Positions 1-64,000 of a stretch of DNA of 64,000 nucleotides are shown piece by piece. Within the stretch, counting starts at the first letter, position 1, and every line of letters starts with the position of its first letter. Both the position numbers and the translations under genes were made by a program. The notes under the pieces were generated by a model. That model was not told the origin of the DNA, ran no database searches, and saw only the letters and a program-made list of their open reading frames with translations. This DNA is from Patescibacteria group bacterium (GTDB lineage Bacteria > Patescibacteriota > JACPGU01). The stretch spans positions 160-64,159 of the forward strand of contig JAQULF010000003.1 of NCBI GenBank assembly GCA_028718745.1. Reading direction: 5' to 3'.

Positions 1-177
1 AAAGTAAAAAAATTGAGATTGGAATTGGGTTTTACTCAAGAAAAACTGAGCGAAGTTTGCGGGCTTCATCGCACTTATATTGCTGGTATTGAAAAAGGAA
101 GAAGGAATATTTCAATAAAAAATCTTGAAAAAATCGCCAAGGCATTGAAAGTAAAGCCCGATGAATTATTAAAATAA
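1..177 (+). CDS. C-terminal fragment of XRE-family helix-turn-helix transcriptional regulator (5' end outside window)
   Basis: Frame-1 translation ...LSEVCGLHRTYIAGIEKGRRNISIKNLEKIAKALKVKPDELLK* is a classic HTH_3/XRE DNA-binding helix pattern; stop TAA at 175-177; next gene starts 10 nt later. Confidence 0.5.
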   Translation, partial: KVKKLRLELGFTQEKLSEVCGLHRTYIAGIEKGRRNISIKNLEKIAKALKVKPDELLK

Positions 178-186
178 CTTCCATAA

Positions 187-1023
187 ATGAATAACGATAA
201 TATTGTAAAAATTTTTGAAACAAAAGTTCCTGGTATTTTAAAAAAAGCAGGAGCATATTCTCTGGAGATTAGGCGTAATGGTCTTAAAATATCTCACAAG
301 ACAAATACTGGAGAAGAAAAAAGCGACATTTTAACCAACGCCGATCTTAAAGTGCAAGAAGTTATTCTCAATGAGCTTCTAAAAACACACCTCAGGAAAT
401 GTATGTTGGTAAGCGAAGAGAACACCAGATATATTGATAGATTTGCAAAGAAGAGCAACTATTTATTAAGTATTGATCCGATAGATGGTACATTGGCTTA
501 CGCTAAAAAACCAAGATCAAAAAAATTTCAAATAATAATCCAACTCAAAAATCAGTATGAAATATTAATAACTGCTATTTACTATCCGGCATATGATGAA
601 TTGTTATATATTGCCAATGATAAAGTAATGCTTAATGGTAAAAAGTTAAAATTGGGGAAAAATAAATCTAGGAGTGATATCGCGACAAAAGATGATTTAT
701 CGATCAGGGCACGAAGATTTTTTAGCAAGAATGGCTTGAACCCAATTGACTATAAAAGCCATCCGAAAATTCCTGGGTACATATATTTGGTAAAAAGCAA
801 GTATGGTGGATTTTATAAAAAAAATATCAATGCTTATGATGGATTGGTTTGGGCACATCTAGTCAATGCTATGGGTGGCAGAACAATCGAAATAGTTTCC
901 GGAAAAGAAATCGGCAAGGATTATAATTTCTTTAATATAAAAAGAGAGACATTAAGAGGAAGAAATAGATTAGTGCATCCAGGAGAATATATGGCAATAT
1001 TTAATATTGATAAACAAATATGA
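187..1023 (+). CDS. Inositol-monophosphatase/CysQ-family phosphatase
   Basis: VSEEN metal-binding Glu pair and SIDPIDGT signature (DPxDGT motif of IMPase/FBPase/CysQ superfamily); 4-nt ATGA overlap with next gene suggests an operon. Confidence 0.55.
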   Translation: MNNDNIVKIFETKVPGILKKAGAYSLEIRRNGLKISHKTNTGEEKSDILTNADLKVQEVILNELLKTHLRKCMLVSEENTRYIDRFAKKSNYLLSIDPIDGTLAYAKKPRSKKFQIIIQLKNQYEILITAIYYPAYDELLYIANDKVMLNGKKLKLGKNKSRSDIATKDDLSIRARRFFSKNGLNPIDYKSHPKIPGYIYLVKSKYGGFYKKNINAYDGLVWAHLVNAMGGRTIEIVSGKEIGKDYNFFNIKRETLRGRNRLVHPGEYMAIFNIDKQI

Positions 1024-1688
1024 ATATGAAAAAAATAATTATAAATGCTGACGATTTTGGAATGAGCAGAATCTTTAATAATGCAATATTAGAATTGCTA
1101 GAAATGGATTTTATAAAATCAACCTCCGTTTTAGTTACAAGAGGTATTGAGAATCAACTAGATCAGGTAGAGAAGCTAAAAGATCTAAAAAACCAAAAAG
1201 ATATTTCAATCGGTCTTCATTTCGAATCGGACAAAAATGATCAAGATTATAATAATCTGATACAAAACATCGATAACCAAAACGATATATTTATCAAATA
1301 CTTGGGAACTAAGCCAACCCATATTGATAAACATAAACAGGTTTATTCCAAAGAAGAAGCAAAAGCAATGGTTGATTTTGCTGTTAGAAACAATATTTTT
1401 ATCCGCAATAGCTCCTCTGGGCTTATCCAAGAATATAAAAAAAGAGTTAAAACGAGCGATCGTATCATATTCTTATTGGAAGAATCAATGGATGATATAA
1501 AAAGTAAATTGCTGAACAAAGTAAATGAAAACGAGATTATGGAGATAATCGCTCATCCCAGAAGGTTTGACCCTGCTTGCAAATCATCCCTTAATAAGGA
1601 TCGAGAAAAAGATTATAATAACATATTAGAATTGGTTCCATTCTTAGAAAAAAATAATATAGCAATTATAAATCAAAAAGATATTTGA
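1020..1688 (+). CDS. YdjC/ChbG-like carbohydrate deacetylase family protein
   Basis: N-terminus MKKIIINADDFGMS matches the conserved NADDFG start of the YdjC family; TGA stop. Confidence 0.5.
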   Translation: MNMKKIIINADDFGMSRIFNNAILELLEMDFIKSTSVLVTRGIENQLDQVEKLKDLKNQKDISIGLHFESDKNDQDYNNLIQNIDNQNDIFIKYLGTKPTHIDKHKQVYSKEEAKAMVDFAVRNNIFIRNSSSGLIQEYKKRVKTSDRIIFLLEESMDDIKSKLLNKVNENEIMEIIAHPRRFDPACKSSLNKDREKDYNNILELVPFLEKNNIAIINQKDI

Positions 1689-1790
1689 TATTTTTGCTTT
1701 TATGTTTTTCCAATAACCACTGTTCTTCTTTACTTTTCTCCTTATTTTTGCTATATTGTAAGGAGTAAAAAAATCGAAATTCAAAATAGC

Positions 1791-1925
1791 GTGCCGACGA
1801 GAGTTGGCACGCAAGAAACACCGGCGGAAATTTTGGAATTCGGCGGCGGCATTCGGGCGGAGCAATCCTGCCCCCCCATCAGGATGCTCCGCCCGAGGAT
1901 TCAAATTCGGGATTCGAAGATTTTT
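1791..1925. ncRNA. GC-rich highly structured element (candidate small RNA, or a terminator complex) in a convergent intergenic gap
   Basis: About 135 nt at ~65% GC embedded in ~30% GC sequence. A 7-bp hairpin GCGTGCC-N10-GGCACGC (1790-1813) is followed on the minus strand by a T-run. A long bulged hairpin GGGCGGAGCAATCCTG-CCCCCCCAT-CAGGATGCTCCGCCC lies at 1855-1893. The overlapping ORFs 1644..1904 and 1791..1973 are likely artefacts of the GC tract. Confidence 0.3.
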
Positions 1926-2072
1926 CGCGCAGTGTTTAATAATTTCGATTTAACGAGATTTTTTAATTTTTGAACATATATTCAGCGCAATTAAAACCGA
2001 CAGTAAGAGTCGGCTTTTAAGGTTTAAAACTTTACTTTATCTAATATCAGAATTTGACGATCATAAACATTC

Positions 2073-3083
2073 TTACGCAATCTGCAATTGTTCCTGAAAA
2101 CTTCTTTTCTCCCGTTTTTCTATATCCATAACAGTTATAAATAAATCGGGCTTCTCATCTATTTCCCTCAATCTCTTCTCGGAAATCTTTACATATTTTT
2201 CATTTACATCAATGCCAATATAATTTTTCCCTAATTTCTTCGCCGCCATAGCGGTCGTCCCACTACCGACAAAAGGATCTAGCACAACTGCATTCTTTGA
2301 AAAAACCGACAATTTAATTAAATATTCGCAAATTGCTAATGGCTTAACAGTTTTGTGATCATTATATTCTCCTTTTTCTTTTTTGGTTGGTTTCGGCAAT
2401 AAAAAAGTTTTATCTATCAACTCATTGATGCTTTCAACAGTAAATACATTAGCAGGATACATATTATCATCGCCAATCCTTACATTAGTATTGAATAATC
2501 CCACTTCATATTTGAGCATATTATTGAGATATGTTTGACTAGTAGGTTTTTGCGCCATTGCTATAGGTTCGAAACATGATTTTATCTGCGGCGTTTTCCA
2601 GCCACTTAACTTTTCTTTAATTTCTTCTTTATCTTTTTCATCAGCATTCATTTTATTAATGAAATGGTCAACTCCCATCGCCTTAGCTTGATTTTGAGTG
2701 TAAAGCCACATGAAAGAGTCTCTGATTTCAAAACCGGCATCATCAATCGCTGAGGCCATTCTGTGATATAACCTTGGACTAGAAAATGAAAAGAAAAAAC
2801 CTCCGGGCTTTAGAACTCGGAAAATTTCTTCCGAGATTTTTAAATACCAAGTGTAAAATTTTCTACCCTGTTCTCGATCAAATTTCATGCCAGCCGGAAG
2901 CGATGTTACAACTTGCTGATTATTTTGATTCGACACTTCGTCATAATCCCAATTATTATCCAGTTTATCTAAAAAATATGGGGGGTCTGTCAAAACAACA
3001 TCGATAGAATCATTTTCAATTTGAGATAATAATTCCAAGGCATCACTGCAAATTATATTGTTTAAAAATTTACTGTTTTTCAT
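2073..3083 (-). CDS. Type II DNA methyltransferase, beta-class (N6-adenine or N4-cytosine)
   Basis: Motif IV VVLTDPPYF near the N-terminus and motif I VVLDPFVGSGTTAMAA near the C-terminus (IV-before-I order = beta-class amino-MTase); overlaps the upstream ORF by ATGA. Confidence 0.8.
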   Translation of the reverse strand: MKNSKFLNNIICSDALELLSQIENDSIDVVLTDPPYFLDKLDNNWDYDEVSNQNNQQVVTSLPAGMKFDREQGRKFYTWYLKISEEIFRVLKPGGFFFSFSSPRLYHRMASAIDDAGFEIRDSFMWLYTQNQAKAMGVDHFINKMNADEKDKEEIKEKLSGWKTPQIKSCFEPIAMAQKPTSQTYLNNMLKYEVGLFNTNVRIGDDNMYPANVFTVESINELIDKTFLLPKPTKKEKGEYNDHKTVKPLAICEYLIKLSVFSKNAVVLDPFVGSGTTAMAAKKLGKNYIGIDVNEKYVKISEKRLREIDEKPDLFITVMDIEKREKRSFQEQLQIA

Positions 3084-3826
3084 TTTTTGTTTTTAGAATC
3101 AGGATTTTTACCATTAAATTCTTTATAAAGAATTCTATAAATTATTTTTCTCACATCCTTGTCAAAATTTTTAACAAAATTCGCATCTGCTAATTTTATA
3201 ACCCTGCCTTTTTCGTCATAAACCCACCTGTTTCTGTCGGCTCTATTGCATTTTTGACATTGAGGAATAATGTTTCCGGGAACAAGCGACTTATTTGGAT
3301 CCATATGTGATTTTTGCAAAATCGTTTTTGTCGCCGGCCAATGAAAATGCGGTTTTCCCTCTTGTGAACCACAAGTGGCACAACGGTAGTTGTACTTTTC
3401 TTTTATTGTATCCCAATTGTCAGTTTCAGCAATTCTGTGTCCCTTTTTAAATCCGGGATAAGGTTGTTCTAAAGTATAAAGTTGATACGATCCTCTTTCT
3501 ACTTTTAGTACAATGTTGTCTCGTCCACCTGCGATTATCCACCAACCGGCTTGCGCGCCCAAATGCCTAGCTTGCTGGACATCGTTTGTATTTGGATAGT
3601 AGCTGCGAACAAATTTAGTGAGTTCTTCTTTGCTGACTTTTCTGGTTTTTGGATAATCATAAGCCAGATAGACTAAAACCAGTGCATCTTTTGTAAATTT
3701 GTGCTTCGAACCATAGAGTTTTGGCAATTTGACTCCAAATTGATTCAGATATTTTTTATGGTATTCACCAATTGTTTTGTAAATACTCTCTATAGATTTT
3801 TTGTTTAAAACAAGACTATCTAGCAT
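3080..3826 (-). CDS. Putative Type II restriction endonuclease, HNH (beta-beta-alpha-Me) family
   Basis: Translationally coupled (4-nt overlap) to the MTase. C-terminal Cys4/HNH pattern YRCATCG...HFHWP...N...PQCQKCNRADRN resembles KpnI/Hpy99I-type HNH REases. Specificity unknown. Confidence 0.5.
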   Translation of the reverse strand: MLDSLVLNKKSIESIYKTIGEYHKKYLNQFGVKLPKLYGSKHKFTKDALVLVYLAYDYPKTRKVSKEELTKFVRSYYPNTNDVQQARHLGAQAGWWIIAGGRDNIVLKVERGSYQLYTLEQPYPGFKKGHRIAETDNWDTIKEKYNYRCATCGSQEGKPHFHWPATKTILQKSHMDPNKSLVPGNIIPQCQKCNRADRNRWVYDEKGRVIKLADANFVKNFDKDVRKIIYRILYKEFNGKNPDSKNKK

Positions 3827-3975
3827 ATTTGCTTGATTATTGTTTTTATTATTATTTGATTCTACTTTACTCTATTCCCCTTTCTTGTAAAGAGTTTTTT
3901 ACTTTGTTTGCTTTGTTTATTTTTCCACCAAAATCCCCTATTGCAAAAAATATACTTCATAATAAAATGAATGTA

Positions 3976-4061
3976 ACGATGCTAATCCGCTAATGAATGC
4001 GAATGACGCTAAAAAATTCCTCTATTCGCTATATTCGCGTTAATTCGCATATTAGCATCGT
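3976..4061. promoter_or_regulatory. Imperfect ~86-bp palindrome with ATTCGC/GCGAAT hexamer repeats in the divergent promoter region between the REase gene and gene 4093
   Basis: acgatgctaat (3976-3986) is the exact reverse complement of attagcatcgt (4051-4061). Inner arms atgcgaat / attcgcat (3997-4004, 4043-4050) also pair. ATTCGC recurs at 4025, 4033 and 4043. Confidence 0.4.
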
Positions 4062-4092
4062 CTTAAAATAACTAGGATTAAATTGATATCAG

Positions 4093-6336
4093 ATGTTTAT
4101 AACCAAAGTTGGTAAAATCTTATCGCGCCAAAAAAATCCCGACCGCTATACTTTGGTCTCTATTTTTAAACCCGATTCGCAGCAGCAGAAAGATCACGGT
4201 ACGATCTATATGATTATCGAAATCCTCTCTTCCGACCCTACTATGGGCCGAGTGGCTAAAGTGATTGAGAAGATTTTGATTGAGAAGTATTATGAAAATT
4301 TGGAAGATGGGTTAACTAGTTTTGAAGCGACTTTGAAAATTATCAACGAGAAACTAGCCTCGCTGGCTGATGAGGGTGAAATCGGCTGGATTGGCAAAAT
4401 CAATGCCGTCATCGCAATTTTGGAAAAAAACATTTTGCATGTTACTCAAACCGGCACTACCGAAGCTTATATGGTTCGGGGAAGCACAATTACCCACATT
4501 ACCGAGAACCTTTCGTCAGCGAGTGAAAAACCAAATCCTCTAAAAACTTTTATCAACATTGCTTCCGGCGAACTTGATCTTGGGGATAAAGTTATTATTT
4601 CAACCTCGGAGCTTTTTTACCATTTCTCGCTGGATGATTTGCGAAGAATCAACGCTAAATTTCCTCCAGCCATCGCCGCTGCTTATATTGTCAAAATGTT
4701 AAGGAAAGAGGAAATTGAATCCATTAATACTTTGATTTTGGAATTGGATGAATCCGATTCTGAAACGGAAGGAAATATCGGTAAAAAGATTTTTACCCAA
4801 GGCGAGCAAAAAATAGTTGAACAATATGAGAAAAAGTTTATCCCTTTTTGGAAGTTCTTTTTGAGATTTTCCAAAAAAGGATTGGAAAGGTCTAAAGAAG
4901 TTTATGGTAATAAGGTTGTCCCGGGAATCTCCCGTTTTGCCCAGGAAGCCAATAAGAAAGTGAATGAAAAACTGGAGAAAAAAGACATTCCCCTTTTGAG
5001 GAAAAGCAAAGCGGATCGAGAACTTTTTGGTTTGGTACCGGAATTAGTAAAGTCGGCTAAAACAAACAAAGATAAAAAGTCCGAGAGGAGCGATGAGCCT
5101 GAAGTAAATCTTTTTCAATTGCAAAGAAAGACTGCTCCTTCATTCATTTCAAAGATATTTAAATTTATCGCTCGCCAGGCCAAAGAAAAAAATCAAGTTT
5201 TCATTATCGCCGGCATCCTACTTTTAGTACTATTGGCAACCTCCGGATTAATTTCTTATCAAAAAAGATCGGCTGCAGCCAAGAAAACGCAAATCGAACA
5301 GGCTTATAATTCTTTGAAAACCAAGGTGGAAAGCGCCATTAAAGCCAATGAACTGGGAGACTCCAAAAAAGCTCAATCGCTTCTGACAGAAGCGCAGAGC
5401 GATGCTGCCAATTTCCCCTCTTCTTCATATTTAAAGACCGAAGTTCTCGCTTTGGAAAAAGAAATCAATGATTCCATGGAAAAGATATTTAATATCCAGC
5501 GCTTTGATTCAACAAATTCCCTTATTAACTTTACCGCACTTGATCCGACTATTAAGCTGACTAATGTCATGAGAATTGGAAATACTGTTTATGTAATTGA
5601 CAAAGAAAGACATAAGGCCGCGACCTACAATTTGGAAGCAAAAACAACCGAATCATTGCAAAATCTTTCTTATGATGGTGTGATTGAAAAAATAGCGCTT
5701 CTAAGCGACAAATCCAGTGCGGCTTTGCTCGCTTCAGGGCCTGCTAACCTTTATATATACAATTCCAAAACCAATTCCACCCAGCAAGCTACTCAAATCG
5801 GCGGGACTGCTTGGCCGGAAGCTGTAGCCATCGCCAGCTATATGAACAATATCTACTTGCTCGCACCGAACGATAATCAGATTTTCAAATATACTTCTTT
5901 GGTCGGAAGTTATTCTACTCGCAATAATTATATTTTAGACACCATCTCCTTGGATTTGAAAGATGCGGTTGATTTGGCTATAGATGGAAGCGTCTACATT
6001 TTAATGAAAAACGGAGACGCACTGAAGTTTATTTCCGGACAAAAAATGGAATTTGGCTTTACCGGATTACCAAACAATGTTAATGCCGACCAGAAGGATC
6101 CGAATGCCAAAATGGTTAATCCGATTCGAATTATCACAAATGTCGATATGGCCAATCTTTATGTCGCTGACGCAGGCGCGAAAAGAGTCGTGGTTTTTGA
6201 TAAAGACGGCAAATACAAAACCCAATTCGTATCTAACCAATGGAATGATATGAAAGACATCGCCGTTTCATGGGAGAACAAAAAACTCTATGTGCTATCC
6301 GGAACAGAAGTATTTGAAGTAGATATTTCTAAATAA
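4093..6336 (+). CDS. Membrane protein: cytoplasmic N-domain (possible degenerate PP2C/SpoIIE-like fold), single TM, extracellular NHL/beta-propeller-like C-domain
   Basis: TM helix FIIAGILLLVLLATSGLISY mid-protein; C-terminal NLYVADAGAKRVVVFDKDGKY resembles an NHL repeat; N-domain has PP2C-like spacing (ILHVTQTGTTEAYMVRG...DLGDKVIISTSELF) but lacks the catalytic Asp residues. Confidence 0.4.
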   Translation: MFITKVGKILSRQKNPDRYTLVSIFKPDSQQQKDHGTIYMIIEILSSDPTMGRVAKVIEKILIEKYYENLEDGLTSFEATLKIINEKLASLADEGEIGWIGKINAVIAILEKNILHVTQTGTTEAYMVRGSTITHITENLSSASEKPNPLKTFINIASGELDLGDKVIISTSELFYHFSLDDLRRINAKFPPAIAAAYIVKMLRKEEIESINTLILELDESDSETEGNIGKKIFTQGEQKIVEQYEKKFIPFWKFFLRFSKKGLERSKEVYGNKVVPGISRFAQEANKKVNEKLEKKDIPLLRKSKADRELFGLVPELVKSAKTNKDKKSERSDEPEVNLFQLQRKTAPSFISKIFKFIARQAKEKNQVFIIAGILLLVLLATSGLISYQKRSAAAKKTQIEQAYNSLKTKVESAIKANELGDSKKAQSLLTEAQSDAANFPSSSYLKTEVLALEKEINDSMEKIFNIQRFDSTNSLINFTALDPTIKLTNVMRIGNTVYVIDKERHKAATYNLEAKTTESLQNLSYDGVIEKIALLSDKSSAALLASGPANLYIYNSKTNSTQQATQIGGTAWPEAVAIASYMNNIYLLAPNDNQIFKYTSLVGSYSTRNNYILDTISLDLKDAVDLAIDGSVYILMKNGDALKFISGQKMEFGFTGLPNNVNADQKDPNAKMVNPIRIITNVDMANLYVADAGAKRVVVFDKDGKYKTQFVSNQWNDMKDIAVSWENKKLYVLSGTEVFEVDISK

Positions 6337-6337
6337 A

Positions 6338-8026
6338 TTACATTTTTTCTCTCGCTTCGATTCCCATCAAAGCAAGGCAATCTTTTAAAACGACCTCGGT
6401 CGCTTTTATTATTTTAAGGCGAATAGCTTCTCTCTCATCGCCGATAATTCGGCAATTATCATAAAATTTATGAAATTCAGTCGCAATCTCATGCGCGAAA
6501 AATGGGATTTTATAAACCTGATAATTCTCACCCACTTCTTTAATTAACTCCGGGTATTGGGAAAGTTTTTTAATTAAATTAATTTCGTATTTAAAATTTT
6601 GATTTTGGAGTGACGGACGATAGTCCGTTATCTTTCCTGTGACAGACTTTCGTCTGTCATTCCGATTAATCTTCGAGAGTACGCTATGTATCCTAGCTGA
6701 CGCATACTGAACATAAAATACCGGGTTCCTCGAGCTCTGCTCTTTTGCCAAATCCAAATCTATATCAATATGATGCCCATAATCTTTTGAAATGAAAAAG
6801 TAGCGGGCTGATTCTAAACTCATCTCCTCCGCTGCTTCGCGAAGAGTGATGAAATTCCCCTTTCTCTTGCTCATCCTGACTTCCTTGCCGCCCTGCATGA
6901 GATGAACCAGTTGAAAAATGATTAAATCCAGTTTGCCTTCATGCTTTAAAATTTTTGCGACAGCTTGCAATCTCCCCACATAACCATGATGATCGGCTCC
7001 GAGAAAAATAATAATTTTACCAAATTTTCGTTGTGAGAACCTTTCATAAAGATAAGCGACATCCGACATTAAATAAGTGAAATTACCATCGGTCGTTTTT
7101 ACTACGCGATCTTTTTCGTCGCCATATTCGGAAGTTTTCAACCAATAAGCTCCTTCGTTTTCATAAACCAGATTCTTGGCTTTAAAAAAATCCCACATTT
7201 TATAAACCAGTTTCTCTTTGAAAAGGATTGATTCGGTAAACCAGCGATCAAACTTGATCCCGAGAAACTTTACATCTTTTTTTATAAATTCATCGAGAAT
7301 TATTTTCGCCGCCATCTCTCCTGTTCTCTCATAGTTTCGCCTGATCCATTCAATTCCTTTTTGCTTTTTTATTTTTCGCGCCACTACATCAATATATTCT
7401 CCGCCATAAATGTCTTCGCCTTCCACTGTTTCGATTTCTAAATCCAAATTTTTATAAACTGACTTAGCTAAAATTTTAACCTGATTTCCGGCATCATTCA
7501 CATAATACTCGCGTTTAATATTATAGCCGTTTTTTGCCAAAACATTCGAAAGCGTATCACCGGAAAATCCTCCCCTGCCGTTTCCAAGAGTTAATGGTCC
7601 GGTGGGATTGGCGGAAATGAATTCAACTTGAATTTTCTTCTCCTTGCCGGAATTATTTGAACCATACTTGCTTTTTTCTTTTAAAATGTTGCTTAATTCT
7701 TTCAAATAAACTGATGAATTTAAAAAGAAATTGACATATCCGTCGCAAGCCTCAACTTTTGCGATTTCTTTGGCGGGCGTTAAATTTAACGCCCCTACGA
7801 TTTCGCCGGCGATATCTCTTGGATTTCTTTTTAACTGTTTAGCGAGAATGAACGATATATTCGTCGCAAAATCTCCATACCCCTCCCTCTCCGGCACAGA
7901 AATATCGTATTGATCAATTTCAACTTTGAAAAGTTTTTTGACAACCTTATCGATTTGTTTGCGAAGTAATTCTTTCATGGTATTTTTATAGAGGATCCTT
8001 TCTCCACTTGTCTTTAGCAAATTCAT
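6338..8026 (-). CDS. argS: Arginine--tRNA ligase
   Basis: Class I HIGH-like region SANPTGPLTLGNGRG, Arg-tRNA synthetase core FLGADHHGYVGRL, MSKRKGN (KMSK-like), C-terminal DALR-type anticodon-binding region; contains a 23-aa in-frame insertion encoded by a REPIN-like repeat (see findings). Confidence 0.9.
   Translation of the reverse strand: MNLLKTSGERILYKNTMKELLRKQIDKVVKKLFKVEIDQYDISVPEREGYGDFATNISFILAKQLKRNPRDIAGEIVGALNLTPAKEIAKVEACDGYVNFFLNSSVYLKELSNILKEKSKYGSNNSGKEKKIQVEFISANPTGPLTLGNGRGGFSGDTLSNVLAKNGYNIKREYYVNDAGNQVKILAKSVYKNLDLEIETVEGEDIYGGEYIDVVARKIKKQKGIEWIRRNYERTGEMAAKIILDEFIKKDVKFLGIKFDRWFTESILFKEKLVYKMWDFFKAKNLVYENEGAYWLKTSEYGDEKDRVVKTTDGNFTYLMSDVAYLYERFSQRKFGKIIIFLGADHHGYVGRLQAVAKILKHEGKLDLIIFQLVHLMQGGKEVRMSKRKGNFITLREAAEEMSLESARYFFISKDYGHHIDIDLDLAKEQSSRNPVFYVQYASARIHSVLSKINRNDRRKSVTGKITDYRPSLQNQNFKYEINLIKKLSQYPELIKEVGENYQVYKIPFFAHEIATEFHKFYDNCRIIGDEREAIRLKIIKATEVVLKDCLALMGIEAREKM
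6604..6665. repeat. REPIN-like paired-hairpin palindromic element, copy 1 (inside argS coding sequence, in-frame)
   Basis: tttggagtGACGGACgataGTCCGTta ... tGACAGACtttcGTCTGTCattcc: two hairpins in inverted orientation, same family as copies at 27936, 36685, 37084 and 43165. Confidence 0.7.
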
Positions 8027-8534
8027 TTTGTATTATTACATCTGCATATATTTGGTCGCCATTCTCTATTTTTACATCTGGTCTGGAAATAAGGACATGA
8101 AGATCAACCTTAGAAAGTGGGAGACCGACTAAACTGGCCGCTTTTTGTAATTGATAATTCTCATTATCACGATATCTTTTTATTGCTCCCTCTAACTTAT
8201 CGGTTGGCATATCACCAGGGCTTGAGCCTGCCCCAAAAATCACAACGCCACCGTCTTTTATTTCATCTGGAACAGAAAAGCGCTGGAGCGAATCATAATC
8301 ACTAATCAAGTATCGAGGAATTTTTTGTTGTGAGTATTCCCTGCTCAATCTTTGGCTAAGAGTGGTTTTGCCTACATCCCAATCATGCGATGCCGGTCCC
8401 GCAATAGTAACTACAACAAAGTCTCGCTCGGCAAGAAGTGCTTCGGTTTTTTTAATTATTTGTTCTACGCCCTTTTCAAAAGGATATTCCCTCTTTTCTA
8501 CTATAGGTGTTATTTTTTCTTGAAATTCTTTCAT
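7986..8534 (-). CDS. Hypothetical protein with degenerate P-loop (possible nucleotide kinase-like)
   Basis: VVVTIAGPASHDWDVGKTTL resembles a Walker A with an insertion; overlaps the argS start by 41 nt; no confident family assignment. Confidence 0.35.
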   Translation of the reverse strand: MKEFQEKITPIVEKREYPFEKGVEQIIKKTEALLAERDFVVVTIAGPASHDWDVGKTTLSQRLSREYSQQKIPRYLISDYDSLQRFSVPDEIKDGGVVIFGAGSSPGDMPTDKLEGAIKRYRDNENYQLQKAASLVGLPLSKVDLHVLISRPDVKIENGDQIYADVIIQNEFAKDKWRKDPL

Positions 8535-8815
8535 AAAAAAATTTATTTTTCAAAAACCAATTCTCTCCTTTTGTCATCCTCGAACTCTATTTCGTGATTA
8601 CAAAATTATATATAAGAATCACGAAGAGAATATCGGGGATCTATAATTAATTTGTGATAAATTATTTAAAAGCATCTCCCATATTCTATTAAAAGATCCT
8701 TGATTTTCTGTTGATCCGCCAGTTGGCGGACATCAGAAGCTCGAGGATGACAGATTAAGGATGGTTTTCGCGCTTAATTTTAAAACTCTAAAGAATTAAT
8801 TCCGGAATTCAGTCT

Positions 8816-10015
8816 TTAGACTTTTATTTTTACAAACTTCCTCTTCCCCACCTGCACAATCATCCCATCATGAATCCCCAGAACTTCTTTCGAATCTTCT
8901 ATTCTCAAATCGTCAATCCTTACCGCACCTTGTTCAACCAATCTTCTGGCTTCGCTTTTGCTAGTGGCTAATTCCAATTTAAAAACTAAATCTACTATAT
9001 TTATATTTTTATCTGAAATCTTTTTTTCTTCCATATCTTGCGGTTTTTCATGCTCTTGGAATTGTTTGTTGAACACTTCGCCGGCTTTTTCGGCTTTATT
9101 ATGATCATAAAATGCCTCGACAACTTCATGGGCCAATTTGAATTTGATATTGCGCGGATTTTCTCCTTTTTTCATAGCATCCGCAAACATTTTTATTCCT
9201 CCGTCCGGAATATCGGTCAAAAGCTCAAGGCCGGGCAAAATCATTCCATCCGTCCAGCTCATTACCTTGCCAAACATTTCCTCGGGTGAATCAGAAAGCG
9301 CAATAATGTTTCCTTCGGTCTTACCCATTTTCTTTCCTGTCGGATCTTCCAGAAGTTTTGTCGTTATTACAAACTTTTCTTTGTTCAGCATTTTTTTCAT
9401 CAAGGTTCTGCCGGCCAACATGTTGAACATCTGATCATTGCCACCAATTTCACCATCAACATCCATGGTGACAGAATCGTAAGCCTGAAAAACCGGATAT
9501 ACAAATTCATGAAGATAAATTTCTTTTCCTTGCTTGATCCTTTCCTGAAACATATCCCGCTCCAACAATCTTGAAACTGTAAAATGAGACATTAACTCCA
9601 ACATGTCTACCGGCTTTAATTTATTGGTCCATTTCTCGTTATGCAAAAAACGAATATTCGTTTTTTTAAAATCCAAAATCCGGCCGATTAGCTTTTTATA
9701 ATCCTTGGCATTTTCCAAAACCTGTTTTCGGGTTAATTTGACCCTGGTGGCCGTTTTATCCGTTGGATCACCTATTTGGGCGGTAAAATCCCCAATCAAA
9801 ACGATAACTTTGTGTCCGAGATCTTGAAATTCTTTTAACTTTCGCAAAGGAATGGAGTGCCCAATATGAATATCTCCCGTCGGATCAATCCCCATATATA
9901 TGGTTAGTTTTTTCCCAGATCTTAATTTCTCCTCCAAAAACTCTCGGGTGGGAAATATATTTTCCACTCCCCTATTTAATAAATGCTGAATTTTCGCCTC
10001 ATCAATTTTTGCCAT
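8816..10015 (-). CDS. tyrS: Tyrosine--tRNA ligase
   Basis: HIGH motif GIDPTGDIHIGH, KMSKS-like KMGKT, C-terminal S4 domain (RRLVEQGAVRIDD). Confidence 0.9.
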   Translation of the reverse strand: MAKIDEAKIQHLLNRGVENIFPTREFLEEKLRSGKKLTIYMGIDPTGDIHIGHSIPLRKLKEFQDLGHKVIVLIGDFTAQIGDPTDKTATRVKLTRKQVLENAKDYKKLIGRILDFKKTNIRFLHNEKWTNKLKPVDMLELMSHFTVSRLLERDMFQERIKQGKEIYLHEFVYPVFQAYDSVTMDVDGEIGGNDQMFNMLAGRTLMKKMLNKEKFVITTKLLEDPTGKKMGKTEGNIIALSDSPEEMFGKVMSWTDGMILPGLELLTDIPDGGIKMFADAMKKGENPRNIKFKLAHEVVEAFYDHNKAEKAGEVFNKQFQEHEKPQDMEEKKISDKNINIVDLVFKLELATSKSEARRLVEQGAVRIDDLRIEDSKEVLGIHDGMIVQVGKRKFVKIKV

Positions 10016-10090
10016 AAAAATAGTTATTGGTATCTAGAAGTATAATACAATGAAGAACATTTTTATTCAACAAAAATAAATCTCTCGGCT

Positions 10091-10118
10091 TTGACATTTG
10101 AAATTTGACATTTGAGAT
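10091..10118 (+). promoter_or_regulatory. Tandem 14-bp direct repeat TTGACATTTGA(A/G)AT x2 upstream of PBP1A
   Basis: ttgacatttgaaat / ttgacatttgagat at 10091-10118; the motif recurs in the GT4/PEGA divergent region (20602-20657). Confidence 0.4.
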
Positions 10119-10129
10119 TTCTATCATAC

Positions 10130-10158
10130 TTGCCACAAATCTCGGGTTCTGGTATTAT
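10130..10158 (+). promoter_or_regulatory. Sigma70-type promoter for PBP1A (-35 TTGCCA, 17-bp spacer, extended -10 TGgTATTAT)
   Basis: TTGCCA 10130-10135; TG at 10150-10151; TATTAT 10153-10158; ~35 nt upstream of ATG 10193. Confidence 0.45.
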
Positions 10159-10192
10159 ATTCATTGTCACATCAAAGTAATTAACCTAAACA

Positions 10193-12790
10193 ATGTATAT
10201 TCCTTCAAAAAAATCCCGTCTTTTTAAACGAAGAAATAATATGGTTTCCGGAGAACACTATAGTTTTTCATCTTCGAGTAGTTCCGGTCCCTTGGGAAGA
10301 TATTCACCCGAAACCAGAAGGAAAATTTTAAAATATCTTCTCTATGGAGCGGGAATTTTTGTATTTCTTATCATTACCCTTTTTGTCTGGTACTCTCGCG
10401 ACCTGCCCAATCCGTATAAAATTAATGGCCGAGATATTGCTCAATCGACCCAGATTCTCGATCGCAACGGCAAACTACTCTACGACATTCATGGCGAAGA
10501 AAACCGAACTTTGATGAAAATCGACGATATTCCCGAGAATATAAAAAAGGCTACGGTCGCCATAGAGGATCAGGATTTTTACAAGCACATGGGGATTGAT
10601 CTGAAAGGTGTAGCCAGAGCTTTCTTTTACGACATCGTCCATCGCAACGCTACTCAAGGAGGATCCACGATTACCCAGCAATTTGTCAAAAATGCGCTTT
10701 TGACTTCAGACAAGAGTGTAGCTCGAAAAATCAAAGAGCTTATTTTGTCTATTGAAATTGAAAAAGTCTATTCCAAAAATGAAATTCTGGGAATGTATCT
10801 GAATGAAATTCCTTACGGTAATAATGCCTATGGAATCTATTCCGCTTCCAAAACCTATTTTGGCAAAGAACCAAAAGATCTGACATTAGCCGAATCGGCA
10901 CTTCTAGCTTCTGTTCCGCAAGCACCAACCTATTACAATCCTTACGGATCTAATACCGATGTTTTGATGGCCCGAAAAGATTATACACTGGATAAAATGG
11001 TTGAATTGGGATTGACCACCAAGGCGGATGCTGATGTTGCGAAGAAAGAAGAAATAAAATTTGTCCAGCAAGATCAAGGAATTTTGGCGCCTCATTTTGT
11101 TATGTATATCAAAGATCTGTTGGCGCAAAAATACGGCGAAGATCGGCTTCAGCAAGGCGGATTGATTGTAACCACTTCCCTTGATTTGGACAAGCAAAAG
11201 ATCGCTGAAGATGTCCTAACCAACAGCAAAGCAAATTTGAAAGCTAGCGGCGCTTCAAACGCGTCTCTGGTTTCAATGGATCCAAAAACCGGTGAGATAT
11301 TGGCAATGGTGGGAAGCGTTGATTATTTTGATACTGCTAATGATGGCAATGTTAATGTGTCCATTCGTCCTCGGCAACCGGGGTCGAGCCTAAAACCTTT
11401 TATTTATGGTTTGGCTTTTAATAATCTGGGCTATGCTCCTTCCACTATGATGATGGATGTACAAACCGATTTCGGCCAAGGCTACAAGCCGGGTAACTAT
11501 GATGGCCAATTCCGCGGCCCAGTTTCTATTCGAAAATCTCTCGGCAATTCATTGAATATTCCGGCTGTCGAAACATTAGCCATGGTGGGCGTAAAAAACG
11601 CCACTGACTTTGCTCAAAAAATGGGGTTGACTACTTTGACAGATCCGGATCGTTACGGATTGTCTCTGGTTCTTGGAGGCGGAGAAGTAAAACTTTTGGA
11701 AGAAGTAAATGCTTACTCTGTCCTTGCCAATGGTGGTATAAAACACGATATTCATTCAATTTTAAAAATTACCGATAGCTCCGGAAAAGTTTTGGAAGAA
11801 TACAAATCCAGTGAAGATAAGGGTACAAGAATTCTTGACGAAAATCCGAATTACTTGGTAACCAATATCTTATCCGATGATAATGCCCGTGCCGAAATAT
11901 TCGGTATGGGCGGAGTTCTGACGCTTCCGGGACGGCCTGTCGCCGCAAAAACCGGAACGACTGATGAATATCGCGATGCTTGGACATTTGGCTATACCCC
12001 ATCGGTTGTTACAGGGGTCTGGGCGGGAAACAATAATAATGCCGAAATGAATCATGGATCCGGCGCTATGGTAGCCGCTCCAATTTGGAATAGTTATATG
12101 AAACAAATTCTATCCGGAACACCGGTAGAACAATTTGCCGTTCCATCCGGAATAGTTCATGTTCCGGTGGATGCTTTGACCGGTATGCTGCCGCTTTCTA
12201 ATCTTTCTCCGGAGACAGCTCAAAAATTGCCTACCGCTGACGGAATTTTCTGGAGCAAATTCCAGCCTCAAGCGACAGATAGTGTTCACAAAGTAATAAA
12301 AGTCGTCAAGGGCGGTGATAAATTAGCCGATTCAGATTGCCCGGACAGCATGACTGAAGAAAAAGTATTTTTGGAATTTCATTCAATTAACCCTTCCAAT
12401 CCGAATTGGGAAAATGCGGTTGTGGCTTGGGCCAAAGCAGCCGGGCATAACAATGTCCCAACCGAAAAAGAAAGCTGTAAAGACGCGGTCAAAGAAAATC
12501 AGCCGACAATTACTATCAACTCCCCTCTTGCCAATGCCGATATCAGCGGAAAATTAACCATCATCATCTCCTATATCGCAAAAAAAGATGTTGATAAAAT
12601 CGAGTATTATATTGATGATGAAAAAATCGCCGAGAAAAAATCCGGCGATCCTACCAATGCCGGAAATAATTTCAATCTTGAAGACTTTGCTCTGCCGGCA
12701 ACTCTTTCCGGAAAAGCTAATATCAAAGTAGTTTTGACCGATAAGCTCGGTTTGAAAGCGACCGATGAGGTCTCGGTGAATATCAAGTAG
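10193..12790 (+). CDS. mrcA: Class A penicillin-binding protein 1A (bifunctional glycosyltransferase/transpeptidase)
   Basis: GT51 motifs (AIEDQDFYKHMGID, GGSTITQQ), transpeptidase SSLKPF (SxxK) and KTGTT (KTG); N-terminal TM anchor; alternative start possible at M17. Confidence 0.85.
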   Translation: MYIPSKKSRLFKRRNNMVSGEHYSFSSSSSSGPLGRYSPETRRKILKYLLYGAGIFVFLIITLFVWYSRDLPNPYKINGRDIAQSTQILDRNGKLLYDIHGEENRTLMKIDDIPENIKKATVAIEDQDFYKHMGIDLKGVARAFFYDIVHRNATQGGSTITQQFVKNALLTSDKSVARKIKELILSIEIEKVYSKNEILGMYLNEIPYGNNAYGIYSASKTYFGKEPKDLTLAESALLASVPQAPTYYNPYGSNTDVLMARKDYTLDKMVELGLTTKADADVAKKEEIKFVQQDQGILAPHFVMYIKDLLAQKYGEDRLQQGGLIVTTSLDLDKQKIAEDVLTNSKANLKASGASNASLVSMDPKTGEILAMVGSVDYFDTANDGNVNVSIRPRQPGSSLKPFIYGLAFNNLGYAPSTMMMDVQTDFGQGYKPGNYDGQFRGPVSIRKSLGNSLNIPAVETLAMVGVKNATDFAQKMGLTTLTDPDRYGLSLVLGGGEVKLLEEVNAYSVLANGGIKHDIHSILKITDSSGKVLEEYKSSEDKGTRILDENPNYLVTNILSDDNARAEIFGMGGVLTLPGRPVAAKTGTTDEYRDAWTFGYTPSVVTGVWAGNNNNAEMNHGSGAMVAAPIWNSYMKQILSGTPVEQFAVPSGIVHVPVDALTGMLPLSNLSPETAQKLPTADGIFWSKFQPQATDSVHKVIKVVKGGDKLADSDCPDSMTEEKVFLEFHSINPSNPNWENAVVAWAKAAGHNNVPTEKESCKDAVKENQPTITINSPLANADISGKLTIIISYIAKKDVDKIEYYIDDEKIAEKKSGDPTNAGNNFNLEDFALPATLSGKANIKVVLTDKLGLKATDEVSVNIK

Positions 12791-12800
12791 AAAAATTCAA

Positions 12801-12832
12801 GGGGACTCCACAGGAGTCCCCTTTTTGTTATA
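12801..12832. terminator. Bidirectional intrinsic terminator between PBP1A (+) and the secreted-protein gene (-)
   Basis: GGGGACTCC-acag-GAGTCCCC followed by TTTTTGTT on plus and by a T-run on minus. Confidence 0.6.
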
Positions 12833-12858
12833 TTTTCAAGAGGTGAAGTGATAAAGAT

Positions 12859-13716
12859 TCACTTCTTTTTTTTGGTTGTGGCGGTTTTGACGGGAATCTT
12901 CACTTTAACCATAGCCAGAGTGTTGGACCATTCCTGACCGCTCATCGTTCCCATCATGTGCGGCCGTCCATTGGCATTGAGTTTGGGCGAGTTTTTGTCT
13001 GGCACATCTTCGCCATTAATATCATACCTCATGGTACCGCGAAGATATGTGCCCCCTTTTTGAACATCCACAACAGTGAGTTGTGCAATCCGCCCAAAAT
13101 GTCCCAACCTCTCACTTCCCAACCGTTTTATTCCCTTACTGCAATCGCACCGGTTCCCAGCCTTATCGACAGGCCACGATGCCATACTAGCAATACGGAT
13201 ATCACAGGCGATGAACTTGTCGCCGACTTTTACATCGACATCCGGCGGGTAAAGTTTGCAGAGCGGTGCCTCCGTGTTGGCATAAACGCAGAAAAAAATA
13301 TCCGGCGATGTTTCCATTACATAGTAATAAGGTAGATGCCGCATTCCGTTCGGAGATGGAAGCCGCGGATTATCTATGCGGCTGTAAATCGTAACGCTCT
13401 CATTTTCTCCTCCCCAGGTCTTCTGGAAATCCGCCACGATGCCGCCCCTTTTCATAAAAACGAAGGGTGCTTGGCAAACGGTTCCTTCTTTGTGTTCGTA
13501 GTATTGCGAGTATTCGCACAACACCGGCCGCTCAAATTCCTCAAAAAGCGACGGGTATTCCGGTGAGACAGCGACCATCTCCCCATTCACTTCTTCGAAG
13601 TTAAGCTGGCCGATAGCGACCGGCGGATGAAGCGTTTTGGCGGTCGAGACCGCCGGGATTGCAAACAGAGCCGACAGCACTGCCACAACGATCAAGCTGA
13701 TCTTTGCGTTTTTCAT
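12859..13716 (-). CDS. Secreted Cys-rich hypothetical protein (start re-called at MKNAKISL...)
   Basis: Signal peptide MKNAKISLIVVAVLSALFAIPAVSTA preceded by GGAGG RBS; 8 Cys; lies in GC-rich (~50%) island; the tracked ORF start at 13863 is probably an upstream extension. Confidence 0.45.
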   Translation of the reverse strand: MKNAKISLIVVAVLSALFAIPAVSTAKTLHPPVAIGQLNFEEVNGEMVAVSPEYPSLFEEFERPVLCEYSQYYEHKEGTVCQAPFVFMKRGGIVADFQKTWGGENESVTIYSRIDNPRLPSPNGMRHLPYYYVMETSPDIFFCVYANTEAPLCKLYPPDVDVKVGDKFIACDIRIASMASWPVDKAGNRCDCSKGIKRLGSERLGHFGRIAQLTVVDVQKGGTYLRGTMRYDINGEDVPDKNSPKLNANGRPHMMGTMSGQEWSNTLAMVKVKIPVKTATTKKKK

Positions 13717-13932
13717 GAGTTGACCTCTTCCTCCGGGCTCGCCGGATATTTTGTTTTGATTGGTAAGATGCTTTATCTCACGGGCGTATTGCCATACGCC
13801 CCTACAAAGTATATTTTGGCTTATTATACAAGGTTTTTTGAAAGAATGCAAGAGAGAAATCAAATAGTTATATACTAAGAAAAAAATTATAAAAACCTTA
13901 CTAAGAGTTTTTATTTATAAAAAACACCTCTA

Positions 13933-13960
13933 TTGACACAATTTTTAAAAAGAGTACTAT
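13933..13960 (+). promoter_or_regulatory. Promoter for rSAM operon (-35 TTGACA, 16-nt spacer, -10 TACTAT) in the AT-rich gap
   Basis: TTGACA 13933-13938; TACTAT 13955-13960; GGGAGG RBS 14011-14016, 7 nt before ATG 14024. Confidence 0.4.
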
Positions 13961-14023
13961 TTAATCAGTGCCATTTATTAGATGGTCGGCACATTTAAAA
14001 TCTAAACGCGAGGGAGGCCTGCG

Positions 14024-15427
14024 ATGATATTCAACTCTAGTGTTGCCTACATGAAATCGCCATTCATGCAGGTCGTCCGAGACGGAGACTTCGCTATAAT
14101 CTGGCACTCGTTGTTTGGCTATCCGCGAATTGTTCCTATCGAGACGCTCAAGTTTCTTGAATCGTTGTCGGAACCGACAATGATTCAGTCACAGCTCGGT
14201 AATGAACTAGATAAGGAAAGCCGAGAAACAATCGAGGAATTCGCGCACTGTTATTTCCTCATTCCAAAAGGTTTTAACGATCGAGCTTTCCTCGAAGAAA
14301 AGATGAGGGAAAGAGAAAAAGAAATTAGCAGTGGTTCACTGATTGACCATCTCGAGCTTATCATGAGCGAGGTGTGCAATTTTCGTTGTACCTACTGCAT
14401 CCATTTCAATAATCTGGAAACCTCCGACCGCATCAATAATCCCGAGAAATTCATGCGGTTTGAGATGGCCAAGGAGGCTGTAGATCAGTACTTCGAAATT
14501 CTCCGTGAACATGGAAAGCATACCATCGAAATCAATTTTGGCGGAGGCGAACCGCTGATGGCATGGTCGGTTATCAAGCAAGTGCTTGAATACTGCCGCG
14601 CCACCTATGGTTCGGAGTTCGAATTGCAATTCTCGATCAACACAAATGCTTCCTTTATCACGCAGGAGATCGCTGAAACTCTGAAGAAATATCGGGTTGG
14701 AATCGCTTCCAGCCTCGATGGCTTGCAGGAAGAAAATGACCGCGTTCGGCTAACAAAGTCCGGTGGCGGAACATTTTCCCAAATCCTGCTGGGATTCGAT
14801 AAGCTAGTGCAAGTGGAATACCCACTTGAAGGAATTGCCGTAACAGTAACCGAGAAGAATTTCCGCGGACTGAACGAGTCGATTGTTGACTGGGTGATAG
14901 CTCGCGGAATGAAAGACATTAGGATTGATATCGATGTTCTCGATATGGTAGAAATACCAGTTGAGGATATCGTCGCGAAACTAATGCGCATTCGGAGCTA
15001 TGCGATGAAACAAGGCATCGATGCTCCCGGTTTCTGGTCGCGGCCAGCCGAGAATCTCAATGAGTCAACGCTCGAAAGCCGCGTCGCGTTCTGCGGCGGG
15101 GTTCGCGGCAACAGCATCTGCATAGATCCATCCGGAGATATTTACGGATGCGGCTACAGCACAACTCTACTCGGGAATCTCTCGGAAATTCGATCGCTTC
15201 ATGCGCCCAACTCTGCCTACTATCGCTTCGTGAAAAGCCGTCTTACTGGAGCGATGGAGATGTGCAAGGGATGTATGATCGAGGGGCAATGCGGCGGCGG
15301 CTGCAATATCACGCAGGAATTCGTTCGAGCCACTAAAACTGCTAAAATCGAGCGGATGTGCGACCTTTACCGCCGAATGACTCAAGAAATTCTCCGAGAA
15401 CAACTGCGAGAAGCAACGGCATCATAG
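14024..15427 (+). CDS. Radical SAM / SPASM-domain peptide-modifying enzyme with N-terminal RRE-like extension
   Basis: CX3CX2C (EVCNFRCTYCIHF) at ~aa 117 after a ~115-aa N-terminal extension, GGGEPLM SAM-binding motif, C-terminal SPASM signature CKGCMIEGQCGGGC (Cx2Cx5Cx3C) plus additional Cys (CGGVRGNSIC...GCGYS). Confidence 0.8.
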   Translation: MIFNSSVAYMKSPFMQVVRDGDFAIIWHSLFGYPRIVPIETLKFLESLSEPTMIQSQLGNELDKESRETIEEFAHCYFLIPKGFNDRAFLEEKMREREKEISSGSLIDHLELIMSEVCNFRCTYCIHFNNLETSDRINNPEKFMRFEMAKEAVDQYFEILREHGKHTIEINFGGGEPLMAWSVIKQVLEYCRATYGSEFELQFSINTNASFITQEIAETLKKYRVGIASSLDGLQEENDRVRLTKSGGGTFSQILLGFDKLVQVEYPLEGIAVTVTEKNFRGLNESIVDWVIARGMKDIRIDIDVLDMVEIPVEDIVAKLMRIRSYAMKQGIDAPGFWSRPAENLNESTLESRVAFCGGVRGNSICIDPSGDIYGCGYSTTLLGNLSEIRSLHAPNSAYYRFVKSRLTGAMEMCKGCMIEGQCGGGCNITQEFVRATKTAKIERMCDLYRRMTQEILREQLREATAS

Positions 15428-15469
15428 CCAAAAATTTCCCAGGCCACAACCAGGGGGAGGTGAAAGCTA

Positions 15470-15562
15470 ATGAAAACAAAGGGACGGCCGACCCTCCAAG
15501 TCAGGAGGCTGCCGAGTCTGAAGGTGTGCAACACCTGCCGACAACAAAGCAACTGCCACTGA
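15470..15562 (+). CDS. Candidate 30-aa precursor peptide MKTKGRPTLQVRRLPSLKVCNTCRQQSNCH (three Cys in C-terminal core)
   Basis: ATG 42 nt after the rSAM stop, preceded by GGGGGAGG (15453-15460) at 9-nt spacing; same strand; followed by an intrinsic terminator; not in the ORF track (too short). Confidence 0.35.
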   Translation: MKTKGRPTLQVRRLPSLKVCNTCRQQSNCH

Positions 15563-15596
15563 TCGTGGTGGCGAACAACGATTTACCGGTCTGTAC

Positions 15597-15642
15597 GGGA
15601 CTAAGGGAAAATGCTATACTCCCCTTAGTCCTGTTTTTATTT
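15597..15642 (+). terminator. Intrinsic terminator ending the rSAM-peptide transcription unit
   Basis: GGACTAAGGG (15598-15607) / CCCTTAGTCC (15622-15631), 14-nt loop, then TGTTTTTATTT. Confidence 0.6.
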
Positions 15643-15656
15643 ACTATATTAAACTT

Positions 15657-16172
15657 ATGCCAAAGCTTTCTTTAAGAAAAACTACAAATTTTGACAAAAA
15701 ATACTTTGCCAAATGGTGGAGAGATGAAGATCTGATTAAATTAACCAGTGGCGTTTTGGAACCCATTTCTGAAAAAGAAATAGAAAAATATTTGTCCGCA
15801 ATGGTGAAAAGCCGAACTGACTATCATTTTATGATTGTTTTTGATAAAAAAGTCATTGGCCATATTGCTTTGGCCAAAAGAAGAAGTGGTTGGTATGAAA
15901 CACAAATCGTAATTGGCGAAAAAGCATATTGGGGAAAGGGACATGGCGCAAAAGCGGTTCAATCACTGCTTAAAAAGGCTAAACGATTGAGTATCTCAAA
16001 AATCTATTTGGAAGTTAGACCGGACAATCTTAGAGCGATTCGCGCTTATGAAAAATGCGGTTTCAAAAAAATAAAAACGATGTACTATCCAAAAAATAAG
16101 TATCTGCCAAAAACATTGAGAATGGAATTGAAATCGGAGCTCTTGACCCCCTCTCCCAAAGTGCTAGAATGA
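15657..16172 (+). CDS. GNAT-family N-acetyltransferase
   Basis: Acetyl-CoA binding motif region YWGKGHGAKAV, typical GNAT length; AT-rich host-like composition. Confidence 0.65.
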   Translation: MPKLSLRKTTNFDKKYFAKWWRDEDLIKLTSGVLEPISEKEIEKYLSAMVKSRTDYHFMIVFDKKVIGHIALAKRRSGWYETQIVIGEKAYWGKGHGAKAVQSLLKKAKRLSISKIYLEVRPDNLRAIRAYEKCGFKKIKTMYYPKNKYLPKTLRMELKSELLTPSPKVLE

Positions 16173-17137
16173 AAACAAATAAGAACTTTCGAGTTTTAAA
16201 TAATTTTTTTATGCGAAACAAAAATAAAAACCAATCCGGAATCGCTCTCATCACCACGATAATTTTGACTTCGATAATGTTATCTTCGATGGTTTTGATT
16301 ACCAAAGAAATGACTGATGAAGCCAGGAATTCCATTCGCATCGATAACTCCATGATCGCCTACTACGCCGCCGAAGCGGGGGTGGAAGATGCGCTGCTGG
16401 AATTTCGGTACGATCATAGCGCGGAGATATCAAAGGAAAACGATGCCAACCCAGCCATTGTTGATGTTGCCTGCACGCCGCCGGATAATTTCAACTGCAC
16501 CCCCAGAACCGTAAATCTTAGCACCAATGCACGAGATTATAATGCGAAATCTTTTAATACATCCTACTATGATGTTCTTATGTGGAACAGGGTCAAAAGC
16601 ATTTTGAACCAAAAAATTTTGCGTGACGATACGGCAGAGTTTGTGGTGCCAAATATGGTAGATAATGTTATTTTAGATTGGAGTTGGGATTCGGAAATAG
16701 ATACTCAAAACAGTGGTTTTAGGGTAGAAATAACTGTATATAATGAGGATGGAAGTATGGTACCTATAGAAAAGGATGGGAAAAAATTTACTGATCCAAG
16801 CACAAAATCGATAAAACTATATAGTTCACTTTTGGGTTCTGGTAAAAAAATAATTAGAATAAAGCCGGCTTATGTAGATAAAGGAAGTTATGACCCAATC
16901 ACAGAATCTTATTCGGAAGGAAAATCTCTTCCAAGTGGGATCACACCTTCTATAAATTTAAACATAAACCAGACACCTAATTCAAATTTTATAGCCGGCA
17001 CAATCACAAAAATTGAATCGGTTGGATATTATGGTGGGGTGGCTAGAAAAATCAGCGCTACAGTAGATCGCCCATCAGGAAATATCTTAAATATCTTTGA
17101 TTATGTTATTTATAGTGGAGGTGACCTAATAAAATAG
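16169..17137 (+). CDS. PilX-like type IV pilus minor pilin / pseudopilin
   Basis: N-terminal QSGIALITTIILTSIMLSSMVLI hydrophobic segment followed by IAYYAAEAGVEDAL matches the PilX_N pattern (QRG-aLi...AfqAAEAGl). Confidence 0.5.
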   Translation: MKTNKNFRVLNNFFMRNKNKNQSGIALITTIILTSIMLSSMVLITKEMTDEARNSIRIDNSMIAYYAAEAGVEDALLEFRYDHSAEISKENDANPAIVDVACTPPDNFNCTPRTVNLSTNARDYNAKSFNTSYYDVLMWNRVKSILNQKILRDDTAEFVVPNMVDNVILDWSWDSEIDTQNSGFRVEITVYNEDGSMVPIEKDGKKFTDPSTKSIKLYSSLLGSGKKIIRIKPAYVDKGSYDPITESYSEGKSLPSGITPSINLNINQTPNSNFIAGTITKIESVGYYGGVARKISATVDRPSGNILNIFDYVIYSGGDLIK

Positions 17138-17150
17138 ATTAAGAAATTCA

Positions 17151-17182
17151 AGAGCCCCCGGGTTCCGGGGGCTCTCTTTATG
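17151..17182. terminator. Bidirectional intrinsic terminator between convergent genes
   Basis: AGAGCCCCCGG-gtt-CCGGGGGCTCT perfect 11-bp stem, followed by CTCTTTAT on plus and by a T-rich run on minus. Confidence 0.6.
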
Positions 17183-17200
17183 TGGAAGGTTTTTAACCTG

Positions 17201-19231
17201 TTAGTAGGTGAATTTCTGGACATTGTTCTTTGCGGTAGAACCATCGCTAACATAAACAATGCCACCAGAAGTTATTGTGATGCCAACCGCAGCCAGAAAT
17301 TGGCCATCAGCCGATCCGAGAGATCCGATGGAATACAGAAATGTTCCAGTATTTGTAAAAACCTGAACTCGGTTGTTCCCGAAATCCATCACATATATAT
17401 GGTTTGAAGAATCAGAACCCATATATGACGGAAGACTGAAACAACCATTACCGGAACCACTGCATCCCCATTTCGCCACAAAAGCACCATCAGAGGTAAA
17501 CTTCTGTATGCGATTTCCACCGCTTTCCGATACATAGATGTTATTTTGACTATCAACAGTTATTCCCCATGGCTTGTTAAACTGGCCGTCGCCAGTTCCT
17601 TTTGAGCCCCATTTTAGTAGGAAGTTCCCATTGATGTCAAATTTTTCTATGCGGTGATTTACTGTATTGCCAACTGTGGATGTATCATCAACCACATAGA
17701 TATTGTTCAGCAAATCGAAGGCACATCCCTTCGGCTCATTAAACTGACCATCCCCCATGCCAATGCCCCCGAACCGCCGTAGAAAGACATGAGATGAGTC
17801 GAGCAAGATTACTCCTTCTTCTACAATTGCGATTGTGCCGTCCACCTTGCTGACGCAGACCGCCTCGGGAACGCTCAAATTCGTGGTTCCCAAAATTGCC
17901 GGTCCGATGTAGGCGATGTGAGCACCGTTGGCATCGGTCACATCCACGCGGTTATTGTTCTGATCAACCACATAGACATTGCCCGAATTATCAACAGCCA
18001 GACCGCGCGGATTGTTGTATTGCCCGTTTCCCGATCCGGTTGTCCCCCACTTGCTCACGAAATGCTGCTGCGGGATGGTTGTCGTGCACCCCGTAGTGTT
18101 GAAACTACACGCGGAGCACGAAAGCGTTCCGTCGGTAAATCCCCGACTAGCGCAGGTCGCGCCGTTCAGATTCGCGCCGTCACACTGCTCGGAACCATTG
18201 ATCACGCTGTCTCCACAGTAGGCGCCGATTACCGTGTGCGGTTGACAGGAAGTGTCACAGTAAAAACACTCCGTCCCGTATTCCGACACACAGGCTGTGT
18301 TTGTATTATTCGCACCGTTGTCGCAAGTTTCGAGTCCATTGATGGTGCCGTCTCCGCAATAATTGCCGGAGGCAGTGTGAATGGACTGTTCGAGATTCGC
18401 GATCAGCGTGCTATTGTTTGACAGCGTCGTCATCGCCTCGGAAATCGAGGTCGCCGTTGACAAATCCAACGATGCCGCGGTCGCGTCAGTCTGAACTTGC
18501 GCCGTCATGGCCGCAATTTGTTCATCCGTATAGGATGTTGACAGAGGTTGCGCATTCGCGATGATTTCTTGCGTCACCAGTTCGCTGAATGGGTTTATAT
18601 CGACCACATTCCGCGTGATGCGCGTGCCTCGCGATTTGATCATGGCCCGCATTTTATTCGGGCCGCCACCGACCACGAAGACAAAGATGCTGTCCGGGTC
18701 GATGTTTGTTGGGATGTCTACGGAAAAGTTCCCGTTTTCATCCGTCCTTCCGTGGGCAACCTCATTTCCCCTCTGTTCTCCTCTTTCATTAACCATGATT
18801 ATTGTAACGGTAACGCCGCTCTTCCCTCTCAAGCCGTTATTCGGTGTTGCTGCCAAGCGCCCCGAAACGCGTCCCAGCGAAACTCCTTCAGGTGCCAGGA
18901 CGAGCCCCGTAATTGTTGTTCCCTCCACGCAGTTGAGCGTGGGAATCATCCCGACGCTGTTTCGCGAAATCATGAGCAGATCATTCGAGAGAACTTTTCC
19001 GTCCGGCGCGTTGGGAGGAATAGCCACATCGGCGCGGCTTTTTTGCGCATCCGAAAGCGGCAAGACATCCAAACTGGCGCGAGCCGTCATAAGCACATCA
19101 TTGGAACGGATGTACCCATCCCCCGAAACATCCCCGCATAAAGCCGAAGCTGCCCGAGGATTAGCGGCCAGAAGAATAGCCGCAGCAATCACAGTCAGTA
19201 ACCACTTTGTCCAGATTTTCATATCCCGCAC
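17201..19231 (-). CDS. Secreted protein with dockerin-like N-terminal repeats, Cys-rich EGF-like region and NHL beta-propeller repeats
   Basis: Signal peptide; dockerin duplicated motif DVSGDGYIRSNDVLM / NAPDGKVLSNDLLMI; Cys-rich CGDGTINGLETCDNG...; NHL repeats (YVVDQNNNRVDVTD, YVSESGGNRIQKFTSDG); GC ~50%, unlike flanks. Confidence 0.6.
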   Translation of the reverse strand: MRDMKIWTKWLLTVIAAAILLAANPRAASALCGDVSGDGYIRSNDVLMTARASLDVLPLSDAQKSRADVAIPPNAPDGKVLSNDLLMISRNSVGMIPTLNCVEGTTITGLVLAPEGVSLGRVSGRLAATPNNGLRGKSGVTVTIIMVNERGEQRGNEVAHGRTDENGNFSVDIPTNIDPDSIFVFVVGGGPNKMRAMIKSRGTRITRNVVDINPFSELVTQEIIANAQPLSTSYTDEQIAAMTAQVQTDATAASLDLSTATSISEAMTTLSNNSTLIANLEQSIHTASGNYCGDGTINGLETCDNGANNTNTACVSEYGTECFYCDTSCQPHTVIGAYCGDSVINGSEQCDGANLNGATCASRGFTDGTLSCSACSFNTTGCTTTIPQQHFVSKWGTTGSGNGQYNNPRGLAVDNSGNVYVVDQNNNRVDVTDANGAHIAYIGPAILGTTNLSVPEAVCVSKVDGTIAIVEEGVILLDSSHVFLRRFGGIGMGDGQFNEPKGCAFDLLNNIYVVDDTSTVGNTVNHRIEKFDINGNFLLKWGSKGTGDGQFNKPWGITVDSQNNIYVSESGGNRIQKFTSDGAFVAKWGCSGSGNGCFSLPSYMGSDSSNHIYVMDFGNNRVQVFTNTGTFLYSIGSLGSADGQFLAAVGITITSGGIVYVSDGSTAKNNVQKFTY

Positions 19232-19411
19232 CTCTTTCTGTTTTTCGATTTTTGTTTATTTCAACCAAAGCCATTGGCTTGGTTTAACAATATGTGAGTT
19301 GTTAATGTGCCAAATCATACCCATTCGTGGTATCCGGATGATAATTATATTATTTGGGTCGTAATTAAAAAATAGCACTATTAAGCTAAAAAGTCAAGGG
19401 TTTTTGGGATA

Positions 19412-20557
19412 TTACCTATCGCTAAGTTCGTTAAGAGCTTCCAAAGTTTCCTTCGCGCACTTTTCCCACGAAAACTCCTCCGCTAGTTCATAGCCACGCC
19501 GCACCATTCCCTCTCGTTTTCTTTTATCTTTGAGAACTTTGGTAATTGCCAGACATATTTCATCTGTTTTATTTGGATTAACAAGTACGGCTGCATCTTT
19601 AAATAGTTCCTGAAAAACCGGAATATCAGAAGCCACCACCGGCAAGCCCGCTAAAAAAGCTTCTACTACCGGAATTCCAAAACCTTCATAGCTGGAAATA
19701 AAAGTGAAAAGCTTGGCATTATGCAGTAAATAATCTTTTTCTTCTTCCTTCACATATCCGGTAAAAACCACCCTTCCCTGCAAATTATATTTGGCAATTA
19801 ATTCATCTACCAATTCATAATCCTTATTTTTACTGCCAGCCAAAACTAACTGTAAATCGGCTCCAGTTGATAAAACCTCATAAAAAGCTTTGATTAGATT
19901 GGCGATATTTTTCTTTTTTTCAACCCGGCCGATAAATAAAAGAAAAGGTTTGGTAATTTTAAATTTCTCCGCAATCACTTCCCATTTGACATCCTGATAA
20001 TTTTCCTTTTTATTAATCGGAGCGTCGTAGCCCAAATAAATCACTTTAATCTTATCTTCGCGCGCTCCATAAAATTTTATCAGATCATCTTTAGTGGTTT
20101 GCGATATGGTAATTATCTTGTCGGCAATCATCAGCGAATAGCGGGTCGAGAAATCCAGATAATATCGATCAAAAGCCGAATAGCTTTCCGGAAAATACTT
20201 GAAGGCCAAATCGTGAATAGTAGCCACCTTTTTCCCCGGAAATGGAAGCAGCGGCAAAACATGGGCCGGAATAAACATTAGATCCAACCGATCTTTCCAT
20301 AATTGAGCCGGCAAGCGAATCTGCGACCATAATCTGGGGAAAGGAATCTCTTTCAAACGAAAATTAGCCGGTAATTCCAAAAGCTCCAAGTCATTAGCTT
20401 TGGGCGTGTATAAAACATAAGCGTTATGCCCGGGATCATTTGGCCCATCTATTTTTTTTAGCCAATGAATCAGTTTGGAAGAATAGATTTCTATTCCCGT
20501 TTTATTTTTCAAATTTTGCCTGACATCGATGCCGATTAACATTTTTTTATTATACAA
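19412..20557 (-). CDS. Glycosyltransferase family 4 (GT-B, RfaB-like)
   Basis: C-terminal EGFGIPVVEAFLAGLPVV (E-x7-E region) and FIGRVEKKKNI typical of GT4. Confidence 0.8.
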   Translation of the reverse strand: MYNKKMLIGIDVRQNLKNKTGIEIYSSKLIHWLKKIDGPNDPGHNAYVLYTPKANDLELLELPANFRLKEIPFPRLWSQIRLPAQLWKDRLDLMFIPAHVLPLLPFPGKKVATIHDLAFKYFPESYSAFDRYYLDFSTRYSLMIADKIITISQTTKDDLIKFYGAREDKIKVIYLGYDAPINKKENYQDVKWEVIAEKFKITKPFLLFIGRVEKKKNIANLIKAFYEVLSTGADLQLVLAGSKNKDYELVDELIAKYNLQGRVVFTGYVKEEEKDYLLHNAKLFTFISSYEGFGIPVVEAFLAGLPVVASDIPVFQELFKDAAVLVNPNKTDEICLAITKVLKDKRKREGMVRRGYELAEEFSWEKCAKETLEALNELSDR

Positions 20558-20601
20558 TAAAAAAATAAAATTCTAAATCCCAATTTCTAAATTCTAAATA
20601 A

Positions 20602-20657
20602 TGTCAAATTTCAAATCTTTGATTCTATATTTTTTGAATTTTGTATTTGAGATTTGT
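20602..20657. promoter_or_regulatory. Inverted plus direct copies of the PBP1A-upstream motif in the GT4/PEGA divergent intergenic region
   Basis: tgtcaaatttcaaatc (20602-20617) is the reverse complement of the 10091 motif; tttgaattttgtatttgagattt (20633-20657) is a near-direct copy of tttgaaatttgacatttgagattt. Confidence 0.35.
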
Positions 20658-20678
20658 TTAGGATCTAGTGCTTAGAAT

Positions 20679-22082
20679 TTGGAATTTACTTATTTTTATG
20701 ATAAAATAAGTTTTATGAGCAAAAAGAGGAAGTTATTCCTAAAATTTTTATATTACTTTTTTATTTCCCTAGTTTTATTAGCCTTAGCCGCCGTATGCTT
20801 GGGTATTATTTTTTATGCCTCGGGATACCAATTCAACTGGAAAGCCAGGAAGATAGAAAAAACCGGTATGTTGATGATCAATTCCCAAGAAGATAGTCTG
20901 AAAATTTTTATTGATAAAAAACAAGTCGAGGCTGTTCAAAGCCGATCGGTTGTAGTTCTTTCTTCCAGTTACACTTTGACTATCCTTCCGGGAGAATATG
21001 ATTTGGAAATTCAAAAAGACGGTCGCATACCTTATGATGAACGAATTAAAATAGAACCCGAACTGGTAACTAAAATCAGTGATGTCCTGCTGCTGCCGGA
21101 CAAAATCTCTGACGAAAATATCTTAACTCGTGAAATGACTAGTTATTCTTTTTCTCCGGATAATAAAAAAATTGTTTATCAAACTCCGGATAATAAAGTT
21201 TTGACCTACAACATTAATACAGCCGGAGAAAAAATGCTGGATGAGAAAACTATTCCGGAAAAAATTGCCTCCTATACTTGGGAGGTGAATAGTGGTAGAG
21301 TGGCTTTGAAAATTAATAAAAAAGAAGGAAATTATTATTATATTTTGGATCCGGAAAACCTGCAAAATTCTTTCTTTTTACAGGATAAAGTGTCTTCTTC
21401 GCTTTTTTTTGATAGTATCTATTTTTCTAATTTTAATCCTGATGAATTTTTTGGAATTAATAAAAACACTCTTTATAAAATTAATACCCATTCATCACAG
21501 ACGGAAAAAATAGCTGATGATATCAGTCATTTTATCCAAAAGAAAAGTTTCTTCTATTTTTTGGATAAAGATGCTTCACTAATTCAGTATGATCCGAGAA
21601 GTTATAGAGCCACTATCATTTTGGAAAAGTTTGAACTGTCCGATGATTTTGACCTTGTAGAATTAAATAATGCGGGCGATATTTTTATCAAAAACAAAGG
21701 CACCCTCTATAAGATTAATGACAAAAATGACCTGGCGCTAATAGATAAAGCCGTAGAAGATCTAGTCGCCGCGGAGAGTCAAAACCAATTTTTATATACC
21801 AGAGAGTTTGAAATTTGGATTTATGATAGCAACACCAAACAGAGCAAAATGGTCACCCGTTTCAGTAAAAAAATTGAAAATTTGCAAGAATTTTTTAACA
21901 GCCGCTACCTTATCTATCAGCAAGGCAAAGATATCGAGGCGATAAAAAAGGACGGCAAAAATAATCAGACCGTTCATAATGATGTGGAAAATGTTAGAGT
22001 CTTTGACAAGAATAAAATTATCGTGGTAGAGCAGAAAGACAATCAAAAGGTTTTTAAGATTATTGACCTAACAGTGAAGTAG
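20679..22082 (+). CDS. Membrane-anchored PEGA-domain protein with C-terminal beta-rich domain
   Basis: N-terminal TM (FLYYFFISLVLLALAAVCLGIIF); PEGA-like segment (KIFIDKKQVEAV...YTLTILPGEYDLEIQKDGRIPYDERIKIEP). Confidence 0.4.
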   Translation: MEFTYFYDKISFMSKKRKLFLKFLYYFFISLVLLALAAVCLGIIFYASGYQFNWKARKIEKTGMLMINSQEDSLKIFIDKKQVEAVQSRSVVVLSSSYTLTILPGEYDLEIQKDGRIPYDERIKIEPELVTKISDVLLLPDKISDENILTREMTSYSFSPDNKKIVYQTPDNKVLTYNINTAGEKMLDEKTIPEKIASYTWEVNSGRVALKINKKEGNYYYILDPENLQNSFFLQDKVSSSLFFDSIYFSNFNPDEFFGINKNTLYKINTHSSQTEKIADDISHFIQKKSFFYFLDKDASLIQYDPRSYRATIILEKFELSDDFDLVELNNAGDIFIKNKGTLYKINDKNDLALIDKAVEDLVAAESQNQFLYTREFEIWIYDSNTKQSKMVTRFSKKIENLQEFFNSRYLIYQQGKDIEAIKKDGKNNQTVHNDVENVRVFDKNKIIVVEQKDNQKVFKIIDLTVK

Positions 22083-22797
22083 CAACTTTCTTTCTCAATT
22101 TATTATTTTTGGGATCAGGATCTACTTGAGAAGCTCGAACTACTAGCCGCTTATAATTGGTTCCCACCGGCGTACAGGTCATCAAAGATAAAATTGATTC
22201 ATTATCGTTTTGATTCAAAACGCTCAACTCTTTGGGTGAAACTACCTTCATATCAAAGACTTTGTATGTATATCGATTACCTCCATAATTTACATAAATA
22301 ATATCCCCTACAACTAATTTATCCAAAATACTGAAAATCGTATTAAATTTTCCATTGCTCCACCAATAATAAGATGAGTGTCCGGTAATAAAAACATTGC
22401 CCTCTTCTCCGGGAAAAGCTGTATCAAAATAATGCACTACGCCCTCTAAAAGCAATTTGTCAACCTCGGATTGAGCGCGAGTTTTGGCAAAAACTATAGG
22501 GGCTTGTACGCCGATTTTGGGTATCATCAGCGTATTATCAGGTCCGATATCTACTCCTATCTCGGGAAATTGGACTCCCCACCATTTGCCGGAGTGGTCA
22601 TCAACATAATTAACATACCACCACCATTTTACATTGTTCCAAGCCGCCGGACCATTGATAACAGCGTAGACTGCAGTAAATACAAGAATAGCGACTATAA
22701 TAAATTTCAGACTCTCAAAAACCATTCCTCCAAAAACCGCCAGTTCGCGCTTTAGCCAACGAGGAATGATGCTTTTTTTGTTTTCGTTTTGAAACAT
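22060..22797 (-). CDS. Sortase (class A/E-like transpeptidase)
   Basis: N-terminal TM, catalytic His in FITGHSS, catalytic Cys in LMTCTP (TLxTC-like), conserved Arg downstream (RLVVRA). Confidence 0.6.
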   Translation of the reverse strand: MFQNENKKSIIPRWLKRELAVFGGMVFESLKFIIVAILVFTAVYAVINGPAAWNNVKWWWYVNYVDDHSGKWWGVQFPEIGVDIGPDNTLMIPKIGVQAPIVFAKTRAQSEVDKLLLEGVVHYFDTAFPGEEGNVFITGHSSYYWWSNGKFNTIFSILDKLVVGDIIYVNYGGNRYTYKVFDMKVVSPKELSVLNQNDNESILSLMTCTPVGTNYKRLVVRASQVDPDPKNNKLRKKVATSLLGQ

Positions 22798-22839
22798 AAA
22801 AAAATTTAAAAAGTAATGAATTTCGTCAATAGACCATGA

Positions 22840-23202
22840 TTAGCGTCGTAATAGTATCATTATACCAATAACTACTATGGCTATAGCTAGAAATACAATA
22901 GCTAAAATCCAACCTGTTTTAATTTCTTTAGCACTTTTATCCTTTCTGTAAGAAGGTACCAATAAACAAACTAGACCGGCTATAAACCATAAAAAAGAGA
23001 GTGGGAGTAATATAACTGAACCCTGTGCATGATATGTTGTTGGTGCTTTTGACCCAATCAAGACTACTCCTATTAATTCAATTATAACCGCTATTAACAT
23101 AGTCAATCTAATATCCATGTCTTTCAGGCGCACATATCTTTTCTCTCTTCTCTTTTCTACAGACCCGTTAGTATTATTTACTGGCAATTCTGGTTCTATC
23201 AT
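22840..23202 (-). CDS. Small polytopic membrane protein, hypothetical
   Basis: Three predicted TM helices; no recognisable motif. Confidence 0.3.
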   Translation of the reverse strand: MIEPELPVNNTNGSVEKRREKRYVRLKDMDIRLTMLIAVIIELIGVVLIGSKAPTTYHAQGSVILLPLSFLWFIAGLVCLLVPSYRKDKSAKEIKTGWILAIVFLAIAIVVIGIMILLRR

Positions 23203-23251
23203 AGTTTTTATTTTAATTGTATTTTATTTTATTGGTATAACAACATATTAA

Positions 23252-23314
23252 TGCCGTCGGTGGGAGTTGAACCCACATGGTATTGCTACCACACGATTTT
23301 GAGTCGTGCGCGTC
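23252..23314 (-). repeat. Diverged duplicate of the 3' ~63 nt of tRNA-Leu (anticodon stem-loop, variable arm, T-arm, acceptor 3' strand), lacking acceptor 5' strand and D-arm
   Basis: 46 nt (23269-23314) identical to 23343-23388 of the intact tRNA; T-loop (TTCAACT vs TTCGACC) and acceptor 3' strand (CGACGGC vs TTCGGCC) differ; no complementary 5' acceptor strand upstream. Confidence 0.6.
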
Positions 23315-23326
23315 CTGTATAAGAAA

Positions 23327-23410
23327 TGGCCGAAGTGGGGGTCGAACCCACATGGTATTGCTACCACACGATTTTGAGTCGTGCGCGTCTGCCAGTTCCG
23401 CCATTCGGCC
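23327..23410 (-). tRNA. tRNA-Leu (anticodon CAA), class II with long variable arm
   Basis: Minus strand GGCCGAA-TG-GCG-GAACTGGCAGA-CGC-G-CACGA-CTCAAAA-TCGTG-TGGTAGCAATACCAT-GTGGG-TTCGACC-CCCAC-TTCGGCC-A; 7-bp acceptor, 3-bp D-stem, U33, anticodon CAA, 15-nt variable arm; CCA not encoded. Confidence 0.75.
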
Positions 23411-23648
23411 ATTTTCTATACAGGATAAATCTGCCAGCCTGCCCGTCCGAAACTCGCACTGGCAATAACAGAATGTAATTCGTTTTGCCAGTAAGAGTGT
23501 AGGCGGGTTCCGCTATCTCGGCCGAAAACTAATTCAAAAACTATTATACTATAAAGTAAATCTTTTTCCAATAAAATATCCTTCTTTCCCTCTTGCCCTC
23601 TACTCTTTTCTAATATAAGATAAGATTATATCAAACAAAAACAAACTT

Positions 23649-25277
23649 ATGTTTTCTTTATTTGCAAAAAAAGCAATACCGGTTAAAGAAAGAATCACCA
23701 AAAAACCGCATCCGGTTGTTCTAATTATTTTGGACGGTTATGGTATCTCTCCTATTCGCGAAGGAAATGCAGTCTGGAATGCCAATACACCCAATCTGGA
23801 TTCTTACGAAAAAAAATACCCAAAAGCGCTTTTGCATACGGCTGGAAATGAAGTTGGCCTTCCTTATGGTGAATTTGGCAATAGCGAAGTTGGACATTTA
23901 AATATTGGTTCGGGTCGAGTAGTTTATCAGCCATTGCTGCGAGTTTCCAATGAAATTGAAGCTGGAAATTTATATAACAACGAGGCGATGGACGGCATCA
24001 AAAAACATCTTAAAAAAACCGGGGGTGCATTGCATCTGATGGGACTTCTCTCCCCCGGCGGCGTTCATTCTCATATTGAACATCTTTTTGCAATTCTTGA
24101 TTGGTGCAAAGATAACAAAATCAAGAAAATATTTATTCATGTTTTTACCGACGGAAGGGATGCCCCGCAAAAATCCGGCGCGGAATACATAGAAGATTTA
24201 ATTAAAAAAATTGAAGAGCTAAATATCAATGCTCAAATAGCCTCTCTCTCCGGACGATATTTTGCTATGGATAGAGATCGCCACTGGGATAGATTAAAAA
24301 AGGCTTATCAGGCCTGGATTGGAACGGGGAAAAATAGAAACGATAATCCTTCCGATGCAATCACTGAAAGCTACAAAGAGAAAAAAACGGATGAATTTCT
24401 AGATCCCGTTGTTATAACCGATAAAGATGGCAAACCACTGGGGCCAATATCTGGCGGGAATGCTTTATTAATGTTCAACCTTCGTCCGGACAGATCTCGC
24501 CAAACCTTAATGTCTTTTGTAAGCAACTCATTTGGCAGTTTCAAAACTAAAAAAATTGACGATCTTTTTGTGGCAACCTTGACCGAATATGATCCAAAGC
24601 TAAAAGCAAAAGTGGTATTCCCGGAAAAAGATATTAAAAATCCCTTGGGCGAGATATTATCAAAAAAAGGTCTGAAACAATTTCATATTGCCGAAACAGA
24701 AAAATACGCGCATGTCACTTATTTCTTTAACGGCGGCCGAGAAAAACCTTTCAAGGGAGAAACCAGAGTTATAGTCCCTTCGCCTTCTGTTCCAACTTAT
24801 GATAAAAAACCGGAAATGAGCTGTGAAAAAATTGCTATCAGAGTTTTGGAAGAATTGGAAAAAGGAAAAGAAGATTTTTTCGTAATTAATTTTGCCAATG
24901 CCGATATGGTCGGACATACCGGAAATTATAAAGCGATTCTAAAAGCCGTGGAAGCGGTTGATCAATGTGTTGGAAAAATAGTCGAAAAAACTTTGATCCT
25001 TGGCGGAGCAGCAATAATCACAGCCGATCATGGCAATGCCGAAGAAACTATTAATTCTCAATCGAGCGAAAAAGACACGGAACATAATATCTATCCGGCT
25101 CCTTTTATTGTCATCAGCCACGATTTGGAAAATAAAAAAGAAACCTTGAACTTCAAAGAAGCTATTTCCGAACCGATTGGTTCGCTAGCTGACATAGCAC
25201 CAACTATTTTGGATTTAATGGGAATAGAACAACCTACGGATATGACGGGGATAAGTTTGTTGAACAGCTTGAAATAA
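23649..25277 (+). CDS. gpmI: 2,3-bisphosphoglycerate-independent phosphoglycerate mutase
   Basis: HPVVLIILDGYG, GNSEVGHLNIGSGR, LSPGGVHSH, FTDGRD - canonical iPGM motifs. Confidence 0.9.
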   Translation: MFSLFAKKAIPVKERITKKPHPVVLIILDGYGISPIREGNAVWNANTPNLDSYEKKYPKALLHTAGNEVGLPYGEFGNSEVGHLNIGSGRVVYQPLLRVSNEIEAGNLYNNEAMDGIKKHLKKTGGALHLMGLLSPGGVHSHIEHLFAILDWCKDNKIKKIFIHVFTDGRDAPQKSGAEYIEDLIKKIEELNINAQIASLSGRYFAMDRDRHWDRLKKAYQAWIGTGKNRNDNPSDAITESYKEKKTDEFLDPVVITDKDGKPLGPISGGNALLMFNLRPDRSRQTLMSFVSNSFGSFKTKKIDDLFVATLTEYDPKLKAKVVFPEKDIKNPLGEILSKKGLKQFHIAETEKYAHVTYFFNGGREKPFKGETRVIVPSPSVPTYDKKPEMSCEKIAIRVLEELEKGKEDFFVINFANADMVGHTGNYKAILKAVEAVDQCVGKIVEKTLILGGAAIITADHGNAEETINSQSSEKDTEHNIYPAPFIVISHDLENKKETLNFKEAISEPIGSLADIAPTILDLMGIEQPTDMTGISLLNSLK

Positions 25278-25389
25278 AAGATAAAATATAAAAAATAAAA
25301 AACAAGAATTAAAAACTTAAAAATAGATTTATTTTTGCATATTTAAGTATTTGTTTTTTATCTTTTATTTTTAATTTTTTATATTTCTA

Positions 25390-27516
25390 ATGAAATCCAA
25401 CATTTTCTCTCCCAAAAGTATCGCCATCATCGGTGCTTCTCCTCACAAAAAGAAGCTTGGTTTTCAAGTTTTAAAAAATGTTATCGATGGCGGATACAAA
25501 GGGAAAATTTATCCAATTAACATTGATCCATCTATCCGTCATATTCAGTCTCATAAATCTTATTCTTCTGTCCTAAAAGTCCCAGGCAAAATCGACATGG
25601 CAGTATTTGTCATCCCGGCCAAATTTGTTCCCCAAGCTCTACAAGAATGTGGGAAGAAAAAAATAAAATTGGCTGTAATAATTTCTGCAGGTTTCAAAGA
25701 AGTTGGCGGTGAGGGCGTTGAACTTGAAAAACAGATTTTGAAAATCGCCAAAAAATCCGGAATAAGAATATTGGGGCCGAATTGCCTTGGTTTTATAAAT
25801 ACTAAAATAAAATTGAACGCTTCTTTTGCCCCTTCAATGCCTTCTGATGGAAATGTTGCAGTGGTATCCCAATCAGGTGCAATTTGTACTGCGATTCTGG
25901 ATTGGGCAAGCAAAAACCACATTGGTTTCTCAAAATTTTTCTCTTTGGGCAATAAATCTGATATCACAGAATTAGACCTTCTCCCCTATTTGGCCTCCGA
26001 CAAACAAACGAGCGTGATAACATCTTATCTTGAAAATGTTGCCGGAAATAATGGCGGTGATGATTTTCGAGGAGTAGCCGAAAAAACTACCCTCAAAAAA
26101 CCAGTCGTAATTTTGAAGGCTGGAATCAGCGAGAAGGGTGCCGCCGCAATTTCATCGCACACTGGATCGCTTGCCGGATCAAATCAAGCTATCTCATCTC
26201 TTTTTAAGCAGAGTGGGGTTATTCGCGCTAATTCTCTTGAAGATCTTTTCGATTATGCAGAAGCTTTTTCTTTGTTGAAAGCTCCAACCGGAAATCGCGT
26301 TGCAATTATTACCAATGCCGGCGGACCGGGAGTTATGACTACGGATGCGATTGAGGGGACAAAATTAGAATTGGCAACTTTAACAAATGAAACCCAAGAG
26401 AAGCTAAAAAAAGTTTTGCCACCGGCGGCGAATATTCACAATCCTATTGACCTCGTTGGAGATGCTGATGATCTTCGCTACAAAAACGCTTTAAACATTA
26501 TTGAAACGGATAAAAATGTTGATTCAATTTTAGTTTTATTAACACCCCAGACTTCCACAAAAATAGAAGCTACCGCTGAATTAGTTTTAAAGAAAATAAA
26601 GAAAAGTAGTAAAACAATTATTCCAATTTTTATGGGAGGCAAAAGAGCTAATCATGGCATTGATATTTTTGAGAAAAATCATTCTGCAGTTTTCGAATAT
26701 CCCGAGCGCGCCGTTAAAGCTTTGGAAAAAATATCTTTCTGCCAATCGTGTGAGATGGGAATACGAAAAATCTACCCACCCAAGATTTTAAAAATAAAAA
26801 AATCAAGGAAAAATAAAGTTAACAAAATTATTGTAGGGGCACGGCGTGCCGTGCCCGAAAATCAACCCACCTTAATTGCTGGTTCAACCGCTGATGAGAT
26901 TTTAAAACAATATGATATTCCGATTTTGAAATCTTCTCTCGCAAAAGCGAGAAGTGAAGCAATCAAAAAAAGTAAAAAAATCGGCTTTCCCGTTGTTTTT
27001 AAAATTGATTCTCCCGATATCATCCATAAAAGCGATGTGGGCGGAGTAATCGTCGGAATAAAAAATGAAAAAGAAGCCGGCGTCGCTTTTTCAAAAATAA
27101 TGTCAAATATAAAAAGGAATGCTCCTCGCGCCAAAATCAATGGCATTATGATTTATGAAATGGTATCCCTTGGAATTGAATTTTTTATCGGAGCAAAAAG
27201 AGACCCGACTTATGGCCCTTTAGTTGGTTTTGGGTTGGGCGGTGTTTTCGTAGAGATTCTCAAAGATGTTTCTTTCCGCCTCGCTCCCCTATCTTACTTT
27301 GACATTGATAAAATGATTGGAGAATTAAAATCTGCAAAAATAATTTCCGGCGCTCGCGGTAAAGGTTCACTGGACAAAAAAGGTATCGTTGATGCGCTAA
27401 TTAAAGTTTCCAATCTCATGATCAACCACCCACAAATTTCTGAACTTGATATCAACCCCCTAGCAGTTTTTGAAAATCGCGTTGTGGCGGTAGATAATCG
27501 GTTAATTATTTTGTAG
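25390..27516 (+). CDS. Acetyl-CoA synthetase (ADP-forming), fused alpha/beta subunits
   Basis: N-terminal CoA-binding (SIAIIGASPHKKKLGFQV), succinyl-CoA-synthetase-like ligase-CoA domain, C-terminal ATP-grasp; ~700 aa as in archaeal/CPR Acd. Confidence 0.85.
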   Translation: MKSNIFSPKSIAIIGASPHKKKLGFQVLKNVIDGGYKGKIYPINIDPSIRHIQSHKSYSSVLKVPGKIDMAVFVIPAKFVPQALQECGKKKIKLAVIISAGFKEVGGEGVELEKQILKIAKKSGIRILGPNCLGFINTKIKLNASFAPSMPSDGNVAVVSQSGAICTAILDWASKNHIGFSKFFSLGNKSDITELDLLPYLASDKQTSVITSYLENVAGNNGGDDFRGVAEKTTLKKPVVILKAGISEKGAAAISSHTGSLAGSNQAISSLFKQSGVIRANSLEDLFDYAEAFSLLKAPTGNRVAIITNAGGPGVMTTDAIEGTKLELATLTNETQEKLKKVLPPAANIHNPIDLVGDADDLRYKNALNIIETDKNVDSILVLLTPQTSTKIEATAELVLKKIKKSSKTIIPIFMGGKRANHGIDIFEKNHSAVFEYPERAVKALEKISFCQSCEMGIRKIYPPKILKIKKSRKNKVNKIIVGARRAVPENQPTLIAGSTADEILKQYDIPILKSSLAKARSEAIKKSKKIGFPVVFKIDSPDIIHKSDVGGVIVGIKNEKEAGVAFSKIMSNIKRNAPRAKINGIMIYEMVSLGIEFFIGAKRDPTYGPLVGFGLGGVFVEILKDVSFRLAPLSYFDIDKMIGELKSAKIISGARGKGSLDKKGIVDALIKVSNLMINHPQISELDINPLAVFENRVVAVDNRLIIL

Positions 27517-27578
27517 AAAACAAAAGGCCCGACTTTTTTGTCGAGACCTTTCAGGAAAATTTATTGTTGAGAATTGCA

Positions 27579-27609
27579 ATCGGGTCACTAATACCCGATT
27601 TTTATTATT
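27579..27609 (+). terminator. Intrinsic terminator after acetyl-CoA synthetase gene
   Basis: ATCGGGT-cactaat-ACCCGAT followed by TTTTATTATT. Confidence 0.55.
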
Positions 27610-27935
27610 ACCCCCTCCCATTTTTTTTCTTCTTCTTTTCTTTTTTTCTCGATTCGGCGGATCCTATTTCCCCTTCTGCGCGCCGCTCTTATTTCTTCAT
27701 TTGTCAGAAGACGCCCCTTCCTTTTCACTTCTTCTTCCGGATACAGGCTTTTCGGTAAAAAAGATGCTCTTTCCACCGGAACCATTCTTCTCCATGAGCG
27801 CTGGTATCTGTTTATTTCTGCCGCTCTCATTTCCCCTGCTTTTGCAAGTGCAGAATTTCTCTTCAAATCACTCACCTCCTTTGTTAAATGACATTTTTTC
27901 TTATTCTATCAAAAAAATATATTTATATCAAATCT

Positions 27936-27997
27936 TTGGAATGACGAACGATAGTTCGTTAATTTGAAAATGACAGACTATCGTCTGTCACTCCAAA
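27936..27997. repeat. REPIN-like paired-hairpin palindromic element, copy 2 (intergenic, downstream of recJ)
   Basis: tttggaatGACGAACgataGTTCGTtaa ... aaTGACAGACtatcGTCTGTCActccaaa. Confidence 0.7.
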
Positions 27998-28049
27998 CTC
28001 AAATAAAAAAACATTTGCTATTTGACATTATAATTTAAAACTTAGAAAT

Positions 28050-29621
28050 TTATTTTAGGTCTTCTATTTTCAATTCCAGCGTCCGCCTGCTCCCCCAAAC
28101 ATTCTCCGTAATTTTATAGACCACATCTATATCTTTTCCGTAATAAAATTGGTCCCCCATTTCTCCGTGGTTGAAAAGGATGGCGGAAAATTCTACACCG
28201 TCTTTAATTAATTTTAATTTTGTATGAGTATTTTCTTTGCCCACTTTTTTCGCTTCTTTTACTTTGACGCCATGAGTAATGAATATCGGTTCGGGATTTT
28301 TATCACCGAATGGCTCGAATTTTTTAATCTCATCAAATAATTTTTTTGTAATATCCTTAAATTCAATTTCTTTTTCTATATTGAGAAATGAAATCAGATC
28401 TTCGTCCTTTAATTTTCCCTCTCCATATTGAGATACCTGCGTTTGGAAAAGTTCATAGTCCTCTGTTTTCAAAGAAAATCCGCCCGCACCTTTGTGTCCA
28501 CCATAATTAATAAATATCTTTTCAAAAATCGAGAGCGTTTCTATGACATTAAATTCTACATCTGAACGAACCGAACCTTTAATTAGATCTTTATCTTGAG
28601 ACATGGCAAATACCGGCCGGGAAAATTCCCCTGAAATTCTTCCGGCAATTAATCCGATAATCCCCGAAGACCATTTTTCATCTTTTAATAAAATTATTTT
28701 TTCAATTTCTTTTTTCTTATATTCCGATTTAATGCTATCAACTATTTTTGAAACCACTTCTTGCCTTTCGCGATTTAGTTTTTCCAGCCGCATCGCCAAC
28801 ACTCCCGCTTCCCCCTCATCACGAGTTAAAAGTAATTCAAGGGCGAGGGCCGCGTGCGCCATTCTACCGGCAGCGTTAAGCCGGGGGGCGATTTGGTAAC
28901 CAATCATGTAGGGATTAGAGTTTTTTAAATCTACCTCGGCAACTTTTTCCAAAGCCTTTAATCCGGTATTGCGAGTCTTGGCCAAAACCACCAAACCAAA
29001 ATGCGCGATGATTCTGTTTTCGCCAAGCAACGGAACAATATCGGAAACTGTTCCCAAAGCAACCAGATCCAAATACCATTTTAAATATCCTTCTGAAATA
29101 ACCTCTTTTTTTCTTTTTTTATTTATCGCGATCACCAATGCATGAGCGAGTTTGAAAGCCACCCCTACTCCGGCCAGATCCCTAAAGGAATATGTATCGT
29201 CGCTTCTTTTAGGATTTATCACAGCCACCGCATTGGGCAAAACCTTTGGCGCCTCATGATGATCGGTAACAATAATATCAATCCCTTTTTTCTTGGCGTA
29301 AACTATTTCGTCTTTATTGCTAATGCCATTATCAACTGTAATAATTAAACCTGTTTTTTTGTTGGCAAGAAAATCAATTGCTTTTTTATTTAATCCATAG
29401 CCTTCCTGCATTCTGTGGGGAATATAGAAGCTGACATTCGCTCTCGCCCCGCCTCTTGCAGGCGGGGTTAACTTTTCCAAAATTCCATAGACAACTGCAG
29501 TAGCGGTAATGCCGTCCACATCATAGTCGCCAAAGACTACGATATTTTCTTCTTTTTCAATTGCTTGGAGAATGCGTTTAACCGCTTTATCCATATCTTT
29601 GAGTAAATACGGATCCCCCAT
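28050..29621 (-). CDS. recJ: Single-stranded-DNA-specific exonuclease RecJ (DHH family)
   Basis: DHH motifs FGDYDVDGITA and IVTDHHEAP, DHHA1 region with GGHKGAGG. Confidence 0.85.
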   Translation of the reverse strand: MGDPYLLKDMDKAVKRILQAIEKEENIVVFGDYDVDGITATAVVYGILEKLTPPARGGARANVSFYIPHRMQEGYGLNKKAIDFLANKKTGLIITVDNGISNKDEIVYAKKKGIDIIVTDHHEAPKVLPNAVAVINPKRSDDTYSFRDLAGVGVAFKLAHALVIAINKKRKKEVISEGYLKWYLDLVALGTVSDIVPLLGENRIIAHFGLVVLAKTRNTGLKALEKVAEVDLKNSNPYMIGYQIAPRLNAAGRMAHAALALELLLTRDEGEAGVLAMRLEKLNRERQEVVSKIVDSIKSEYKKKEIEKIILLKDEKWSSGIIGLIAGRISGEFSRPVFAMSQDKDLIKGSVRSDVEFNVIETLSIFEKIFINYGGHKGAGGFSLKTEDYELFQTQVSQYGEGKLKDEDLISFLNIEKEIEFKDITKKLFDEIKKFEPFGDKNPEPIFITHGVKVKEAKKVGKENTHTKLKLIKDGVEFSAILFNHGEMGDQFYYGKDIDVVYKITENVWGSRRTLELKIEDLK

Positions 29622-29845
29622 TTTTTCATAATCCGGTGAGAAAAATTCCTCCGCTTCTTTTTTATTTTTGATATCGCGATTATAAATAAGCTGAATTATA
29701 ACATCGTCCCAATCCTTGAATTGCTTTTTAAGTTCTTCATCAAATGTTTTAGCAACTTTCTAACTTTTATGCATAGCTATATAATAACAAAAAAACAAGA
29801 ATTAATAACTCTTGCTTTTTACCAAAAAAAATGTTTTGGCTTAAT

Positions 29846-29900
29846 TACTTACTACTTACTACTTACTACTTACTACTTACTACTTACTATTTACTACTTC
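29846..29900. repeat. Heptanucleotide satellite (TACTTAC)x6 + 2 degenerate units abutting the ftsQ stop codon
   Basis: tacttac x6 (29846-29887), then tatttac tacttc; on the mRNA strand this is (GTAAGTA)n beginning with the TAG stop. Confidence 0.8.
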
Positions 29901-30790
29901 ACTATCACTCTTCCATTCACCGACAAGATCACATATTCCGTAATCTTTTCTCCTTGTTGAAAAACTTTGGATAACTTATCCAATTGCTCAACTACATCAG
30001 CTCCGGTATCAAAAACTATATAGAAGCCGCTATTTACATGCGCTTTCAATTCGAAGGTTGTTTGGTTGATGCTGTAGATTGTAATCCCAAGGCCAAATCT
30101 TTTTTTCAAACTCTCATCTACTACATTAACGAAATCGATAAATTCTTTGGTAACAATGCGATCTCCAACTTTTACAGGTAATCCCGCCTGATCAATTATG
30201 GTGGGCATTTTTAAATCTTCCTTCATGTCAGACATAACATAACCATTATTGTCTAGAAGATATTTGCTTTCCCCCACTTGCCAAATAATAGTACTGGGTT
30301 TTTCTTGTATTTTGATTTTTAATTTCGATGGAAACACTTTGTAAACTCTGACATCATCTATTCTTTTGTAATAATCCAGCAATACATTTTTTACCTGGCT
30401 GGTATTAAGCAAAAAAAGATTTTTATTGTTGATGTTTCTTTCTTCAAGAAACTTAACTATATCTCCCTCCAATAATATCTGATTATTTACCACGACTATC
30501 TTTTTTATCTTAAAAACTTCCGAGAAAAGCAAAACATAAGCGATACCGGCTAAGCAAAGTAAAACAAAAAGTATTTTCCAGTATGGAATGTAAAGTTTTT
30601 TTTCTGGTCGGCCAAAAACCTCGTTGGCATAATGTTTGGGAACGCTTTTACCTTTGCGAGATTTGAGATGAAAAGATAATCCAAATCTTTTTTGTTTGGC
30701 ACCCTTGTAAATATCTACTCGCTGTTTTCTGGTAATCTGGTTTTTGTTTCTCCGTCGGAACATTTTATTATCCCTCCAAAAACTTTTCAC
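29894..30790 (-). CDS. ftsQ: Cell division protein FtsQ/DivIB-like (TM + POTRA)
   Basis: Basic N-tail, single TM (ILFVLLCLAGIAYVLLF), POTRA-like region, position at end of dcw cluster after murC. Confidence 0.6.
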   Translation of the reverse strand: MKSFWRDNKMFRRRNKNQITRKQRVDIYKGAKQKRFGLSFHLKSRKGKSVPKHYANEVFGRPEKKLYIPYWKILFVLLCLAGIAYVLLFSEVFKIKKIVVVNNQILLEGDIVKFLEERNINNKNLFLLNTSQVKNVLLDYYKRIDDVRVYKVFPSKLKIKIQEKPSTIIWQVGESKYLLDNNGYVMSDMKEDLKMPTIIDQAGLPVKVGDRIVTKEFIDFVNVVDESLKKRFGLGITIYSINQTTFELKAHVNSGFYIVFDTGADVVEQLDKLSKVFQQGEKITEYVILSVNGRVIVK

Positions 30791-32234
30791 CTATTTTATA
30801 CACACTTCCCGCACCGATTGTTAAAACCACCCATTCACCTTTCTTCAGATTTTTATTCATGTATTCAACTACCTTATCGTAACTGTGAATGTAAAGAGCC
30901 TCTACACCATTACTTTTTATTTCTTCTACAACATCCTCTGCGCTAATCCTCTTTTTGTCTTCTTCGGTATCGCGAGTCTCATAAATGCCGGGAACAATCA
31001 CAAGATCGGCATTGCCAAATGAATAGCCAAATTCTTTTTTGAGCAAATATGTCCGACTATATTGATGTGGTTCAAAAATCGCCAAAATCTTTTTGGTTTT
31101 GAAAAACTTTTTTGTTCCCTCGAGTGCATATTTTATTTCGGTAGGATGATGCGAATAATCATCTATAACAATGATTCCATTTTTCTCGCCTTTTATTTGG
31201 AATCTTCGATTGGTGCCGCGAAAATCAGACAATACCTCGCGAACAACATCCATGTCTATTTTCAAATGATTGGCTACAATTATCGCCGCGCAGGCATTGG
31301 CGATATTGTGTTTTCCGGGAATGTGCAAATGAAAAGACCCCAGATCGGTTCCATCACTCAAGCTAAAAAGAGTTTCGCCTTCTTTCTGGCGAACTTCTTC
31401 GACTTCCCAATATTGGTCTAAGCTTTCTCCCTGCATCCTGTTTTTGCTGCCGAAACCAAAACCAACGACTTTGCATTTAGCTTCTTTGGCGACTTCTAAA
31501 CAATTGTTATCATCCGCAGAAATGATTAATAATCCATTCTCTGGAATATGACTCACAAATTTTTTGAAGGCCTTCTTTATATCTTCAATATCTTTGTAGC
31601 AATCCAAGTGGTCTGCCTCGACATTTGTAATTACCGTGATTTCCGGATAAAGGTCTAGAAACGAACGGTCATATTCGCAGGCTTCGGCTACAAAATATTC
31701 GCCTTTCCCGGATAAAAAATTTCCTCCGATGTTTTTTACTTCTCCGCCAATCATAGCAGTGGGATCTAATCCCGCATCTTTTAAAATCAACGAGATCATT
31801 GTGGTGGTGGTGGTTTTACCATGCGTCCCCGCAATTGCAATTCCTCTTTTTCTTTTCATCATCTGACCCAAAACGAAGGATCTTTTTACAATCGGTATTC
31901 CATATTCCAAAGCTTTTTCCAGCTCGGGATTGTTTTTGGGAATAGCCGAAGAAACTACCATTACATTAATGTCCCTGGAAATGTTCTGCTTCTTTTGCCC
32001 TATAAAGACTTTGATCCCAGCATCTTCCAGTTTCTTGGTTATTGACGACTCTTTCATATCGGAACCGGAAACTTTAAATCCCAAATCTTTCATGATGAAG
32101 GCCAGTGCGCTCATACCAATACCGCCTATCCCGATGAAATAGCAGTTAGCGCTCGATCCGGAAAATATTTTATCATAAGGGCGAAAAAGAAGCCTGACTC
32201 TCCTTCTGATCCCCCAGAGTAATTTTCTTAACAT
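30768..32234 (-). CDS. murC: UDP-N-acetylmuramate--L-alanine ligase
   Basis: GIGGIGMSALA nucleotide-binding start, Mur ligase middle GTHGKTTTT, C-terminal domain; dcw synteny. Confidence 0.9.
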   Translation of the reverse strand: MLRKLLWGIRRRVRLLFRPYDKIFSGSSANCYFIGIGGIGMSALAFIMKDLGFKVSGSDMKESSITKKLEDAGIKVFIGQKKQNISRDINVMVVSSAIPKNNPELEKALEYGIPIVKRSFVLGQMMKRKRGIAIAGTHGKTTTTTMISLILKDAGLDPTAMIGGEVKNIGGNFLSGKGEYFVAEACEYDRSFLDLYPEITVITNVEADHLDCYKDIEDIKKAFKKFVSHIPENGLLIISADDNNCLEVAKEAKCKVVGFGFGSKNRMQGESLDQYWEVEEVRQKEGETLFSLSDGTDLGSFHLHIPGKHNIANACAAIIVANHLKIDMDVVREVLSDFRGTNRRFQIKGEKNGIIVIDDYSHHPTEIKYALEGTKKFFKTKKILAIFEPHQYSRTYLLKKEFGYSFGNADLVIVPGIYETRDTEEDKKRISAEDVVEEIKSNGVEALYIHSYDKVVEYMNKNLKKGEWVVLTIGAGSVYKIGEKFLEG

Positions 32235-32310
32235 AGATAAAAAATTAGTTTTAAAACCAATAGCTATTTTAGCATAAAAAGGGCTTATCTCAAAACTTAA
32301 ATCTTTCCCA

Positions 32311-32345
32311 TACTTACTACTTACTACTTACTACTTACTACTTAC
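32311..32345. repeat. Heptanucleotide satellite (TACTTAC)x5 overlapping the murG stop and last codons
   Basis: tacttac x5 at 32311-32345; encodes ...SK* of MurG then continues into the murG-murC spacer. Confidence 0.8.
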
Positions 32346-33480
32346 TACCCGCTACCATTCCCAATATCTCCTCGGCTATAATATGCGCGCTATTTTCCGG
32401 AAAAATGTTTTTCATATTTTTTACCATAGAGTCTCTCGTTTTCTTGTCTTTCATCAAAAAATCTATTTCTTCATATAGTTTTTCAGCGGTTAAAAGATTT
32501 TCGTCCAATACTGATGCGATTTCATTTTTCTGTAGAAATTTTGCATTCTTGTTTTGATGATCGGCAGCGGCAGATGATAAGGGAATCAAAATCGCCGGTT
32601 TTTTTAAAGCAACAATCTCTGCAATTGAATTTGCCCCGGCGCGACTTACAACCAAATCGGTATTATTCAAAAAATCTTTTAGCTCTTCTTTCGCGTAACC
32701 AAACTCCAAATATCTTTCTCGTTCCGGCTTGCTTAATAATGAACGCTTATCCCTGAAGTATTCTTCATTATTTTTTCCGGTTTGGTGAATAAGATTGTAG
32801 TTGGCAAGAATTTTATTTAACAATTCATCGATCAATTCATTAATTCTTCCCGAACCTTGGCTTCCTCCCAAAACAAAAATAATTTTTTTTGTTTTATCTA
32901 AACCGTATTGTTGAAAAAAGTTTTTCTTATCGCTTTTTATATTCAGAAGTTCTTTTCTTACCGGATTTCCGCTAAAATAAGTTTTCTTTATAGAAATTCC
33001 CTTGTAGATATCAACCGGAAAACCAAGATAGACTTTCTTAGCAAATGGCAAAAGTATTTTATTGGATAATCCTATTACAGAATCCGATTCATGAATAACA
33101 AAAGGTATTCGCAATAATGCAGCTGCCAAGCAAAAAGGTACAGTGACAAACCCTCCCTTGGCAAAAATAATATCTGGTCGATTAAATAACAAGATAAAAA
33201 AAGATTGAACAAATCCAATCAACATCAAAAAAATATCGCTGAAGTTTTTTATGTCAAAATATCTTCGAAGCTTTCCCGTAAAAATGCCCTTATATCTCAA
33301 GCCGTATGTCCCGATCAATTCTTGCTCAATGCCATGTCGGCGGCCTATATACAAAAAATCAACGCTAACATTTTTAGCTTTGGATATTTTTACCAGCTCA
33401 TCAATGATCGCAAGATTGGGAGCCACATGACCGGCCGTCCCACCACCTACGAAGATTATTTTAAAATGTTTTTCTTCCAT
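32338..33480 (-). CDS. murG: UDP-N-acetylglucosamine--N-acetylmuramyl-(pentapeptide) pyrophosphoryl-undecaprenol N-acetylglucosamine transferase
   Basis: FVGGGTAGHVAPNLAI (G-loop), GT28 C-terminal GGSQGS. Confidence 0.9.
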   Translation of the reverse strand: MEEKHFKIIFVGGGTAGHVAPNLAIIDELVKISKAKNVSVDFLYIGRRHGIEQELIGTYGLRYKGIFTGKLRRYFDIKNFSDIFLMLIGFVQSFFILLFNRPDIIFAKGGFVTVPFCLAAALLRIPFVIHESDSVIGLSNKILLPFAKKVYLGFPVDIYKGISIKKTYFSGNPVRKELLNIKSDKKNFFQQYGLDKTKKIIFVLGGSQGSGRINELIDELLNKILANYNLIHQTGKNNEEYFRDKRSLLSKPERERYLEFGYAKEELKDFLNNTDLVVSRAGANSIAEIVALKKPAILIPLSSAAADHQNKNAKFLQKNEIASVLDENLLTAEKLYEEIDFLMKDKKTRDSMVKNMKNIFPENSAHIIAEEILGMVAGSK

Positions 33481-33488
33481 AAATTGTT

Positions 33489-34607
33489 CTACCTACTCTG
33501 CCCTTTTGATATATTCAACAATATGCCCGATGCCAGCAACACCATAATCAGTGAAGTTCCCCCGTAACTGATAAACGGCAATGGAACACCGGTTAATGGC
33601 ACTAAGGCTACCATCGTACAGATATTTAATATAGCTTGAAAAATTATCCAGCTGGTTAGGCCAAAGGCCAACATCTTTCCAAAAAAATCCGGACTATTAC
33701 GAGCAATCAAATATCCTCTCCAAGCAAAAACTACAAATAAGGCTATGGGGAAAATCATAACTTTTATAAACCCCAATTCTTCCGCAATAATTGCAAAAGC
33801 CGAATCGCCTACCGCTTCGGGAATATACCCGGTATATTTTTGGCCTGACTTTCCAAAACCTCTCCCCCACCATCCTCCGGAACCGACTGCTATCAAGGCT
33901 TGATTAACATGAAATCCCATGCCAAGTGGATCCTTTTCCGGATCGAGAAACACTAATAGCCTTTGCATTCTATATGGCGCTGCCTTAATCAAGGTGGCAA
34001 TTGCAAGTGTTGCCCCTCCCAAAATAGTTCCCATAAAAACAAGTCTGGCACCAGCTATAAAATACATTGCGATAGAAACAGAGGCAATTACCAAAAAAGT
34101 TCCCAGATCGGGTTGTTTGACTAACATTGCTCCTACAAAAAGAATTATTCCGCAAAAAGGTAAAAATACTCTTTTGAAAACATTAATATTTTTTCTGTTG
34201 TCCTCAAACCAGCTTGCCCAAAAAATAATTAAAGCTAGTTTTAATATCTCTGATGGCTGAAAAGGAAAGCCGATATTAATCCAGCGAGTAGCCCCATTAT
34301 AGCTAAACCCAACTCCCGGAATAAAAACTATAGCTGTCAAAACAACGCTGATTATTAATAGAGGAAGAGCTATTTTTTTGTAAATATGATAATCTATTTT
34401 CTGCGCTAAAAACCAAACTACTATCCCGCCTCCCGCAAAAGCCAATTGTTTATAAAGATAAAAATTGGTGTAACCGAAATTCTCAAAACTAATTACTGAA
34501 GAAACCGAGGATAACATTATCAAACCAAAAGCCAACAACACAAAAGTTGTTAACGCCAAAATAATATCTATCTTTGGTTTTTTGAATCGTGAACTAAGTA
34601 TAGCCAT
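33489..34607 (-). CDS. ftsW: SEDS-family peptidoglycan glycosyltransferase FtsW/RodA
   Basis: 10-TM SEDS topology, conserved PEAVGDSAFAIIAEELGF and PLPFISYGGTSL motifs; dcw synteny. Confidence 0.85.
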   Translation of the reverse strand: MAILSSRFKKPKIDIILALTTFVLLAFGLIMLSSVSSVISFENFGYTNFYLYKQLAFAGGGIVVWFLAQKIDYHIYKKIALPLLIISVVLTAIVFIPGVGFSYNGATRWINIGFPFQPSEILKLALIIFWASWFEDNRKNINVFKRVFLPFCGIILFVGAMLVKQPDLGTFLVIASVSIAMYFIAGARLVFMGTILGGATLAIATLIKAAPYRMQRLLVFLDPEKDPLGMGFHVNQALIAVGSGGWWGRGFGKSGQKYTGYIPEAVGDSAFAIIAEELGFIKVMIFPIALFVVFAWRGYLIARNSPDFFGKMLAFGLTSWIIFQAILNICTMVALVPLTGVPLPFISYGGTSLIMVLLASGILLNISKGQSR

Positions 34608-34708
34608 AAAGTTGTCATCCTCGAGCTTCTGTTGTACTCAACAGAAAATCAAGGATCTAATTTTTTATTTGTATTATTCGTATATTCGTACCGATTTGTA
34701 ATTCGTAG

Positions 34709-36064
34709 TTATTTCAACTTGTTAACCTCTTTGATAAACCTCTTACCTCGATCAAACTCATTGATAAATAAATTGAAACTTGCTCCTCCGGGAGAGAGTA
34801 GTATCGTATCTCCTTTTTTACTTAAAGAATAAGCTTTTTTAACCGCTTCTTTCATATTTTCAACTTCAAAAATATTTTCCGCCTTATAATCAAAACTAAA
34901 TTTCTCTTTTATTTTATCAGAAAATGATCCCGGAAGCAGCACTGTTTTTAGATTGCGCGTCTCAATTTTTTCTGCCAACTCATCTACATCCCCCCCAAAC
35001 ATTTTGTCCACTCCGCCCAAAATCAAAATCGGTTTTTTGAATTCTTCCAAAGCAAAGTTAACTGCGGAAGGATGAGTAGCGGTTGTATCATTTATAAAAG
35101 TTCTACCTTTAATTTTTGCGACTGACTCTTTCCTACCTTCTAGTCCCTTAAAATCTCTAATCACTTTTTTGATATCGGCATTTTCTATCCCAAATATTTT
35201 GGCGAATTTAAACAAAGCGTCATCATTCGTTCCGTCAAAAAATACTTTTTTGCTTTTTGCGTCCTTAATGATCTTCTGTAGTTTCTTGTTAGTAATTAAA
35301 ATATCATTCTTTTTTTGGAATCGATAAATATCTCTTTTTGCTTCAATATAGTTTTCGTATGAAAAATGGAAAGAAATATGTTCCGGATAGATATTTGTAA
35401 TCACTGCGACATCCGGACTTCGCTTTGCATATCTCGCGTGGTGAAGTTGAGCCGATGATAATTCCAAAACCACGATTGATTTCTCATCCGCTTCTTCCAA
35501 ACAATCAAAAACTGATTTGCGTATATTTCCTCCAAAAAAAACTTTGTTAAAAATTGTTGGTTCGGTGGCTTTGTCCCCGAACCTTACCAAAAGTCCGCCT
35601 TTTTTATCAATCCGACTTTTTATCAAATCAAAAATCATCGCTGTCACGGTCGACTTGCCTTTGGTCCCTGTAATTCCAATTTTAAATGAAGGTGAATTTT
35701 CAAAAAATATCCCAATATCATTTTCTACCTTTACTCCGGCTTTCTGCGCAACGCGTAAAAAATCGCTATCGTCTTTTACTCCCGGATTGCGAATAACAAA
35801 ATTGGAATTGGTAAAATATTTTTCCAAATGCTCGCCCAATCGAAATGTAATTTTTTTACCCCGCCCTGGCGGGGTTAACTTTGCAACCGAGCTTTTTAAT
35901 TCCTTTTCACTTTTTGTATCAGTAACTAAAACCTTGGCGCCTAGTTTTGCAAAAAACTTCGCCGTTCCAACTCCCCCTCCATGCAAACCCAAACCCCAGA
36001 CCAAAACTTTTTTGCCTTTATACTTTTTTTCTAGGTTTTTTGTAATATCATTTTTTGATTTCAT
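34709..36064 (-). CDS. murD: UDP-N-acetylmuramoylalanine--D-glutamate ligase
   Basis: KVLVWGLGLHGGGVGTAKFFAKLGAKVLVTD Rossmann N-terminus, GTKGKST P-loop; contains GC-palindrome-encoded KLTPPGRG insertion. Confidence 0.9.
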   Translation of the reverse strand: MKSKNDITKNLEKKYKGKKVLVWGLGLHGGGVGTAKFFAKLGAKVLVTDTKSEKELKSSVAKLTPPGRGKKITFRLGEHLEKYFTNSNFVIRNPGVKDDSDFLRVAQKAGVKVENDIGIFFENSPSFKIGITGTKGKSTVTAMIFDLIKSRIDKKGGLLVRFGDKATEPTIFNKVFFGGNIRKSVFDCLEEADEKSIVVLELSSAQLHHARYAKRSPDVAVITNIYPEHISFHFSYENYIEAKRDIYRFQKKNDILITNKKLQKIIKDAKSKKVFFDGTNDDALFKFAKIFGIENADIKKVIRDFKGLEGRKESVAKIKGRTFINDTTATHPSAVNFALEEFKKPILILGGVDKMFGGDVDELAEKIETRNLKTVLLPGSFSDKIKEKFSFDYKAENIFEVENMKEAVKKAYSLSKKGDTILLSPGGASFNLFINEFDRGKRFIKEVNKLK

Positions 36065-36124
36065 ACATTAACTTTTTATTTAGTAAAAATGAAATCATCC
36101 CGAGTACTCGAGGAACTACATTAT

Positions 36125-36652
36125 TTATAACTTATATTTTTCTTTTATCATTTTTGCAACTTTCTTTGCGGAAATCTTAGTATTATCTATATTTAAGTTT
36201 TTAACAAAAGGAATCGGTAAAAATAAATTAAATTCTTTCAAACAACTATTTAGTTTTTTGGCTGTTCTTATTTTGCCATGATATTTTCTGGATTCCCCAA
36301 CAACTCTTTTGCATAACTCTTTTTTATCGCTATAAAGCTGGGCGAAACAAATTTTCCCATTATATTTTTTAACCTTTCTTATAACATCCTTCACAAATTT
36401 GTCATCATGATCGCGCACATAACAAAAAGTAAAAATCAGATTAACATTGTTCTTAGCTGCTAACTCTATCATCTCTAATCGAAGTCGCGAGGAAATTTCA
36501 AAAAAGTTTTTTTCGCCAAATTTAAGTACAGAGGTTATTAGATCTACTGTTAGGTGATTATGAAAAACCTTATAACCAGTAAGCTTTGCTAACTCCTTTG
36601 CGACTGTTAATTTTCCCGTTGCCGGCGGTCCATAAATAAAAACTAAGTTCAT
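36125..36652 (-). CDS. P-loop kinase-like protein (AAA_33/CPT-like)
   Basis: Walker A IYGPPATGKLTVA at N-terminus; ~175 aa; inserted within the dcw cluster. Confidence 0.4.
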   Translation of the reverse strand: MNLVFIYGPPATGKLTVAKELAKLTGYKVFHNHLTVDLITSVLKFGEKNFFEISSRLRLEMIELAAKNNVNLIFTFCYVRDHDDKFVKDVIRKVKKYNGKICFAQLYSDKKELCKRVVGESRKYHGKIRTAKKLNSCLKEFNLFLPIPFVKNLNIDNTKISAKKVAKMIKEKYKL

Positions 36653-36684
36653 AAATTTTATTTTAATTCTTTTTTCATTTTATT

Positions 36685-36756
36685 TGACAAACTATCGTTT
36701 GTCACTCCAAAATTCATGATTATCGCATTTGGAATGACGGACGACAGTCCGTTATC
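36685..36756. repeat. REPIN-like paired-hairpin palindromic element, copy 3 (intergenic, immediately downstream of RAYT gene)
   Basis: tGACAAACtatcGTTTGTCActccaaa - 16-nt spacer - tttggaatGACGGACgacaGTCCGTtatc. Confidence 0.7.
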
Positions 36757-36767
36757 TTTTCTTAATT

Positions 36768-37394
36768 TTAATCTTCTATATTTATATCATTCGCGGGATA
36801 ATAATAAAAGCAATCAAACAAAAAATCTTTTCCTCTTTTTGTTAGCCAATGCTTGTAACTGCAAAAATTAAAATTTTCCAATTCCTCAAAATTTTTTACC
36901 AAACCGTGCTTTATTGGATTTTGGTGAATATAATTGAATATCTTAAAGAAATCTCGTTCGCCTCTTATGCAATAATCCCAATACTGATAAAATACTTTTC
37001 TTCCCTCACAATCGTCCATCTTATTTAAAACTCTCGCAATCGAAGAATTCAAACGATTTGCGAAATAGGAAATCTTTTTTTGTTTGACAGCCTTACGGCT
37101 GTCATTCCAAGGATTTTCTAAAAAATCTAGCATACCACTGTTTGTATTTGGAGTGACACCCGTGAGGGTGTCGTCCTCAATAGAGTTTAACTTTAGCAAC
37201 AAATGATAATGGTTTTTCATTATCGCAAAAGCATAAAGTGAAATTCCTAATTCTTTAATTAAGTTGTTAATTATGTTTAAAATTATTCCCTCTCTTCCGG
37301 AAAAATAATTTTTCTTTTCAAAACACCTTGTTGTTAAAAAATAAACTTCATTTTCTAATTCTAAATGAAACGGCCTGTGCTTATTTGATTTCAT
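36768..37394 (-). CDS. IS200/IS605-family Y1 (HUH) transposase, REP-associated tyrosine transposase (RAYT)-like
   Basis: HUH motif NHYHLLL; C-terminal catalytic-Tyr motif NYIHQNPIKHGLV (YIxxNPVkaGLV of Y1_Tnp); HUH-to-Tyr spacing inflated by ~33 aa that are encoded by a REPIN-like element (37084-37176). Confidence 0.7.
   Translation of the reverse strand: MKSNKHRPFHLELENEVYFLTTRCFEKKNYFSGREGIILNIINNLIKELGISLYAFAIMKNHYHLLLKLNSIEDDTLTGVTPNTNSGMLDFLENPWNDSRKAVKQKKISYFANRLNSSIARVLNKMDDCEGRKVFYQYWDYCIRGERDFFKIFNYIHQNPIKHGLVKNFEELENFNFCSYKHWLTKRGKDFLFDCFYYYPANDINIED
37084..37176. repeat. REPIN-like paired-hairpin element, copy 4 (variant with compensatory stem changes), in-frame inside the RAYT gene
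   Basis: ttGACAGCCttacGGCTGTCattccaagg ... tttggagtGACACCCgtgaGGGTGTCgtc; conserved flanks TTGACAG...GTCATTCCAA and TTTGGAGTGAC...GTC. Confidence 0.55.
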
Positions 37395-37395
37395 T

Positions 37396-37755
37396 TTATT
37401 TCCTAAAATCTATCCCACCTGCTTTTTTATTGGTATGCCCGACGCGCTTAACATCCTCAACCGGAAATCTTGTTTCGTATTCTTCCAAAACATCATCGAT
37501 AGCCTTCTGGGAATCGACTCCGCAAATGTGGGCTATTTTTAAAGCAAGAAAAGTAATATCACCAATAAAGTTTTCTACTTCACCCATATTTTCTTTTATT
37601 AACTTTTCCTGTTCTTTAGCGTCCACCCATTTAATTATATTCCAAAATTCTCCAATCTCCTCGCTCATATTAAGCAGGAGATCCTTTACTTCGCTGACAT
37701 TCCCCCATCCCCTTTCCTTATTAAATTTTTCGATTTTGTCCTGTGTTTTTTTCAT
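37396..37755 (-). CDS. MazG-like nucleotide pyrophosphohydrolase domain protein
   Basis: EEIGEFW...DAKEQE...GDITFLALKIAH pattern typical of small MazG/NTP-PPase all-alpha proteins. Confidence 0.55.
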   Translation of the reverse strand: MKKTQDKIEKFNKERGWGNVSEVKDLLLNMSEEIGEFWNIIKWVDAKEQEKLIKENMGEVENFIGDITFLALKIAHICGVDSQKAIDDVLEEYETRFPVEDVKRVGHTNKKAGGIDFRK

Positions 37756-37759
37756 AAAT

Positions 37760-38431
37760 TTATTTTAAGCTTTCTAATATCTTTTCAAATTCTTCTCCAT
37801 ATTTTATTTCAAATTTTTCTAATCTTCCGGTTGCGGGATGGGTGAACTCAATCCGTTTTGCGATGAGCGCAAATCCATTGGTCTTCAATCCTTCAACTCT
37901 ACCGTTATAAAGTTTATCGCCTACAATCGGATGACCGATATAAGCCATGTGAACGCGAAGTTGATGTGTGCGGCCAGTTATTGGTTCTAATTTAACTAAA
38001 GTGTATTCATCCGCAATTCTTTTTAAAGTTTCAAAGTTTGTTACCGCCTTCTCTCCATTTTTTACTACCCATCTTTTTTGGCGAATTTTATAATCTAATC
38101 CAATCGGCGCATCGATGGTTCCTTTTTTCTTATCAAATATCCCGATCACAATCGCATGATAAATTTTTTTAACTTTCTTTTCGCGAAATTGTTGCTCAAG
38201 ATTTTTCTGCGCCTTTTCATTCTTGGCAATTATAACTAGTCCCGAAGTGAATTTATCTAAACGGTGCACCAATCGTAGGGGCACGGCGCGCCGTGCCCCT
38301 ACATTGTTCAAATAATTAATTATATTGTTAGGATTATTGTCCCGCGGCGCATCCACCTCAATCCCCGCCTCTTTGTTTACAACCAAAATGTCAGCGTCCT
38401 CAAAAACTATTTTAACTAAATTATTAATCAT
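37760..38431 (-). CDS. RluA-family 23S rRNA/tRNA pseudouridine synthase
   Basis: Catalytic motif HRLDKFTSGLVIIAKN; contains the perfect 24-bp palindrome encoding GARRAVP. Confidence 0.8.
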   Translation of the reverse strand: MINNLVKIVFEDADILVVNKEAGIEVDAPRDNNPNNIINYLNNVGARRAVPLRLVHRLDKFTSGLVIIAKNEKAQKNLEQQFREKKVKKIYHAIVIGIFDKKKGTIDAPIGLDYKIRQKRWVVKNGEKAVTNFETLKRIADEYTLVKLEPITGRTHQLRVHMAYIGHPIVGDKLYNGRVEGLKTNGFALIAKRIEFTHPATGRLEKFEIKYGEEFEKILESLK

Positions 38432-38548
38432 AGTATAAAAAATTAAAAATAAAATATAAAAAATAAATATTTAAATACATAAAAACAAAAATATTTTTAA
38501 ATTTTTAATTTGTGTTTTTTATTTTTGATATTTTATTTTTTTATATTC

Positions 38549-39577
38549 CTATCTTACTCCTCCTCCCATAATCCCAATCACAATTCCCAAAACAGCAGCA
38601 ACTGCACCGATTACCCAAAACCGCATCGTAATCTTCGTTTCCGGCCAACCGATAGCTTGCAAGTGATGATGAACAGGAGCTGATAAAAATATCTTTCTTT
38701 TAAAAAACTTTTTTGAAAATATCTGAATTAAGCTTGATCCTGCTTCTACGACAAAAACTATCCCGATAATTGGTAAAACAAAAACAGAGTCCGTCAGCAT
38801 AGCCACTACGCCCAGTGCCGTACCCAGAGCAAACGCTCCTGAATCCCCCATTAGAAACCGAGCCGGGAAGATATTAAACCAAGTGTAGGCCAGCGTCGCC
38901 CCGATCATCGCCGCGCAAAAACCTGCTATGCCATAGTTACCTTGTACCATAGCGATTACGGCAAAAGCGCCAAACGCAAGGCTCAAAAGGCCTCCTGCAA
39001 GCCCATCCAGCCCATCCGTAATATTAACGGCATTGGCGGTCGAGATAACAACCAGCGCAAACAGCGGTATGTAGAAAAACCCAATATTAAAATCACCCAC
39101 GGCGGGAACATGGAGCATACTATAATCAAGTTTGAAGTAGAAATAAAGCGCGCCAATTACAGCAATGCCCAATATCAGCATAAATTTCAGCCCTGACCTT
39201 AAGCCCCCAGCCCGATTGCTGGATCCTCGGATATTGAGGTAGTCATCGACTAATCCCACCATACCCGCACCAAAGAAGGCAAATAGCGGCAACCAGGTTT
39301 GGTTACGGCTTAGATTAAGGATGAGTGTCACAATGACGACGGTAGCAATAGCAACAATGCCTGCCATAGTTGGAAAATCCCGCGCGTGTTTCGCGGCCTG
39401 TAAGCTATGAACTATGGGAGTTGCCTCGCCGCTTGTAGACGAATGAGTACGAGCCTTCTTCCACCACTTATACTTGAATGCGAAGTGAGTATAGATGGGA
39501 GTAAAAGCCATTGCTAAAAGAAAAGATGTTACTGTCAAAACTAGAATTCTAATAATATCACTTGATTGAAATTGCAT
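38549..39577 (-). CDS. mraY: Phospho-N-acetylmuramoyl-pentapeptide transferase
   Basis: NAVNITDGLDGLAGG and polytopic topology; dcw synteny. Confidence 0.9.
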   Translation of the reverse strand: MQFQSSDIIRILVLTVTSFLLAMAFTPIYTHFAFKYKWWKKARTHSSTSGEATPIVHSLQAAKHARDFPTMAGIVAIATVVIVTLILNLSRNQTWLPLFAFFGAGMVGLVDDYLNIRGSSNRAGGLRSGLKFMLILGIAVIGALYFYFKLDYSMLHVPAVGDFNIGFFYIPLFALVVISTANAVNITDGLDGLAGGLLSLAFGAFAVIAMVQGNYGIAGFCAAMIGATLAYTWFNIFPARFLMGDSGAFALGTALGVVAMLTDSVFVLPIIGIVFVVEAGSSLIQIFSKKFFKRKIFLSAPVHHHLQAIGWPETKITMRFWVIGAVAAVLGIVIGIMGGGVR

Positions 39578-39598
39578 TTTTCTCTCCTTTTATATTAA

Positions 39599-40798
39599 TT
39601 ATTTTTTTATAACTTCCACTATTTTCTCCATATGCATTCCATGCGATCCTTTTACTAAAATAATATCTCCGCTTTTTATATTTTCTTTGACTGAACTGAT
39701 TGCTGATTGAAAATCCGGAAACCAAAATACTTTTCCTTCCATTTTCTTTTCCGCTTCTTGAAAAATGAATTTGGATTCTTCGCCAACCGCAAAAACTAGA
39801 TCAACCTTACCAACCAGCATCTTTCCAATTTCCCGATGAAATTCTTGTGATTTTTCACCTAGCTCTAGCATATCGCCAAGTACCGCGATCTTTCTTTTCT
39901 TATCGCCCAAATTATTCAATGTCTGAATTGCGGCTTTCATGCTCTCCGGGTTTGCATTGTAACTATCATCTATAATCATTGAATCATTTATTCCTTTAAT
40001 CATATTTAATCTTCCTTTTTCCATCTGAAATCCTTCCGCTGCCCAAATACAATCTTCCAGGCTCATTTCACAAATCAATCCGCAGGCAATTCCCGCCAAA
40101 ACAGAATAAATCAGATGTTCGCCAATTATATTCAGATGAATTTTTTTGGATTCTTTTTTATAATGAACAGTAAAATCGATTCCATGAATATCGGATTTAA
40201 TTCCGTCAGCATATAAATCGGCTTTCTTGTTTAATCCAAAGAAAAAGGTCTTTCCTTTATTTCTCTTTTCCATCTCTCTAACATTGGGATCGTCGTAATT
40301 GAGAATCGCCCAACCATTACTATCTAACGCTTCAATCAACATTCCTTTTTCTTGCGCGACATTTTCTAGTGAATGAAAAAATTCAAGGTGCGAACTGGCA
40401 ACACGGGTGATAACAGCGATTTTTGGTTTTATAAATGAAGTCAGGTATTTAATATCGCCAAACCGATCTGCCCCCATTTCCAAAATAGCTTTCTCAAAAT
40501 GAGTTTTTTGAAACACTGATTTTAAAAAACCCAATGAGATATTTTTTATCCAGCCCAAAGGAAACTTTTCAACCTTCAGTCCCAAAAGAGCCGTCGGAAC
40601 GCCAACTTCTTCATTCTGGTTCGCCCTGGTCTTACCAACAGAAAATTTGGAAGATAAAACCTGATAAATCGCTTCTTTGGTGGAGGTTTTTCCAATACTT
40701 CCCGTAATAGCAATGATATCAATTTTATTTCTTTTCAAATATCTGGTCGCAAAACTTTTTAAAATCAATTGATATGCTTTTTTTAATCTTTTCTTCAT
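39599..40798 (-). CDS. murF: UDP-N-acetylmuramoyl-tripeptide--D-alanyl-D-alanine ligase (start re-called at ATG MKKRLKK; track ORF extends to a TTG at 40834)
   Basis: IAITGSIGKTSTKEAI P-loop, Mur ligase domains; TGGTATAAT-like -10 element just upstream of the ATG. Confidence 0.85.
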   Translation of the reverse strand: MKKRLKKAYQLILKSFATRYLKRNKIDIIAITGSIGKTSTKEAIYQVLSSKFSVGKTRANQNEEVGVPTALLGLKVEKFPLGWIKNISLGFLKSVFQKTHFEKAILEMGADRFGDIKYLTSFIKPKIAVITRVASSHLEFFHSLENVAQEKGMLIEALDSNGWAILNYDDPNVREMEKRNKGKTFFFGLNKKADLYADGIKSDIHGIDFTVHYKKESKKIHLNIIGEHLIYSVLAGIACGLICEMSLEDCIWAAEGFQMEKGRLNMIKGINDSMIIDDSYNANPESMKAAIQTLNNLGDKKRKIAVLGDMLELGEKSQEFHREIGKMLVGKVDLVFAVGEESKFIFQEAEKKMEGKVFWFPDFQSAISSVKENIKSGDIILVKGSHGMHMEKIVEVIKK

Positions 40799-40861
40799 AT
40801 CTATATTATACCAAGAAAATGAACTATTCGCCAATTTCCGGGCGCGGGCACCGCGCCCCTA

Positions 40862-40896
40862 CTTAATACTTAATACTTACTACTTACTACTTAACC
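40862..40896. repeat. Heptanucleotide satellite (CTTAATA)x2-(CTTACTA)x2-CTTAACC abutting the ftsI stop
   Basis: Same unit family (phase-shifted TACTTAC) as at 29846 and 32311. Confidence 0.75.
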
Positions 40897-42665
40897 AAAC
40901 CCTTCTCTCTTTTTATCTGCTCTTCCTTCCAAACATCATCCGGTGGTATCTGGTAATAATTCAAAATATTCGCCGCTAATTCTCCGAATATAGGAGCTGC
41001 CGTAGATTCCGCCCAGATTACATCGCGAGGTACATTAATTCTGGTTACAATCACAAAAAGCGGATTATCGGTCGGGCCAAAACCAATAAAGGAACCGATA
41101 AATTTATCTGTTTCGTATCCTCGAAAATCTTTCTTGGGAATCTGCGCCGTACCGGTTTTACCACCAATTCTGTAGCCCTTTACTCGAGCTTGTTTCCCAT
41201 GGCCTCTCTCGGCAACACTAATCATCATATCCGTTATTTCATGGGCTGACTTTTCGCTTAAAACTCTGCCGATCACTTGCGGCTCTACTTTTTCTACTTT
41301 ACCATTTTTATCAATATATTCTTTTACAATATGTGGTTTTACCATCAACCCCCCATTTGCCACCGCGCCCATAGATTGCGCCAACTGAACCTCGGTTGTG
41401 TTAATACCCTGGCCAAAAGACATTGTCGCCAAATCAACCGGTATAGCATCTTCTTGAGGCTTCACGGCGCCCGGAGATTCACCGTCAATTTCAATCCCCG
41501 TTCTTTTGCCAAAACCAAAATTATTTATATATTTATAAAAATTATCCGTACCGGTTTTTTGCGTCATCCAAACCATTCCCACATTATCAGAGTTTTCCAA
41601 AACTTGAGTCATAGTCTCATAACCATAGGGTCTCTTGACACTATTCCAAATAACCGCATCCTGAACCTGAACTTTGGCATCAAAATATTCTCCCGTATCC
41701 GGCGTTACCGCTCCGCTATCGATACCGGCTGTCATCGCGATTAATTTAAAAACCGATCCCGGTTCATAAGCATCGGCTGTCGCCATACATTGGAAAACGC
41801 TATAATCTTTAACTTCCGTATATTTTGCCGGTTCATAAGTTGGAAATTCGGCTAGAGCCAGGATTCCGCCGCTTTTGGGGTCCATCACCACGATTGAGCC
41901 GCTATCCGCTTTATGCTGTTCAACCGCTCTGGCAATAATATCTTCTGCGTAATACTGAATTACATGGTCAATCGTAAGAACTACATCTTTACCATTTTTA
42001 GGTAGCACAACTTTACTATCAGCCACTGTTATCTGGCGACCCAAAATATCTCTTTCGGAAATCAATTTGCCCTGCTCTCCCTTGAGAACATCATTCAAAT
42101 ATCCCTCAACTCCATATTGTCCCTCTCCTTGATTATCGACAAAACCAAGAAACTTTGCCCCCATACTCCCTTCCGGGTAATCCCTGTAGGTTTCGGGAAT
42201 CAAAACAACTCCAGGCAGCTTCAAATCCTCAATCTTTTTGCTAATCTCATCGCTTAGCTTCCTTTTTAAGGGCGGAATATAAACTTTTTTTTCAGAGAGT
42301 AATTGATTGATTTCTCCGGCTGGCATGTCAATTATCGGACCCAGCTTACTAGCTAAGTCAGCCGCATCTTCCACTTGATTAGGAATTATCATTACCGACC
42401 AGAGAGTTTTATTAGTTACTAGGGGAAATTTGGTATCGCTATATATATCGGTAACAAATATCTCCCCTCTGGCCGGCATTATCTTTTCTTCTTTGTATCT
42501 TTGATTGTAGGCTAGCTCTTGGTAGTGGGAATATTTGATAATTTGTTTTTCAAAAAGACGAACTCCGATTATCCCAAAAAGCCCCATCACAACAATAAAA
42601 ACGATAAATATTCTCGCTTTTATATTCCCCTGCTCTTCAATTCTTATATTATTACTCCCCCACAT
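40887..42665 (-). CDS. ftsI: Class B penicillin-binding protein (FtsI/PBP2-type transpeptidase)
   Basis: N-terminal TM, SxxK (GSVFKL), SDN (ENSDNVG), KTGT; dcw synteny. Confidence 0.85.
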   Translation of the reverse strand: MWGSNNIRIEEQGNIKARIFIVFIVVMGLFGIIGVRLFEKQIIKYSHYQELAYNQRYKEEKIMPARGEIFVTDIYSDTKFPLVTNKTLWSVMIIPNQVEDAADLASKLGPIIDMPAGEINQLLSEKKVYIPPLKRKLSDEISKKIEDLKLPGVVLIPETYRDYPEGSMGAKFLGFVDNQGEGQYGVEGYLNDVLKGEQGKLISERDILGRQITVADSKVVLPKNGKDVVLTIDHVIQYYAEDIIARAVEQHKADSGSIVVMDPKSGGILALAEFPTYEPAKYTEVKDYSVFQCMATADAYEPGSVFKLIAMTAGIDSGAVTPDTGEYFDAKVQVQDAVIWNSVKRPYGYETMTQVLENSDNVGMVWMTQKTGTDNFYKYINNFGFGKRTGIEIDGESPGAVKPQEDAIPVDLATMSFGQGINTTEVQLAQSMGAVANGGLMVKPHIVKEYIDKNGKVEKVEPQVIGRVLSEKSAHEITDMMISVAERGHGKQARVKGYRIGGKTGTAQIPKKDFRGYETDKFIGSFIGFGPTDNPLFVIVTRINVPRDVIWAESTAAPIFGELAANILNYYQIPPDDVWKEEQIKREKGLVK

Positions 42666-42789
42666 ATATTTTTATTATAACCTTTTTATCTCTTATTAAA
42701 ATAAAATAAACATAGGCAAAAATCACCCTATGTTTTTAAAAAGCTTTTTTCTCCCGAAAGGATCCCTTTGGGATTTTTGTTAAAATAAA

Positions 42790-43149
42790 TTATTTCTTGG
42801 CCAACGCTCCTCCATTGCCGCTAAAATATTTTAAGTCTTTAACCGGTACCATTGATAATCCTCCCGCTTTCTCCTTGGCCTTGTTTAGCGATTCCAATCT
42901 CGCCGCCTCTACCTGCAATCTCTCATTTTCCGAAACAACCTTGTCTTCTTGTTGTTGAAGTTCCTGCAAGGCATATCCTTTGGTCGTAATCTGATTGGAT
43001 TGAGCCAAGTAAAATAGACTGATCAATGAAAATATAAGAACTGTCACAAATCCCAAGGCAACCGGGCCAAGTCTTAATCCCTTTCTGGAATAGGTAGAAT
43101 TATATCTGCCAATCCCGCTCTTTTTTCTTTTAAATCTTATAAATTTCAT
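42790..43149 (-). CDS. ftsL: FtsL/DivIC-like septum formation protein
   Basis: Single TM then coiled coil (QELQQQEDKVVSENERLQVEAARLESLNKAKEK); positioned between rsmH and ftsI. Confidence 0.5.
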   Translation of the reverse strand: MKFIRFKRKKSGIGRYNSTYSRKGLRLGPVALGFVTVLIFSLISLFYLAQSNQITTKGYALQELQQQEDKVVSENERLQVEAARLESLNKAKEKAGGLSMVPVKDLKYFSGNGGALAKK

Positions 43150-43164
43150 TTTTGTTTTTTATTT

Positions 43165-43235
43165 TAGACAGACTGTCGTCTGTCATTCCAAAATTCAGGA
43201 TTAGCATTTGGAGTGACGGACGATAGTCCGTTATG
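43165..43235. repeat. REPIN-like paired-hairpin palindromic element, copy 5 (ftsL-rsmH spacer)
   Basis: taGACAGACtgtcGTCTGTCattccaaa - 12-nt spacer - tttggagtGACGGACgataGTCCGTtatg. Confidence 0.7.
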
Positions 43236-43248
43236 TTTTTAAAATTTC

Positions 43249-44124
43249 TTACCCTCTTTCTGCAATACGCATCTTCGCGCTCCTACTCATCGGATTGGTA
43301 ACCTCTTCAGCTCTTCCCGCTATAATCACTTTTTTGTTTATAATTTTTAATAATCCTTGTCTCGCGCTTTCTCTCAAAAAGTTTTTTACAATCCTATCTT
43401 CTCCGGAATGAAATGATATGACTACTAATCTTCCGCCTTTTTCTAAAATCTTTAAACTGTTTGTTAATGCTTTCTTTAAATTTTCCAGCTCATTATTTAC
43501 TTCTATTCGCAAAGCCATGAAGGTTAAAGTTGCCGGATGGATTTTGCCTCTTTGAAACTTTACTGATTTAACTATGTCGGCAAGCTCCATAGTGGTCTCT
43601 ATTCTTTTTTTCCTGCGCGCTTCCGTAATTGCCTTAGCGATTACCCGGGCAAATCTCTCATCTACGGTTTTAAGTATTTTCTCAAGCTCTTCTCTGGTAT
43701 ATGAATTGACCACTTTCTCTGCCGTCAAACTACCGTTTAAGTCTAACCGCATATCCAATTTCTCATTTTTTAAAAAGGAAAAACCTCTCCCACTTTCCTT
43801 TATTTGAAATAAATTCGTCCCCAAGTCGAATACAATTCCAGCGACTTGGTCCAACTTAAATGAAAGAGCGATGCGATCAACATCGACGAAATTACCGTTA
43901 TATAAAGATAGGTTTTTATAAGATTTAAATGTATTCTTTGCGTGATCATATATCCCCTTGTCTACTTCTATGCCAATTATCTGACCCTTGAAGTTTTTTT
44001 TATTTAATATCTCTTTCGTATGCCCCCCGAAACCAAATGTGGCATCTATGTAGGTACCGCCTTCTTTTACATTCAATGCGTCAACGGCTTCCTGAAGCAA
44101 TACGGTTTTATGAAGTGCTTCCAT
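43249..44124 (-). CDS. rsmH: 16S rRNA (cytosine1402-N4)-methyltransferase RsmH (MraW)
   Basis: YIDATFGFGGHTKEIL SAM-binding motif, SFHSGEDRIVK; dcw synteny after mraZ. Confidence 0.9.
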   Translation of the reverse strand: MEALHKTVLLQEAVDALNVKEGGTYIDATFGFGGHTKEILNKKNFKGQIIGIEVDKGIYDHAKNTFKSYKNLSLYNGNFVDVDRIALSFKLDQVAGIVFDLGTNLFQIKESGRGFSFLKNEKLDMRLDLNGSLTAEKVVNSYTREELEKILKTVDERFARVIAKAITEARRKKRIETTMELADIVKSVKFQRGKIHPATLTFMALRIEVNNELENLKKALTNSLKILEKGGRLVVISFHSGEDRIVKNFLRESARQGLLKIINKKVIIAGRAEEVTNPMSRSAKMRIAERG

Positions 44125-44163
44125 TAGTTTTATTTATATGTTAAGTGAAACTGGAATAATCTT

Positions 44164-44318
44164 GGTCTGAAGTCATTTTTTGTTTTTATCTAAATTTTAG
44201 GATGGAGGTGCTCTCTCGAACATAAATGCTCAAAAGAGAAATTTTGTTTTTGTTTTAAAGGGTTTATCCCGCCAAAGGCGGGATTTTCCCGCCGAAGCGA
44301 GGTTTATGACTTCAGACC
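44164..44318. repeat. 155-bp segment bounded by perfect 13-bp inverted repeats (GGTCTGAAGTCAT / ATGACTTCAGACC) containing GGCGGG/CCCGCC/GGCGGG alternative-pairing hairpins, in the mraZ-rsmH spacer
   Basis: 13-bp IRs at 44164-44176 and 44306-44318; internal cccgccaaaggcgggattttcccgcc allows mutually exclusive 6-bp stems. Confidence 0.4.
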
Positions 44319-44368
44319 TTTTAAACAAACCTTGAAACCCTCCTAAAAGGTTTAACTAAATTATTAAA

Positions 44369-44800
44369 CTATACGCCGAATTCTCTTAGCTTATCTGCAA
44401 TATCTGAAGAATTTTTCTCTATATTGGCTTCATATTTCTTCCAGTCGGATTCGTTCCAGATTTCAATCCGGTTATAAAGTCCTGCCGCAACGATATTCTT
44501 TTTTAATGAAGCAAAATCCCTTAGATATTGAGGTAATACGATTCTCCCCGCTTTATCGGGAGTTATTTCCATGGCTCCGGCTAACATGATACGGCCATAA
44601 TCTCGCGCTGATTTGTCGGTAGTTGGCATACTGCTGATTCTTTCAGCAATCGTTTCCCACTCTTTTTTAGGGTACATGAATAAGCAATTTTCCAATCCTT
44701 TTGTAACCACAACTCCATCTGCAAGCTGGGCTCGGTATTTTGGCGGGGTGATTATTCTTCCCTTTTCATCAATTGTGTATGAATACTCTCCTATGAACAT
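44369..44800 (-). CDS. mraZ: Transcriptional regulator MraZ
   Basis: Duplicated SpoVT/AbrB-like halves with DEKGR and DKAGR (DXXXR) motifs; first gene of dcw cluster. Confidence 0.85.
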   Translation of the reverse strand: MFIGEYSYTIDEKGRIITPPKYRAQLADGVVVTKGLENCLFMYPKKEWETIAERISSMPTTDKSARDYGRIMLAGAMEITPDKAGRIVLPQYLRDFASLKKNIVAAGLYNRIEIWNESDWKKYEANIEKNSSDIADKLREFGV

Positions 44801-44869
44801 GCTTTTCTGGTTATTAACCCTCCTATTTGTAATAATTCTTCCTAAATTCGTAGCGATTTGTGTTTATTA

Positions 44870-44910
44870 GTTATCCACTTTTCCCCACTCTTATCCACAA
44901 TTCCCCACTC
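44870..44910 (-). promoter_or_regulatory. Candidate MraZ operator: four GTGG(G/A) repeats at 10-bp periodicity upstream of mraZ
   Basis: Minus strand GTGGGGAATT GTGGATAAGA GTGGGGAAAA GTGGATAA; matches the known MraZ-box architecture (direct GTGGG repeats spaced one helical turn apart). Confidence 0.5.
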
Positions 44911-45063
44911 GATGGATATATTCTAATCCTTTTTTAACGATTTTGCAAGCATAATCAAGCATAAAAAAAATGACTATTTCTAGTCATTTTTTGTTTTTAG
45001 CAGTCAATTTGTGGATAATTTAATGAGAATAATTATCAAAATGCCCATTCCCCACTTCTCCCC

Positions 45064-45561
45064 CTAAACCTTCTTCCTTCTCATCAAAACAAATACTTCA
45101 ATAACAATAAAAATCATAAATGCGCCCAGTATTCCGGCGATAATAAATAGATATGTCATAATGTTGCTGCCGGCGCTCGTCACATTAAAACTAGCCGCGA
45201 CATCTTGATTGAGATCTTTATAATCGCTGATTGTCGCGTAAAGCTTATATAATCCGGGTTTGGTGACTTCGGGAATCGCAATGGAATCCATAAAAGAAGC
45301 TTGAGTTTCAATCGCTTTTAGAACTTTTGAATAGGCTATTTCCGTACCGGCAGAATCTTTCACGGAATATTCTATCTTTAAATCTTGCCTGGTCGTATTT
45401 TCCGGCCATTTAATATCTGTTTCAAAATAAACCGGCGTGCCGGCTTTAACTGTAGAATATTGCGCCGGTATGCTAATAGTTGCGGCCATAGCCGACGCAA
45501 AACCCGGCAGTAACAATGCCGCCAGAAACAAAAGTGTAAATAGTATTGTTTTGAATTTCAT
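45064..45561 (-). CDS. Small secreted surface protein with C-terminal TM anchor and RRKK tail
   Basis: Signal peptide MKFKTILFTLLFLAALLLPGFASA; C-terminal hydrophobic helix + MRRKKV. Confidence 0.4.
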   Translation of the reverse strand: MKFKTILFTLLFLAALLLPGFASAMAATISIPAQYSTVKAGTPVYFETDIKWPENTTRQDLKIEYSVKDSAGTEIAYSKVLKAIETQASFMDSIAIPEVTKPGLYKLYATISDYKDLNQDVAASFNVTSAGSNIMTYLFIIAGILGAFMIFIVIEVFVLMRRKKV

Positions 45562-45562
45562 A

Positions 45563-46627
45563 TTATTTGATTTCTGAAAACATCCCCTGGCTATAAACTT
45601 TACCCCCTATTTTAACGGGTGAAGCATGTATTTTTACGGGAATTCTCTTTTTGTTTTTTGTTAAAACTTGTGTAACAATAAATTTAATTTTTCCTTCTGC
45701 TTGCTTTTGAAACCCCTCCATTGTTTTCTTTAATTTATCTTTTGGATGGAGATCGTCCGCTCGCATAGAAAGAAGTTTAGCTCGAGAATAACCCATAAGT
45801 TTTTCAGCCGCTTTATTGCAATCTACCAGCCGTCTCGTATCAGCATCCGCAATAAAAATAGCTTCCGTAGCATTTTCAAATAATGTACGATACTTCTGCT
45901 CCATATTATCTCTTATTCTCAATTCTTTTTCTTTTTTAAAAATTCCTTTTTCTTTTTCTAAAAAAAAGAAATACATTATTAATAAAACTATAATCGATAA
46001 AATAATTAATATAATCGGAATAATAAGATTGAAATAAATTACCTGTTGAGACCGTTGAATAATGTTCTTTTCAACACTAAGGGTCATTTCTTTTTCAATA
46101 TCCCCCCAAGCCATGCAGTCTTGATAAAGTTCATTTTTATATTGGTGATAGCTTCCCGCAACTATCAGAGAGTAGGCCGTATTAATATCTTTTTTATCCA
46201 TCGAATCAAACGCCCTCGCCTCTAAGTCAAATAATAAGAGATTAATCCTGTCTAAGTCCTTCAAAAGATCGTCAACTTTGTCTTTTACTTCTTGCGATCT
46301 TTGGCTTTGATTTAAAAGAATTCTTGCATCTCTTGTGAGAAGATTATCCAGCTTAATCCTTGTAGCATCATATTTGGCTTTATGGTCCTGTAATCCCTTA
46401 ACATCCTCTTTTTGCGCATGAAGTAATGCCGAATGAGCTTGATCTGTTAATATAGAATCATAGTTAACCACTTGTTCTACCATCAAGCTTAACGGTGCTT
46501 CAATATCTTTTATCTGCCGAGTATTATCAAGGGTATTGCCTAGCATCTTATAGGTAACGCCCATTTGAACCATACCCAAAATAATAATCGCCAAAAAACC
46601 AAATAAAATTTTTGTACTTGTCTTCAA
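45563..46627 (-). CDS. Membrane protein with C-terminal PAS domain (no output domain)
   Basis: N-terminal TM, second TM, C-terminal PAS fold (QKYRTLFENATEAIFIADADTRRLVDCNKAAEKLMGYSRAKLL...). Confidence 0.5.
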   Translation of the reverse strand: MKTSTKILFGFLAIIILGMVQMGVTYKMLGNTLDNTRQIKDIEAPLSLMVEQVVNYDSILTDQAHSALLHAQKEDVKGLQDHKAKYDATRIKLDNLLTRDARILLNQSQRSQEVKDKVDDLLKDLDRINLLLFDLEARAFDSMDKKDINTAYSLIVAGSYHQYKNELYQDCMAWGDIEKEMTLSVEKNIIQRSQQVIYFNLIIPIILIILSIIVLLIMYFFFLEKEKGIFKKEKELRIRDNMEQKYRTLFENATEAIFIADADTRRLVDCNKAAEKLMGYSRAKLLSMRADDLHPKDKLKKTMEGFQKQAEGKIKFIVTQVLTKNKKRIPVKIHASPVKIGGKVYSQGMFSEIK

Positions 46628-46775
46628 AATCGCCTCCTTCTAAATATAAATAATAGTTGGTTCCAAGCTCCTGCTTGGAACCTTAATGTACATCTGGAAG
46701 TTTTAAAATTATTTTTTGAATACATTATTGTACATTCATGGTTCAACGCGGGAGCATTGAACCAACACTATGTTT

Positions 46776-47690
46776 TTATTTTTTACTGAATATATTAAAA
46801 ATAGAATCCAACATTGAAACCCCCAAAATCTCATCTGCGTTCTCTTCAGCTATCACGCATCCCATAATAGCGGGTGCATAGGCATGCGCCCCAAAAACTT
46901 TATTACCCATATAATTTAGATATTCGGGCACCTCTTCCACATGTTCTTCCACAAAACCATTCTTACCATATAGCTTCAAATGATCCAGACATTCCTTGGC
47001 TGCTTCGCTTTTTATTTCTTGAATTAATACGCCCTTTTTATTATCTTGACCGATAAATTCCGAGCGACTAAGCAGCAACCCCTTTTCATCAATAAGATAA
47101 ACTTCGTTGGTCGGGCTTTCTATGGTTTCTTGCATGATACTGCTTATTTTATCCAATTCTATATCAAAAGCAATTCTTCCAATTATCTTAGTTGTGTCCG
47201 CGCTATCATAAATCGGACCGATGATAGCATAATAATCATTTTTTCTTAGAGGATCATAATATTGCGTAAATGTGGTGTCTTCTCTTTTTGCTACAAAATA
47301 AGGATGCTGACCATAATCTGTATTGGGGAGATCTATGTCTCCAACAATCACGATCCCCTCTTTAGTTAGAACACTTATCCCCGAAATTGTACTTTTGAGA
47401 TCATTTATCGTTTTTTTCGCAGCTTCTATTTTGGAAGTATCATTGGGATTTAGAGCCACCTCTTTAAAAACAATCATTGAGCTTAGATTTAATAGCCTTT
47501 CTTTTTGAAATTCAAGAAACATATTGATCTGCGCGGCTTTTTCATTTGCCAGCATCTGCAGATTTTGTTTATGAGTATCAATAAGCATCTGCTTTTGAAT
47601 ACGAGCCATATTAATACTAAACCCCGTAAGCGCAATAAAAACAACACAAAGACATAATACTATCCAATTTTTTTTAAAAAAAGCATTCAT
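46776..47690 (-). CDS. Membrane-anchored extracytoplasmic sensor-domain protein (Cache-like), hypothetical
   Basis: N-terminal TM followed by ~270-aa extracytoplasmic domain with Cache-like alternation; no output domain. Confidence 0.35.
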   Translation of the reverse strand: MNAFFKKNWIVLCLCVVFIALTGFSINMARIQKQMLIDTHKQNLQMLANEKAAQINMFLEFQKERLLNLSSMIVFKEVALNPNDTSKIEAAKKTINDLKSTISGISVLTKEGIVIVGDIDLPNTDYGQHPYFVAKREDTTFTQYYDPLRKNDYYAIIGPIYDSADTTKIIGRIAFDIELDKISSIMQETIESPTNEVYLIDEKGLLLSRSEFIGQDNKKGVLIQEIKSEAAKECLDHLKLYGKNGFVEEHVEEVPEYLNYMGNKVFGAHAYAPAIMGCVIAEENADEILGVSMLDSIFNIFSKK

Positions 47691-47737
47691 GATAATATCT
47701 TATTCCAAATACCTAATTCTAAAATAATTTAGAAATT

Positions 47738-48790
47738 TTATTTTTTCTTTCGTCTGATAATAAAATAGATAACAATCCCAATAGTAATAAGAACTACCCC
47801 CCCACCGATCAAAGCGATAGTAATGAGCTTTATACCGTAAATGGAAGACATTTTTACCTCAAATACTTGTTTGAAAATGTCATTTACATTGGCGCCATAC
47901 TTGGTCGCTACAATCAAAGTATATTTTCCGTTTTTTAAATTCAGGTTTGAAAAATCTTTAGTTACTACTTTCTCTGTCTCTACTACAACATTCCCTTTTT
48001 CATTATAGACTTCGTTGTTTTTAGAATCTAGTATCCTGTAACTTAATTCAACAGGAGTGGTCACGGTACCAAAATTTTCAAAAATCAACTGCGCCACCAA
48101 ATCGCTGGATTTGTTCAAGATAGCGTCATTGATATTTAATTTAATATCAAATAATTGCGCCGGAAGGATAATCGGTACTGCAACCGGAATTTCTGGCACC
48201 GGAACAGAAGCCGGAGCCGGCGTGGGAGTAACCACAGGAACAGGCACCGGATTGATTATGGGAGCGGAGACAGGGATAATAGCCGGAGCCAGATCTTGAG
48301 TTATGTTTATTATGGCTGGTGAACCAATAATAGCCGTATTGCTGCTCAACCCATCTAATGAAAAAGATTCGGCATCTATAAAAATAGATGTGACGCCGGT
48401 TTTTTTGGCAAGAAATGTTGCTGTCCCAAAATTGGTAACAGAATCAAATCCTCCCGGAAAACCTGCTGTACGAACCAGTACACCGGTATTATTATTTAGC
48501 TCTTCATAGCCGGGCTCATTGATTGAAATCCAAGTGTCGGCATAATTCCATCTTTGAACGCTAACCAATTCCGGTAAAAATTTGATTGAAAATCGCACCG
48601 TATAATTTTTGCCAGCCGTTGGTATAGCCTTTGTAGTAAGCGTAAATTGCTCCCCCGCTTTTACATTAACCACAACCGGGTTAATTTGTAAGGTTGTACT
48701 AGCGGCAGCGTTAACAGAAGCTGCATGTAAAAAAAGTGAACAGATGAAAATTGAAATTATTAGACTGGAAAAAAATTTTATTATTCGCAT
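47738..48790 (-). CDS. Secreted surface protein with Pro/Val-rich linker and C-terminal TM + RRKKK anchor
   Basis: Signal peptide, PVPVPVVTPTPAPASVPVPEIPVAVP linker, C-terminal hydrophobic helix + basic tail. Confidence 0.4.
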   Translation of the reverse strand: MRIIKFFSSLIISIFICSLFLHAASVNAAASTTLQINPVVVNVKAGEQFTLTTKAIPTAGKNYTVRFSIKFLPELVSVQRWNYADTWISINEPGYEELNNNTGVLVRTAGFPGGFDSVTNFGTATFLAKKTGVTSIFIDAESFSLDGLSSNTAIIGSPAIINITQDLAPAIIPVSAPIINPVPVPVVTPTPAPASVPVPEIPVAVPIILPAQLFDIKLNINDAILNKSSDLVAQLIFENFGTVTTPVELSYRILDSKNNEVYNEKGNVVVETEKVVTKDFSNLNLKNGKYTLIVATKYGANVNDIFKQVFEVKMSSIYGIKLITIALIGGGVVLITIGIVIYFIIRRKKK

Positions 48791-48800
48791 AGTTTTGTTT

Positions 48801-50483
48801 TTATGCTGCGGGTTCTATTTTACCCCAATTAACCATTAGTAAATTGAAATCAAAAATGTCTACTGATCCATCTCGATTAATATCGGCTGGATTGTCTGCC
48901 CCTATCTTGCCCCAATTCAATAGCAGGGCGTCCAAGTCCAAACTATCAATCTTTCCATCGCGAACGATGTCTGATCCATTCACCACATTCAAAAACCAAT
49001 TCGATTCTGCTTTGGGCTGGGTTGCTAGAGCGATCACCGCCGTAACTGTATAATTTTGGGTAGTTCCATCTGCGGCGGTAACAGTAAAAATTTGTGAAAT
49101 CGTAAAATTGCTGGATATAGCACTGGCCGGACTAACCAAAACACCCGTAAAAGTAATCGTCGGCACAAGCTCGGTAATGGCTTTGGCGGTGGTACCAAAA
49201 GGCATAGTTACAACAATTGTATGAATAGCTTCGTTGATTACTGTTTCGCCTAATTGTCCCGGAACGCTGAAACCGGTAATTGCCTTAGTCGAGCTTGCCG
49301 CCGGAGAATAGCTTCCCCCGCTAGAAGGCGATGCCGTAGGGTGGATAACCACGGTAACGGCATAATCTTGAGTTGTTTCGTCAACAGCGTTAACAGTATA
49401 AATTTGCGAAACTGTAAAATCAGTAACTGCCACACTGGCCGGATTAACCAAAGTACCGGTAAAAGTAATCGTTGGCACGAGTTCGGTAATAGCATGAGCC
49501 GTAGTGCCGGAAGGCATAGTAACAACAATCGTATGTGCATCCTCATTGATAATGGTTTCACCTAATTGGCTGGGAATAGCAAAAGCGGTGATCGCTTTAA
49601 GATCGCTTAAAACCGTCATCCCCGCATCAATATAATAAGGAGTAAAACTAACATTACCGGAAACACCTGTCTGAATATTTGTTTTAACAGCCGTCCCCCA
49701 CCAGTTCCTTGTAACATCCAGCATAGTGCTGCTTTGATTTGTTACCCCACCCGTGGCTAGACTTATATTTCCGATAAAATAATTACGATTAATCAATGGC
49801 GTAGTTCCCAGAATGTCTCCCGCAACTTTGATCGCAGCACTATTCGGAGATATTCCTAATGCATTAACCATAAATTGGTTAAGTCGGACAATCACCCCGC
49901 TATAATTGCTACCGGCTTCAAATAAAATTCCATTGCCCAAAGAAGCAAAAATATTATTTTGGATTAAACCACTGGGAACTGATGACAAAGATACTCCAGT
50001 GATGTGATTGGTAAGCTTGCAATTATCTAATGAGAGATAACCGACATTCTGCGCATTAATTGCCGTATTATTAGCATCCGCATCTATCGTTGAGTGAGGT
50101 GTTTGGTCAATGGTGAAACCATCAATTATAATTGAAGGAGCGATGGCATCTATTGTAGATAAAGACCCATCCGGAAGGCCTCTAATAATAGTGGAAGCGT
50201 AACCCGCCCCTTGAAGAGTTAAAGATTTATTTATCTGCAAATCTCCATCATATGTTCCTGCCGATACGCTAATCACATCACCACTACTAGCGGCATCAAT
50301 GGCTTCCTGAATAGTTAAATAATCATCCGGCACATTGATTGTCCCCGCTCTAGCGGGGTTTTTTGAGGCATTAAAAACAACAAAAATACTGGCTAGAACC
50401 ACGAATATAAATGCAAAAACCCATAAAAAAATCTTTGGTTTTCCCGAATATTTAGAATAAATGTCTAAAAAAAACTTTTTCAT
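48801..50483 (-). CDS. Secreted protein: parallel beta-helix (pectate-lyase/NosD-like) + two ~90-aa internal repeats + C-terminal dockerin
   Basis: Signal/TM N-terminus; beta-helix repeats (NNIFASLGNGILFEAGSNYSGVIV...); duplicated AITGF(S/A)VPGQLGET(V/I)INE...TITFTG module; dockerin DGKIDSLDLDALLLNWGK...DINRDGSVDIFDFNLLMVNWGK. Confidence 0.55.
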   Translation of the reverse strand: MKKFFLDIYSKYSGKPKIFLWVFAFIFVVLASIFVVFNASKNPARAGTINVPDDYLTIQEAIDAASSGDVISVSAGTYDGDLQINKSLTLQGAGYASTIIRGLPDGSLSTIDAIAPSIIIDGFTIDQTPHSTIDADANNTAINAQNVGYLSLDNCKLTNHITGVSLSSVPSGLIQNNIFASLGNGILFEAGSNYSGVIVRLNQFMVNALGISPNSAAIKVAGDILGTTPLINRNYFIGNISLATGGVTNQSSTMLDVTRNWWGTAVKTNIQTGVSGNVSFTPYYIDAGMTVLSDLKAITAFAIPSQLGETIINEDAHTIVVTMPSGTTAHAITELVPTITFTGTLVNPASVAVTDFTVSQIYTVNAVDETTQDYAVTVVIHPTASPSSGGSYSPAASSTKAITGFSVPGQLGETVINEAIHTIVVTMPFGTTAKAITELVPTITFTGVLVSPASAISSNFTISQIFTVTAADGTTQNYTVTAVIALATQPKAESNWFLNVVNGSDIVRDGKIDSLDLDALLLNWGKIGADNPADINRDGSVDIFDFNLLMVNWGKIEPAA

Positions 50484-50600
50484 TTTTGTTAATCCGTCTT
50501 ATCTGCTCATCTTGAGCGAAAGACAGACCCCCTCCTTCTTATCCACAAGTTTTACATCTATATTTTACAACTTAATAATTAAATTGTAAATGCAAGCAAA

Positions 50601-53600
50601 TTATTTTACGGTTATATCCCAATATAATCCTACATCTTTTAACCAAGTTAATCCTTCAACCACCGGTCGGAAATATTCTCTGATTGTGCCGCTGACATTT
50701 GGCGCTTTAATGGTGAAATTAAATTTGGCGGTTTCCCCGGGATTGACAGTTTCCTTATCAATTTTGGTAGGGCGATTATTTGACAGCCAATCGGTATTTT
50801 TAATAATTGAGTCTCTATCCAATGGATTGCTGGTTCCCAAATGTACCGGATTTGCACCGTTTTGATTCCAGACAGCCGTTCCGGTATTTTTATATTCAAC
50901 CCATAAATTAGCCGTTCCATTTTTATCTAAGGTAATGAATGGGCTTTGAGAGATATATTCAGTGTTATAAAAAGTTGAAACAGATCCTTTTTCTACGGTA
51001 ATATCCCAATAAATACCAATATCCTTCATCCAGGTTATTCCTTCTACGACCGGGGTAAAGTATTCTCTGAATTTGCCGGTTTTATCATTAAATCCGGTAA
51101 TGTTAACATTGAAAGTGCCTATTTCTCCGGGCCGGACAATGTCTTGGCTTAATTTTGCCGCTCTATTTACACTAATCCAAGATGAATTAGAGAAGGAACT
51201 TGGGCGATCAAAACCATTGGAAGTCCCAAGTCTTACCGGATTTGGTCCGTCTTTGTACCAAGTAGCCGAACCGGTATTTTTGATAGTTAGAATTAAACTG
51301 GTGTTTTCTCCGCTTTTGATTATAGGATAATTGCTTTGAGTAATAAATCCATAAGAGTAATTTCCCGGATTGGAATCTATGGAATAATTAAACCCGCCCG
51401 TATTATTGCCGGTATTATTATTGCCCGCAGTGGGAGTCCGATAAACAAGAGCATATTTATTGCCAATGGTCTTCGTACTTAAAATAATTTTATTAATAGA
51501 AGTATCATTGCTAAATCCGGCAGCCAGCAACCAAGCATTTTGCGCGGCGTCAAATTGATATAGAGAGATATCACTTTTGGCTACTCCGCTTGGAAGCGAG
51601 CTGGAATTGTAAGTGAATGATAACGAAACCGGTTGGCTAAATGCGGTAACATTAACACCATTAACAGTTGCTAAAACATTGTAAAGCTTATTGCCTAAAG
51701 TAGTGTAGCCGTCAATCGGACCACTAGCAACATCAGAAGTGGTTATCGTAATAGAAGTATTAGATGAAACCGCGCCGGATGGAACATTGATATTTAAAGA
51801 GCTTCCATCGGAATTTGTAAGAGTGGTCGCTCCGCCCAGACTAGCCGTAACCGTAACTTGACCATTGGTTGTATTTGGAATAACTGGGTTCGGATTGCCT
51901 CCACCGCCGCCTCCGCCGCCTCCGCCGCTACTATCATTATCCGTAATATGAGCGGTAACGCTAGCAATCGCAAAGCCATTGTAATTTAGATCGGCGCCGA
52001 CAACCGCGTGAGAAATAGTTCCCGTATGATTGCCTTGTACAATCGCGTCATCAACCGCTGTTACAGTAACTGTTTGAGGCGTATTCCAATTGGCGCTGGT
52101 AAAAGTTAAAACCGTTGGATTAACTGTTATTTCGGCATCGGGTGTTTCAGTAATAACCACATTGGCGGATGGCTGGGTATCCAAAACCAAAGTGTAACTG
52201 TCAGTCGTTCCGCTTTCAGAAACATTGGTAATGCCGCCGGATTCAAAAAGAGTAATGCCGGCAACATCATTATCAGCAATATTGGCGGTAACTGGAATTA
52301 CATCCAAACCGTTGTACGCAGCATCCAAGCTGACCGTGCTAAAAGTAAGACTGTCGTTATGCGCTCCTTCTACAACATTATCATTAACCGCGTTAACATT
52401 TATTGTTTGAGGTGTAGTGTAATTAGCCGGCGTGAAAACCAATGAATTATTATCTATGGAAATTTCAGTGCCGGTTATCGCGATATTAACAAGAACATTA
52501 TTGGTTGGAACCGGACCGGATAAAGAAATATCCAGAGTATCCCCCGCTCCGCCTTCGATAACATTAACGGTTTGAGTGGATAAAACTACTGTCGCGCCAT
52601 CATTGTCAATGATATTTGCGGTAACATTTGCCACCGCGATGCCATTAAATATCGGATCAGCGCTGGTGGCCGCGTGTGTAATTAGACTCGTATGAGTGCC
52701 TTCCACTATGGCATCATCCACCGCAGAAACCGTGAAGGTTTGAGGCGTATTCCAGTTATAGGGCGTGAAAACAATGTTAGCCGGGACAACATTGATTTGA
52801 GCGGCATCAAAACTTGGCGTGATCGTAACATTGCTAACCGGCTGATCGCCCAAAACTATGGTATATGTATCGGTAACTCCGGCTTCAGAAACCCATGTAG
52901 ATCCACCGCTTTGAGTTACGGTGGTAGTAATCGGAACAACATCATCGCCATTATCTGAAATAGTCGCGGTTATTTGCGCGGTGAGACCATCAAAAGCTAA
53001 ATCGGCGCTACTAGCGGTGTGATCCACAAACCCCGTCTGACCCGCGCTTTCATTGAAGGTATCATTAACCGCGCTGATATAAATGAATCTTGGAATATCC
53101 CAGGTTGCCGGAGTAAAGGTAACGCTGCTGGATGAAACGGTTAGATCATTATTTGGCGCGAGAGCGATAGTAACATTACTGGTTGGAATATCATTAAGAA
53201 CCACAGTGTACATATTGTCCGGAACGAACAAAGTTGCGAATCCATCAAAGGACCCGGCCGAAGTTTTATTATCATCTGGCGCGCTCGTAGGATCATTAAA
53301 ATCTGAAACCCCTGCAAAATACCCACCGGCAAAAATCTTTCCGGAATTATTAACAGCGATAGAATAGTAGTCACTATCGCCCGAATTGCCGCCAGCAGTT
53401 TTAGTAAATCCATAAGTTCCATTTGCATTTATTTTTGTTAAAAAGGCATGATAATTAACCGTATCATAACCGGCAATCACTTTAAAATCAACTCCGGCAG
53501 TAGGGTCAAAGTCAATCCCTTCCGCGCCATTGGAAGCGGTACCGGAAATATAAACATTATCAGATGAATCAACAGCTATTGCATTAGCTTCAACATCTCT

Positions 53601-54857
53601 TCCTACATCACCGATCTGAAGAACACTCTGATAAACACCGCTGAAATTATATTTAGCTAAAAAAGCGTCAAAATCACCCGTAGCGGTAAGGGAATTCGGT
53701 CCGCTTTCTGGGTTAAAGTCAGTAGTGCCAGTAAAATATCCTGCTAAATAGATATTTCCTAAACCATCAACTGCAATCCCCATTAACTGATCATAACCGG
53801 GGGCCGTTGCCTTTATTGTCTTACTAAAAACATAATTACCGGAAGAATTTATTTTGGTAAAAAAAGTTTCTCCAACTACGGCTGAATCTTTTATGTCAGT
53901 CCCAGCAGTTGGGTCCAAATCTACAGAACCAGCAAAAATTCCAGCGAGATAAACATTATTAGAGCTATCAACAAAAATTCTACTTCCAGAATCGGTTCCC
54001 GCCCCGCCAATCGTATAAGTATAGCCGTAAGATCCATTGGCATTTATTTTGGTAAAAAACGCGTCCAAACTAGCAGTATCTGAAGTTTTAGAATCAGCCG
54101 GTCCAGAGCCGGTTGTATTAAAATCAATCGTTCCTGAAAAATATCCCGAAAAATAGACTGAATCATCCGGACCAATTACTAATGAGTTCGGAAAAATCGA
54201 TCCTGCTACACCCGCGTCAAAAACATAGGTGTATCCATAAGATCCATTGGAATTAATTTTAGTTAAAAAGATATTGGTAACATTGGCCGGTGAAGAAGTT
54301 TTATTGTCTACTCCGGCGGTCGGATCAAAATCAACCGTGCCGGCAAAAAGACCTAACGCGTAAGCATTGCCGGAAGAATCTGACTTAATCCCCATCAAAT
54401 GTTCGCTTTTAATTCCGCCCATATTATAAGCATAAGCCAGCGTTCCGTCCGAATTAACTTTGGATATAAAAATATCACTGCCTGAAGCGCCTGCCCTATT
54501 CATTAAAGGAGTAGAAAATCCTCCATTAGAAACTACATCTTTTACACCAACCGTGGGGTCTATGTCAGCAGTGCCATTAAACCCCCCGCCAATGTACATA
54601 TTTCCATTATTATCTAAATCAACAGCTTCTAATGTATCCAATACCGTTCCTCCAACCTGAAAAGTATACCCGTATGAAGGAGCCAGATTCCCCCCTTCCC
54701 GAAGGTTGAGAGCGCCTCCTGAAGGAGTTAGTGTAATTCCGGCTAGCGCTTTAACACCTGATAAAGGAATTAAAATAAAAGACAGAGCCAAAACGGCTGC
54801 AATTATTACATTCCATTTATTACTTTTTTGAGAACTTCGGTTTGGGCTTTTTTTCAT
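50601..54857 (-). CDS. Giant secreted surface protein (1418 aa): SBBP-like beta-propeller repeats, ~5 tandem Calx-beta/cadherin-like domains, Gly11 linker, two C-terminal copies of a conserved ~110-aa module
   Basis: Signal peptide; repeated GT(V/I)DF(D/N)PT...; repeated ...VTA(N/H)I(A/T/I)DND... domains; SSGGGGGGGGGGNPNP; C-terminal modules ending ...EYF(T/R)PVVEG(I/L)TW(M/L)KD(I/V)G(I/L)YWDITV. Confidence 0.6.
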   Translation of the reverse strand: MKKSPNRSSQKSNKWNVIIAAVLALSFILIPLSGVKALAGITLTPSGGALNLREGGNLAPSYGYTFQVGGTVLDTLEAVDLDNNGNMYIGGGFNGTADIDPTVGVKDVVSNGGFSTPLMNRAGASGSDIFISKVNSDGTLAYAYNMGGIKSEHLMGIKSDSSGNAYALGLFAGTVDFDPTAGVDNKTSSPANVTNIFLTKINSNGSYGYTYVFDAGVAGSIFPNSLVIGPDDSVYFSGYFSGTIDFNTTGSGPADSKTSDTASLDAFFTKINANGSYGYTYTIGGAGTDSGSRIFVDSSNNVYLAGIFAGSVDLDPTAGTDIKDSAVVGETFFTKINSSGNYVFSKTIKATAPGYDQLMGIAVDGLGNIYLAGYFTGTTDFNPESGPNSLTATGDFDAFLAKYNFSGVYQSVLQIGDVGRDVEANAIAVDSSDNVYISGTASNGAEGIDFDPTAGVDFKVIAGYDTVNYHAFLTKINANGTYGFTKTAGGNSGDSDYYSIAVNNSGKIFAGGYFAGVSDFNDPTSAPDDNKTSAGSFDGFATLFVPDNMYTVVLNDIPTSNVTIALAPNNDLTVSSSSVTFTPATWDIPRFIYISAVNDTFNESAGQTGFVDHTASSADLAFDGLTAQITATISDNGDDVVPITTTVTQSGGSTWVSEAGVTDTYTIVLGDQPVSNVTITPSFDAAQINVVPANIVFTPYNWNTPQTFTVSAVDDAIVEGTHTSLITHAATSADPIFNGIAVANVTANIIDNDGATVVLSTQTVNVIEGGAGDTLDISLSGPVPTNNVLVNIAITGTEISIDNNSLVFTPANYTTPQTINVNAVNDNVVEGAHNDSLTFSTVSLDAAYNGLDVIPVTANIADNDVAGITLFESGGITNVSESGTTDSYTLVLDTQPSANVVITETPDAEITVNPTVLTFTSANWNTPQTVTVTAVDDAIVQGNHTGTISHAVVGADLNYNGFAIASVTAHITDNDSSGGGGGGGGGGNPNPVIPNTTNGQVTVTASLGGATTLTNSDGSSLNINVPSGAVSSNTSITITTSDVASGPIDGYTTLGNKLYNVLATVNGVNVTAFSQPVSLSFTYNSSSLPSGVAKSDISLYQFDAAQNAWLLAAGFSNDTSINKIILSTKTIGNKYALVYRTPTAGNNNTGNNTGGFNYSIDSNPGNYSYGFITQSNYPIIKSGENTSLILTIKNTGSATWYKDGPNPVRLGTSNGFDRPSSFSNSSWISVNRAAKLSQDIVRPGEIGTFNVNITGFNDKTGKFREYFTPVVEGITWMKDIGIYWDITVEKGSVSTFYNTEYISQSPFITLDKNGTANLWVEYKNTGTAVWNQNGANPVHLGTSNPLDRDSIIKNTDWLSNNRPTKIDKETVNPGETAKFNFTIKAPNVSGTIREYFRPVVEGLTWLKDVGLYWDITVK

Positions 54858-55038
54858 TTTTGAAAGATTAGTTATTAGTTATCATCATCCTACCACATTC
54901 TAAAAAGTTTGTCAATACAGCTATTTTTAAAATTTGAACCTTAAAGTAAAAATATAGAGAAAATTTCATCCAGAGCGAGTACACGAGCGTGGGATTACAT
55001 TAATTTCTTCTCACTTATTTTCTTAATTTTTTAATTTT

Positions 55039-57849
55039 TTATTTAACTATTATTTGCCAATATATTCCAATATCTTTCATCCATTTTACTCCATCCACAA
55101 CCGGTGTAAAGTAGGCTTTGTAAGTTCCGGGGGTTGCGGGAGCTTTAAGTTTAAACTGAAATCTAGTATTCCAACCTGGTCTGATCTCCGGATGCATTAT
55201 AGCAACCGCCCTATTTGCCGACAACCAATTGCTATTGGCAAATTCGCTAACATAATCTCTTTGCTGATTTATATTGCCATAAGAAGATCCGGAACCAAGA
55301 CGAACTACATTATTGCCATTATTAAACCAAGTGGCGGTGCCGGTATTTTTTACTTCAATCCAAACATCTATCAGATCTCCCGGATTTGCTTCGGCAGGAT
55401 ATGGAGACTGATATATCAATTGATAATCATAAGTCCCCAGCATTAGTTTCGCCCTGCGGGCTATTTCTTCCGGAGAAAGTTCCACTATGGGTTGAGTTTG
55501 AAATTGGATCTGTTCTATAATCTCTTCCCGTTGAGGTGTTGATGGCGGTTCCAACCCTTCTTCGTCATTTGGAACGGGGTTATAATATGCCGGCGGCGGA
55601 TTTGATGGGGCAGAAGAAGTATAAGTTGCAAAAGTCGTAAAATGTTTCGTCCAAACAGCAAGATTGCCATCATCAAGACTGATTTTACAATCTTCCGGAC
55701 TGCCATTTTCAATTAGGTTTGCTATCGCCCAACTCTGGCCATCGTCAAGGTTGTTAATGCATGCCGTTGTAATTTCTGTGAAAAGGCCCCCTCTTGAATA
55801 ACCAATTCTCTCTCCGGCCTTTCCTTCAAAAGTTAGTTTTACCGGATTATTAAAAGTTAATTTAGTATCTGCAAAACCAACATCTATCGCGGAATCAACT
55901 ACCGCGCCCGGCAATGATAAAGTTGTTACTTGGGGAACATCCATGGCCCCCGTCCAAGATGTATCACCGTCCGCTGTGATAGTGGTTCCGGAAGGAATAT
56001 TTACAGATACCGTCCCATCACTAAGAGTTTTGGTAATATTTATTTCCGGTATGGAAGAGGCTACGCCGCCAGAGGTAAATGCGCCCAAATCTATTTGAGA
56101 ATTATCAGAACCTAAATCTACATTTACATTAACTGTATCTGAAGTACCAAGAGAGCTTGAGACTAATAATGATTGGTTATCGCCTGAAATAGTTTGGGGA
56201 GTATCATTCGTTACTTCTGTCGTTAAACTGGTGCCGGTATTTATAAGCAATGTCCAACCTTTATTGCCGGAAACATCGCTAAGAAGAGCCCAAACATCAT
56301 TAGTAAAAGTCGCGGTATCCCCTTCTCCTACATCTCGGGATATTCTCAAATGATTATTCATCCAGTGAAAAGTTAATTCTTTATCAGCGCCATTACTCAA
56401 AGCATTTTGTACTGCTGTTATACTATCCTCGCTTAATTGTTCGCTAAAAATAAGAGCTGCGCCATATAAATTTGGTCTGCTGCCGCCTAAATATGGTAAT
56501 TCATAACCGGCATCTCCGCTGCCCAAAACTCCGCTTGTAATTCTTGGCGCGGCCTTATCTTCGGCCGTAACATTCATCATCGCTGTTTGTTCATTACCGG
56601 AAAGATCTTTTATACTCAAATGCCCCGCCGGATTTATCGTTACGATCGGGGTATCATTAGCCAAATCGCTATCAAGAAATAAAGTTACTTTTCCATTATC
56701 TTCACTTAAGCTACTAATGGAATAATCACCATATCCGTCTATTGAAACTTGAAAATCAGCGGTAGTTAACTGACTTTCATCTAAATCTTCATCAAAAAAC
56801 ACTTCCACTTCATTGCCGGATATTGTGCGAGCGCTTAATAATTGTGGCGGAGCAACATCTAAACTCGTAGTATTAACTCCAACCGGTAGTGTATTGGATA
56901 GCATCGCCTCATGCGGGTTAGAACTTCCCGGATCAAGTATTTCTACATTTACCGCCGAAAAAGGACTATCAGCTCCAACATTGATTCCTCCCGATAATGT
57001 ATCTACTTCTACCGTAAAGCTTTCGTTGAATGAACCAGTATCACTATCAGCGCATCCACCGGTAGTATAGTTAACACTTGCATAGCCCTCATTAACCGCG
57101 CCATAGCTTCCACTGCCGATACCGTATGATTGCAATCCGGCTTCAACCGCTATAATTGCGCAGCCGCCCGAGACATTAGTATAAGAAAAACTGCCGGACA
57201 AATTAATCTGATCTCCGCTATTTACTATTCCGTTTCCGTCTAGATCGGTATAGCCAAGAGTAACGCTATTGATAGTAATGGACGAAACCGGAGGTTCAGG
57301 AGGAACAGTATTAACCCCAACCGGCAGTGTATTGGATAGCATTGTCACGGGTGGGTTACCGCTTCCGGGATCAGATACGAGCACATCTACCGCCGAAAGT
57401 GGGCTATCAGCTCCAACATTGATTCCTCCATTAATTATGTCAGCTTCTACGGTAAAAAGTTCATTAAATGAAATGGTGCCGCTATCAGGACCGGAGCAAT
57501 CACCGGAGGCGCTTATTTCTGTATAGCCCTCATAATAGCTGCTATCGCCGCCAAGACCATAATTTCTCAAATCAGCATTAGGCGATATTAGCGCGCAACC
57601 ATCAACTATTCCTATATAAGAAGCTGATCCGGAAATATTGATTGAATCTCCAGCGTTCACTATTCCATTTCCGTCCACATCGGTATAGCCAAGAGTAACA
57701 CTATTGATTACGATAGCGCTACCAATTGCTTTTGTCGCAGACTGTTTGTTATTGGAAAAAATAAAATAAGAACTTAGGGAAATCAAAATAATAACCGCTA
57801 TTATAAAAATAAGTTTTTTTGCCCAATCTTTTTTTATCTTTGTTATCAT
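55039..57849 (-). CDS. Large surface protein (936 aa) with N-terminal TM anchor, tandem Ig-like repeats and the shared C-terminal ~110-aa module
   Basis: N-terminal TM LIFIIAVIILISLSSYFIF; duplicated ITINSVTLGYTD(V/L)DGNGIVN(A/S)GD module; C-terminus ...KAYFTPVVDGVKWMKDIGIYWQIIVK. Confidence 0.55.
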   Translation of the reverse strand: MITKIKKDWAKKLIFIIAVIILISLSSYFIFSNNKQSATKAIGSAIVINSVTLGYTDVDGNGIVNAGDSINISGSASYIGIVDGCALISPNADLRNYGLGGDSSYYEGYTEISASGDCSGPDSGTISFNELFTVEADIINGGINVGADSPLSAVDVLVSDPGSGNPPVTMLSNTLPVGVNTVPPEPPVSSITINSVTLGYTDLDGNGIVNSGDQINLSGSFSYTNVSGGCAIIAVEAGLQSYGIGSGSYGAVNEGYASVNYTTGGCADSDTGSFNESFTVEVDTLSGGINVGADSPFSAVNVEILDPGSSNPHEAMLSNTLPVGVNTTSLDVAPPQLLSARTISGNEVEVFFDEDLDESQLTTADFQVSIDGYGDYSISSLSEDNGKVTLFLDSDLANDTPIVTINPAGHLSIKDLSGNEQTAMMNVTAEDKAAPRITSGVLGSGDAGYELPYLGGSRPNLYGAALIFSEQLSEDSITAVQNALSNGADKELTFHWMNNHLRISRDVGEGDTATFTNDVWALLSDVSGNKGWTLLINTGTSLTTEVTNDTPQTISGDNQSLLVSSSLGTSDTVNVNVDLGSDNSQIDLGAFTSGGVASSIPEINITKTLSDGTVSVNIPSGTTITADGDTSWTGAMDVPQVTTLSLPGAVVDSAIDVGFADTKLTFNNPVKLTFEGKAGERIGYSRGGLFTEITTACINNLDDGQSWAIANLIENGSPEDCKISLDDGNLAVWTKHFTTFATYTSSAPSNPPPAYYNPVPNDEEGLEPPSTPQREEIIEQIQFQTQPIVELSPEEIARRAKLMLGTYDYQLIYQSPYPAEANPGDLIDVWIEVKNTGTATWFNNGNNVVRLGSGSSYGNINQQRDYVSEFANSNWLSANRAVAIMHPEIRPGWNTRFQFKLKAPATPGTYKAYFTPVVDGVKWMKDIGIYWQIIVK

Positions 57850-57880
57850 TTTAGTATTTTACCGCTTTATAACTTTATAA

Positions 57881-58954
57881 CTATTTAACCTTTATCTCCC
57901 AATATATTCCAATATCTTTCATCCAATTAATTCCATCAACAACGGGTGTAAAATAGGCTTTGTAAATACCCGGGGTTGCGGGAGCTTTAATATTAAATTG
58001 AAATTTGGTGCTTTGTCCCGGCTGAACTATCGAATCTAGCATGCCAACCGGTCTATTTGCCGATAACCAATCGCTATCTACAAATTCTGACGCGTAATCC
58101 AATTGTTGGTTTGAATTTCCGTAAGCGGAACCCGATCCTAATCTTACAGGGTTAGAGCCATCAGCCAGCCAAGTTTGATTGCCGGTATTTTTTAATTCCA
58201 CCCAAACATTAGCTGTCTCCCCGGAATTTAGTTCTGCCGGATAAGGAGATTGGCTGACTAATTCATAATCATAAGAATTTTGCGCGTCATATTTCAAAAT
58301 CCATCCCGAATAAATCGTATTGGCACCGCCATCATAAAGGCTGGGAAACTGATCTTGGTTCAGCTCTACCAATCTCGTCCATTTTTCAGCATCGCCATAG
58401 ATTTTTAAAGCGATCGCTTTTAGATCATCGCCGGGTTGGACTTCGTAATAACCGGAGGTAAATTGGTTTGTATTATTTTGATTTGGCGAAACGGGTGGAA
58501 CAAGTGGAACAACCGGAATGGGTTGAGCTATTTCCTGCGGTTTTTCCAAAATCGCTTCCCTTTCTGCCGAAGTTAAATTGAGACTATTGATATTAAGATC
58601 ATATTTCAAAACCCAATCGCTATAAATATTATTTGGCATTGTAACCAAACTGGGGTATCTATCTTGATTTAATTCCACCAATCTCGTCCATTTAGAGCTA
58701 TCGCCATAAAGATTTTGCGCGATATCCTTCATGGATTCCCCCGCTCCCACCACATATTCACCAAATAATTGATCAGCTAATCCTGCCGTAGCAATATTAT
58801 TGTCCGAAACATTGGTAATTGGTTGCGATAAACTGTTGTCCGCCATAACTTTGGAAAAAGGAGTAACCAAAAAAGCAAGTACAAAAAGACTTACTATTAT
58901 GAAAAGTGCTACTTGGATTTTTTTATTTTGTTTTGTGTTTTTGTACTTGATCAT
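57881..58954 (-). CDS. Surface protein with two LysM-like motifs and the shared C-terminal ~110-aa module
   Basis: N-terminal TM; two copies of ...GD(S/D)(M/L)K(D/A)IA...YGD(S/A)(S/E)KWTRLVELNQD(R/Q)(Y/F)PSL...(D/G)W(V/I)LKYD; C-terminus ...KAYFTPVVDGINWMKDIGIYWEIKVK. Confidence 0.5.
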   Translation of the reverse strand: MIKYKNTKQNKKIQVALFIIVSLFVLAFLVTPFSKVMADNSLSQPITNVSDNNIATAGLADQLFGEYVVGAGESMKDIAQNLYGDSSKWTRLVELNQDRYPSLVTMPNNIYSDWVLKYDLNINSLNLTSAEREAILEKPQEIAQPIPVVPLVPPVSPNQNNTNQFTSGYYEVQPGDDLKAIALKIYGDAEKWTRLVELNQDQFPSLYDGGANTIYSGWILKYDAQNSYDYELVSQSPYPAELNSGETANVWVELKNTGNQTWLADGSNPVRLGSGSAYGNSNQQLDYASEFVDSDWLSANRPVGMLDSIVQPGQSTKFQFNIKAPATPGIYKAYFTPVVDGINWMKDIGIYWEIKVK

Positions 58955-58979
58955 TTTTGTTTTTTAATTTTTTATTTTC

Positions 58980-61900
58980 TTAATATTTTAAAACCCACCC
59001 GGCATAAATAACATTGGCGCCGCCGGCATAGAGGCTTGGATATTGAGCTTGATTGAGTTCTACCAATTTCACCCATTGACTGCTATCGCCATAGAGTTTT
59101 TGAGCGATCCACTGTAAATCATCACCGGGTTGAACCGTATAAACTCCGTTGCTTGGCTGTTGGGAGGCGGGCTGCTCCGCGGGTGTTGTTGAGGGGGTTG
59201 GTTGGACCGGTTGAAATGTTCCGTCATTGACATTGATTTCCCAGTAAATACCAATATCTTTCATCCAGGTGATGCCGTCGGCAACAGGAGTAAAGTAGGC
59301 TTTGTAATTTCCATTTGTCATCGGCGCCTTAATCGTGAACTGGAATCTCGCGTTCCATCCCGAAATAATTCCAAGTGGTGAAATAGCAGTTGGTCTATTT
59401 TGAGATAACCAATCGGTATTTGCAAATTCACTATTGTAATCTTGCTGCTGATTGCTATTCCCATAGATTGAACCAGAACCAAGACGAACATTATTTTCCC
59501 AAGTAGCTGTGCCGGTATTTTTTACTTCAACCCAAACATTGGCTGTTTCCCCGGGTTTAAGAGTGGTCGGATATGGAGATTGATAAACCAACTCATAATC
59601 ATAAGTTCCTAGCTGTTCTGGCGGTATTGGAGCAAAACCAAGATCATATTTCAAAACCCAGCCTGAATAAAGCGTGTTGGCCCCCCCATCATAAAGACTT
59701 GGAAATTGAGCTTGGTTTAGTTCAACTAACCTCATCCATTTATTAGAATCACCATAAAGATTTTGCGCGATTGATTGCAAAGAATCTCCCGACTGGACTG
59801 TATATTCACCAAGTAAAGGAGTGACTGGCGGCGTAACCGGAGGAATTACCGGAGGAATTACCGGAGGAATAACAGCGCCGGTTTTTAATGTACCAAAAAC
59901 CGCAAAAGTAGAAAAGTGATTTATATGCGCGGTAATTGTATGCGCCACAGTATCCAAAACACTTGGCACCAAAATCCAAATTTTTGCGGTTTCATCCCAA
60001 TAATATAATTTCAATGAGCTTTCATCAAAACTGTTCAGTAATAAATTATTTCCATAAGGTATCGTGATTGTAATATTGCCGTTAAGACTGGTAACTTTTA
60101 CATTGTTTGAAACTAGAAATGCATTGATATCAAATGCGTTTAATAATGATAATCCTAAAGGTGAAGCTGGAGGATTGTTTTCATTGGTTAGCGTTATATT
60201 GATATTCCCATTGATTGTGCCGGCGGGAATATTTACACGAACAGAACCATCGGCTAGAGAAATCGTTCCCCCGCCGGCAGAAGTGATTACTCCTGAACCT
60301 ATAAGTGAAACCGGTTGAGGTGGCGGCGGAGTAGATCCTCCCCCACCTGATGGCGGAGCCGGAGCAATGGTTACTGTGACAGTATATGGCTGAATTGAAA
60401 GATCAGCAGCCGTAACCGTATATATTTGCGGAGTTACAAAGTTGTTAGCAACACCGGAAAGCGGGCTGACTGATGCACCGGTAATTGTGATGGTTGGAAC
60501 GAGTGCAGTTACATTGGTTCCATGAGGAACTGTCAACGCAATCGTATGAGCCGGTTCATTAATTGTAGTCCCACCCACTTGGCCGGGTACGGTAAATGCC
60601 GTAATCGCCTTGTCCGAACTTAAAGGAGGGGTGATTGTCCAAGCATAAGTAGCTGGAGTCGCATCAACATTTCCAAAAGCGTCAATTGCTCTTACATTAA
60701 AGGTATGAGCAGCAACTGATAAACCGGTATAGTTCTTTGGACTTGTACAAGGCGAATAACCACCGGAATCAATCTGACATTCAAAAGTACCTGCTTCGGT
60801 AGAATTAAACGAAAATGAAGCCGAAGTTGAAGAGGTGCTTAGTGGCGGATTGGTTAGAATCGTAGTATTCGGATTTAAAGTATCAATGGTAAATGTGCTT
60901 GCCGACTCAACAAAACTGCCTTGATTTTGAAAAACATCTTTTGCGCGTACGCGAACTTTCATGTTTATATTTTCTTGAAGATTAAAATCAGTTCCCGCAT
61001 CCCAAGAAATAGTCTTATTATTGCCAATAATTTGTCCGCTGCCAACATCTCCGGTCAAGGTAGTAATTGGCACAACCCAGCTAGATGTACCATCGTCTAT
61101 TTCGGCTTCAACCATTATAAAAGCAGTACTATCATCTGTTAAATCATAATAAATTGTAACTATTTTTGATCCATCAGTAGCCTGGGCGGCGGAAACATTT
61201 GAAACAACCGGTTTTTTCACATCAATGGTAATAGCGGAAGAAGTGAAATAACTGCTCGGGTCTACCCCATCGCTGGCTTTTCCTCGTATATAAACCGTCC
61301 CGTTAAAATCACCGAGATCAGCGGCGGCATTCCAAACGAAGGTATAATTATTTCCACTCGGCGAAGTTGCCAAACCGGTAATGCCACTATCATCAGGATC
61401 ACCGGTTGCTTCCGTCATGGTTAACTCTTCCCCCGCAAAAGCGCCGGTTAGAGAATATTGTCGCGAGATAATATCGCACGGGTCAGAATCTGCGTCTGAA
61501 AGAGTGTAAGTAACATCAAAGAAGCCATCATCTGTTTTTTGACTGCCTACAACATTGGTAATTAAAGGAGCTGAATTTCCGCTTGTTGTGGTAACTGGTC
61601 CTATTTCCGTCGCGTTTACCTTGTTTCCAGCCTTATCATATATCCAGATATTAAAGAAATATGGAGTTGAAGCCGTTAACCCTGTAACTGTTGTTGAAAC
61701 CGCTCCATTATAATTTTCAAAACCAAGATTTGCATCGTCTAATTTTGTCCAAGGAATATCTGATTCTGTAACTCCGGCGCTCGTTTTCCTAAATATCTTG
61801 TATTCTTTGAAATTAGTATCCGAGCCGGCTAATCCAAAAGTTAAGCTAGTAGAAACATTGGTAGTGGAATCAGAATCAACCAAATCGCCCGGTGCTATCG

Positions 61901-63821
61901 GATCGGTAGTATCTTTGGTTATATTCGGTTGGTTATCAGTTCCGACATTGCTAAATAGATCGGTATCTCTTAAATATAAAGTAAAGGTTGTTAAACCGGA
62001 ACCATCCAAAGCACCAAATCCCGTTAGATCGTTCATGGTCGTTACCCCACTGGCGCAAGAAACCCAGGAAGAATTATCTATCGAACATTCCAAATTGTTG
62101 AAATCATTAGCGGTAAATGAAATCACCTTCGATGCATTAACAAAATCACCCGATACCGGAGATACGATACTTACGATCGGCGCGACCACTTGCTTTAAGA
62201 TCGTATCCGTAGCGTTATTTCCTTGATTACCAAGAGCGTCAACCAGATAAACAGTCAGAGTAAGCGTGCCATTATCAAGACTGCTAACATCTATCGGAGA
62301 TATGGTATCTGTCCCCGTTGATATGAAACCGCTTCCCGTAACTGCAGGCGTAAGAACATTTGTATCGTCAATTGAATAATTGTAAGTTGTTCCTATTTCA
62401 GCAGCAGTAAAAGTAAACGAAGCGGTTGTTTGATTGATACTGTTAATAGAGACCTGGTCAAAAGCCACAGCATAGCCGCTTGGCGCTACATTATCTACCG
62501 TGAACGGCCCAGTTGATGCGGGATTGCTGTTCTCATCACCGTCCGTAACTATAAATTGGAAATAGACATCGTTGACAGAAGTAGTCGGAATCTCCACATG
62601 GCTTGACCAGGTTAATGTATATTCGGTGCCGGAAAAATCAGTGGCGGGAACAAATGTGGAGGCCGGAGAAAAAGTCATTGATCCATCAGCAACCGCTGTC
62701 CAGCTGCCACCAACTCCGATTTTATATTGAGCGCTTCCTGACTTGAAAGTAGAAGTATCAACTGCCCCATCCGGATCTTTGACGCGGAATTTAATATCTA
62801 CCTGCCCGCTTCCATCCGTTGTTTGCGTCGCGGATCCAAGTACATCATCAACCGTATGGCCGAGAACCGGGGGTTGGTCCGCGGCAAGCGTTGTTGTATT
62901 TATATCTGGGACCGTTTCTTCCAGGCCAACCTTATCTACTGCCCAGATTTTGAAATAATATGTAGTTGAATTGGAAAGCCCGGTTATGGTTGTGGTCGTC
63001 GTGGTTCGACTTAAAAGAGCCGCATCTTTGACAGCATCCCATTTCACTGCCAAACCTGACTTGCCCTGGACATCAGCTTGCGCTAAAGCGTCAGCTTGTA
63101 CCGGCAGACCGGTTGAATACCATATTTCATAATGATCAAAGTTTGCTTCGGTCACTGCTGTCCAATTCAAAACTTGCGAAGTTGAGCCGGTAGATCCGGC
63201 AACTAATGCGGTTAACCCTGTTGGGGCAGTAGTATCAATTATAATATTTTTATTAAATCCCAATGATCCCACGACTCCCGGGGTGGGAAGTGTTAGGATC
63301 GCATCATTTCCAACTGTATCTTTGATAGTGCCGCCATTTAGGACCAATGATGTAGTTGCGACATAATCCAGATCAGCCGAATTGTCGCTGGCTCCCACAG
63401 TATAATCAAAGGTTAAAGTATTGGTGCCGGTACCGGAACTGTAAGTTGCTGCTCCTCCACTATTTAGCGCTAAGGAAGGAGGTCCGCCCAATACATTGAC
63501 TATTTTTGAAAAAGTAACTTGAATAGAAACCGGAGCTCCCGTAGTATAAGCGCCATTAGCTGTAGAAGAAGTAACATTGGTAACACTGGCTTGAGCGGAG
63601 AAATCCCAATTGATATTATTTCCGCCATTAATATTTGTTCCCGCATCGGTTCCATTGACAACCGTTCCCCCGCTGGCATCTGAATATGAAGGTGAAACAT
63701 AGTTTATGGTTTGTGTTGCGGGCGCATGAATCAGCCAATGTGTTAATGGGGTAACCGGCGCCAAGGTCAAAATATTTCCTGACGCACCGGATAGAGTAAG
63801 CTGATTGGTTACATCTTGCAA
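58980..63821 (-). CDS. Giant surface protein (>=1613 aa; N-terminus probably beyond window end) with many Ig/fibronectin-like domains, the AITAFTVPGQ module, shared C-terminal ~110-aa module and two LysM-like motifs
   Basis: No signal peptide at tracked M (frame appears open to the window edge); KAITAFTVPGQVGGTTINEPAHTIALTVP module shared with 48801 ORF; PPVIPPVIPPVTPPV linker; C-terminal ...KAYFTPVADGITWMKDIGIYWEINV then LysM-like tail. Confidence 0.55.
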   Translation of the reverse strand: MQDVTNQLTLSGASGNILTLAPVTPLTHWLIHAPATQTINYVSPSYSDASGGTVVNGTDAGTNINGGNNINWDFSAQASVTNVTSSTANGAYTTGAPVSIQVTFSKIVNVLGGPPSLALNSGGAATYSSGTGTNTLTFDYTVGASDNSADLDYVATTSLVLNGGTIKDTVGNDAILTLPTPGVVGSLGFNKNIIIDTTAPTGLTALVAGSTGSTSQVLNWTAVTEANFDHYEIWYSTGLPVQADALAQADVQGKSGLAVKWDAVKDAALLSRTTTTTTITGLSNSTTYYFKIWAVDKVGLEETVPDINTTTLAADQPPVLGHTVDDVLGSATQTTDGSGQVDIKFRVKDPDGAVDTSTFKSGSAQYKIGVGGSWTAVADGSMTFSPASTFVPATDFSGTEYTLTWSSHVEIPTTSVNDVYFQFIVTDGDENSNPASTGPFTVDNVAPSGYAVAFDQVSINSINQTTASFTFTAAEIGTTYNYSIDDTNVLTPAVTGSGFISTGTDTISPIDVSSLDNGTLTLTVYLVDALGNQGNNATDTILKQVVAPIVSIVSPVSGDFVNASKVISFTANDFNNLECSIDNSSWVSCASGVTTMNDLTGFGALDGSGLTTFTLYLRDTDLFSNVGTDNQPNITKDTTDPIAPGDLVDSDSTTNVSTSLTFGLAGSDTNFKEYKIFRKTSAGVTESDIPWTKLDDANLGFENYNGAVSTTVTGLTASTPYFFNIWIYDKAGNKVNATEIGPVTTTSGNSAPLITNVVGSQKTDDGFFDVTYTLSDADSDPCDIISRQYSLTGAFAGEELTMTEATGDPDDSGITGLATSPSGNNYTFVWNAAADLGDFNGTVYIRGKASDGVDPSSYFTSSAITIDVKKPVVSNVSAAQATDGSKIVTIYYDLTDDSTAFIMVEAEIDDGTSSWVVPITTLTGDVGSGQIIGNNKTISWDAGTDFNLQENINMKVRVRAKDVFQNQGSFVESASTFTIDTLNPNTTILTNPPLSTSSTSASFSFNSTEAGTFECQIDSGGYSPCTSPKNYTGLSVAAHTFNVRAIDAFGNVDATPATYAWTITPPLSSDKAITAFTVPGQVGGTTINEPAHTIALTVPHGTNVTALVPTITITGASVSPLSGVANNFVTPQIYTVTAADLSIQPYTVTVTIAPAPPSGGGGSTPPPPQPVSLIGSGVITSAGGGTISLADGSVRVNIPAGTINGNINITLTNENNPPASPLGLSLLNAFDINAFLVSNNVKVTSLNGNITITIPYGNNLLLNSFDESSLKLYYWDETAKIWILVPSVLDTVAHTITAHINHFSTFAVFGTLKTGAVIPPVIPPVIPPVTPPVTPLLGEYTVQSGDSLQSIAQNLYGDSNKWMRLVELNQAQFPSLYDGGANTLYSGWVLKYDLGFAPIPPEQLGTYDYELVYQSPYPTTLKPGETANVWVEVKNTGTATWENNVRLGSGSIYGNSNQQQDYNSEFANTDWLSQNRPTAISPLGIISGWNARFQFTIKAPMTNGNYKAYFTPVADGITWMKDIGIYWEINVNDGTFQPVQPTPSTTPAEQPASQQPSNGVYTVQPGDDLQWIAQKLYGDSSQWVKLVELNQAQYPSLYAGGANVIYAGWVLKY

Positions 63822-64000
63822 AACAGAACTTTGGAAAGAAACTGTTCGCGCGGTTGTGCCGGTTATTGAAAGGTTATTCCAGATGTTAGCGCCACTAATA
63901 GTTTGCGCGCCAGTTCCATTGAAATCAATCGTGCTAGTACCGGCCGTAAAAGTCCCGCCATTATTAGTCCAGTTGCCCCCGACACTATGAGTAAATGTTG

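Follow-up and report, generated by a model that had tools for sequence, protein, structure and literature searches.

A GTAG-headed GC-rich palindrome in-frame in two genes of a Patescibacteria genome is probably a REP-type mini-element

Most work on REPs and REP-associated tyrosine transposases (RAYTs) has been done in Proteobacteria, with REPs regarded as extragenic. Rickettsia palindromic elements (RPEs) are, at about 100–150 bp, much longer than the 24-nt elements described here. Elhai and colleagues are said to have described in 2008 small dispersed repeats (SDRs) in Nostocaceae, which are reportedly 21–27 nt long, hairpin-forming, apparently mobile, embedded in tandem repeats of heptamers and sometimes located in genes, and for which a short-patch copy/replacement process was reportedly proposed. 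These SDRs have not been found outside Nostocaceae (PMC5861425). The RPE sequences of R. conorii end in CGTC, and the pseudouridine synthase B gene of this organism is among the RPE hosts (PMC3733652). The GTAG-tagged REPs, of which 24 families were described by Di Nocera et al. (2013; PMC3733652), have stems of 6–13 bp and loops of 2–3 nt, form subfamilies with alternative complementary stem residues, and are occasionally intragenic, pseudouridine synthase genes included.

The GC-rich palindrome analysed here lies in a 64-kb stretch of Patescibacteria DNA, the whole of which we call the window, and it probably represents one copy of a mini-element of the GTAG-tagged REP type. The family to which it belongs, family A, is of the established REP/REPIN type, and what is unusual about it is that it is largely intragenic and found in a CPR genome. 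Like the GTAG REPs and the REPINs that come with a RAYT (REP-BIME and TnpA_REP in E. coli, the REPINs of Pseudomonas), its members have a GTAG abutting a short GC-rich stem-loop with an 8–10-bp stem and a 2–3-nt loop, show complementary stem changes between subfamilies, and occur as singlets and head-out inverted doublets with occasional intragenic copies; a RAYT-family gene is found in the neighbourhood here too, and in one Acidobacteriota genome doublets lie beside a RAYT. The differences are that the elements sit in a Patescibacteria genome, which is ultra-small and AT-rich, that three of the five local copies are in-frame in essential genes (Acd, RluA and ArgRS), so that the predominantly extragenic location of REPs is not seen, that two of these coding copies replace resident DNA instead of only adding to it, and that the local RAYT is flanked by a different, GGAGT-headed hairpin family. 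Furthermore, REP families are usually described at the species or genus level, whereas the identical 24-nt sequence is found here across many phyla and in viral contigs.

The likeness to RPEs lies in behaviour only, as both are in-frame palindromic selfish repeats of a reduced, AT-rich genome with peptides at permissive sites, whereas the family-A unit of 24–28 nt has a GTAG head and no sequence similarity to RPEs, which are not known to be linked to a RAYT. We also set the family beside the SDRs, as the palindrome is found in Nostoc, Tolypothrix and Calothrix and one copy in the window abuts a heptamer tandem; family A is, however, cross-phylum. MITEs and the ends of IS200/IS605 elements are likewise small, non-autonomous and hairpin-ended, and involve Y1 HUH transposases acting on single-stranded DNA, but family A is a single hairpin of 24 nt, as compared to 70–300 nt, without terminal inverted repeats around a body and without target duplication. 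We found nothing relevant in the literature on the palindrome sequence itself or on RAYTs in Patescibacteria, and GTAGGGGC is absent from the supplements of Di Nocera et al. (2013).

The window contains five elements of 23–24 nt (Table 1) that belong together by their sequence form, GTAG-GGGC-inner stem-loop-inner stem′-GCCC. The pattern GTAGGGGC-N11-12-GCCC gave six matches, corresponding to the five elements, in the 64-kb window, as compared to 0.00 expected by chance, and two sites match the 20-mer core with at most three mismatches, as compared to none in 100 dinucleotide shuffles. GC content is about 79% in the elements and 38.8% in the window; the stems have 8–10 bp (14 bp in RluA if GTAG/CTAC are counted), the loops have 0–4 nt, and DNA folding gave z-scores from -2.4 to -5.0. 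All five copies, and every copy at related loci, start with GTAG; decayed copies have GTTG or GTAA where this head is expected. The window copies are singlets, although the 28-nt palindrome in RluA may be viewed as a two-headed unit with no spacer, and the flanks of the copies showed neither a target-site duplication nor a conserved target. Related contigs hold 0–4 family-A copies per roughly 20 kb.

Table 1. Positions of the family-A elements, their host genes and other features discussed in the text.
Feature	Position	Strand	Description
ArgRS host gene	6338-8026	-	Arginyl-tRNA synthetase, 562 aa; one family-A and one family-B hairpin
Family-A element GTAGGGGCGTTAAATTTAACGCCC	7775-7798	-	In-frame in ArgRS; VGALNLTP, aa 77-84, N-terminal domain
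Family-A element GTAGGGGCGTATGGCAATACGCCC	13782-13805	-	In the leader of ORF 12859-13863, ahead of its probable start (MKNAK...)
Acd host gene	25390-27516	+	ADP-forming acetyl-CoA synthetase, 708 aa; CoA_binding/Succ_CoA_lig/ATP-grasp_5 domains
Family-A element GTAGGGGCACGGCGTGCCGTGCCC	26833-26856	+	GTAG head followed by a 9-bp stem with GT loop; in-frame in Acd
Family-B doublet	36685-36752		Directly after the RAYT stop
RAYT-like gene	36768-37394	-	208 aa; locus tag PHU42_01760; REP-associated tyrosine transposase / IS200-like Y1 HUH enzyme
RluA host gene	37760-38431	-	RluA-family pseudouridine synthase, PseudoU_synth_2, 223 aa
Family-A element GTAGGGGCACGGCGCGCCGTGCCCCTAC = GTAGGGGCACGGCG|CGCCGTGCCCCTAC	38275-38302	.	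Two-headed perfect 28-nt palindrome, in-frame in RluA
Family-A element GTAGGGGCGCGGTGCCCGCGCCC	40840-40862	-	8-bp stem, 3-nt loop; intergenic, between ftsI-like PBP (40887-42665) and murF (ATG 40798)
Heptamer tandem	40860-40894	-	TACTTAA x5 on +; TAAGTAG/TAAGTAT on -; abuts the 40840-40862 hairpin

The sequence-only reading of this DNA had pointed out a GC palindrome in-frame in two unrelated genes and giving both proteins the same peptide, and this holds: GTAGGGGCACGGCG(T/C)GCCGTGCCC is in-frame in both Acd and RluA, and both copies encode VGARRAVP by translation (...IIVGARRAVPENQ... in Acd and ...NNVGARRAVPLRLVHRLD... in RluA). The shared peptide is explained by the common inner stem ACGGC, the truly palindromic nature of the RluA copy, and the use of the same GTA-GGG-GCA frame. 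The description as a perfect palindrome is right for the RluA copy, whereas the copy in Acd forms a hairpin around a GT loop; the conserved unit begins 3 nt earlier than described, at GTAG. We find no inserted C between the copies, which have the 24-nt core in common; their differences are a T or C in the loop and a diverging 3′ flank. The third related hairpin, said to lie ahead of murF, was recovered 42 nt upstream of the murF ATG. Two other members, those in ArgRS and in the 5′ leader at 13782-13805, had been overlooked.

Both coding copies are found in segments that look permissive. In Acd the element forms aa 481–488, a segment without Pfam coverage that is placed between domain matches, directly before the ATP-grasp_5 domain. 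The RluA element, read as VGARRAVPL (aa 43–51), forms a loop preceding the catalytic HRLD motif; in the AlphaFold model its residues belong to the coil of lowest confidence (mean pLDDT of 60 for residues 41–50), and E. coli RluA has a gap where they stand. The 24-nt unit equals eight codons and is open in five of the six frames. A special preference for the GARRAVP frame was considered and rejected, as intragenic copies elsewhere are split about evenly between VGAR.AVP and RGTA.RAP.

Comparison of orthologues gives the polarity of insertion. In Acd, precisely these 24 nt are missing from one orthologue, L126, which makes for a clean indel of eight codons. At the RluA site, 20 of 21 orthologues have unrelated AT-rich DNA and the remaining one has a different hairpin; the 20 are close relatives (74–84% identity) with a KKYFSQKSIF-type sequence in place of the element. 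Here 24 nt of resident sequence have been replaced by 30 nt (net +6 nt). Likewise, the ArgRS element replaces 18 nt of resident sequence by 24 nt (net +6 nt), and the ArgRS orthologue in L131 has AERLSK at this position. Such replacement of resident DNA leaves no simple cut-and-paste or copy-in signature. The earlier suggestion that coding DNA tolerates such tiny palindromes as insertion elements is upheld by the Acd orthologue without the 24 nt and by the RluA orthologues without the element. Of the 7-aa indels predicted for orthologue alignments, the one in Acd is clean, but its size is eight codons, and RluA shows a replacement instead.

The Acd copy is old, as it is common to a clade of orthologues, whereas the copy in RluA, being confined to one lineage, is young. 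At the Acd site the hairpin has been maintained: the five orthologous copies are 100% paired, although five of the nine base pairs have changed on both sides, and the observed values were reached in 0–2 of 500 shuffles, with slid controls being 27–53% paired. The compensatory changes are non-synonymous, giving the peptide variants VGARRGVP, VGAQRAVP, VEARRGVS and VGTRHALSLP, and what is conserved at this orthologous site is the DNA hairpin and not the peptide. It had been proposed that amino-acid conservation of GARRAVP in distant orthologues would speak against an insertion element; no such conservation was found, and the shared segments keep the DNA hairpin through these non-synonymous changes. 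The perfect upkeep of the Acd hairpin could be due to selection, palindrome-templated correction or re-copying.

Selection on the hairpins in place would mean that they are cis-acting RNA or DNA structures that are not currently mobile, for instance mRNA stabilisers, signals for translation pausing or co-translational folding, or sites for gyrase or other proteins, with the shared peptide as a by-product. The perfect Acd pairing through five compensatory pair changes despite a changed peptide agrees with this, as do a G.U-type pair in the otherwise kept Acd stem of L214, which works in RNA only, the finding of three different hairpins in the one RluA loop across three related genomes, and the position of the intergenic copy (40840-40862), which is immediately followed by a promoter-like −35/extended −10. 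However, compensatory change in palindromes and quasipalindromes also arises by template-switch correction without selection, which counts against this explanation. The Acds with a hairpin form one clade. In other orthologues only AT-rich remnants of the hairpin are left (L121, L212 and L213) or it is absent (L126, P0128 and P0129), with no compensation visible. There is no T-run or terminator 3′ of the copies, the palindrome has unrelated contexts in other phyla, and none of the elements matches an Rfam family. It would fit a cis-acting role that REPs have been reported elsewhere as RNA elements (PMC3733652; PMC12306157); all in all, we consider such a role in place unlikely here. Two specific forms of it were rejected, namely an intrinsic terminator, as none of the five copies is followed by a T-run and a terminator scan of 40700-40950 was negative, and a known RNA family, as the Rfam gathering search matched only a tRNA.

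The window comes from a MAG, and palindromes break assemblies, one contig (L127) beginning exactly within a palindrome, which could suggest that coincidental or chimeric GC palindromes have been mistaken for a family. Against this, five assemblies made independently in different projects agree in the codon position of the Acd element and show compensatory variation in it, the reading frames are intact, and the palindrome is also present in the isolate genomes of Nostoc, Tolypothrix and Iodobacter. An artefact is refuted by the orthologue series, and chance similarity in addition by the absence of matches in the shuffles, and we regard either as hardly credible.

The family is mobile between loci, identical copies or doublets being found at different places in related genomes. 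The inner stem ACGGC is present at both the Acd and the RluA site in this genome only, a 55-nt head-out doublet of two REPs is found after RluA in one relative (L122) and after Acd in another (L123), and in L214 the 28-mer of L125 occupies a second Acd site. Family A is not specific to this genome but cross-phylum: the palindrome was found with unrelated flanks in at least 120 stretches from genomes of many phyla and in 69 viral ones, the taxa including Patescibacteria, Acidobacteriota, Chloroflexota, Planctomycetota, Cyanobacteria (Calothrix in addition to the isolates named above), Nitrospirota, Omnitrophota and one archaeal MAG besides the viral contigs. In other phyla it is depleted from long ORFs (40%, as compared to 80% for random positions), and 43 of 231 sites there are clearly intragenic. 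When the ORFs of 120 palindrome-bearing loci were clustered all-vs-all, no recurrent gene family travelling with the palindrome emerged. A RAYT gene was present in three of 120 palindrome-bearing 8-kb blocks, as compared to a back-of-envelope expectation of about 0.25, and in one Acidobacteriota locus (L107) two palindrome doublets, with the REPs of a pair about 140 nt apart, lie beside a RAYT scoring 88 bits (curated cut-off 80), so that a RAYT flanked by its cognate REP is found for the palindrome there.

The window itself has an apparently intact RAYT. Its ORF matches the NCBIfam profile NF047646 'REP-associated tyrosine transposase' over positions 5–142 of 146 with an E-value of 1.1e-18 and 67.6 bits, for which the curated cut-off is 80, and Pfam Y1_Tnp with 28.1 bits (cut-off 23); the best PDB match is E. 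coli TnpA_REP (4ER8), and the HUH motif (NHYHLL) and the tyrosine (NYIHQNP) are invariant across 34 homologues. The immediate flanks of this gene are, however, occupied by a second family, family B, with a GGAGT or GGAAT head followed by GAC(A/G)GAC-N4-GTC(Y)GTC, and the protein holds an insertion of about 35 aa composed of two family-B hairpins. The closest CPR3 RAYTs (L129/L130) have family-B copies on both sides, and among the 36 best-matching metagenomic RAYT relatives examined most are flanked by GGAGT-headed hairpins and not by GTAGGGGC ones. By the usual flanking criterion the partner of the window RAYT is therefore family B. That GTAGGGGC hairpins flank the RAYT clade of the window was rejected, GTAGGG-headed hairpins being found within 5 kb at only three of 80 related metagenomic loci. 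The nearest family-A copy lies 0.9 kb away, inside RluA, and is not a flanking cognate REP; such proximity is expected by chance in about 14% of cases by a rough estimate.

As the RAYT's own flanks are family B, the GTAG family may be moved by this enzyme or by another. The window RAYT may serve the GGAGT-headed family only and family A may be an orphan, moved by a second RAYT elsewhere, by phage-borne enzymes, or by short-patch copy/replacement like that of the SDRs. The invasion as well as the flanking of CPR3 RAYT genes by family B would fit this, as would the replacement of resident DNA of near-equal length in RluA and ArgRS and the palindromes on viral contigs. A second RAYT locus type does exist in relatives (P0246, upstream of ArgRS in L131), and hairpins headed by GTAGG or GTAGT do flank a few RAYTs that belong to the same family (L147, L161-163). 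As a hint of a correlation between RAYT intactness and hairpin state, the L131/L213 contig, whose RAYT homologue P0246 is N-truncated, has a decayed hairpin at the Acd site and not a single GTAGGGGC hairpin over about 36 kb. On the other hand, no second RAYT is visible in the 64-kb window, and the GTAGG and GGAGT heads are similar, so one enzyme might serve both. We rate an orphan family as a real possibility that falls short of an even chance. ORF 7986-8534 upstream of ArgRS was considered as a second, degenerate RAYT and rejected, as it showed no similarity.

We favor the reading of family A as GTAG-tagged REP-type elements, and infer by analogy with E. coli TnpA_REP that a RAYT-family HUH/Tyr enzyme, whichever RAYT this may be, would copy or move the units as single-stranded DNA hairpins. 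Each 24-nt unit would consist of GTAG followed by a 20-nt GC-clamped hairpin, GGGC-N5-N2-N5′-GCCC, and the mobile form could be a single unit or an inverted doublet of two units (REPIN). The coding copies would be survivors in permissive segments, i.e. before the ATP-grasp of Acd, in the RluA loop before HRLD, and in a part of the ArgRS N-terminal domain; that they survive through their length, their open frames and their landing sites is in part seen directly and in part suggested by our data. It is possible, if doubtful, that GTAGGGGC-N5-loop-N5′-GCCC represents one pan-prokaryotic superfamily of mini-elements with combinatorial, compensatorily maintained inner stems, which may have spread horizontally, perhaps on phages, and which would write or overwrite eight-codon loop cassettes by a short-patch copy/replacement not yet described for RAYTs, with sites beside RAYT genes, e.g. 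the RluA loop, as hot spots.

An ultra-reduced CPR genome thus carries at least two REP-type families together with an apparently intact RAYT, and reduced genomes are not exempt from such elements. REP copies can persist as eight-residue loop cassettes in essential enzymes such as ArgRS, RluA and Acd, and they account for the odd islands of GC-rich peptide sequence (VGAR.AVP, RGTA.RAP) that predicted proteins of many phyla contain. We point out that such elements break metagenome assemblies, and that the cross-phylum identity of a 24-mer offers a concrete handle on how REP families are spread and maintained.

Two minor observations concern the copies outside genes. The element at 13782-13805 lies just downstream of a TGTATAAT box, and in the heptamer tandem next to the hairpin upstream of murF the repeated unit itself includes GTAG and leads straight into the GTAG head of the element.

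We find that the GC-rich palindrome that the sequence-only reading had placed in frame in two unrelated genes, with both encoding GARRAVP, is present in both: sequences, ORFs and translations agree, and the translated acetyl-CoA synthetase (Acd) and RluA ORFs include IIVGARRAVPENQ and NNVGARRAVPLRLVHRLD, respectively. The shared core stands, identical over 24 nt except for one loop base, but the start of the conserved unit has to be moved to GTAG. The related hairpin noted upstream of murF was likewise recovered, and scanning the window for GTAG followed by a hairpin gave two further copies, one in arginyl-tRNA synthetase (ArgRS) and one in the ORF 12859-13863 leader. The five elements (family A) are 23–24 nt long, with the layout GTAG-GGGC-(inner stem)-(loop)-(inner stem')-GCCC. 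Six matches to GTAGGGGC-N11-12-GCCC in the window, corresponding to these five elements, compare with 0.00 expected, and the 20-mer core was not matched in 100 dinucleotide shuffles with three mismatches tolerated. The elements are about 79% GC in a window of 38.8%, and their folding as ssDNA gave z-scores of -2.4 to -5.0. The three coding copies are all read as GTA-GGG-GC., giving V-G-A, and the nearest named relatives of the host proteins belong to candidate division CPR3. The intergenic copy directly adjoins a heptamer tandem, the minus-strand form of whose unit includes GTAG; after it come a promoter-like -35/extended -10 and no terminator.

Family-A and family-B elements, their host genes and other features of the window
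Feature	Position	Strand	Remarks
Family A, GTAGGGGCACGGCGTGCCGTGCCC	26833-26856		in Acd ORF
Family A, GTAGGGGCACGGCGCGCCGTGCCCCTAC	38275-38302		in RluA ORF; perfect 28-nt palindrome
Family A, GTAGGGGCGCGGTGCCCGCGCCC	40840-40862	-	intergenic; 42 nt upstream of true murF ATG (40798)
Family A, GTAGGGGCGTTAAATTTAACGCCC	7775-7798	-	inside ArgRS; encodes VGALNLTP
Family A, GTAGGGGCGTATGGCAATACGCCC	13782-13805	-	leader of ORF 12859-13863
Heptamer tandem	40860-40894		TACTTAA x5
Acd ORF	25390-27516	+	ADP-forming acetyl-CoA synthetase; CoA_binding, Succ_CoA_lig, ATP-grasp_5 domains
RluA ORF	37760-38431	-	RluA-family pseudouridine synthase
RAYT-like ORF	36768-37394	-	208 aa; Y1_Tnp, NF047646, 4ER8 matches
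Family B	6640-6659		in frame in ArgRS; encodes NDRRKSVT
Family B	27971-27990
Family B	43167-43184
Family B	37085-37104		inside RAYT gene
Family B	37155-37172		inside RAYT gene
Family B, inverted pair	36685-36752		36685-36704 + 36737-36752; directly after RAYT stop
Raised-GC region	12000-20000		41-48% GC, flanks 32-39%
GC hairpin, AGAGCCCCCGGGTTCCGGGGGCTCT	17151-17175		no GTAG head
GC hairpin, AAGGGGACTCCACAGGAGTCCCCTT	12799-12823		no GTAG head
GCC/GCCTCC triplet-repeat run	51897-51929		encodes Gly-rich low-complexity stretch
1418-aa ORF	50601-54857	-	holds triplet-repeat run
Very large ORF	55039-57849
Very large ORF	58980-63821
N6/N4 DNA methyltransferase gene	2073-3083		PF01555
tRNA gene	23327-23410	-	sole Rfam match in window

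GTAG-tagged REPs have been catalogued across eight phyla, in over 80 species, with stems of 6–13 bp, loops of 2–3 nt and subfamilies that differ by complementary stem residues; they occur as single units and inverted dimers, a minority are intragenic, including several in pseudouridine synthase genes, and RAYTs (REP-associated tyrosine transposases) have been proposed as their movers (PMC3733652). The window elements share the structure and the GTAG head, which supports reading them as GTAG-tagged REP/REPIN-type mini-elements. They differ in that they are not predominantly extragenic locally, while definitions of REPs emphasise extragenic location and multiple copies (PMC12306157), and in that the RAYT of the window is flanked by another hairpin family (family B) and not by the GTAG family. 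Other less ordinary points are that the host belongs to the CPR, that a high fraction of the copies is intragenic, that resident DNA is replaced by a near-equal length at two sites, that one RluA loop carries three different palindromes, and that the 24-mer is identical across phyla. Our literature search found nothing on the palindrome sequence or on RAYTs in Patescibacteria. The closest description would be that of cyanobacterial small dispersed repeats, reportedly 21–27-nt mobile hairpins that sit within heptamer repeats. A later paper states that small dispersed repeats had not been found outside Nostocaceae (PMC5861425).

At the Acd site, precisely the 24 nt are missing from one orthologue (L126), a clean indel of eight codons. 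The 7-aa indels expected in both proteins are thus borne out for Acd, at one codon more, whereas the RluA copy is a 24-to-30-nt replacement. With five members and orthologues that lack the element, the proposal of a miniature palindromic insertion family tolerated in coding DNA gains support. The Acd element lies between Pfam domain matches, directly ahead of ATP-grasp_5. The five element-bearing orthologues group as a single clade when a neighbour-joining tree is built without the variable linker segment that holds the element, and their elements read GGGCACGGC/GCCGTGCCC (window), GGGCACGCC/GGCGTGCCC (L123), GGGCACAGC/GCTGTGCCC (L124), GTAGAGGCACGCCGTGGCGTGTCT (L214) and GTAGGGACAAGGCATGCCTTGTCCCTAC (L125). 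In their ungapped alignment all 45 cells of the nine hairpin pairs are paired and five pairs have changed on both sides; only 0–2 of 500 shuffles reached the observed values, and slid controls were 27–53% paired. The peptides vary (VGARRAVP, VGARRGVP, VGAQRAVP, VEARRGVS, VGTRHALSLP). Thus the hairpin is conserved at this site and the peptide is not, which runs counter to conservation at the amino-acid level as the source of the shared heptapeptide. More distant orthologues (L212, L213) keep AT-rich remnants still suggestive of a hairpin, another (L121) has an AT-rich, non-folding 9-codon stretch, and P0128 and P0129 have nothing at the site. The comparison indicates that the Acd copy is old, its hairpin kept by compensatory change.

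The RluA site has NYLNNVGARRAVPLRLVHRLD in the window versus NYLKKYFSQKSIFLVHRLD in 20 orthologues (74–84% identity), and in DNA 30 nt replace 24 nt (AATTTTGATCAAAAAAATATTTTT in L121). In the 21st orthologue (P0022/L122) this position is taken by another hairpin, whose stem is 16 bp long (GACAGACGTCCGACGT...), and the contig of another relative (L127) opens with a further palindrome, CCAACGTCGGGGAATTCCCCGACGTTGG, in the same loop. One RluA loop holds three different GC-rich palindromes in three related genomes (window 38275-38302; L122 ~9700-9770; L127 1-28). The short-read contigs L127 and L128 start at or just past this site, which suggests that the palindrome breaks assemblies. On alignment, E. 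coli RluA shows a gap opposite the loop with the element, and residues 41–50 are the lowest-confidence coil of the AlphaFold model (mean pLDDT 60). In ArgRS, 24 nt stand where an orthologue (L131) has 18 nt (AERLSK), a net gain of 6 nt equal to that at the RluA site. We suggest that the Acd and RluA copies are tolerated because the unit is eight codons long, is open in the frame used and lies in permissive protein segments. The inner stem ACGGC is common to the RluA and Acd copies of the window genome, whereas orthologous Acd sites of other genomes have other inner stems; the RluA copy, which lies near a RAYT gene, is the young one. Movement is also seen in relatives: a 55-nt head-out doublet, GTAGGGGCGCAATTCATTGCGCCC-GATAAAA-GGGCGTGATAAATCACG(C/T)CCCTAC, is common to L122 and L123, lying past the RluA stop in one and past the Acd stop in the other, and the 28-mer at the L125 Acd element site recurs in L214, also within Acd but about 290 nt farther on.

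The window RAYT matches Pfam Y1_Tnp at 28.1 bits (cut-off 23) and NCBIfam NF047646 'REP-associated tyrosine transposase' with an E-value of 1.1e-18 over profile positions 5-142 of 146, although its 67.6 bits fall below the curated 80. Its best PDB match is 4ER8, E. coli TnpA_REP, in an alignment that spans the catalytic-Tyr region (NYIHQNPIKHG in the window versus DYIYINPVKHG). We found 75 homologues, mostly in Patescibacteria and one named RayT by JGI; a 34-sequence alignment shows no variation in the HUH motif (H62-Y63-H64) or at Y155. A 70% identical homologue lies in the same RluA-RAYT-MurD order in L127/L128, while in L121 RluA directly adjoins MurD. In the window this interval (36125-37755) holds three ORFs, MazG-like (119 aa), RAYT and P-loop kinase-like (175 aa), none of which is there in L121; L122 has a DUF5672 gene at this spot and L123 lacks RluA at that position. 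The interval is a variable spot within an otherwise conserved dcw (mur/fts) cluster.

Family B, probably the other hairpin family implied when the palindrome was called a second one, has the form (T)GACAGAC-N4-GTCTGTC(A) plus the conserved tail A(C/T)TCCAAA, which on the opposite strand is a TTTGGA(G/A)T head. Judged in the usual way, by what flanks the gene, it would be the cognate repeat of the window RAYT, since it flanks the gene in the window and lies on both sides of it in related CPR3 contigs (L129/L130). Among the best-matching 36 of 80 metagenomic relatives, GGAGT-headed hairpins flank most RAYT genes and GTAGT/GTAGG-headed ones a few (L147, L161-163); GTAGGG-headed hairpins lie within 5 kb in only three of the 80 loci. 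The GTAG family may be moved by the window RAYT as well, or by another RAYT. REP hairpins also invade RAYT genes themselves, in the variable stretch that follows the HUH motif, as with the two family-B hairpins in codons ~70–105 of the window gene (37085-37172) and repeat-like insertions in P0248 and P0260. A second type of RAYT locus has P0246 (~50% identical to the window RAYT, N-terminally truncated, 160 aa) directly upstream of ArgRS (L131 10001-10483). L131 and L213 are the same JGI contig, Ga0116154_10000240, in ~36 kb of which no GTAGGGGC hairpins were found and whose Acd-site hairpin is AT-decayed; loss of RAYT function may be linked to decay of the repeat.

An exact-pattern scan with one genome per species found the palindrome in at least 120 stretches. 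Among the matches listed are Acidobacteriota, Chloroflexota, Planctomycetota, Nitrospirales, Omnitrophota, Poribacteria, Gemmatimonadales and Coxiellaceae, isolates of Nostoc, Tolypothrix and Iodobacter and one Methanosarcinales MAG, with unrelated flanks and a GC content that ranges from 31 to 69%. At the loci listed there are 47 further GTAG-headed hairpins, nearly all GTAGGGGC...GCCC with other inner stems, for which reason the GTAG family resembles a superfamily whose inner stem is combinatorial. No gene family recurs beside the palindrome among these loci, where it is depleted in ORFs of at least 600 nt (40% versus 80% for random positions) and clearly intragenic at 43 of 231 sites, split about equally between VGAR.AVP-type and RGTA.RAP-type peptides. 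RAYT genes occur in three of the 120 8-kb palindrome blocks listed, against a back-of-envelope expectation of ~0.25 that assumes about one RAYT per ~4 Mb genome. The RAYT of an acidobacterial stretch (L107) reaches 88 bits, which exceeds the curated cut-off, and the palindromes there form two head-out doublets, paired REPs ~140 nt apart; in a Dehalococcoidia stretch (L037) the 28-nt GTAG palindrome lies within the RAYT ORF (2208-2235). Viral contigs (IMG/VR) have the palindrome in 69 stretches (L215-L283), with up to four copies per ~10 kb (e.g. L252, L275).

Elsewhere in the window, no family match was found for the 248-aa ORF adjoining the methyltransferase gene. The raised-GC region, which encodes a secreted protein of unknown function, a radical-SAM protein, a GNAT acetyltransferase and an NHL-repeat protein, may have been acquired horizontally. 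The two strong GC hairpins that lack a GTAG head each occupy a short gap between ORFs of opposite orientation and look like ordinary bidirectional terminators.

Follow-up and report, generated by a model that had tools for sequence, protein, structure and literature searches.

Why do three genes of a single dcw cluster in an uncultured Patescibacteria (CPR) bacterium end inside the same heptanucleotide repeat, and does the repeat have a purpose there? The window, by which we mean the whole 64,000-nucleotide stretch of DNA analysed, represents almost the entire 64.3-kb contig. Tandem Repeats Finder (TRF) detected three period-7 arrays in it, with the unit TACTTAC on the plus strand, which reads GUAAGUA on the minus-strand mRNA. 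A first-pass annotation had placed these arrays at the 3' ends of ftsQ, murG and ftsI. It saw in them both an all-frame stop barrier and a slippage-prone tract, whose copy number could modulate the promoter or RBS spacing of the following gene.

Results

Three heptanucleotide arrays in the dcw cluster

Pfam confirmed the minus-strand dcw cluster. In its first part, mraZ, mraW, a small ORF, ftsI, a Mur ligase gene (murE/F type, hereafter murF) and mraY follow each other. Then come rluA, an unknown ORF, an IS200-like Y1 gene and a gene for an AAA protein, and finally murD, ftsW, murG, murC and ftsQ, with recJ next. The genes that end in arrays, all on the minus strand, are ftsQ (29894-30790), murG (32338-33480) and ftsI (40887-42665). 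Their next genes by Pfam are recJ, murC and murF, respectively, as annotated before.

Array A (29846-29904, minus strand) holds 8.3 copies of GTAAGTA on the mRNA strand (TRF, period 7, 94% matches; also by pattern search). It starts in the last ftsQ codons and reaches 48 nt beyond the stop. Array B (32311-32348, minus strand) is a perfect run of 5.4 copies (TRF, 100% matches), the first 1.5 of which code for the end of MurG (...G-S-K) and its stop. Array C (40860-40894, minus strand; TRF, 5.0 copies, 92%) has five units, two to three of GTAAGTA and then two of GTATTAA, seen on the plus strand as mixed TACTTAA and TACTTAC, and begins within the last ftsI codons. All three start within the last one to three codons of the upstream gene.

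The arrays are real, as first described. The 14-mer TACTTACTACTTAC, allowing up to two mismatches, has 15 matches in the window against 0.24 expected from 100 shuffles, none of which reached 15. Fourteen of these matches lie inside arrays A-C, and at the same tolerance the opposite strand of the window has none. By pattern search, the three GTAAGTA arrays lie within 11 kb and no other is present in the 64 kb. Each has at least three head-to-tail 7-nt copies of high identity, as is characteristic of heptanucleotide SSRs. The arrays also resemble long SSRs (LSSRs) in being longer and more frequent than composition predicts, in their non-coding placement, and in their absence from ORF interiors in the stop-carrying orientation. 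No flanking sequence is common to arrays A, B and C, and therefore they are not parts of a larger mobile unit. Palindromes of the REP/BIME or MITE type are ruled out, as the arrays have neither an inverted partner nor common flanks. Rfam gave no match at the family gathering score and none overlapping the arrays.

On the mRNA, the GUAAGUA tract is a C-free, purine-rich 3'-UTR spacer that appears to be unstructured, with arrays A-C unpaired in the predicted folds, centroid structures included. Purine richness of the sense strand is strong across this region. Exact-protein look-up retrieved two short Logan contigs, both from SRR22315506, one of which (L002) is identical in sequence through array C, and the other (L001) breaks inside the perfect array B. 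The same look-up with RecJ gave no matches.

Stop codons within the repeat unit

In all three genes, the ORF ends in AAG TAG with an in-frame TAA directly behind, in the first array units. The TAG stops lie at 29894-29896 (ftsQ), 32338-32340 (murG) and 40887-40889 (ftsI), all on the minus strand. The Lys codon and the stop are, as had been noted, part of the array. The presence of UAG and UAA in all frames is likewise confirmed: in (GTAAGTA)n, each frame is closed within 15 nt, by V-S-S-K-stop, an immediate TAA, or K-stop. Read in the reverse orientation, GTAAGTA is stop-free in all frames. The FtsQ C-terminus ...GRVIVK is the same in relatives, and therefore array A begins at the native ftsQ stop. 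The FtsI C-terminus ...GLVK is also shared with relatives, and the MurG tail ...AGSK is encoded by array-like sequence.

Genes in the window stop with TAA (26), TAG (14) or TGA (6). The in-frame TAG-TAA of the three array genes is similar to the tandem (back-up) stops of other systems. Unlike these, it is not a general habit here, since none of the 11 remaining TAG-ending ORFs in the window has a second stop. In the array genes, the second stop simply belongs to the repeat unit. The sole tRNA in the window is Leu-CAA. Recoding or suppression of TAG is ruled out by the stop usage, the lack of other back-up stops and the absence of a suppressor tRNA from the window, and the one in-frame TAG, at recJ codon 5, is too little to indicate it.

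This TAG (29762-29760, in recJ 29760-29774, minus strand) stands where three relatives have a conserved Trp (TGG). The gene starts with MHKS*KVAKTFDEEL in the window and with MNKKWSVAKSFDEEL in the relatives. Beyond codon 5 the frame is intact and conserved, and the next in-frame start is 51 codons on (ATG 29621). The TAG may have arisen by recent nonsense mutation or through an error in sequencing, or it may be read through.

Spacers, hairpins and promoter-like elements

The true starts of the downstream genes were fixed by comparison with syntenic relatives. Beyond the stop, array A takes up 48 of the 119 nt between ftsQ and recJ (conserved ATG at 29774), array B 27 of the 103 nt between murG and murC, and array C 27 of the 88 nt between ftsI and murF (ATG at 40798). 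The share is 26-40% of each spacer, and not most of it, as had been stated.

The remainder of each spacer contains candidate signals. On the 3' side of array A, RNA folding and alignment by eye point to two hairpins (29789-29839, minus strand), CCAAAAC...UUUUGG and the terminator-like AAAAAGCAAGAGUUAUUAAUUCUUGUUUUUUU. The latter is kept in the relative L125, which has no array. They are followed by an extended -10-like TGTTATTAT and the conserved recJ ATG at 29774-29772 (together 29772-29789, minus strand; sequence and relatives), the ATG 6 nt after TGTTATTAT and both downstream of array A and the terminator. Between murG and murC (ATG 32234), promoter search and relatives suggest a promoter-like TTGAGA-16-TAAAAT with TG extension (32266-32293, minus strand), 17 nt beyond the end of array B. 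Its TGnTAAAAT block is conserved before murC in six relatives, and the predicted folding of this spacer is weaker than in shuffles (z = +1.6). Immediately 3' of array C, a G+C-rich 8-bp hairpin, GGGGCGCGG-UGC-CCGCGCCC (40840-40859, minus strand), is predicted in both MFE and centroid structures. A promoter-like TTGGCG-18-TATAAT with TG extension and the murF ATG (40798-40796) lie within 40796-40834 (minus strand; sequence and relatives), and the 399 aa read from this ATG match the relatives.

The murF ATG, like that of recJ, is 6 nt past an extended -10 (TGnTATTAT or TGGTATAAT; 29772-29789 and 40796-40810, minus strand). Neither gene has a Shine-Dalgarno sequence, and the extended -10 layout is conserved in relatives. 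This suggests that the recJ and murF mRNAs may be leaderless.

The arrays occupy the 3'-untranslated stretch of the upstream gene, and not the downstream promoter-to-RBS interval. They lie upstream of the hairpins, the -35 and the extended -10 elements, and are therefore unable to tune promoter-to-RBS spacing; from their position, gain or loss of units alters the distance to the upstream gene only. This contradicts the proposed effect of copy number on the downstream gene. Position also speaks against a phase-variable contingency locus, as the arrays are not in a 5' coding region, a -35/-10 gap or a promoter-RBS gap. The array itself is ruled out as an intrinsic terminator, given that it is predicted to be unpaired and that the hairpins lie downstream of arrays A and C. 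The three arrays had also been assigned to one operon. They do belong to one dcw gene cluster, but each is followed by promoter-like or terminator-like elements, and therefore a single operon is not established.

The same junctions in relatives

The three junctions were read in six syntenic relatives (L123, L125, L127, L209, L210 and L211), the MurG of which is 61-75% identical. At the murG end, the tracts of L123 and L125 are GTAGTAA-like but degenerate, and code for the protein tail (...GSSR and ...VSSR), and L211 has (GTRTTAA)x4. L209 and L210 have no repeat, with the murC promoter block of L209 directly after the murG stop, and in L127 the junction carries (AATTTTC)n...(GAAAATT)n, two inverted arrays forming a hairpin. 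At the ftsI end, an 8-9-nt unit, GTTATAAR/GTTTATAAA, is present in two (L209), three (L123) or four (L125) copies, followed by GGGG. At the ftsQ end, array A is inserted, by comparison with L125, between the stop and the conserved terminator. No array is found there in L125 and L127, and AATTTTC-type hairpin arrays are found in L123 and L209.

Since the repeats at the same junctions are degenerate, different or absent, the tracts turn over, and the earlier description of a slippage-prone tract stands in the sense of instability on the evolutionary scale. In this lineage, stops are habitually followed by short-period repeats, with neither unit nor length conserved. However, a GTAGTAA-like sequence at the murG end is kept in four lineages with MurG only 69-75% identical. 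This is long-lived for a neutral microsatellite, and counts against near-neutrality.

Inverted arrays of the type (AATTTTC)n...(GAAAATT)n, with stems made of 7-nt repeats, begin at ftsI, murG and ftsQ stops in the relatives (L127 4416-4530 and 11122-11211; L123 13574-13696; L209 about 13536-13653).

The search found no strain with MurG identity above 75%. A metagenome scan with MurG as query was dominated by distant MurG genes of 40-44% identity, with no close relatives among the matches listed. An all-against-all BLAST of the array flanks (120 loci) gave no usable orthologous pairs.

GTAAGTA arrays in other phyla

(TACTTAC)3 is present in at least 120 loci of GTDB species genomes, where by our own arithmetic about 0.3 matches to a random 21-mer are expected. 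The matches listed include Bacteroidota, Cyanobacteria, Saccharibacteria, Daviesbacteria, Yonathbacteria, Elusimicrobia, Firmicutes and Acidobacteriota. Terrimonas ferruginea DSM 30193, Calothrix parasitica NIES-267, Paenibacillus plantarum LMG 31461 and Clostridium boliviensis E-1 are among the carriers that can be cultivated. Each listed array was oriented as GTAAGTA, and long ORFs were called around it. Viral contigs gave 17 arrays with the same tendency.

The placement of these arrays is polar. Among the matches listed, a sense gene lies upstream of 68 arrays; 45 of them start no more than 25 nt from the stop of that gene, and in 16-18 the stop is part of the array. Just 7 of the 45 arrays that face a gene's stop in antisense orientation, among the same matches, come that close. 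In convergent pairs among the matches listed, the array is nearer to the GUAAGUA-sense gene in 22 of 22 cases (two-sided binomial p ~5e-7, own arithmetic), and no listed array lies inside an ORF in sense orientation. A position within 50 bp of a stop or overlapping it, on a fixed strand, is the pattern described by Rehm et al. (2015, PMC4692102); it holds here, and for three of the three arrays in the window. Stops of all three types, TGA included, adjoin arrays. The association with gene ends first noticed in the window is, across phyla, one with sense-strand stops, and it is not random.

The adjacent ORFs appear to be correctly called, with no rival open frame in 38 of 47 and with Pfam domains that reach the C-terminus in all eight tested. 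Genes before GTAAGTA arrays in other phyla include tgt, smpB, and genes for an amidase, an lpdA-type protein and a sulfatase. The saccharibacterial Tgt and the amidase, GatA-like in our own reading, end in array-encoded ...VSSK (...VVSSK, L012 about 6889-6921; ...IVSSK, L048, minus strand of the locus). CPR proteins thus end more than once in residues that derive from an array.

Immediately downstream of several arrays lies either an inverted partner or a hairpin resembling a terminator. A strict hairpin with T-run lies within 90 nt downstream of 6 of the 44 stop-adjacent arrays against a background of 2.7%, a modest enrichment. Of 17 arrays of other heptamers beside stops in the fetched loci, a small sample, 13 likewise carry stops in every sense frame, and ten antisense, stop-free TACTTAC arrays adjoin stops too. 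The 17 arrays of other heptamers are too few to separate stop-richness from purine-richness as the cause of the polarity.

Other repeats in the window

Four copies of a REP/MITE-like element, about 90 nt in length, lie at 6598-6665, 27935-28008, 36670-36762 and 43151-43241. The element consists of the hairpins GACGGACGATAGTCCGTT and GACAGACTnTCGTCTGTC, framed by TTTGGAGTGAC...GTCATTCCAAA, and copies are found after the stop codons of mraW and the IS200-like Y1 transposase-like gene (36768-37394). The latter lies between rluA and murD (36125-37755, minus strand), together with an extra unknown 119-aa ORF and a gene for an AAA/RapZ-like protein. All three are absent in the syntenic L123, L125 and L127, and look like an insertion into the dcw cluster. 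A link of the arrays to the IS200-like gene or to the REP-like palindromes is ruled out, as there is no sequence relation.

The window also has two heptamer palindromes made of A and T alone, (AAATAAA)n...(TTTATTT)n, at 25272-25386 and 38434-38547. They show 87% complementarity to one another and are predicted to form long AT hairpins. They span the distance from a stop (of an iPGM-like gene and of mraY) to the start of the next gene. In the murD-ftsW spacer (34665-34714, minus strand), 8-9-nt repeats of the type TACGAAT(A/T) directly follow the murD stop. Between the divergent genes 8816-10015 (minus strand) and 10193-12790 (plus strand), (TTTGACA) x4.4 at 10090-10120 represents tandem copies of a -35-like hexamer. 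Upstream of mraZ, a 20-nt direct repeat, GAGTGGGGAATTGTGGATAA, occurs twice (44871-44910, minus strand), and homologous repeats precede mraZ in L125 and L127. Its GTGG boxes, spaced by 10 nt, give it the appearance of an MraZ operator. Such a role is ruled out for the arrays, from which the MraZ-box-like repeats differ in sequence, period and place.

Discussion

The tracts belong to the heptanucleotide SSR class, and new are the GTAAGTA unit and the phylum. In the literature searched, we found no description of this unit, of its presence in Patescibacteria, or of its fusion to stop codons. Short tandemly repeated repetitive (STRR) sequences are tandem heptanucleotides scattered in intergenic DNA, with units that differ from GTAAGTA, and we know of no described link between them and stop codons. 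They are cited in PMC4692102 for heterocystous cyanobacteria (Calothrix PCC 7601), and GTAAGTA arrays are found in Calothrix and Rivularia genomes. In many prokaryotes, no class of long SSRs is more abundant than heptamers, for which slippage is the proposed cause (Mrazek, Guo and Shah 2007, as summarised in PMC4679880). As described in that summary, prokaryotic LSSRs are similar to arrays A-C in several ways: they are head-to-tail 7-nt units, longer than chance and mostly intergenic. They are also phylogenetically scattered, one unit tends to dominate a genome, and an origin by slippage has been proposed (PMC4679880).

A parallel in position is given by GGGAATC in Xanthomonas and GGGGAYT in Nostoc, which lie within 50 bp of stops or overlap them, on the coding strand (Rehm et al. 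2015, PMC4692102). These repeats are rarer between divergent genes, sometimes form inverted pairs, differ in length between related species at one junction, and had no function found for them (PMC4692102). Their units are G4-forming and stop-free, with four units preferred (PMC4692102), whereas GTAAGTA is A/T-rich, C-free, unable to form G4, and closes all frames. As the stop-free GGGAATC takes the same stop-adjoining position, stop content is not needed to explain position. A parallel in content is TAACTGA, a 7-nt unit with stops, found as direct repeats in a similar set of phyla, namely in marine Beggiatoaceae, Cyanobacteria and Bacteroidetes (MacGregor 2015, PMC4679880). Its forward-orientation stops limit overlap with ORF ends, its reverse orientation is translatable, and indels between strains come in 7-nt steps (PMC4679880). 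In Beggiatoa, however, most TAACTGA sets are just upstream of start codons (PMC4679880), and GTAAGTA is just after stops. Phase-variable contingency SSRs are, like the arrays, slippage-prone tandem tracts near genes. They differ in place: in surface or virulence genes, they lie within the 5' part of the coding region or separate promoter elements, whereas arrays A-C follow housekeeping genes on the 3' side and precede the next promoter.

We think it probable that the arrays are near-neutral slippage products, tolerated at gene ends where changes in length are invisible to the protein; both slippage as the generating process and near-neutrality are what we infer. Slippage in replication would create the arrays and keep their units homogeneous. 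Their birth site would be the least constrained DNA of the junction, between the stop and the terminator hairpin or the next promoter. An array invading the last codons would add at most a V-S-S-K-type tail of four residues, and gain or loss of units would be silent for the protein. The stop-free opposite orientation would lead to readthrough and a longer protein, and would be purged beside gene ends. The arrays can sit on the stop because the GTAAGTA orientation closes the three frames within 15 nt. All-frame stops together with purging of the reverse would account for stop fusion, polarity, encoded tails and turnover. Purine richness of the sense strand may add to the orientation bias, and if the tract has any effect, it is probably only to keep the terminating ribosome at a distance from the hairpin downstream. 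The stop content is probably permissive, and not the selected purpose, because none of the 11 other TAG-ending ORFs is backed up, relatives do without arrays, and stop-free heptamers are placed alike (PMC4692102). Three arrays of the same unit in 11 kb are not obviously predicted by independent slippage births, and the 22:0 polarity could equally result from positive selection for stops or for a purine-rich transcript.

A stop cassette under selection is the next reading to consider. The arrays would halt readthrough or frame-shifted ribosomes in every frame, and insulate the terminator hairpin and the apparently leaderless gene downstream. We regard this as unlikely, although the in-frame TAG-TAA of three out of three genes, the closure of the frames within 15 nt and the polarity across phyla (strict, at 22:0 in convergent pairs among the matches listed) all agree with it. 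It would also fit the way in which arrays hug all three stop types, TGA included, and the all-frame sense stops of 13 of 17 other stop-adjacent heptamers, small as this sample is. On the other hand, no back-up stop follows the 11 other TAG-ending ORFs of the window, and close relatives lack arrays at the same essential genes (murG in L209 and L210, ftsQ in L125 and L127). One or two units would be enough for a barrier, yet five to eight are present. Moreover, stop-free G-rich heptamers occupy the same coding-strand stop position (PMC4692102), and ten antisense, stop-free TACTTAC arrays adjoin stops as well. Slightly more doubtful still is a broader version, in which (GUAAGUA)n is a recurrent, positively selected 3'-end module, combining a self-renewing stop cassette with an unstructured spacer, from Patescibacteria to Bacteroidota, Cyanobacteria and viruses, and in which polarity reflects function. 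If true, such a module would free readthrough or frame-shifted ribosomes before the terminator hairpin or before the next, often leaderless, gene.

It is rather improbable that the arrays are a cis-regulatory platform, on which GUAAGUA or GTAAGTA units bind a multimeric protein controlling dcw mRNA stability, 3'-end formation or transcription. The confinement of the three copies to one functional gene cluster and the predicted single-stranded, accessible state of the tract would suit such binding. The hypothesis has a precedent in the TAACTGA repeats, for which S1-, Csp- or CsrA-type RNA binders were proposed (PMC4679880). But relatives that share the gene order have not kept the tract at these junctions, and elsewhere GTAAGTA follows unrelated genes (tgt, amidase, smpB, lpdA-type, sulfatase). 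The MraZ-box-like repeats before mraZ differ from it in sequence and have a 10-nt spacing, and no candidate binder emerged. Less credible still is a phase-variation switch, by which unit number would shift the promoter geometry or promoter-to-RBS spacing of recJ, murC or murF and produce heritable variants. Such tracts are by nature slippage-prone, and heptamers in promoters, such as the TTTTGAT repeats of ctxAB, are described as tuning expression elsewhere. The arrays, however, lie upstream of the -35 and extended -10 elements, at ftsQ and ftsI upstream of the hairpins too. Their neighbours are housekeeping genes and not surface or contingency genes, and in L209 the murC promoter block manages without an array. 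Equally remote, in our opinion, is a mobile or horizontally spreading process that left the arrays as footprint or cargo, and one heptamer at many sites and in many phyla. It would be consistent with GTAAGTA in Bacteroidota, Cyanobacteria, CPR, Firmicutes, Acidobacteriota and viruses, with the dominance of one unit at many sites within genomes, and with the IS200-like Y1 transposase gene and REP-like palindromes in the same cluster; horizontal spread was also raised by MacGregor for TAACTGA (PMC4679880). Against it, the three arrays have no common flanks, terminal repeats or target duplications around them, the REP-like elements are unrelated to them in sequence, and the breadth of distribution fits repeated independent origin better than transfer.

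Whichever process formed them, the arrays supply the actual stop and the last residues of essential genes, as for MurG (...GSK) in the window. The value of this finding is mostly practical: the arrays break k-mer assemblies, as exemplified by the Logan contig that ends in the perfect array B, and can mislead gene callers on C-termini. Selected stop cassettes, if true, would be a modest new principle of 3'-end design, and the present evidence does not require such selection. To the question of heptamer dominance and of post-stop placement on the coding strand, this case contributes a new phylum and a unit that is rich in stops and does not form G4. A genome-wide contrast between GTAAGTA, which closes all frames, and GGGAATC, which closes none, could separate tolerance of what is harmless to the protein from an orientation set by transcription or purine loading.

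Follow-up and report, generated by a model that had tools for sequence, protein, structure and literature searches.

The window, by which we mean the whole 64-kb stretch of Patescibacteria DNA that was analysed, contains a single RAYT/TnpAREP-like HUH-Y1 gene on the minus strand (36768..37394; 208 aa; NCBI locus tag PHU42_01760), located in a minus-strand housekeeping run comprised of rluA, a mazG-like gene, the RAYT gene, a P-loop gene, and murD. The preceding gene stops 1 nt short of the RAYT start codon, and on the other side 115 nt separate the RAYT stop codon (36768) from the next gene, which starts at 36652. The order rluA-RAYT-murD is also found in the related locus L118, where RluA, RAYT, and MurD share 85, 70, and 70% identity, respectively, with their counterparts in the window. 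In its placement within an operon of housekeeping genes, the RAYT gene resembles a domesticated host gene.

The HUH motif and Y1 tyrosine motif that the sequence-only reading had attributed to this 208-aa minus-strand protein are both present, with HYHLLL at residues 62–67 and YIHQNPIKHGLV at residues 155–166. The catalytic residues are His62 and His64 of the HUH motif, Tyr155, and Asn159 (Y-x3-N); the ORF is intact, and an alignment revealed the HUH, Tyr, and Asn residues to be unchanged in all 18 homologues. The Pfam model Y1_Tnp (PF01797), which had been named beforehand as a test of the assignment, matches the protein with 28.1 bits (cut-off 23), and with 37.4 bits, aligned end to end, after the REP-encoded insert described below is taken out. 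The top model is NCBIfam REP_Tyr_transpos (NF047646), which gives 67.6 bits (74.8 once the insert is removed) and has a cut-off of 80; five relatives score 79–103 bits with this model and four of them (P0010, P0028, P0037, and P0071; 84–103 bits) exceed the cut-off. Among PDB profiles the top match is Escherichia coli TnpAREP (PDB code 4ER8; E = 1.2e-13), with ISDra2 TnpA at 5e-5. In the AlphaFold model the core has a pLDDT above 90 and the insert a pLDDT below 50 (disordered). A Foldseek search with this model again placed 4ER8 best (TM 0.71, rmsd 3.6 Å), with IS200-family matches at TM ≤ 0.68 and the top-ranked of these at an rmsd of ∼10–15 Å. A profile search with the protein, clustered at 90% identity, yielded 5,287 protein clusters; those of the top matches that bear a taxon name are nearly all from the candidate phyla radiation (CPR). 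Taken together, the sequence and the predicted fold support a Y1/HUH enzyme of the REP-associated (RAYT/TnpAREP) branch, nearer to TnpAREP than to the TnpA of IS200/IS605.

The window holds ten hairpin half-sites of 27–34 nt each, grouped without singletons as five inverted doublets in which the half-sites are separated by about 9–37 nt. This agrees with the repeat family initially claimed for the 3' side of the gene and for positions 6604, 27936, 37084, and 43165. Each half-site begins with a 5' foot that is conserved in all ten copies (TTTGGA[G/A]T-GAC..., with TTGGA[G/A]T as the single-stranded foot), followed by a perfect 7–8-bp stem (GAC-NNN-C / G-NNN-GT[C/T]) capped by a GNNA tetraloop. 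The consensus first proposed, ending in GTC, describes one half-site subtype; the other ends in GTT and carries a conserved ATCTT tail. Three doublets are intergenic. The first (36685..36758; half-sites 36685–36711 on the minus strand and 36728–36758, with the ATCTT tail, on the plus strand; feet inward) lies 12 nt past the RAYT stop codon. The second (27935..27997; half-sites 27935–27961 (+) and 27971–27997 (−); feet outward) is 53 nt 3' of the recJ stop codon (28050), and the third (43165..43237; half-sites 43165–43192 (−) and 43207–43237 (+); feet inward) fills the gap 3' of rsmH/mraW, whose stop codon is at 43249. All three sit just 3' of a stop codon, between co-directional genes, and the doublets at 36685 and 43165 are alike in spacer and flanks. 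One REP subtype is on the plus strand in four of four doublets, a sample of only four, and between 28 and 48 kb the GC skew is strongly negative.

A search of the window with the half-site pattern found five matches where 0.29 were expected, a number reached in none of 100 shuffles. The covariance model R1, which was built from the same ten copies that it scored, was applied unfiltered to the entire window and gave the ten half-sites 38–47.5 bits; the next match scored 13.8 bits, and there are therefore no further copies in the window. In a set of 24 half-sites, drawn from close relatives as well as the window, pairing holds in 97.9% of cells, compared with ≤39% for slid-partner controls. Three stem positions covary (GC/AU 13:11, AU/CG 18:6, and six pair types at the third), and the covariation score was reached by none of 500 shuffles. 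The compensatory stem variants initially listed are present. Folded as single-stranded DNA, the doublets have z-scores of −3.7 to −7.6. With an invariant foot and stem base but a stem interior that is free to covary, the element is probably recognised by its shape and foot and not by the whole sequence. Exact REP 16-mers, the abundance criterion of Bertels et al., occur at most twice each in the 64 kb; this measure is uninformative here because the stems vary and an unrelated heptamer array dominates the table. No Rfam family fits the repeats, the sole Rfam match in the window being a tRNA.

The fold and Pfam family of the protein are shared with IS200/IS605 elements, and subterminal hairpins typify that family, which raises the question of whether the locus is an autonomous insertion sequence of this type, or a set of MITE/PATE derivatives, in which the hairpins would form the left and right ends. 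The protein scores only 17.8 bits with the IS200 equivalog model (cut-off 55), and no tnpB was found at the RAYT locus among the window ORFs. Moreover, the gene adjoins housekeeping genes, with 1-nt spacing upstream, holds a syntenic position in L118 at 70% identity, and is present in one copy in the window, and the hairpins form many short doublets with no enclosed gene. On these grounds an insertion sequence is scarcely credible. The location of the intergenic doublets, between co-directional genes and 3' of stop codons, is the one reported for transcribed REPs (PMC3733652). It would also suit host regulatory hairpins (3'-end stabilisers, attenuators, weak terminators, promoter parts, or protein-binding sites) that were spread by recombination and lie near a Y1 gene by coincidence, as would the GNNA/GNRA-like loops, one terminator-like half-site, and another half-site with a −35/−10-like match upstream of the next gene. 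However, the terminator-like site is on the strand that is not transcribed for the local genes, terminator and promoter consensus matches are no more numerous than in shuffled sequence, two of the five doublets are translated within genes, and the 18-fold concentration near RAYTs in many lineages described below is not expected of a generic signal, all of which makes this explanation very unlikely. A regulatory role is compatible with RAYT-driven spread; co-option may follow spreading.

The two remaining doublets are intragenic and in frame, a feature that the sequence-only reading overlooked. The copy at 37084 is within the RAYT ORF and not next to it (37084..37175; half-sites 37084–37111 (−) and 37147–37175 (+)) and codes for about residues 70–104 (SIEDDTLTGVTPNTNSGMLDFLENPWNDSRKAVKQ), entering past the HUH strand and ahead of the next helix, i.e. 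between the HUH motif and the Tyr. Its stems (GACAGCC/GGCTGTC and GACACCC/GGGTGTC; GCC/CCC type) are unlike those of the four dispersed doublets (GGAC/AGAC). As to the earlier expectation of a single-copy gene flanked by repeats, the 64 kb hold one RAYT, with a doublet on its 3' side and another inside it, and no REP lies 5' of it in the window, where the preceding gene abuts at 1 nt. The RAYT of L120 has REPs on both sides. The second intragenic doublet (6604..6666; 63 nt; half-sites 6604–6630 (+) and 6640–6666 (−); feet outward) is inside argS, encoding arginyl-tRNA synthetase (6338..8026, minus strand), where it codes for NRNDRRKSVTGKITDYRPSLQ, which falls in a DALR anticodon-binding domain loop; none of the three ArgS Pfam domains is disrupted. 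Of the six reading frames of this doublet, the one in use is the only open one.

Comparison with related loci revealed that the core of the RAYT is 75–81% identical to its close relatives and the insert only 22–38%. The in-gene inserts resemble the flanking REPs of their own locus in L123, L120, L202, and L127, and those of P0002 and P0003 translate like the entire 43165 doublet. The hairpin stays perfect while the coded residues vary (S..A, I..D, and G..S at paired codons), and the head of the in-gene REP is in the same frame (V/A-T-P) among RAYTs that are just 31–70% identical. Two other RAYTs with in-gene REPs, those of L166 (frameshift) and L126 (stop codon, NYYH), look like pseudogenes, and so the insert can coincide with gene decay.

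These disrupted genes bear on whether the system is a fossil, in which a doublet landing in the RAYT inactivated the gene and the dispersed hairpins are inert remnants, drifting or kept by the host. The in-gene doublet does split the catalytic domain between HUH and Tyr, the protein is under the NCBIfam cut-off, and the difference between the in-gene stems and the dispersed ones suggests that the in-gene REPs of this genome may be old relics and not current substrates. Nevertheless, the RAYT ORF is open with all of the catalytic residues present, AlphaFold predicts the insert as a disordered loop with a confident core around it, and the same region was placed away from the DNA-binding and catalytic sites by Quentin et al. 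(PMC6006769). At least five lineages carrying the insert keep an open frame, with a core identity of 75–81%, and the strong likeness that the doublets at 36685 and 43165 retain, even in their spacers, suggests that they were duplicated fairly recently. A fossil system is consequently improbable.

To place the window among its relatives, 84 loci with RAYT relatives, mostly metagenomic, were scanned for hairpins, with those within 400 nt of the RAYT counted as near. Near the RAYT, the density of GGAnT-footed hairpins is 1.97 per kb, compared with 0.11 per kb elsewhere, an ∼18-fold difference over the 84 loci, and hairpins with permuted feet are absent or nearly so; the clade is therefore generally REP-associated, the association being seen in 43 of the 84 related loci. 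In an unbiased tally of perfect hairpins near RAYTs, GGAGT was the commonest 5' foot (62 of 419; the runner-up had 14), and GTAG-footed hairpins were near the RAYT in just 11 of the 84 loci. The close relative L123 has only two REPs in 20 kb, so high REP abundance is not general. Single REPs and tandem arrays are also seen in relatives. Several related contigs terminate in REP arrays. Model R1 found few matches in the 84 other loci because the stem bases of more distant relatives are different (GTC, GGC). A degenerate pattern run over 596 Gb of genome contigs, with too few specified bases, gave mainly chance matches; the only believable ones after a stem check and covariance scoring were in L022 (Magasanikbacteria), L034 (Parcubacteria), L100, and L021, and no RAYT was found within 8 kb of the repeats in these four.

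The closest relative of solved structure, E. coli TnpAREP (RayT/YafM; PDB code 4ER8; subclass 2.2 or group 2 of Bertels), shares with the protein the HUH/Y1 fold (PMC3479197, PMC8266576), a chromosomal housekeeping context, and a hairpin substrate, presumed in our case, with a conserved single-stranded 5' foot. As in E. coli, where the inverted pairs of BIMEs are formed from Y and Z subtypes, the REPs are of two subtypes in inverted pairs and lie between co-directional genes. The E. coli foot is GTAG and its stems are long and bulged, whereas here the foot is GGA[G/A]T and the stems are short and perfect, with 7–8 bp and a tetraloop; the canonical 5' GT[AG]G guide is absent from all ten copies, each being footed TTGGA[G/A]T. 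The positions that contact GTAG, which in E. coli TnpAREP are Y/D/Y (in WYQYWDY), are Gln95, Glu100, and His101 here. The protein further differs in its REP-encoded insert and is only about 14–20% identical. In-frame REPs inside tnpAREP genes were published for subclass 2.4 by Quentin, Siguier, Chandler, and Fichant in 2018 (PMC6006769). This subclass, RAYT group 4 of Bertels et al. (2017), has a scattered taxonomic distribution and, as in the window, a REP-flanked gene with a REP in frame between HuH and Y. However, its signature (NH[IFV]H / WQ / YIxNNP; PMC6006769, Table 1) is not matched by the motifs found here, NHYH / F-Y-Q-Y-W-D (of the WYQYWD type, W-Y-Q-Y-W-D) / YIHQNP, and its REPs are GT[AG]G-footed and long or 'double-foot', those of the window being GGAGT-footed and short. 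YIH[QN]NP is the signature of subclass 2.6 and NHYH that of subclasses 2.3 and 2.8 (PMC6006769). On sequence, the pair NHYH / YIHQNP thus fits none of the published subclass signatures and appears to be new.

Insertion of REPs into other genes also has precedent. Intragenic REPs, some of them in tRNA-synthetase genes, were described by Di Nocera et al. in 2013 (PMC3733652), and both these and Rickettsia palindromic elements (RPE) are, like the copy in argS, in-frame palindromes in housekeeping genes, often dimers coding for 20–30 aa that are tolerated in loops, with tRNA-synthetase genes among the hosts. The families are different, being GTAG- or CGTC-tagged or RPE (PMC3733652), as is the host, here a CPR bacterium whose genome is small and whose intergenic gaps are very short. 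The REPIN organisation initially proposed, in which the doublet with its spacer would replicate as a unit, is supported only in part. As in the REPINs of Pseudomonas fluorescens (Bertels and Rainey, 2011; PMC3116915), the REPs form inverted pairs around a short spacer; this is true of all ten, in five of five doublets, two of which share their spacer. Unlike in REPINs, every hairpin folds on itself and not onto its partner, and has a stem variant of its own, so that the arms are not fully complementary, head-in and head-out doublets both occur, and relatives have single REPs and arrays. REPINs are also typically of high copy number (PMC3116915), with tens to hundreds of copies per genome, compared with the five doublets counted here, in 64 kb only.

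Collectively, these data make it very probable that the window carries a REP/RAYT system of a Patescibacteria (CPR) genome, comprised of a TnpAREP-type enzyme and its cognate footed hairpins. By homology with E. coli TnpAREP and IS608/ISDra2, the product of 36768..37394 would be a TnpAREP-type HUH/Y1 single-strand-DNA nuclease-ligase, with the folded hairpin and its single-stranded foot, TTTGGAGTGACGGACGATAGTCCGTTATCTT, as the putative substrate. The enzyme would bind hairpin and foot on single-stranded DNA, e.g. the lagging-strand template, cut beside the hairpin via a 5'-phosphotyrosine intermediate, and by strand rejoining excise, insert, or duplicate REPs, mainly as inverted doublets. We infer mobilisation of the REPs by the RAYT, as well as the cleavage, its strand preference, and its site, from the same analogy. 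Copies would persist where harm is small, namely in short 3' gaps within operons and in surface loops of proteins. Inserts in such loops would be tolerated if stop-free and a multiple of 3 nt in length, which would explain both in-frame doublets, the one in argS and the one in the RAYT loop.

A more ambitious and rather doubtful proposal is that the protein belongs to a large, undescribed Patescibacteria TnpAREP subclass that has co-evolved with a third, GGAGT-footed kind of REP, and in which the in-gene REP is a maintained cis element that may serve, e.g. in self-regulation or as a protected master copy. The last part is hinted at by the hairpin remaining perfect despite residue changes and by the fixed frame (V/A-T-P).

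The REP/RAYT system is of a known kind overall; the host lineage (CPR) appears to be new, as does the GGAGT foot in place of GTAG or CGTC. Our literature search turned up no paper linking RAYTs or REPs with CPR, in line with the initial impression that they are undescribed there, and Quentin et al. (2018) name no CPR genome (PMC6006769). The accompanying description of REPINs as proteobacterial was too narrow, as accounts of REPs and RAYTs reach far outside Proteobacteria and the literature already includes REPs within genes (PMC6006769, PMC3733652). With the present system, the range of the REP/RAYT partnership grows to include the candidate phyla radiation, whose genomes are ∼1 Mb, streamlined, and have little intergenic space, and in which lasting selfish or semi-domesticated repeats are unexpected. 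The repeats come at a cost to the host, being partly inside proteins that include an essential aminoacyl-tRNA synthetase and the transposase itself. In practical terms, REPs break metagenomic assemblies and give rise to spurious-looking insertions in annotated CPR proteins. Finally, the GGAGT foot, together with the altered GTAG-contact residues, makes the system a natural case for comparing the ways in which these enzymes read a guide sequence.

The minus-strand ORF at 36768–37394 (locus tag PHU42_01760, on a contig of 64,258 bp from a metagenome-assembled genome that NCBI labels "Patescibacteria group bacterium") encodes an intact TnpAREP-like enzyme of 208 aa, with the HUH motif HYHLLL at residues 62–67 and the Y1 motif YIHQNPIKHGLV at residues 155–166, as the sequence-only reading had described. 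The Pfam model Y1_Tnp matches the RAYT protein at 28.1 bits (cut-off 23) over its N-terminal half only; removal of a 35-aa insert gives 37.4 bits, with the entire model covered. The top model is the NCBIfam REP-associated tyrosine transposase (67.6 bits, or 74.8 without the insert; cut-off 80), on which insert-free relatives score 79–103 bits, four of the five tested reaching the cut-off; the IS200 equivalog model gives 17.8 bits against a cut-off of 55. A search with the family profile gave E = 1e-13 for E. coli TnpAREP (PDB code 4ER8) and no better than 5e-5 for IS200/IS605 transposases, and 4ER8 is also the closest structural match of the predicted fold (TM 0.71, r.m.s. deviation 3.6 Å). 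Residues Trp94, Gln95, Trp99, Glu100, His101, and Arg104, which contact the GTAG guide in E. coli (PMC6006769, PMC8266576), align in RAYT to Phe/Trp, Tyr, Trp, Asp, Tyr, and Arg, respectively, changes that would fit a different guide sequence.

The insert is itself a repeat. The doublet at 37084–37175 had been recognized as a copy of the repeat family, correctly, and its position in frame inside the RAYT ORF had been missed; it is translated as SIEDDTLTGVTPNTNSGMLDFLENPWNDSRKAVKQ. An alignment of 18 homologues places the insert directly after the HUH strand; in the window's protein the spacing from HUH to the conserved YWD is 71 aa, compared with 38 aa in most family members. In the AlphaFold model the core has a pLDDT above 90 in most 10-residue blocks, and the insert (approximately residues 70–105) is of low confidence and mostly unstructured, lying between the strand at 62–68 and the helix at 107–126.

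The repeat family itself is real: a half-site pattern search of the window gave five matches where 0.29 were expected by chance, and repeat finding with a regular-expression scan resolved ten half-sites arranged as five inverted pairs. The unit (REP) reads 5'-TTTGGA(G/A)T-GAC NNN C-GNNA-G NNN GT(C/T)-A, in which the foot, the three basal pairs of the stem, and the closing C-G pair are invariant, and three inner stem positions vary, each always with its partner. Twenty-four half-sites, of which ten come from the window and the remainder from close relatives, were used to build a covariance model. Run over the whole window with filters off, it recovered the ten window copies at 38–47.5 bits; everything else scored at most 13.8 bits, and the window therefore holds neither degenerate extra copies nor singletons. 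The compensatory stem changes that had been claimed were borne out, as 97.9% of cells pair across the 24 half-sites, with both sides changed in 23 cells; none of 500 shuffles equaled the covariation score and a slid-partner control paired at no more than 39%. Folded as single-stranded DNA, the doublets have z-scores of −3.7 to −7.6. These hairpins form a structured, covarying family with a fixed foot.

Two REP subtypes alternate within the doublets, one with GACGGAC...GTCCGTT followed by ATCTT, which the four doublets of this type all carry on the plus strand, and the other with GACAGAC...GTCTGTC-A, on the minus strand, a pairing that resembles the Y/Z REPs of E. coli BIMEs. The feet point outward in doublets 6604 and 27935 and inward in 36685, 37084, and 43165.

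All copies are confined to harmless places. The three intergenic doublets each lie between co-directional minus-strand genes: 27935 is 53 nt after recJ, 36685 is 12 nt after RAYT, and 43165 is ∼12 nt after rsmH. Upstream of RAYT the window has no REP and no space for one, a mazG-like gene stopping 1 nt before the RAYT start codon. The REP adjoining RAYT also gives a −35/−10-like match (GTGACA, 17 nt, TAAAAT) at 36677–36705 on the minus strand, a consensus match only, just upstream of a 175-aa P-loop gene starting at 36652.

The doublet at 6604–6666 was likewise a genuine copy whose in-frame location had been overlooked. It lies within argS (6338–8026, minus strand; 562 aa, all three ArgS Pfam domains found), where its 63 nt supply the residues NRNDRRKSVTGKITDYRPSLQ of a DALR-domain loop; in an ArgS with 64% identity from the genome of a relative (locus L123) the loop at this site is shorter and unrelated in sequence. 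Stop codons interrupt five of the six frames of this doublet, and argS uses the remaining one, which is what selection after insertion would leave.

REPs occupy the same site within the genes of RAYT homologues P0002, P0003, and P0004 (59–70% identity) and P0006 (47%), giving peptides such as SVTPNTN...WNDGRQSV in P0002 and IGMTSRKGVGI in P0006. The P0006 in-gene stem, GACATCCC...GGGTGTC, is identical to the REP just downstream of the gene in its genome. The P0002 and P0003 inserts translate almost as doublet 43165 read on the minus strand (HNGLSSVTPNANPEFWNDRRQSV), so a whole doublet sits in those genes. Roughly 12–23% of family members carry an insert, located after HUH or, at a second position, ahead of the WYQYWD strand; in locus L127 the insert has many 11-mers in common with both flanks and also with a copy 1 kb away. 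Two relatives with in-gene doublets look broken: the reading frame shifts within the insert in L166 (1947–2577), and L126 (1577–2062) has an in-frame TAG codon and NYYH instead of NHYH. Both appear to be pseudogenes, or possibly assembly errors, and they argue that the open frame is kept by selection and not guaranteed by the mechanism. The head of a minus-orientation REP inside RAYT family inserts is always read (V/A)-T-P, and in argS S-L-Q; the constant reading could reflect a common ancestral insertion or a fixed insertion register.

The spatial association of REP hairpins with RAYT is strong across lineages. When JGI metagenomes were scanned with the family alignment, 80 further loci emerged, and these, the window, and contigs of close relatives made up a sample of 84 non-redundant loci. 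The density of GGAnT-footed hairpins is 1.97 per kb up to 400 nt from RAYT, 0.48 inside the gene, and 0.11 elsewhere, and such hairpins are found at or in the gene in 43 of the 84 loci; with permuted feet the density is zero or nearly so. In 11 of the 84, RAYT has GTAG-footed hairpins nearby. An unbiased tally of the 5-nt feet of perfect 7-bp hairpins near RAYT genes ranked GGAGT first (62 of 419), with 14 for the second. REPs are found on both sides of the gene in L120, and in L118 RAYT lies between rluA (85% identical) and murD (70%) in the same order as in the window, an arrangement that points to vertical inheritance at a fixed position.

Distant RAYT relatives (∼30–36% identity) have tandem arrays of GGAGT-footed hairpins at their borders: L192 (1675–2074) has eight direct copies with a 57-nt period that reach the contig end, in L172 (9880–10635) five copies surround the gene, and L151 (74–1261) has seven. 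Such arrays probably break metagenomic assemblies. The profile search returned 5,287 protein clusters at E ≤ 1e-3, and Patescibacteria, Parcubacteria, or Buchananbacteria supply nearly all of the best-scoring matches with a taxon name, the exceptions being one archaeal MAG and one record labeled only "bacterium"; the top matches bear no annotation beyond "transposase", "hypothetical protein" or, from JGI, RayT. Single REP copies that score highly with the half-site covariance model were also present in two non-CPR records, Flavobacterium sp. RSB2_4_14 (L021, 3742–3775; 43 bits) and, beside a tRNA gene, a 'Candidatus Methylomirabilis' MAG contig (L100, 4060–4093; 34 bits). Neither has a RAYT within 8 kb, and they could be chance matches, horizontal transfers, or mis-binned contigs.

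By analogy with the E. coli, Stenotrophomonas, and Marinomonas systems and with IS608/ISDra2 (PMC3479197, PMC8266576), the enzyme would bind single-stranded DNA at the folded hairpin with its foot, Tyr155 would cleave, and the strands would be rejoined, with REPs moved or multiplied. The freedom of the inner stem, together with the fixed foot and stem base, suggests recognition by shape plus foot. Doublets 36685 and 43165 are nearly identical over spacer and flanks, suggesting that doublets can be copied as units, as the proposed REPIN organization holds. That strict model is only partly supported, because the arms are self-complementary, the doublets have two arrangements, and relatives have single REPs and arrays.

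Other repeats are present in the window. Heptamer arrays of TACTTAC (GTAAGTA on the minus strand), with five to eight copies each, lie at 29846–29904, 32311–32348, and 40860–40894, at the 3' ends of minus-strand ORFs 29894–30790, 32338–33480, and 40887–42665; GTAAGTA yields stop codons in all three frames, and a GC-rich hairpin (40840–40859) follows one array. They may act as a signal that recurs at gene ends, or may form a further family of small repeats. A 108-nt, AT-rich inverted repeat (25276–25383 and 38434–38541; 87% complementary, arms 13 kb apart, each with 7-nt periodicity) lies directly upstream of a 708-aa ORF at 25390 (plus strand) and rluA at 38431 (minus strand), so the two copies are oriented alike with respect to their genes; the repeat could be a duplicated promoter/leader region or a further mobile element. 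At 50600–59900, large ORFs contain several families of long direct repeats that have diverged (100–180 nt, 60–86% identity) and that have the look of modules repeated within large surface or secreted proteins, and the 16-mer TAAAAACAAAAAATGA or its reverse complement, at 3080, 44173, and 44984, may be a shared translation-start context.

The sequence-only reading was essentially right in its interpretation of a real finding. RAYT/REP systems are well described (PMC2817692, PMC3116915, PMC5581495), and the most eye-catching property here, REPs translated within a transposase and argS, has published precedents: Quentin et al. 2018 (PMC6006769) reported REPs in frame within tnpAREP, between HuH and Y, as a "unique feature" of subclass 2.4, and in-frame intragenic REPs, some in tRNA-synthetase genes, have been reported together with Rickettsia RPEs (Di Nocera et al. 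2013, PMC3733652). In an incomplete literature collection no paper was found pairing RAYT/REP with CPR or Patescibacteria, in agreement with the earlier claim; the host lineage would be new on this absence of evidence only. The RAYT motifs NHYH, WYQYWD, and YIHQNP fit none of the 12 subclass signatures that Quentin et al. list in their Table 1: NH[IFV]H, WQ, and YIxNNP are those of subclass 2.4, NHYH occurs in subclasses 2.3 and 2.8, and YIH[QN]NP is the signature of 2.6 (PMC6006769). The foot GGAGT is neither of the published REP tags, GTAG and CGTC, and the system may represent a new subclass that has a new REP foot.

Follow-up and report, generated by a model that had tools for sequence, protein, structure and literature searches.

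REP-RAYT pairs are the best example in bacteria of a long-lived, vertically inherited partnership between a repeat and an enzyme.

The closest described system is subclass 2.4 of the TnpAREP proteins (RAYT group 4), for which in-frame REP insertions between the HuH motif and the catalytic Y were reported (Quentin, Siguier, Chandler, Fichant 2018, BMC Genomics 19:475, PMC6006769). The authors call such insertions unique to this subclass and regard them as a loop at the periphery that hardly affects activity. Subclass 2.4 is characterized by the signature NH[IFV]H / WQ / YIxNNP and by GT[AG]G-footed long or double-foot REPs (Table 1, PMC6006769); its hosts are mainly Cyanobacteria and Bacteroidetes, and the text part of the supplement names no candidate-phyla taxa. 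The length of the loop between beta3 and alphaC varies in several TnpAY1 subclasses, and in subclass 2.3 a conserved protein domain of 55 aa is present at this place (PMC6006769). REPs within other genes are also already known (Di Nocera et al., 2013, PMC3733652). For Patescibacteria, a literature search yielded no paper on REPs or RAYTs.

The RAYT gene of the window and its relation to described systems

The window, i.e. the whole 64-kb stretch of DNA that was analysed, contains a RAYT gene whose 208-aa product is 100% identical to the NCBI MAG protein PHU42_01760 (hypothetical protein, Patescibacteria group bacterium). The gene and its motif codons are located as follows.

36768..37394, minus strand: gene for a RAYT / TnpAREP-type Y1 HUH transposase of 208 aa (ORF list, Pfam Y1_Tnp, NCBIfam, Foldseek)
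37203..37211, minus strand: HUH codons (H62-Y63-H64) in predicted strand beta3, invariant in 25 homologues (strand 62-68 in the model)
36930..36932, minus strand: codon of the catalytic Tyr155 in the motif NYIHQNP, invariant in the alignment (helix 146-162 in the model)

The protein matched Pfam Y1_Tnp above the cutoff of this family and retains all 14 invariant family positions in the alignment. H62-Y-H64 is combined with Y155-IHQ-N159-P160, and YIHQNP corresponds to the class-2 TnpAY1 form Y---NP by the class definition in PMC6006769. The best-scoring NCBIfam family was NF047646 REP_Tyr_transpos with 67.6 bits, which is below the curated cutoff of 80; removal of residues 72-105 raised the score to 76.7 bits, still below the cutoff. 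The NCBIfam model transpos_IS200 gave 19.5 bits compared to a cutoff of 55, and the protein does not qualify as a member of the IS200/IS605 family. In a Foldseek search with an AlphaFold2 model of the protein, the best match was 4ER8, the E. coli TnpAREP bound to a REP hairpin (E 4.6e-8; TM 0.68, normalised to the target), with the IS608 and ISDra2 transposases (2VJV, 2XO6) ranking next. The presumed activity of the enzyme would be the cleavage and rejoining of cognate single-stranded REP DNA.

The start codon of the RAYT gene is located 1 nt from the stop codon of an upstream ORF of 119 aa (37396..37755, minus strand). This gap leaves no room for an upstream REP or for an own promoter, and the RAYT gene is therefore probably co-transcribed with its neighbours. 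Upstream of the RAYT start codon no REP was found in the window, and likewise none in the orthologous locus L001 described below; there are only internal and downstream REPs. In L001, MurD lies downstream of the RAYT gene; in the window it is found two genes downstream, a position that hints at vertical descent of the RAYT.

With subclass 2.4, the window RAYT shares the occurrence of cognate REPs within the RAYT gene, the maintained reading frame, the beta3-alphaC site and the variable length and sequence of the insert, i.e. the variable in-frame REP insertion between beta3 and alphaC that is a trait of that subclass. In contrast to subclass 2.4, it has the motifs NHYH / WD (Y138-W139-D140) / YIHQNP, its REPs have short 7-bp stems and a GGART foot, and its host is represented by a Patescibacteria MAG. 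Judged by the motif signature alone and not by a formal HMM classification, it is placed outside subclass 2.4. A RAYT of Cyclobacterium with the signature of that subclass (L015; NHIH / WQ / YIINNP, spacing 97 aa) has an insert that includes GTAG-GGGCAGGG-TTTAC-CCCTGCCC and an inverted partner; with this canonical GTAG foot, the published phenomenon of subclass 2.4 was reproduced here.

The REP/REPIN-RAYT systems or REPtrons (4ER8; Bertels and Rainey, 2011, PMC3116915; Corneloup et al., 2021, PMC8266576) likewise comprise a Y1 HUH enzyme with Y---NP and flanking inverted REP hairpins that recur in the genome, the REPs occurring as inverted pairs. The window locus differs from them in that its foot motif is other than GTAG, NCBIfam scores the protein below the cutoff, one REP pair of the locus is coding and an upstream REP is missing. 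The TnpA proteins of the IS200/IS605 family (IS608, ISDra2) have the HUH/Y1 fold and a hairpin DNA substrate in common with the window RAYT, but they possess Y---Q and an HUH-to-Tyr distance of about 60 aa, their hairpins form the left and right ends, and they belong to multicopy mobile IS elements. As far as they are described through the citations in PMC3733652, the Rickettsia palindromic elements (RPEs) are similar in that in-frame palindromic repeats are tolerated in loops or linkers, here those of RAYT and of argS; they are different in being longer, in forming a Rickettsia-specific family and in having no known dedicated transposase gene that hosts them. The feature shared with RPEs, a dispersed palindrome within an ORF that keeps the frame and is missing in homologues, was found here for RAYT and, in comparison with one orthologue (L006), for argS.

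A preceding sequence-only reading of this DNA had regarded a transposase that tolerates, or is inactivated by, its own cargo element as a curious evolutionary state, for which subclass 2.4 (PMC6006769) provides a precedent. The phenomenon itself is published; new are a RAYT lineage and a phylum for which self-carried REPs had not been reported before. Self-carried REPs are not confined to subclass 2.4 as published, but occur also in Patescibacteria RAYTs with another foot motif. Current views are not overturned by the intragenic REPs; the window represents a clean and compact case of a RAYT gene within which the presumed substrate of the enzyme resides.

REP units of the window and inside the RAYT gene

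In the 64-kb window, 10 REP units were identified which form five pairs, two of them within coding sequences. The four pairs outside the RAYT gene, for which no strand is given, are the following.

36686..36753: extragenic pair with tails inward, beginning 15 nt behind the stop codon of RAYT; flanking cognate repeat
43167..43232: intergenic REP pair, tails inward
27935..27997: intergenic REP pair, hairpins inward and tails outward
6604..6666: REP pair in frame in argS (ORF 6338..8026, minus strand), encoding NRNDRRKSVTGKITDYRPSLQNQ in the linker of the DALR domain

The RAYT gene is thus flanked by a REP pair (36686-36753) that recurs elsewhere in the window with three more pairs. Two arrangements were observed, with hairpins inward and tails outward (27935-27997, 6604-6666) or with tails inward (36686-36753, 37086-37172, 43167-43232), and each pair joins one GACAGAC-type and one AACGGAC-type unit. 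The 11-mer GTCAYTCCAAA (at most one mismatch) was found 14 times in the window compared to 3.1 expected occurrences, and the 10 units consisting of hairpin plus tail compare with 0.055 per shuffled window. A covariance model assigned 36-42 bits to the 10 units and at most 13 bits to all the rest of the window; since the 10 units were in the training set of the model, the informative part of this result is that nothing else exceeds 13 bits.

All 10 units have the foot GGAGT or GGAAT (complement of the AYTCC tail) and not the canonical GT[AG]G foot. The same foot was observed in the units of L001-L006 and L099-L101, where it likewise stands in place of the canonical GT[AG]G or CGTC tags. The GGART foot seems to be associated with Patescibacteria RAYTs of the NHYH/WD/YIHQNP type, and a literature search revealed no description of a GGAGT/GGAAT foot motif.

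The fifth pair is located within the RAYT gene, where the following elements were distinguished.

37080..37181, minus strand: in-frame insertion in the loop between beta3 and alphaC, comprising codons 72-105 (IEDDTLTGVTPNTNSGMLDFLENPWNDSRKAVKQ); missing in about 60 of 75 homologues, pLDDT about 53
37147..37172, minus strand: REP unit, first in coding direction, GACACCC-TCAC-GGGTGTC-ACTCCAAA; encodes DTLTGVTPN (covariance model 36.5 bits, training-set member)
37112..37146, no strand given: spacer of 35 nt between the two units
37086..37111, plus strand: REP unit, second in coding direction, read as reverse complement, GACAGCC-TTAC-GGCTGTC-ATTCCAAG; encodes WNDSRKAV (covariance model 36.8 bits, training-set member)

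In each of the intragenic units, a perfect stem of 7 bp encloses a loop of 4 nt and is followed by the tail AYTCCAAA, with the tails pointing inward. Codons 72-105 are REP DNA of the local family. The in-frame REPIN-like insertion between HUH and Tyr that the sequence-only reading had proposed thus proved to consist of two inverted REP units, and the paired-hairpin architecture with the flanks of the family, also claimed there, was found again at four other sites of the window; the peptide quoted corresponds to residues 72-106. When folded as single-stranded DNA, the 101-nt intragenic element had z = -5.7 (plus strand) and -5.5 (minus strand), values that compare with -5.2 and -6.7 for intergenic REP copies.

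At the insertion site, about 60 of 75 homologues have no residues, as seen in alignments with first 25 and then all 75 homologues. Most homologues comprise about 180 aa and contain nothing between 'HYHLLxK' and the next helix 'LSxxIxxLN'. The spacing from N61 to Y155 is 94 aa compared to 60-61 aa in about 85 other superfamily loci; metagenome matches, most of them subclass 2.1-like proteins with 60-aa spacing, served as a control for the spacing. The 34 inserted residues agree with the earlier estimate of about 95 versus about 60 aa and an insertion of about 33 aa. With the full RAYT, the Pfam Y1_Tnp match stops at residue 70 (28 bits), and after removal of residues 72-105 it covers profile positions 16-120 of 121 (39 bits). 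These data support that the segment is a true insertion derived from REP DNA.

The AlphaFold2 model (alignment A1) has a mean pLDDT of 82.5 and about 53 for residues 71-105, the latter value in part reflecting the few sequences aligned there. It shows strand 62-68 (HUH, beta3), then the low-confidence residues 71-105 and then helix 107-126 (alphaC), and outside the insertion it resembles E. coli TnpAREP (4ER8). The sequence-only reading would have been refuted if the segment corresponded to the conserved core of Y1 transposases; the model instead places it outside this core, in a predicted loop of low confidence, and the remainder matches 4ER8.

The two intragenic units differ from the four other pairs of the window in stem, loop and spacer, so that no recent exchange is visible within the window. 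Their 35-nt spacer is unlike the 14-16-nt spacers of the intergenic pairs and also unlike the spacers of the orthologues. Compared to the other units of the window, the stems are changed at paired positions only, in one pair in the first unit and in two to three pairs in the second. This part of the earlier claim of compensatory-mutated stems holds, whereas an origin of the changes in place is not needed, as the GACACCC stem of 37147-37172 is the REP stem type of L006. De novo compensatory evolution as the sole reading of the odd stems was rejected for this reason. The intragenic units may therefore belong to an older or a different REP subtype.

Insertions in orthologues and distant relatives

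Insertions at the same site were found in the three orthologues P0002, P0003 and P0004 (59-70% identical; DNA: L001/L002, L003/L004 and L005). They encode 38 (L001), 25 (L003) and 37 aa (L005) compared to 34 aa in the window, and all of them are in frame. The L001 insert contains three REP units, the first of which is decayed, and the L003 insert contains two, the second of which lacks its stem. The L005 insert comprises two canonical units, the second in another reading frame, where its GATA loop does not give the TAG stop codon that it would give in the WND frame. The left junction GGTTGCAAA|GAC is common to L001, L003 and L005, and the right junction GTC|AATAAAAAT to L001 and L003. A fourth orthologue, P0006 from a Patescibacteria MAG whose contig measures 867 kb (L006, 51% identical), keeps one unit in frame at this position, GGAATGACATCCCGCAAGGGTGTC, and its stop codon is immediately followed by a REP, GACACCC-TCAC-GGGATGTC-ATTCCAAAA. 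In a profile search of genome contigs, only L006 and the pseudogene L014 were close, and in a profile search of metagenome contigs the best match was 36% identical, with no further insertion-bearing orthologue.

For the protein core, dN was 0.12-0.16 and dS was at least 1.5 or not computable (saturated), with a core dN/dS of about 0.08. The RAYT is under purifying selection with the insertion in place, and its frame has stayed open. At the DNA level, 27 units from seven contigs were aligned (those of L006 with a bulged A removed and labelled): 94.5% of the stem cells pair, five of the seven base pairs are changed on both sides, and the covariation score was reached by none of 500 shuffles. The hairpin is conserved, but the peptide is not (e.g., DGLLSV, DTLTGV, DRLSSV). 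The spacers inside the inserts (35, 17, 15, and 43 nt) could not be aligned, and the REP units are still recognisable. For these units to persist despite saturated synonymous sites, either the REP DNA must be constrained, or the units must be replaced repeatedly or gene-converted from the genomic pool of REPs, or quasipalindromes must be corrected. Signs of turnover are the decayed units in L001 (first) and L003 (second), the extra unit of L001, the frame change in L005 and the partial tandem copies in L099 (see below). The orthologue series thus shows a tract that gains, loses and reshapes units while the frame and the enzyme core remain under selection.

Among the 75 homologues, the more distant proteins P0008, P0018, P0020, P0022, P0027, P0033, P0036, P0039, and P0048 (31-38% identical) contain 18-52 extra loop residues. 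For six of the corresponding loci, the insert had full or partial counterparts elsewhere on its own contig.

L100 (P0033): AGCAAAC-TTAC-GTTTGCT-ACTCC; flanked by three copies
L101 (P0036): AGCGAAC-TGAC-GTTCGCT-ACTCC; one extragenic copy
L102 (P0022): GTCCCGAT-GCGA-ATCGGGAC; the gene has copies on either side
L099 (P0048): GACAGAC-TTGC-GTCTGTC-ACTCC together with a GACGAAC unit, the tails pointing outward, and with partial copies in tandem; two copies upstream
L103 (P0039): CCTGCC-TAAA-GGCAGG-AGTCCA; one copy upstream
L098 (P0020): an inverted repeat rather than a short stem-loop; matched in part, by a 12-mer that recurs just before the start codon

The intragenic hairpins match the REPs of their own contig, and the REPs differ between contigs. 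The insert of L104 (P0018) forms two hairpins, its contig being too short for such a comparison. For the 44-aa insertion of L096 (P0008), a search of 20 kb with k = 11 revealed neither a further copy nor hairpins that match; this insertion is regarded as decayed or unrelated. In a rough neighbour-joining tree, the insertion-bearing proteins fall into at least three to four groups, and P0039 stands beside insertion-free relatives. Several independent gains of the insertion are therefore likely, the rough tree being too weak to count them. A comparison of the lineages by eye revealed no conserved target sequence at the insertion point, and the distance from HYH to the first hairpin ranges from 7 to about 25 codons between lineages.

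Some further observations were made at these loci. In L099 (1290-1400, P0048), three tandem partial copies of GTCTGTCACTCCGCAAGAA encode SVTPQE repeats, which means that REP half-units were amplified in a coding sequence. In L096 and L098, two distant Patescibacteria contigs, the few kb around the RAYT gene include genes that match Pfam 23S_rRNA_IVP (and, weakly, bAvd). L014 (2430-2990; JBAZBH010000022.1, Patescibacteria MAG) harbours a RAYT pseudogene with the N- and C-terminal parts in different frames; its HUH region is replaced by GC-rich palindromes, e.g. GACCCCGCCGCGGCGGGGTTATCGTC, an insertion in this region having destroyed the gene.

Origin and possible role of the intragenic REPs

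Very probably, a REPIN-like pair of REP hairpins inserted into its own RAYT gene, in the surface loop that connects the HUH strand (beta3) to alphaC. The pair could have entered the gene via single-strand cleavage and joining by the enzyme itself or through recombination with the REPs that flank the gene nearby. It would have landed in a permissive loop where the extra residues are harmless and, as we infer from the sequence, the interrupted enzyme would still work. Insertions elsewhere in the RAYT gene would be purged by selection, which would explain that all surviving cases are found in one loop. The resident REP might still serve as a substrate or recombine with the REPs of the genome, with units being added, replaced, homogenised or lost by decay. 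Such a turnover would account for the resemblance of the intragenic units to the REPs of their own lineage, and for units that are recognisable throughout the clade despite saturated synonymous sites and diverged spacers. Whereas entry, landing in a harmless loop and continued reshaping are steps of this proposed course, the selection that keeps the frame open is evident from the orthologues. The intragenic and extragenic REPs form a natural pair of substrates for experiments.

It is scarcely conceivable that the segment is an ordinary lineage-specific protein loop with a fortuitous likeness to REPs. The variable beta3-alphaC length in TnpAY1 subclasses and the 55-aa domain of subclass 2.3 (PMC6006769) would fit such a loop, but the two units scored 36-37 bits (as members of the training set) with at most 13 bits in the rest of the window, shuffled windows gave only 0.055 units each, and it is the DNA hairpins and tail that are conserved and not the peptides. 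That the insertion inactivated the transposase and left a decaying relic with a coincidentally open frame, a possibility also raised by the sequence-only reading, is very unlikely. The position of a 34-aa insertion eight residues after HUH, the NCBIfam score below the cutoff and the existence of a real pseudogene in the relative L014 would be in line with it. However, the ORF is intact and the 14 invariant positions are kept, the four insertion-bearing orthologues retain frame and catalytic residues with inserts of differing length (dN 0.12-0.16, dS at least 1.5), and the model core is confident and TnpAREP-like; the intact frame, the core dN/dS of about 0.08 and the invariant positions together are a strong argument against a pseudogene.

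A rival that deserves more weight, though we consider it rather improbable, is that the intragenic pair is kept for a role in cis, as a binding or cleavage site for the RAYT, as an mRNA hairpin for feedback or as a protected 'master' copy that is co-inherited with the RAYT. Hairpins and tail that persist beside saturated synonymous sites and unalignable spacers would be expected from such a role, as would stems changing by paired substitutions while the peptide is not conserved, the recurrence of the arrangement in several RAYT lineages with REPs of their own, and the restriction of REPs to internal and downstream positions in the window and L001. On the other hand, units are decayed in L001 (unit 1) and L003 (unit 2), L006 has only one unit and in L096 none can be recognised, the majority of the homologues are free of any insertion, and the pattern would equally result, with no function involved, from gene conversion, renewed insertion or quasipalindrome correction. 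In a more specific form, which we put forward only tentatively, the REP tract of this Patescibacteria RAYT lineage might be a maintained DNA or RNA element (autoregulatory site or protected seed copy) that is renewed by the enzyme itself. If true, this would account for a tract that tracks the REPs of each genome and outlasts neutral saturation.

The second coding pair of the window is located in argS (6338..8026, minus strand; Pfam Arg_tRNA_synt_N, tRNA-synt_1d, DALR_1), where it occupies a variable linker within the anticodon-binding domain. In L006, the argS (62% identical), the sole close orthologue compared, has no hairpins at this place; in an alignment with the argS of L096 and solved structures, the region again appeared as a variable linker, L006 being the informative comparison. 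This in-frame pair indicates that the REP family is tolerated inside genes generally, and that in small, gene-dense genomes REPs settle even inside essential genes such as argS. In L006 (6001-8180), the RAYT gene is directly followed by argS with one REP in between, and in the window the two genes, both with in-frame REP units, are located 29 kb apart.
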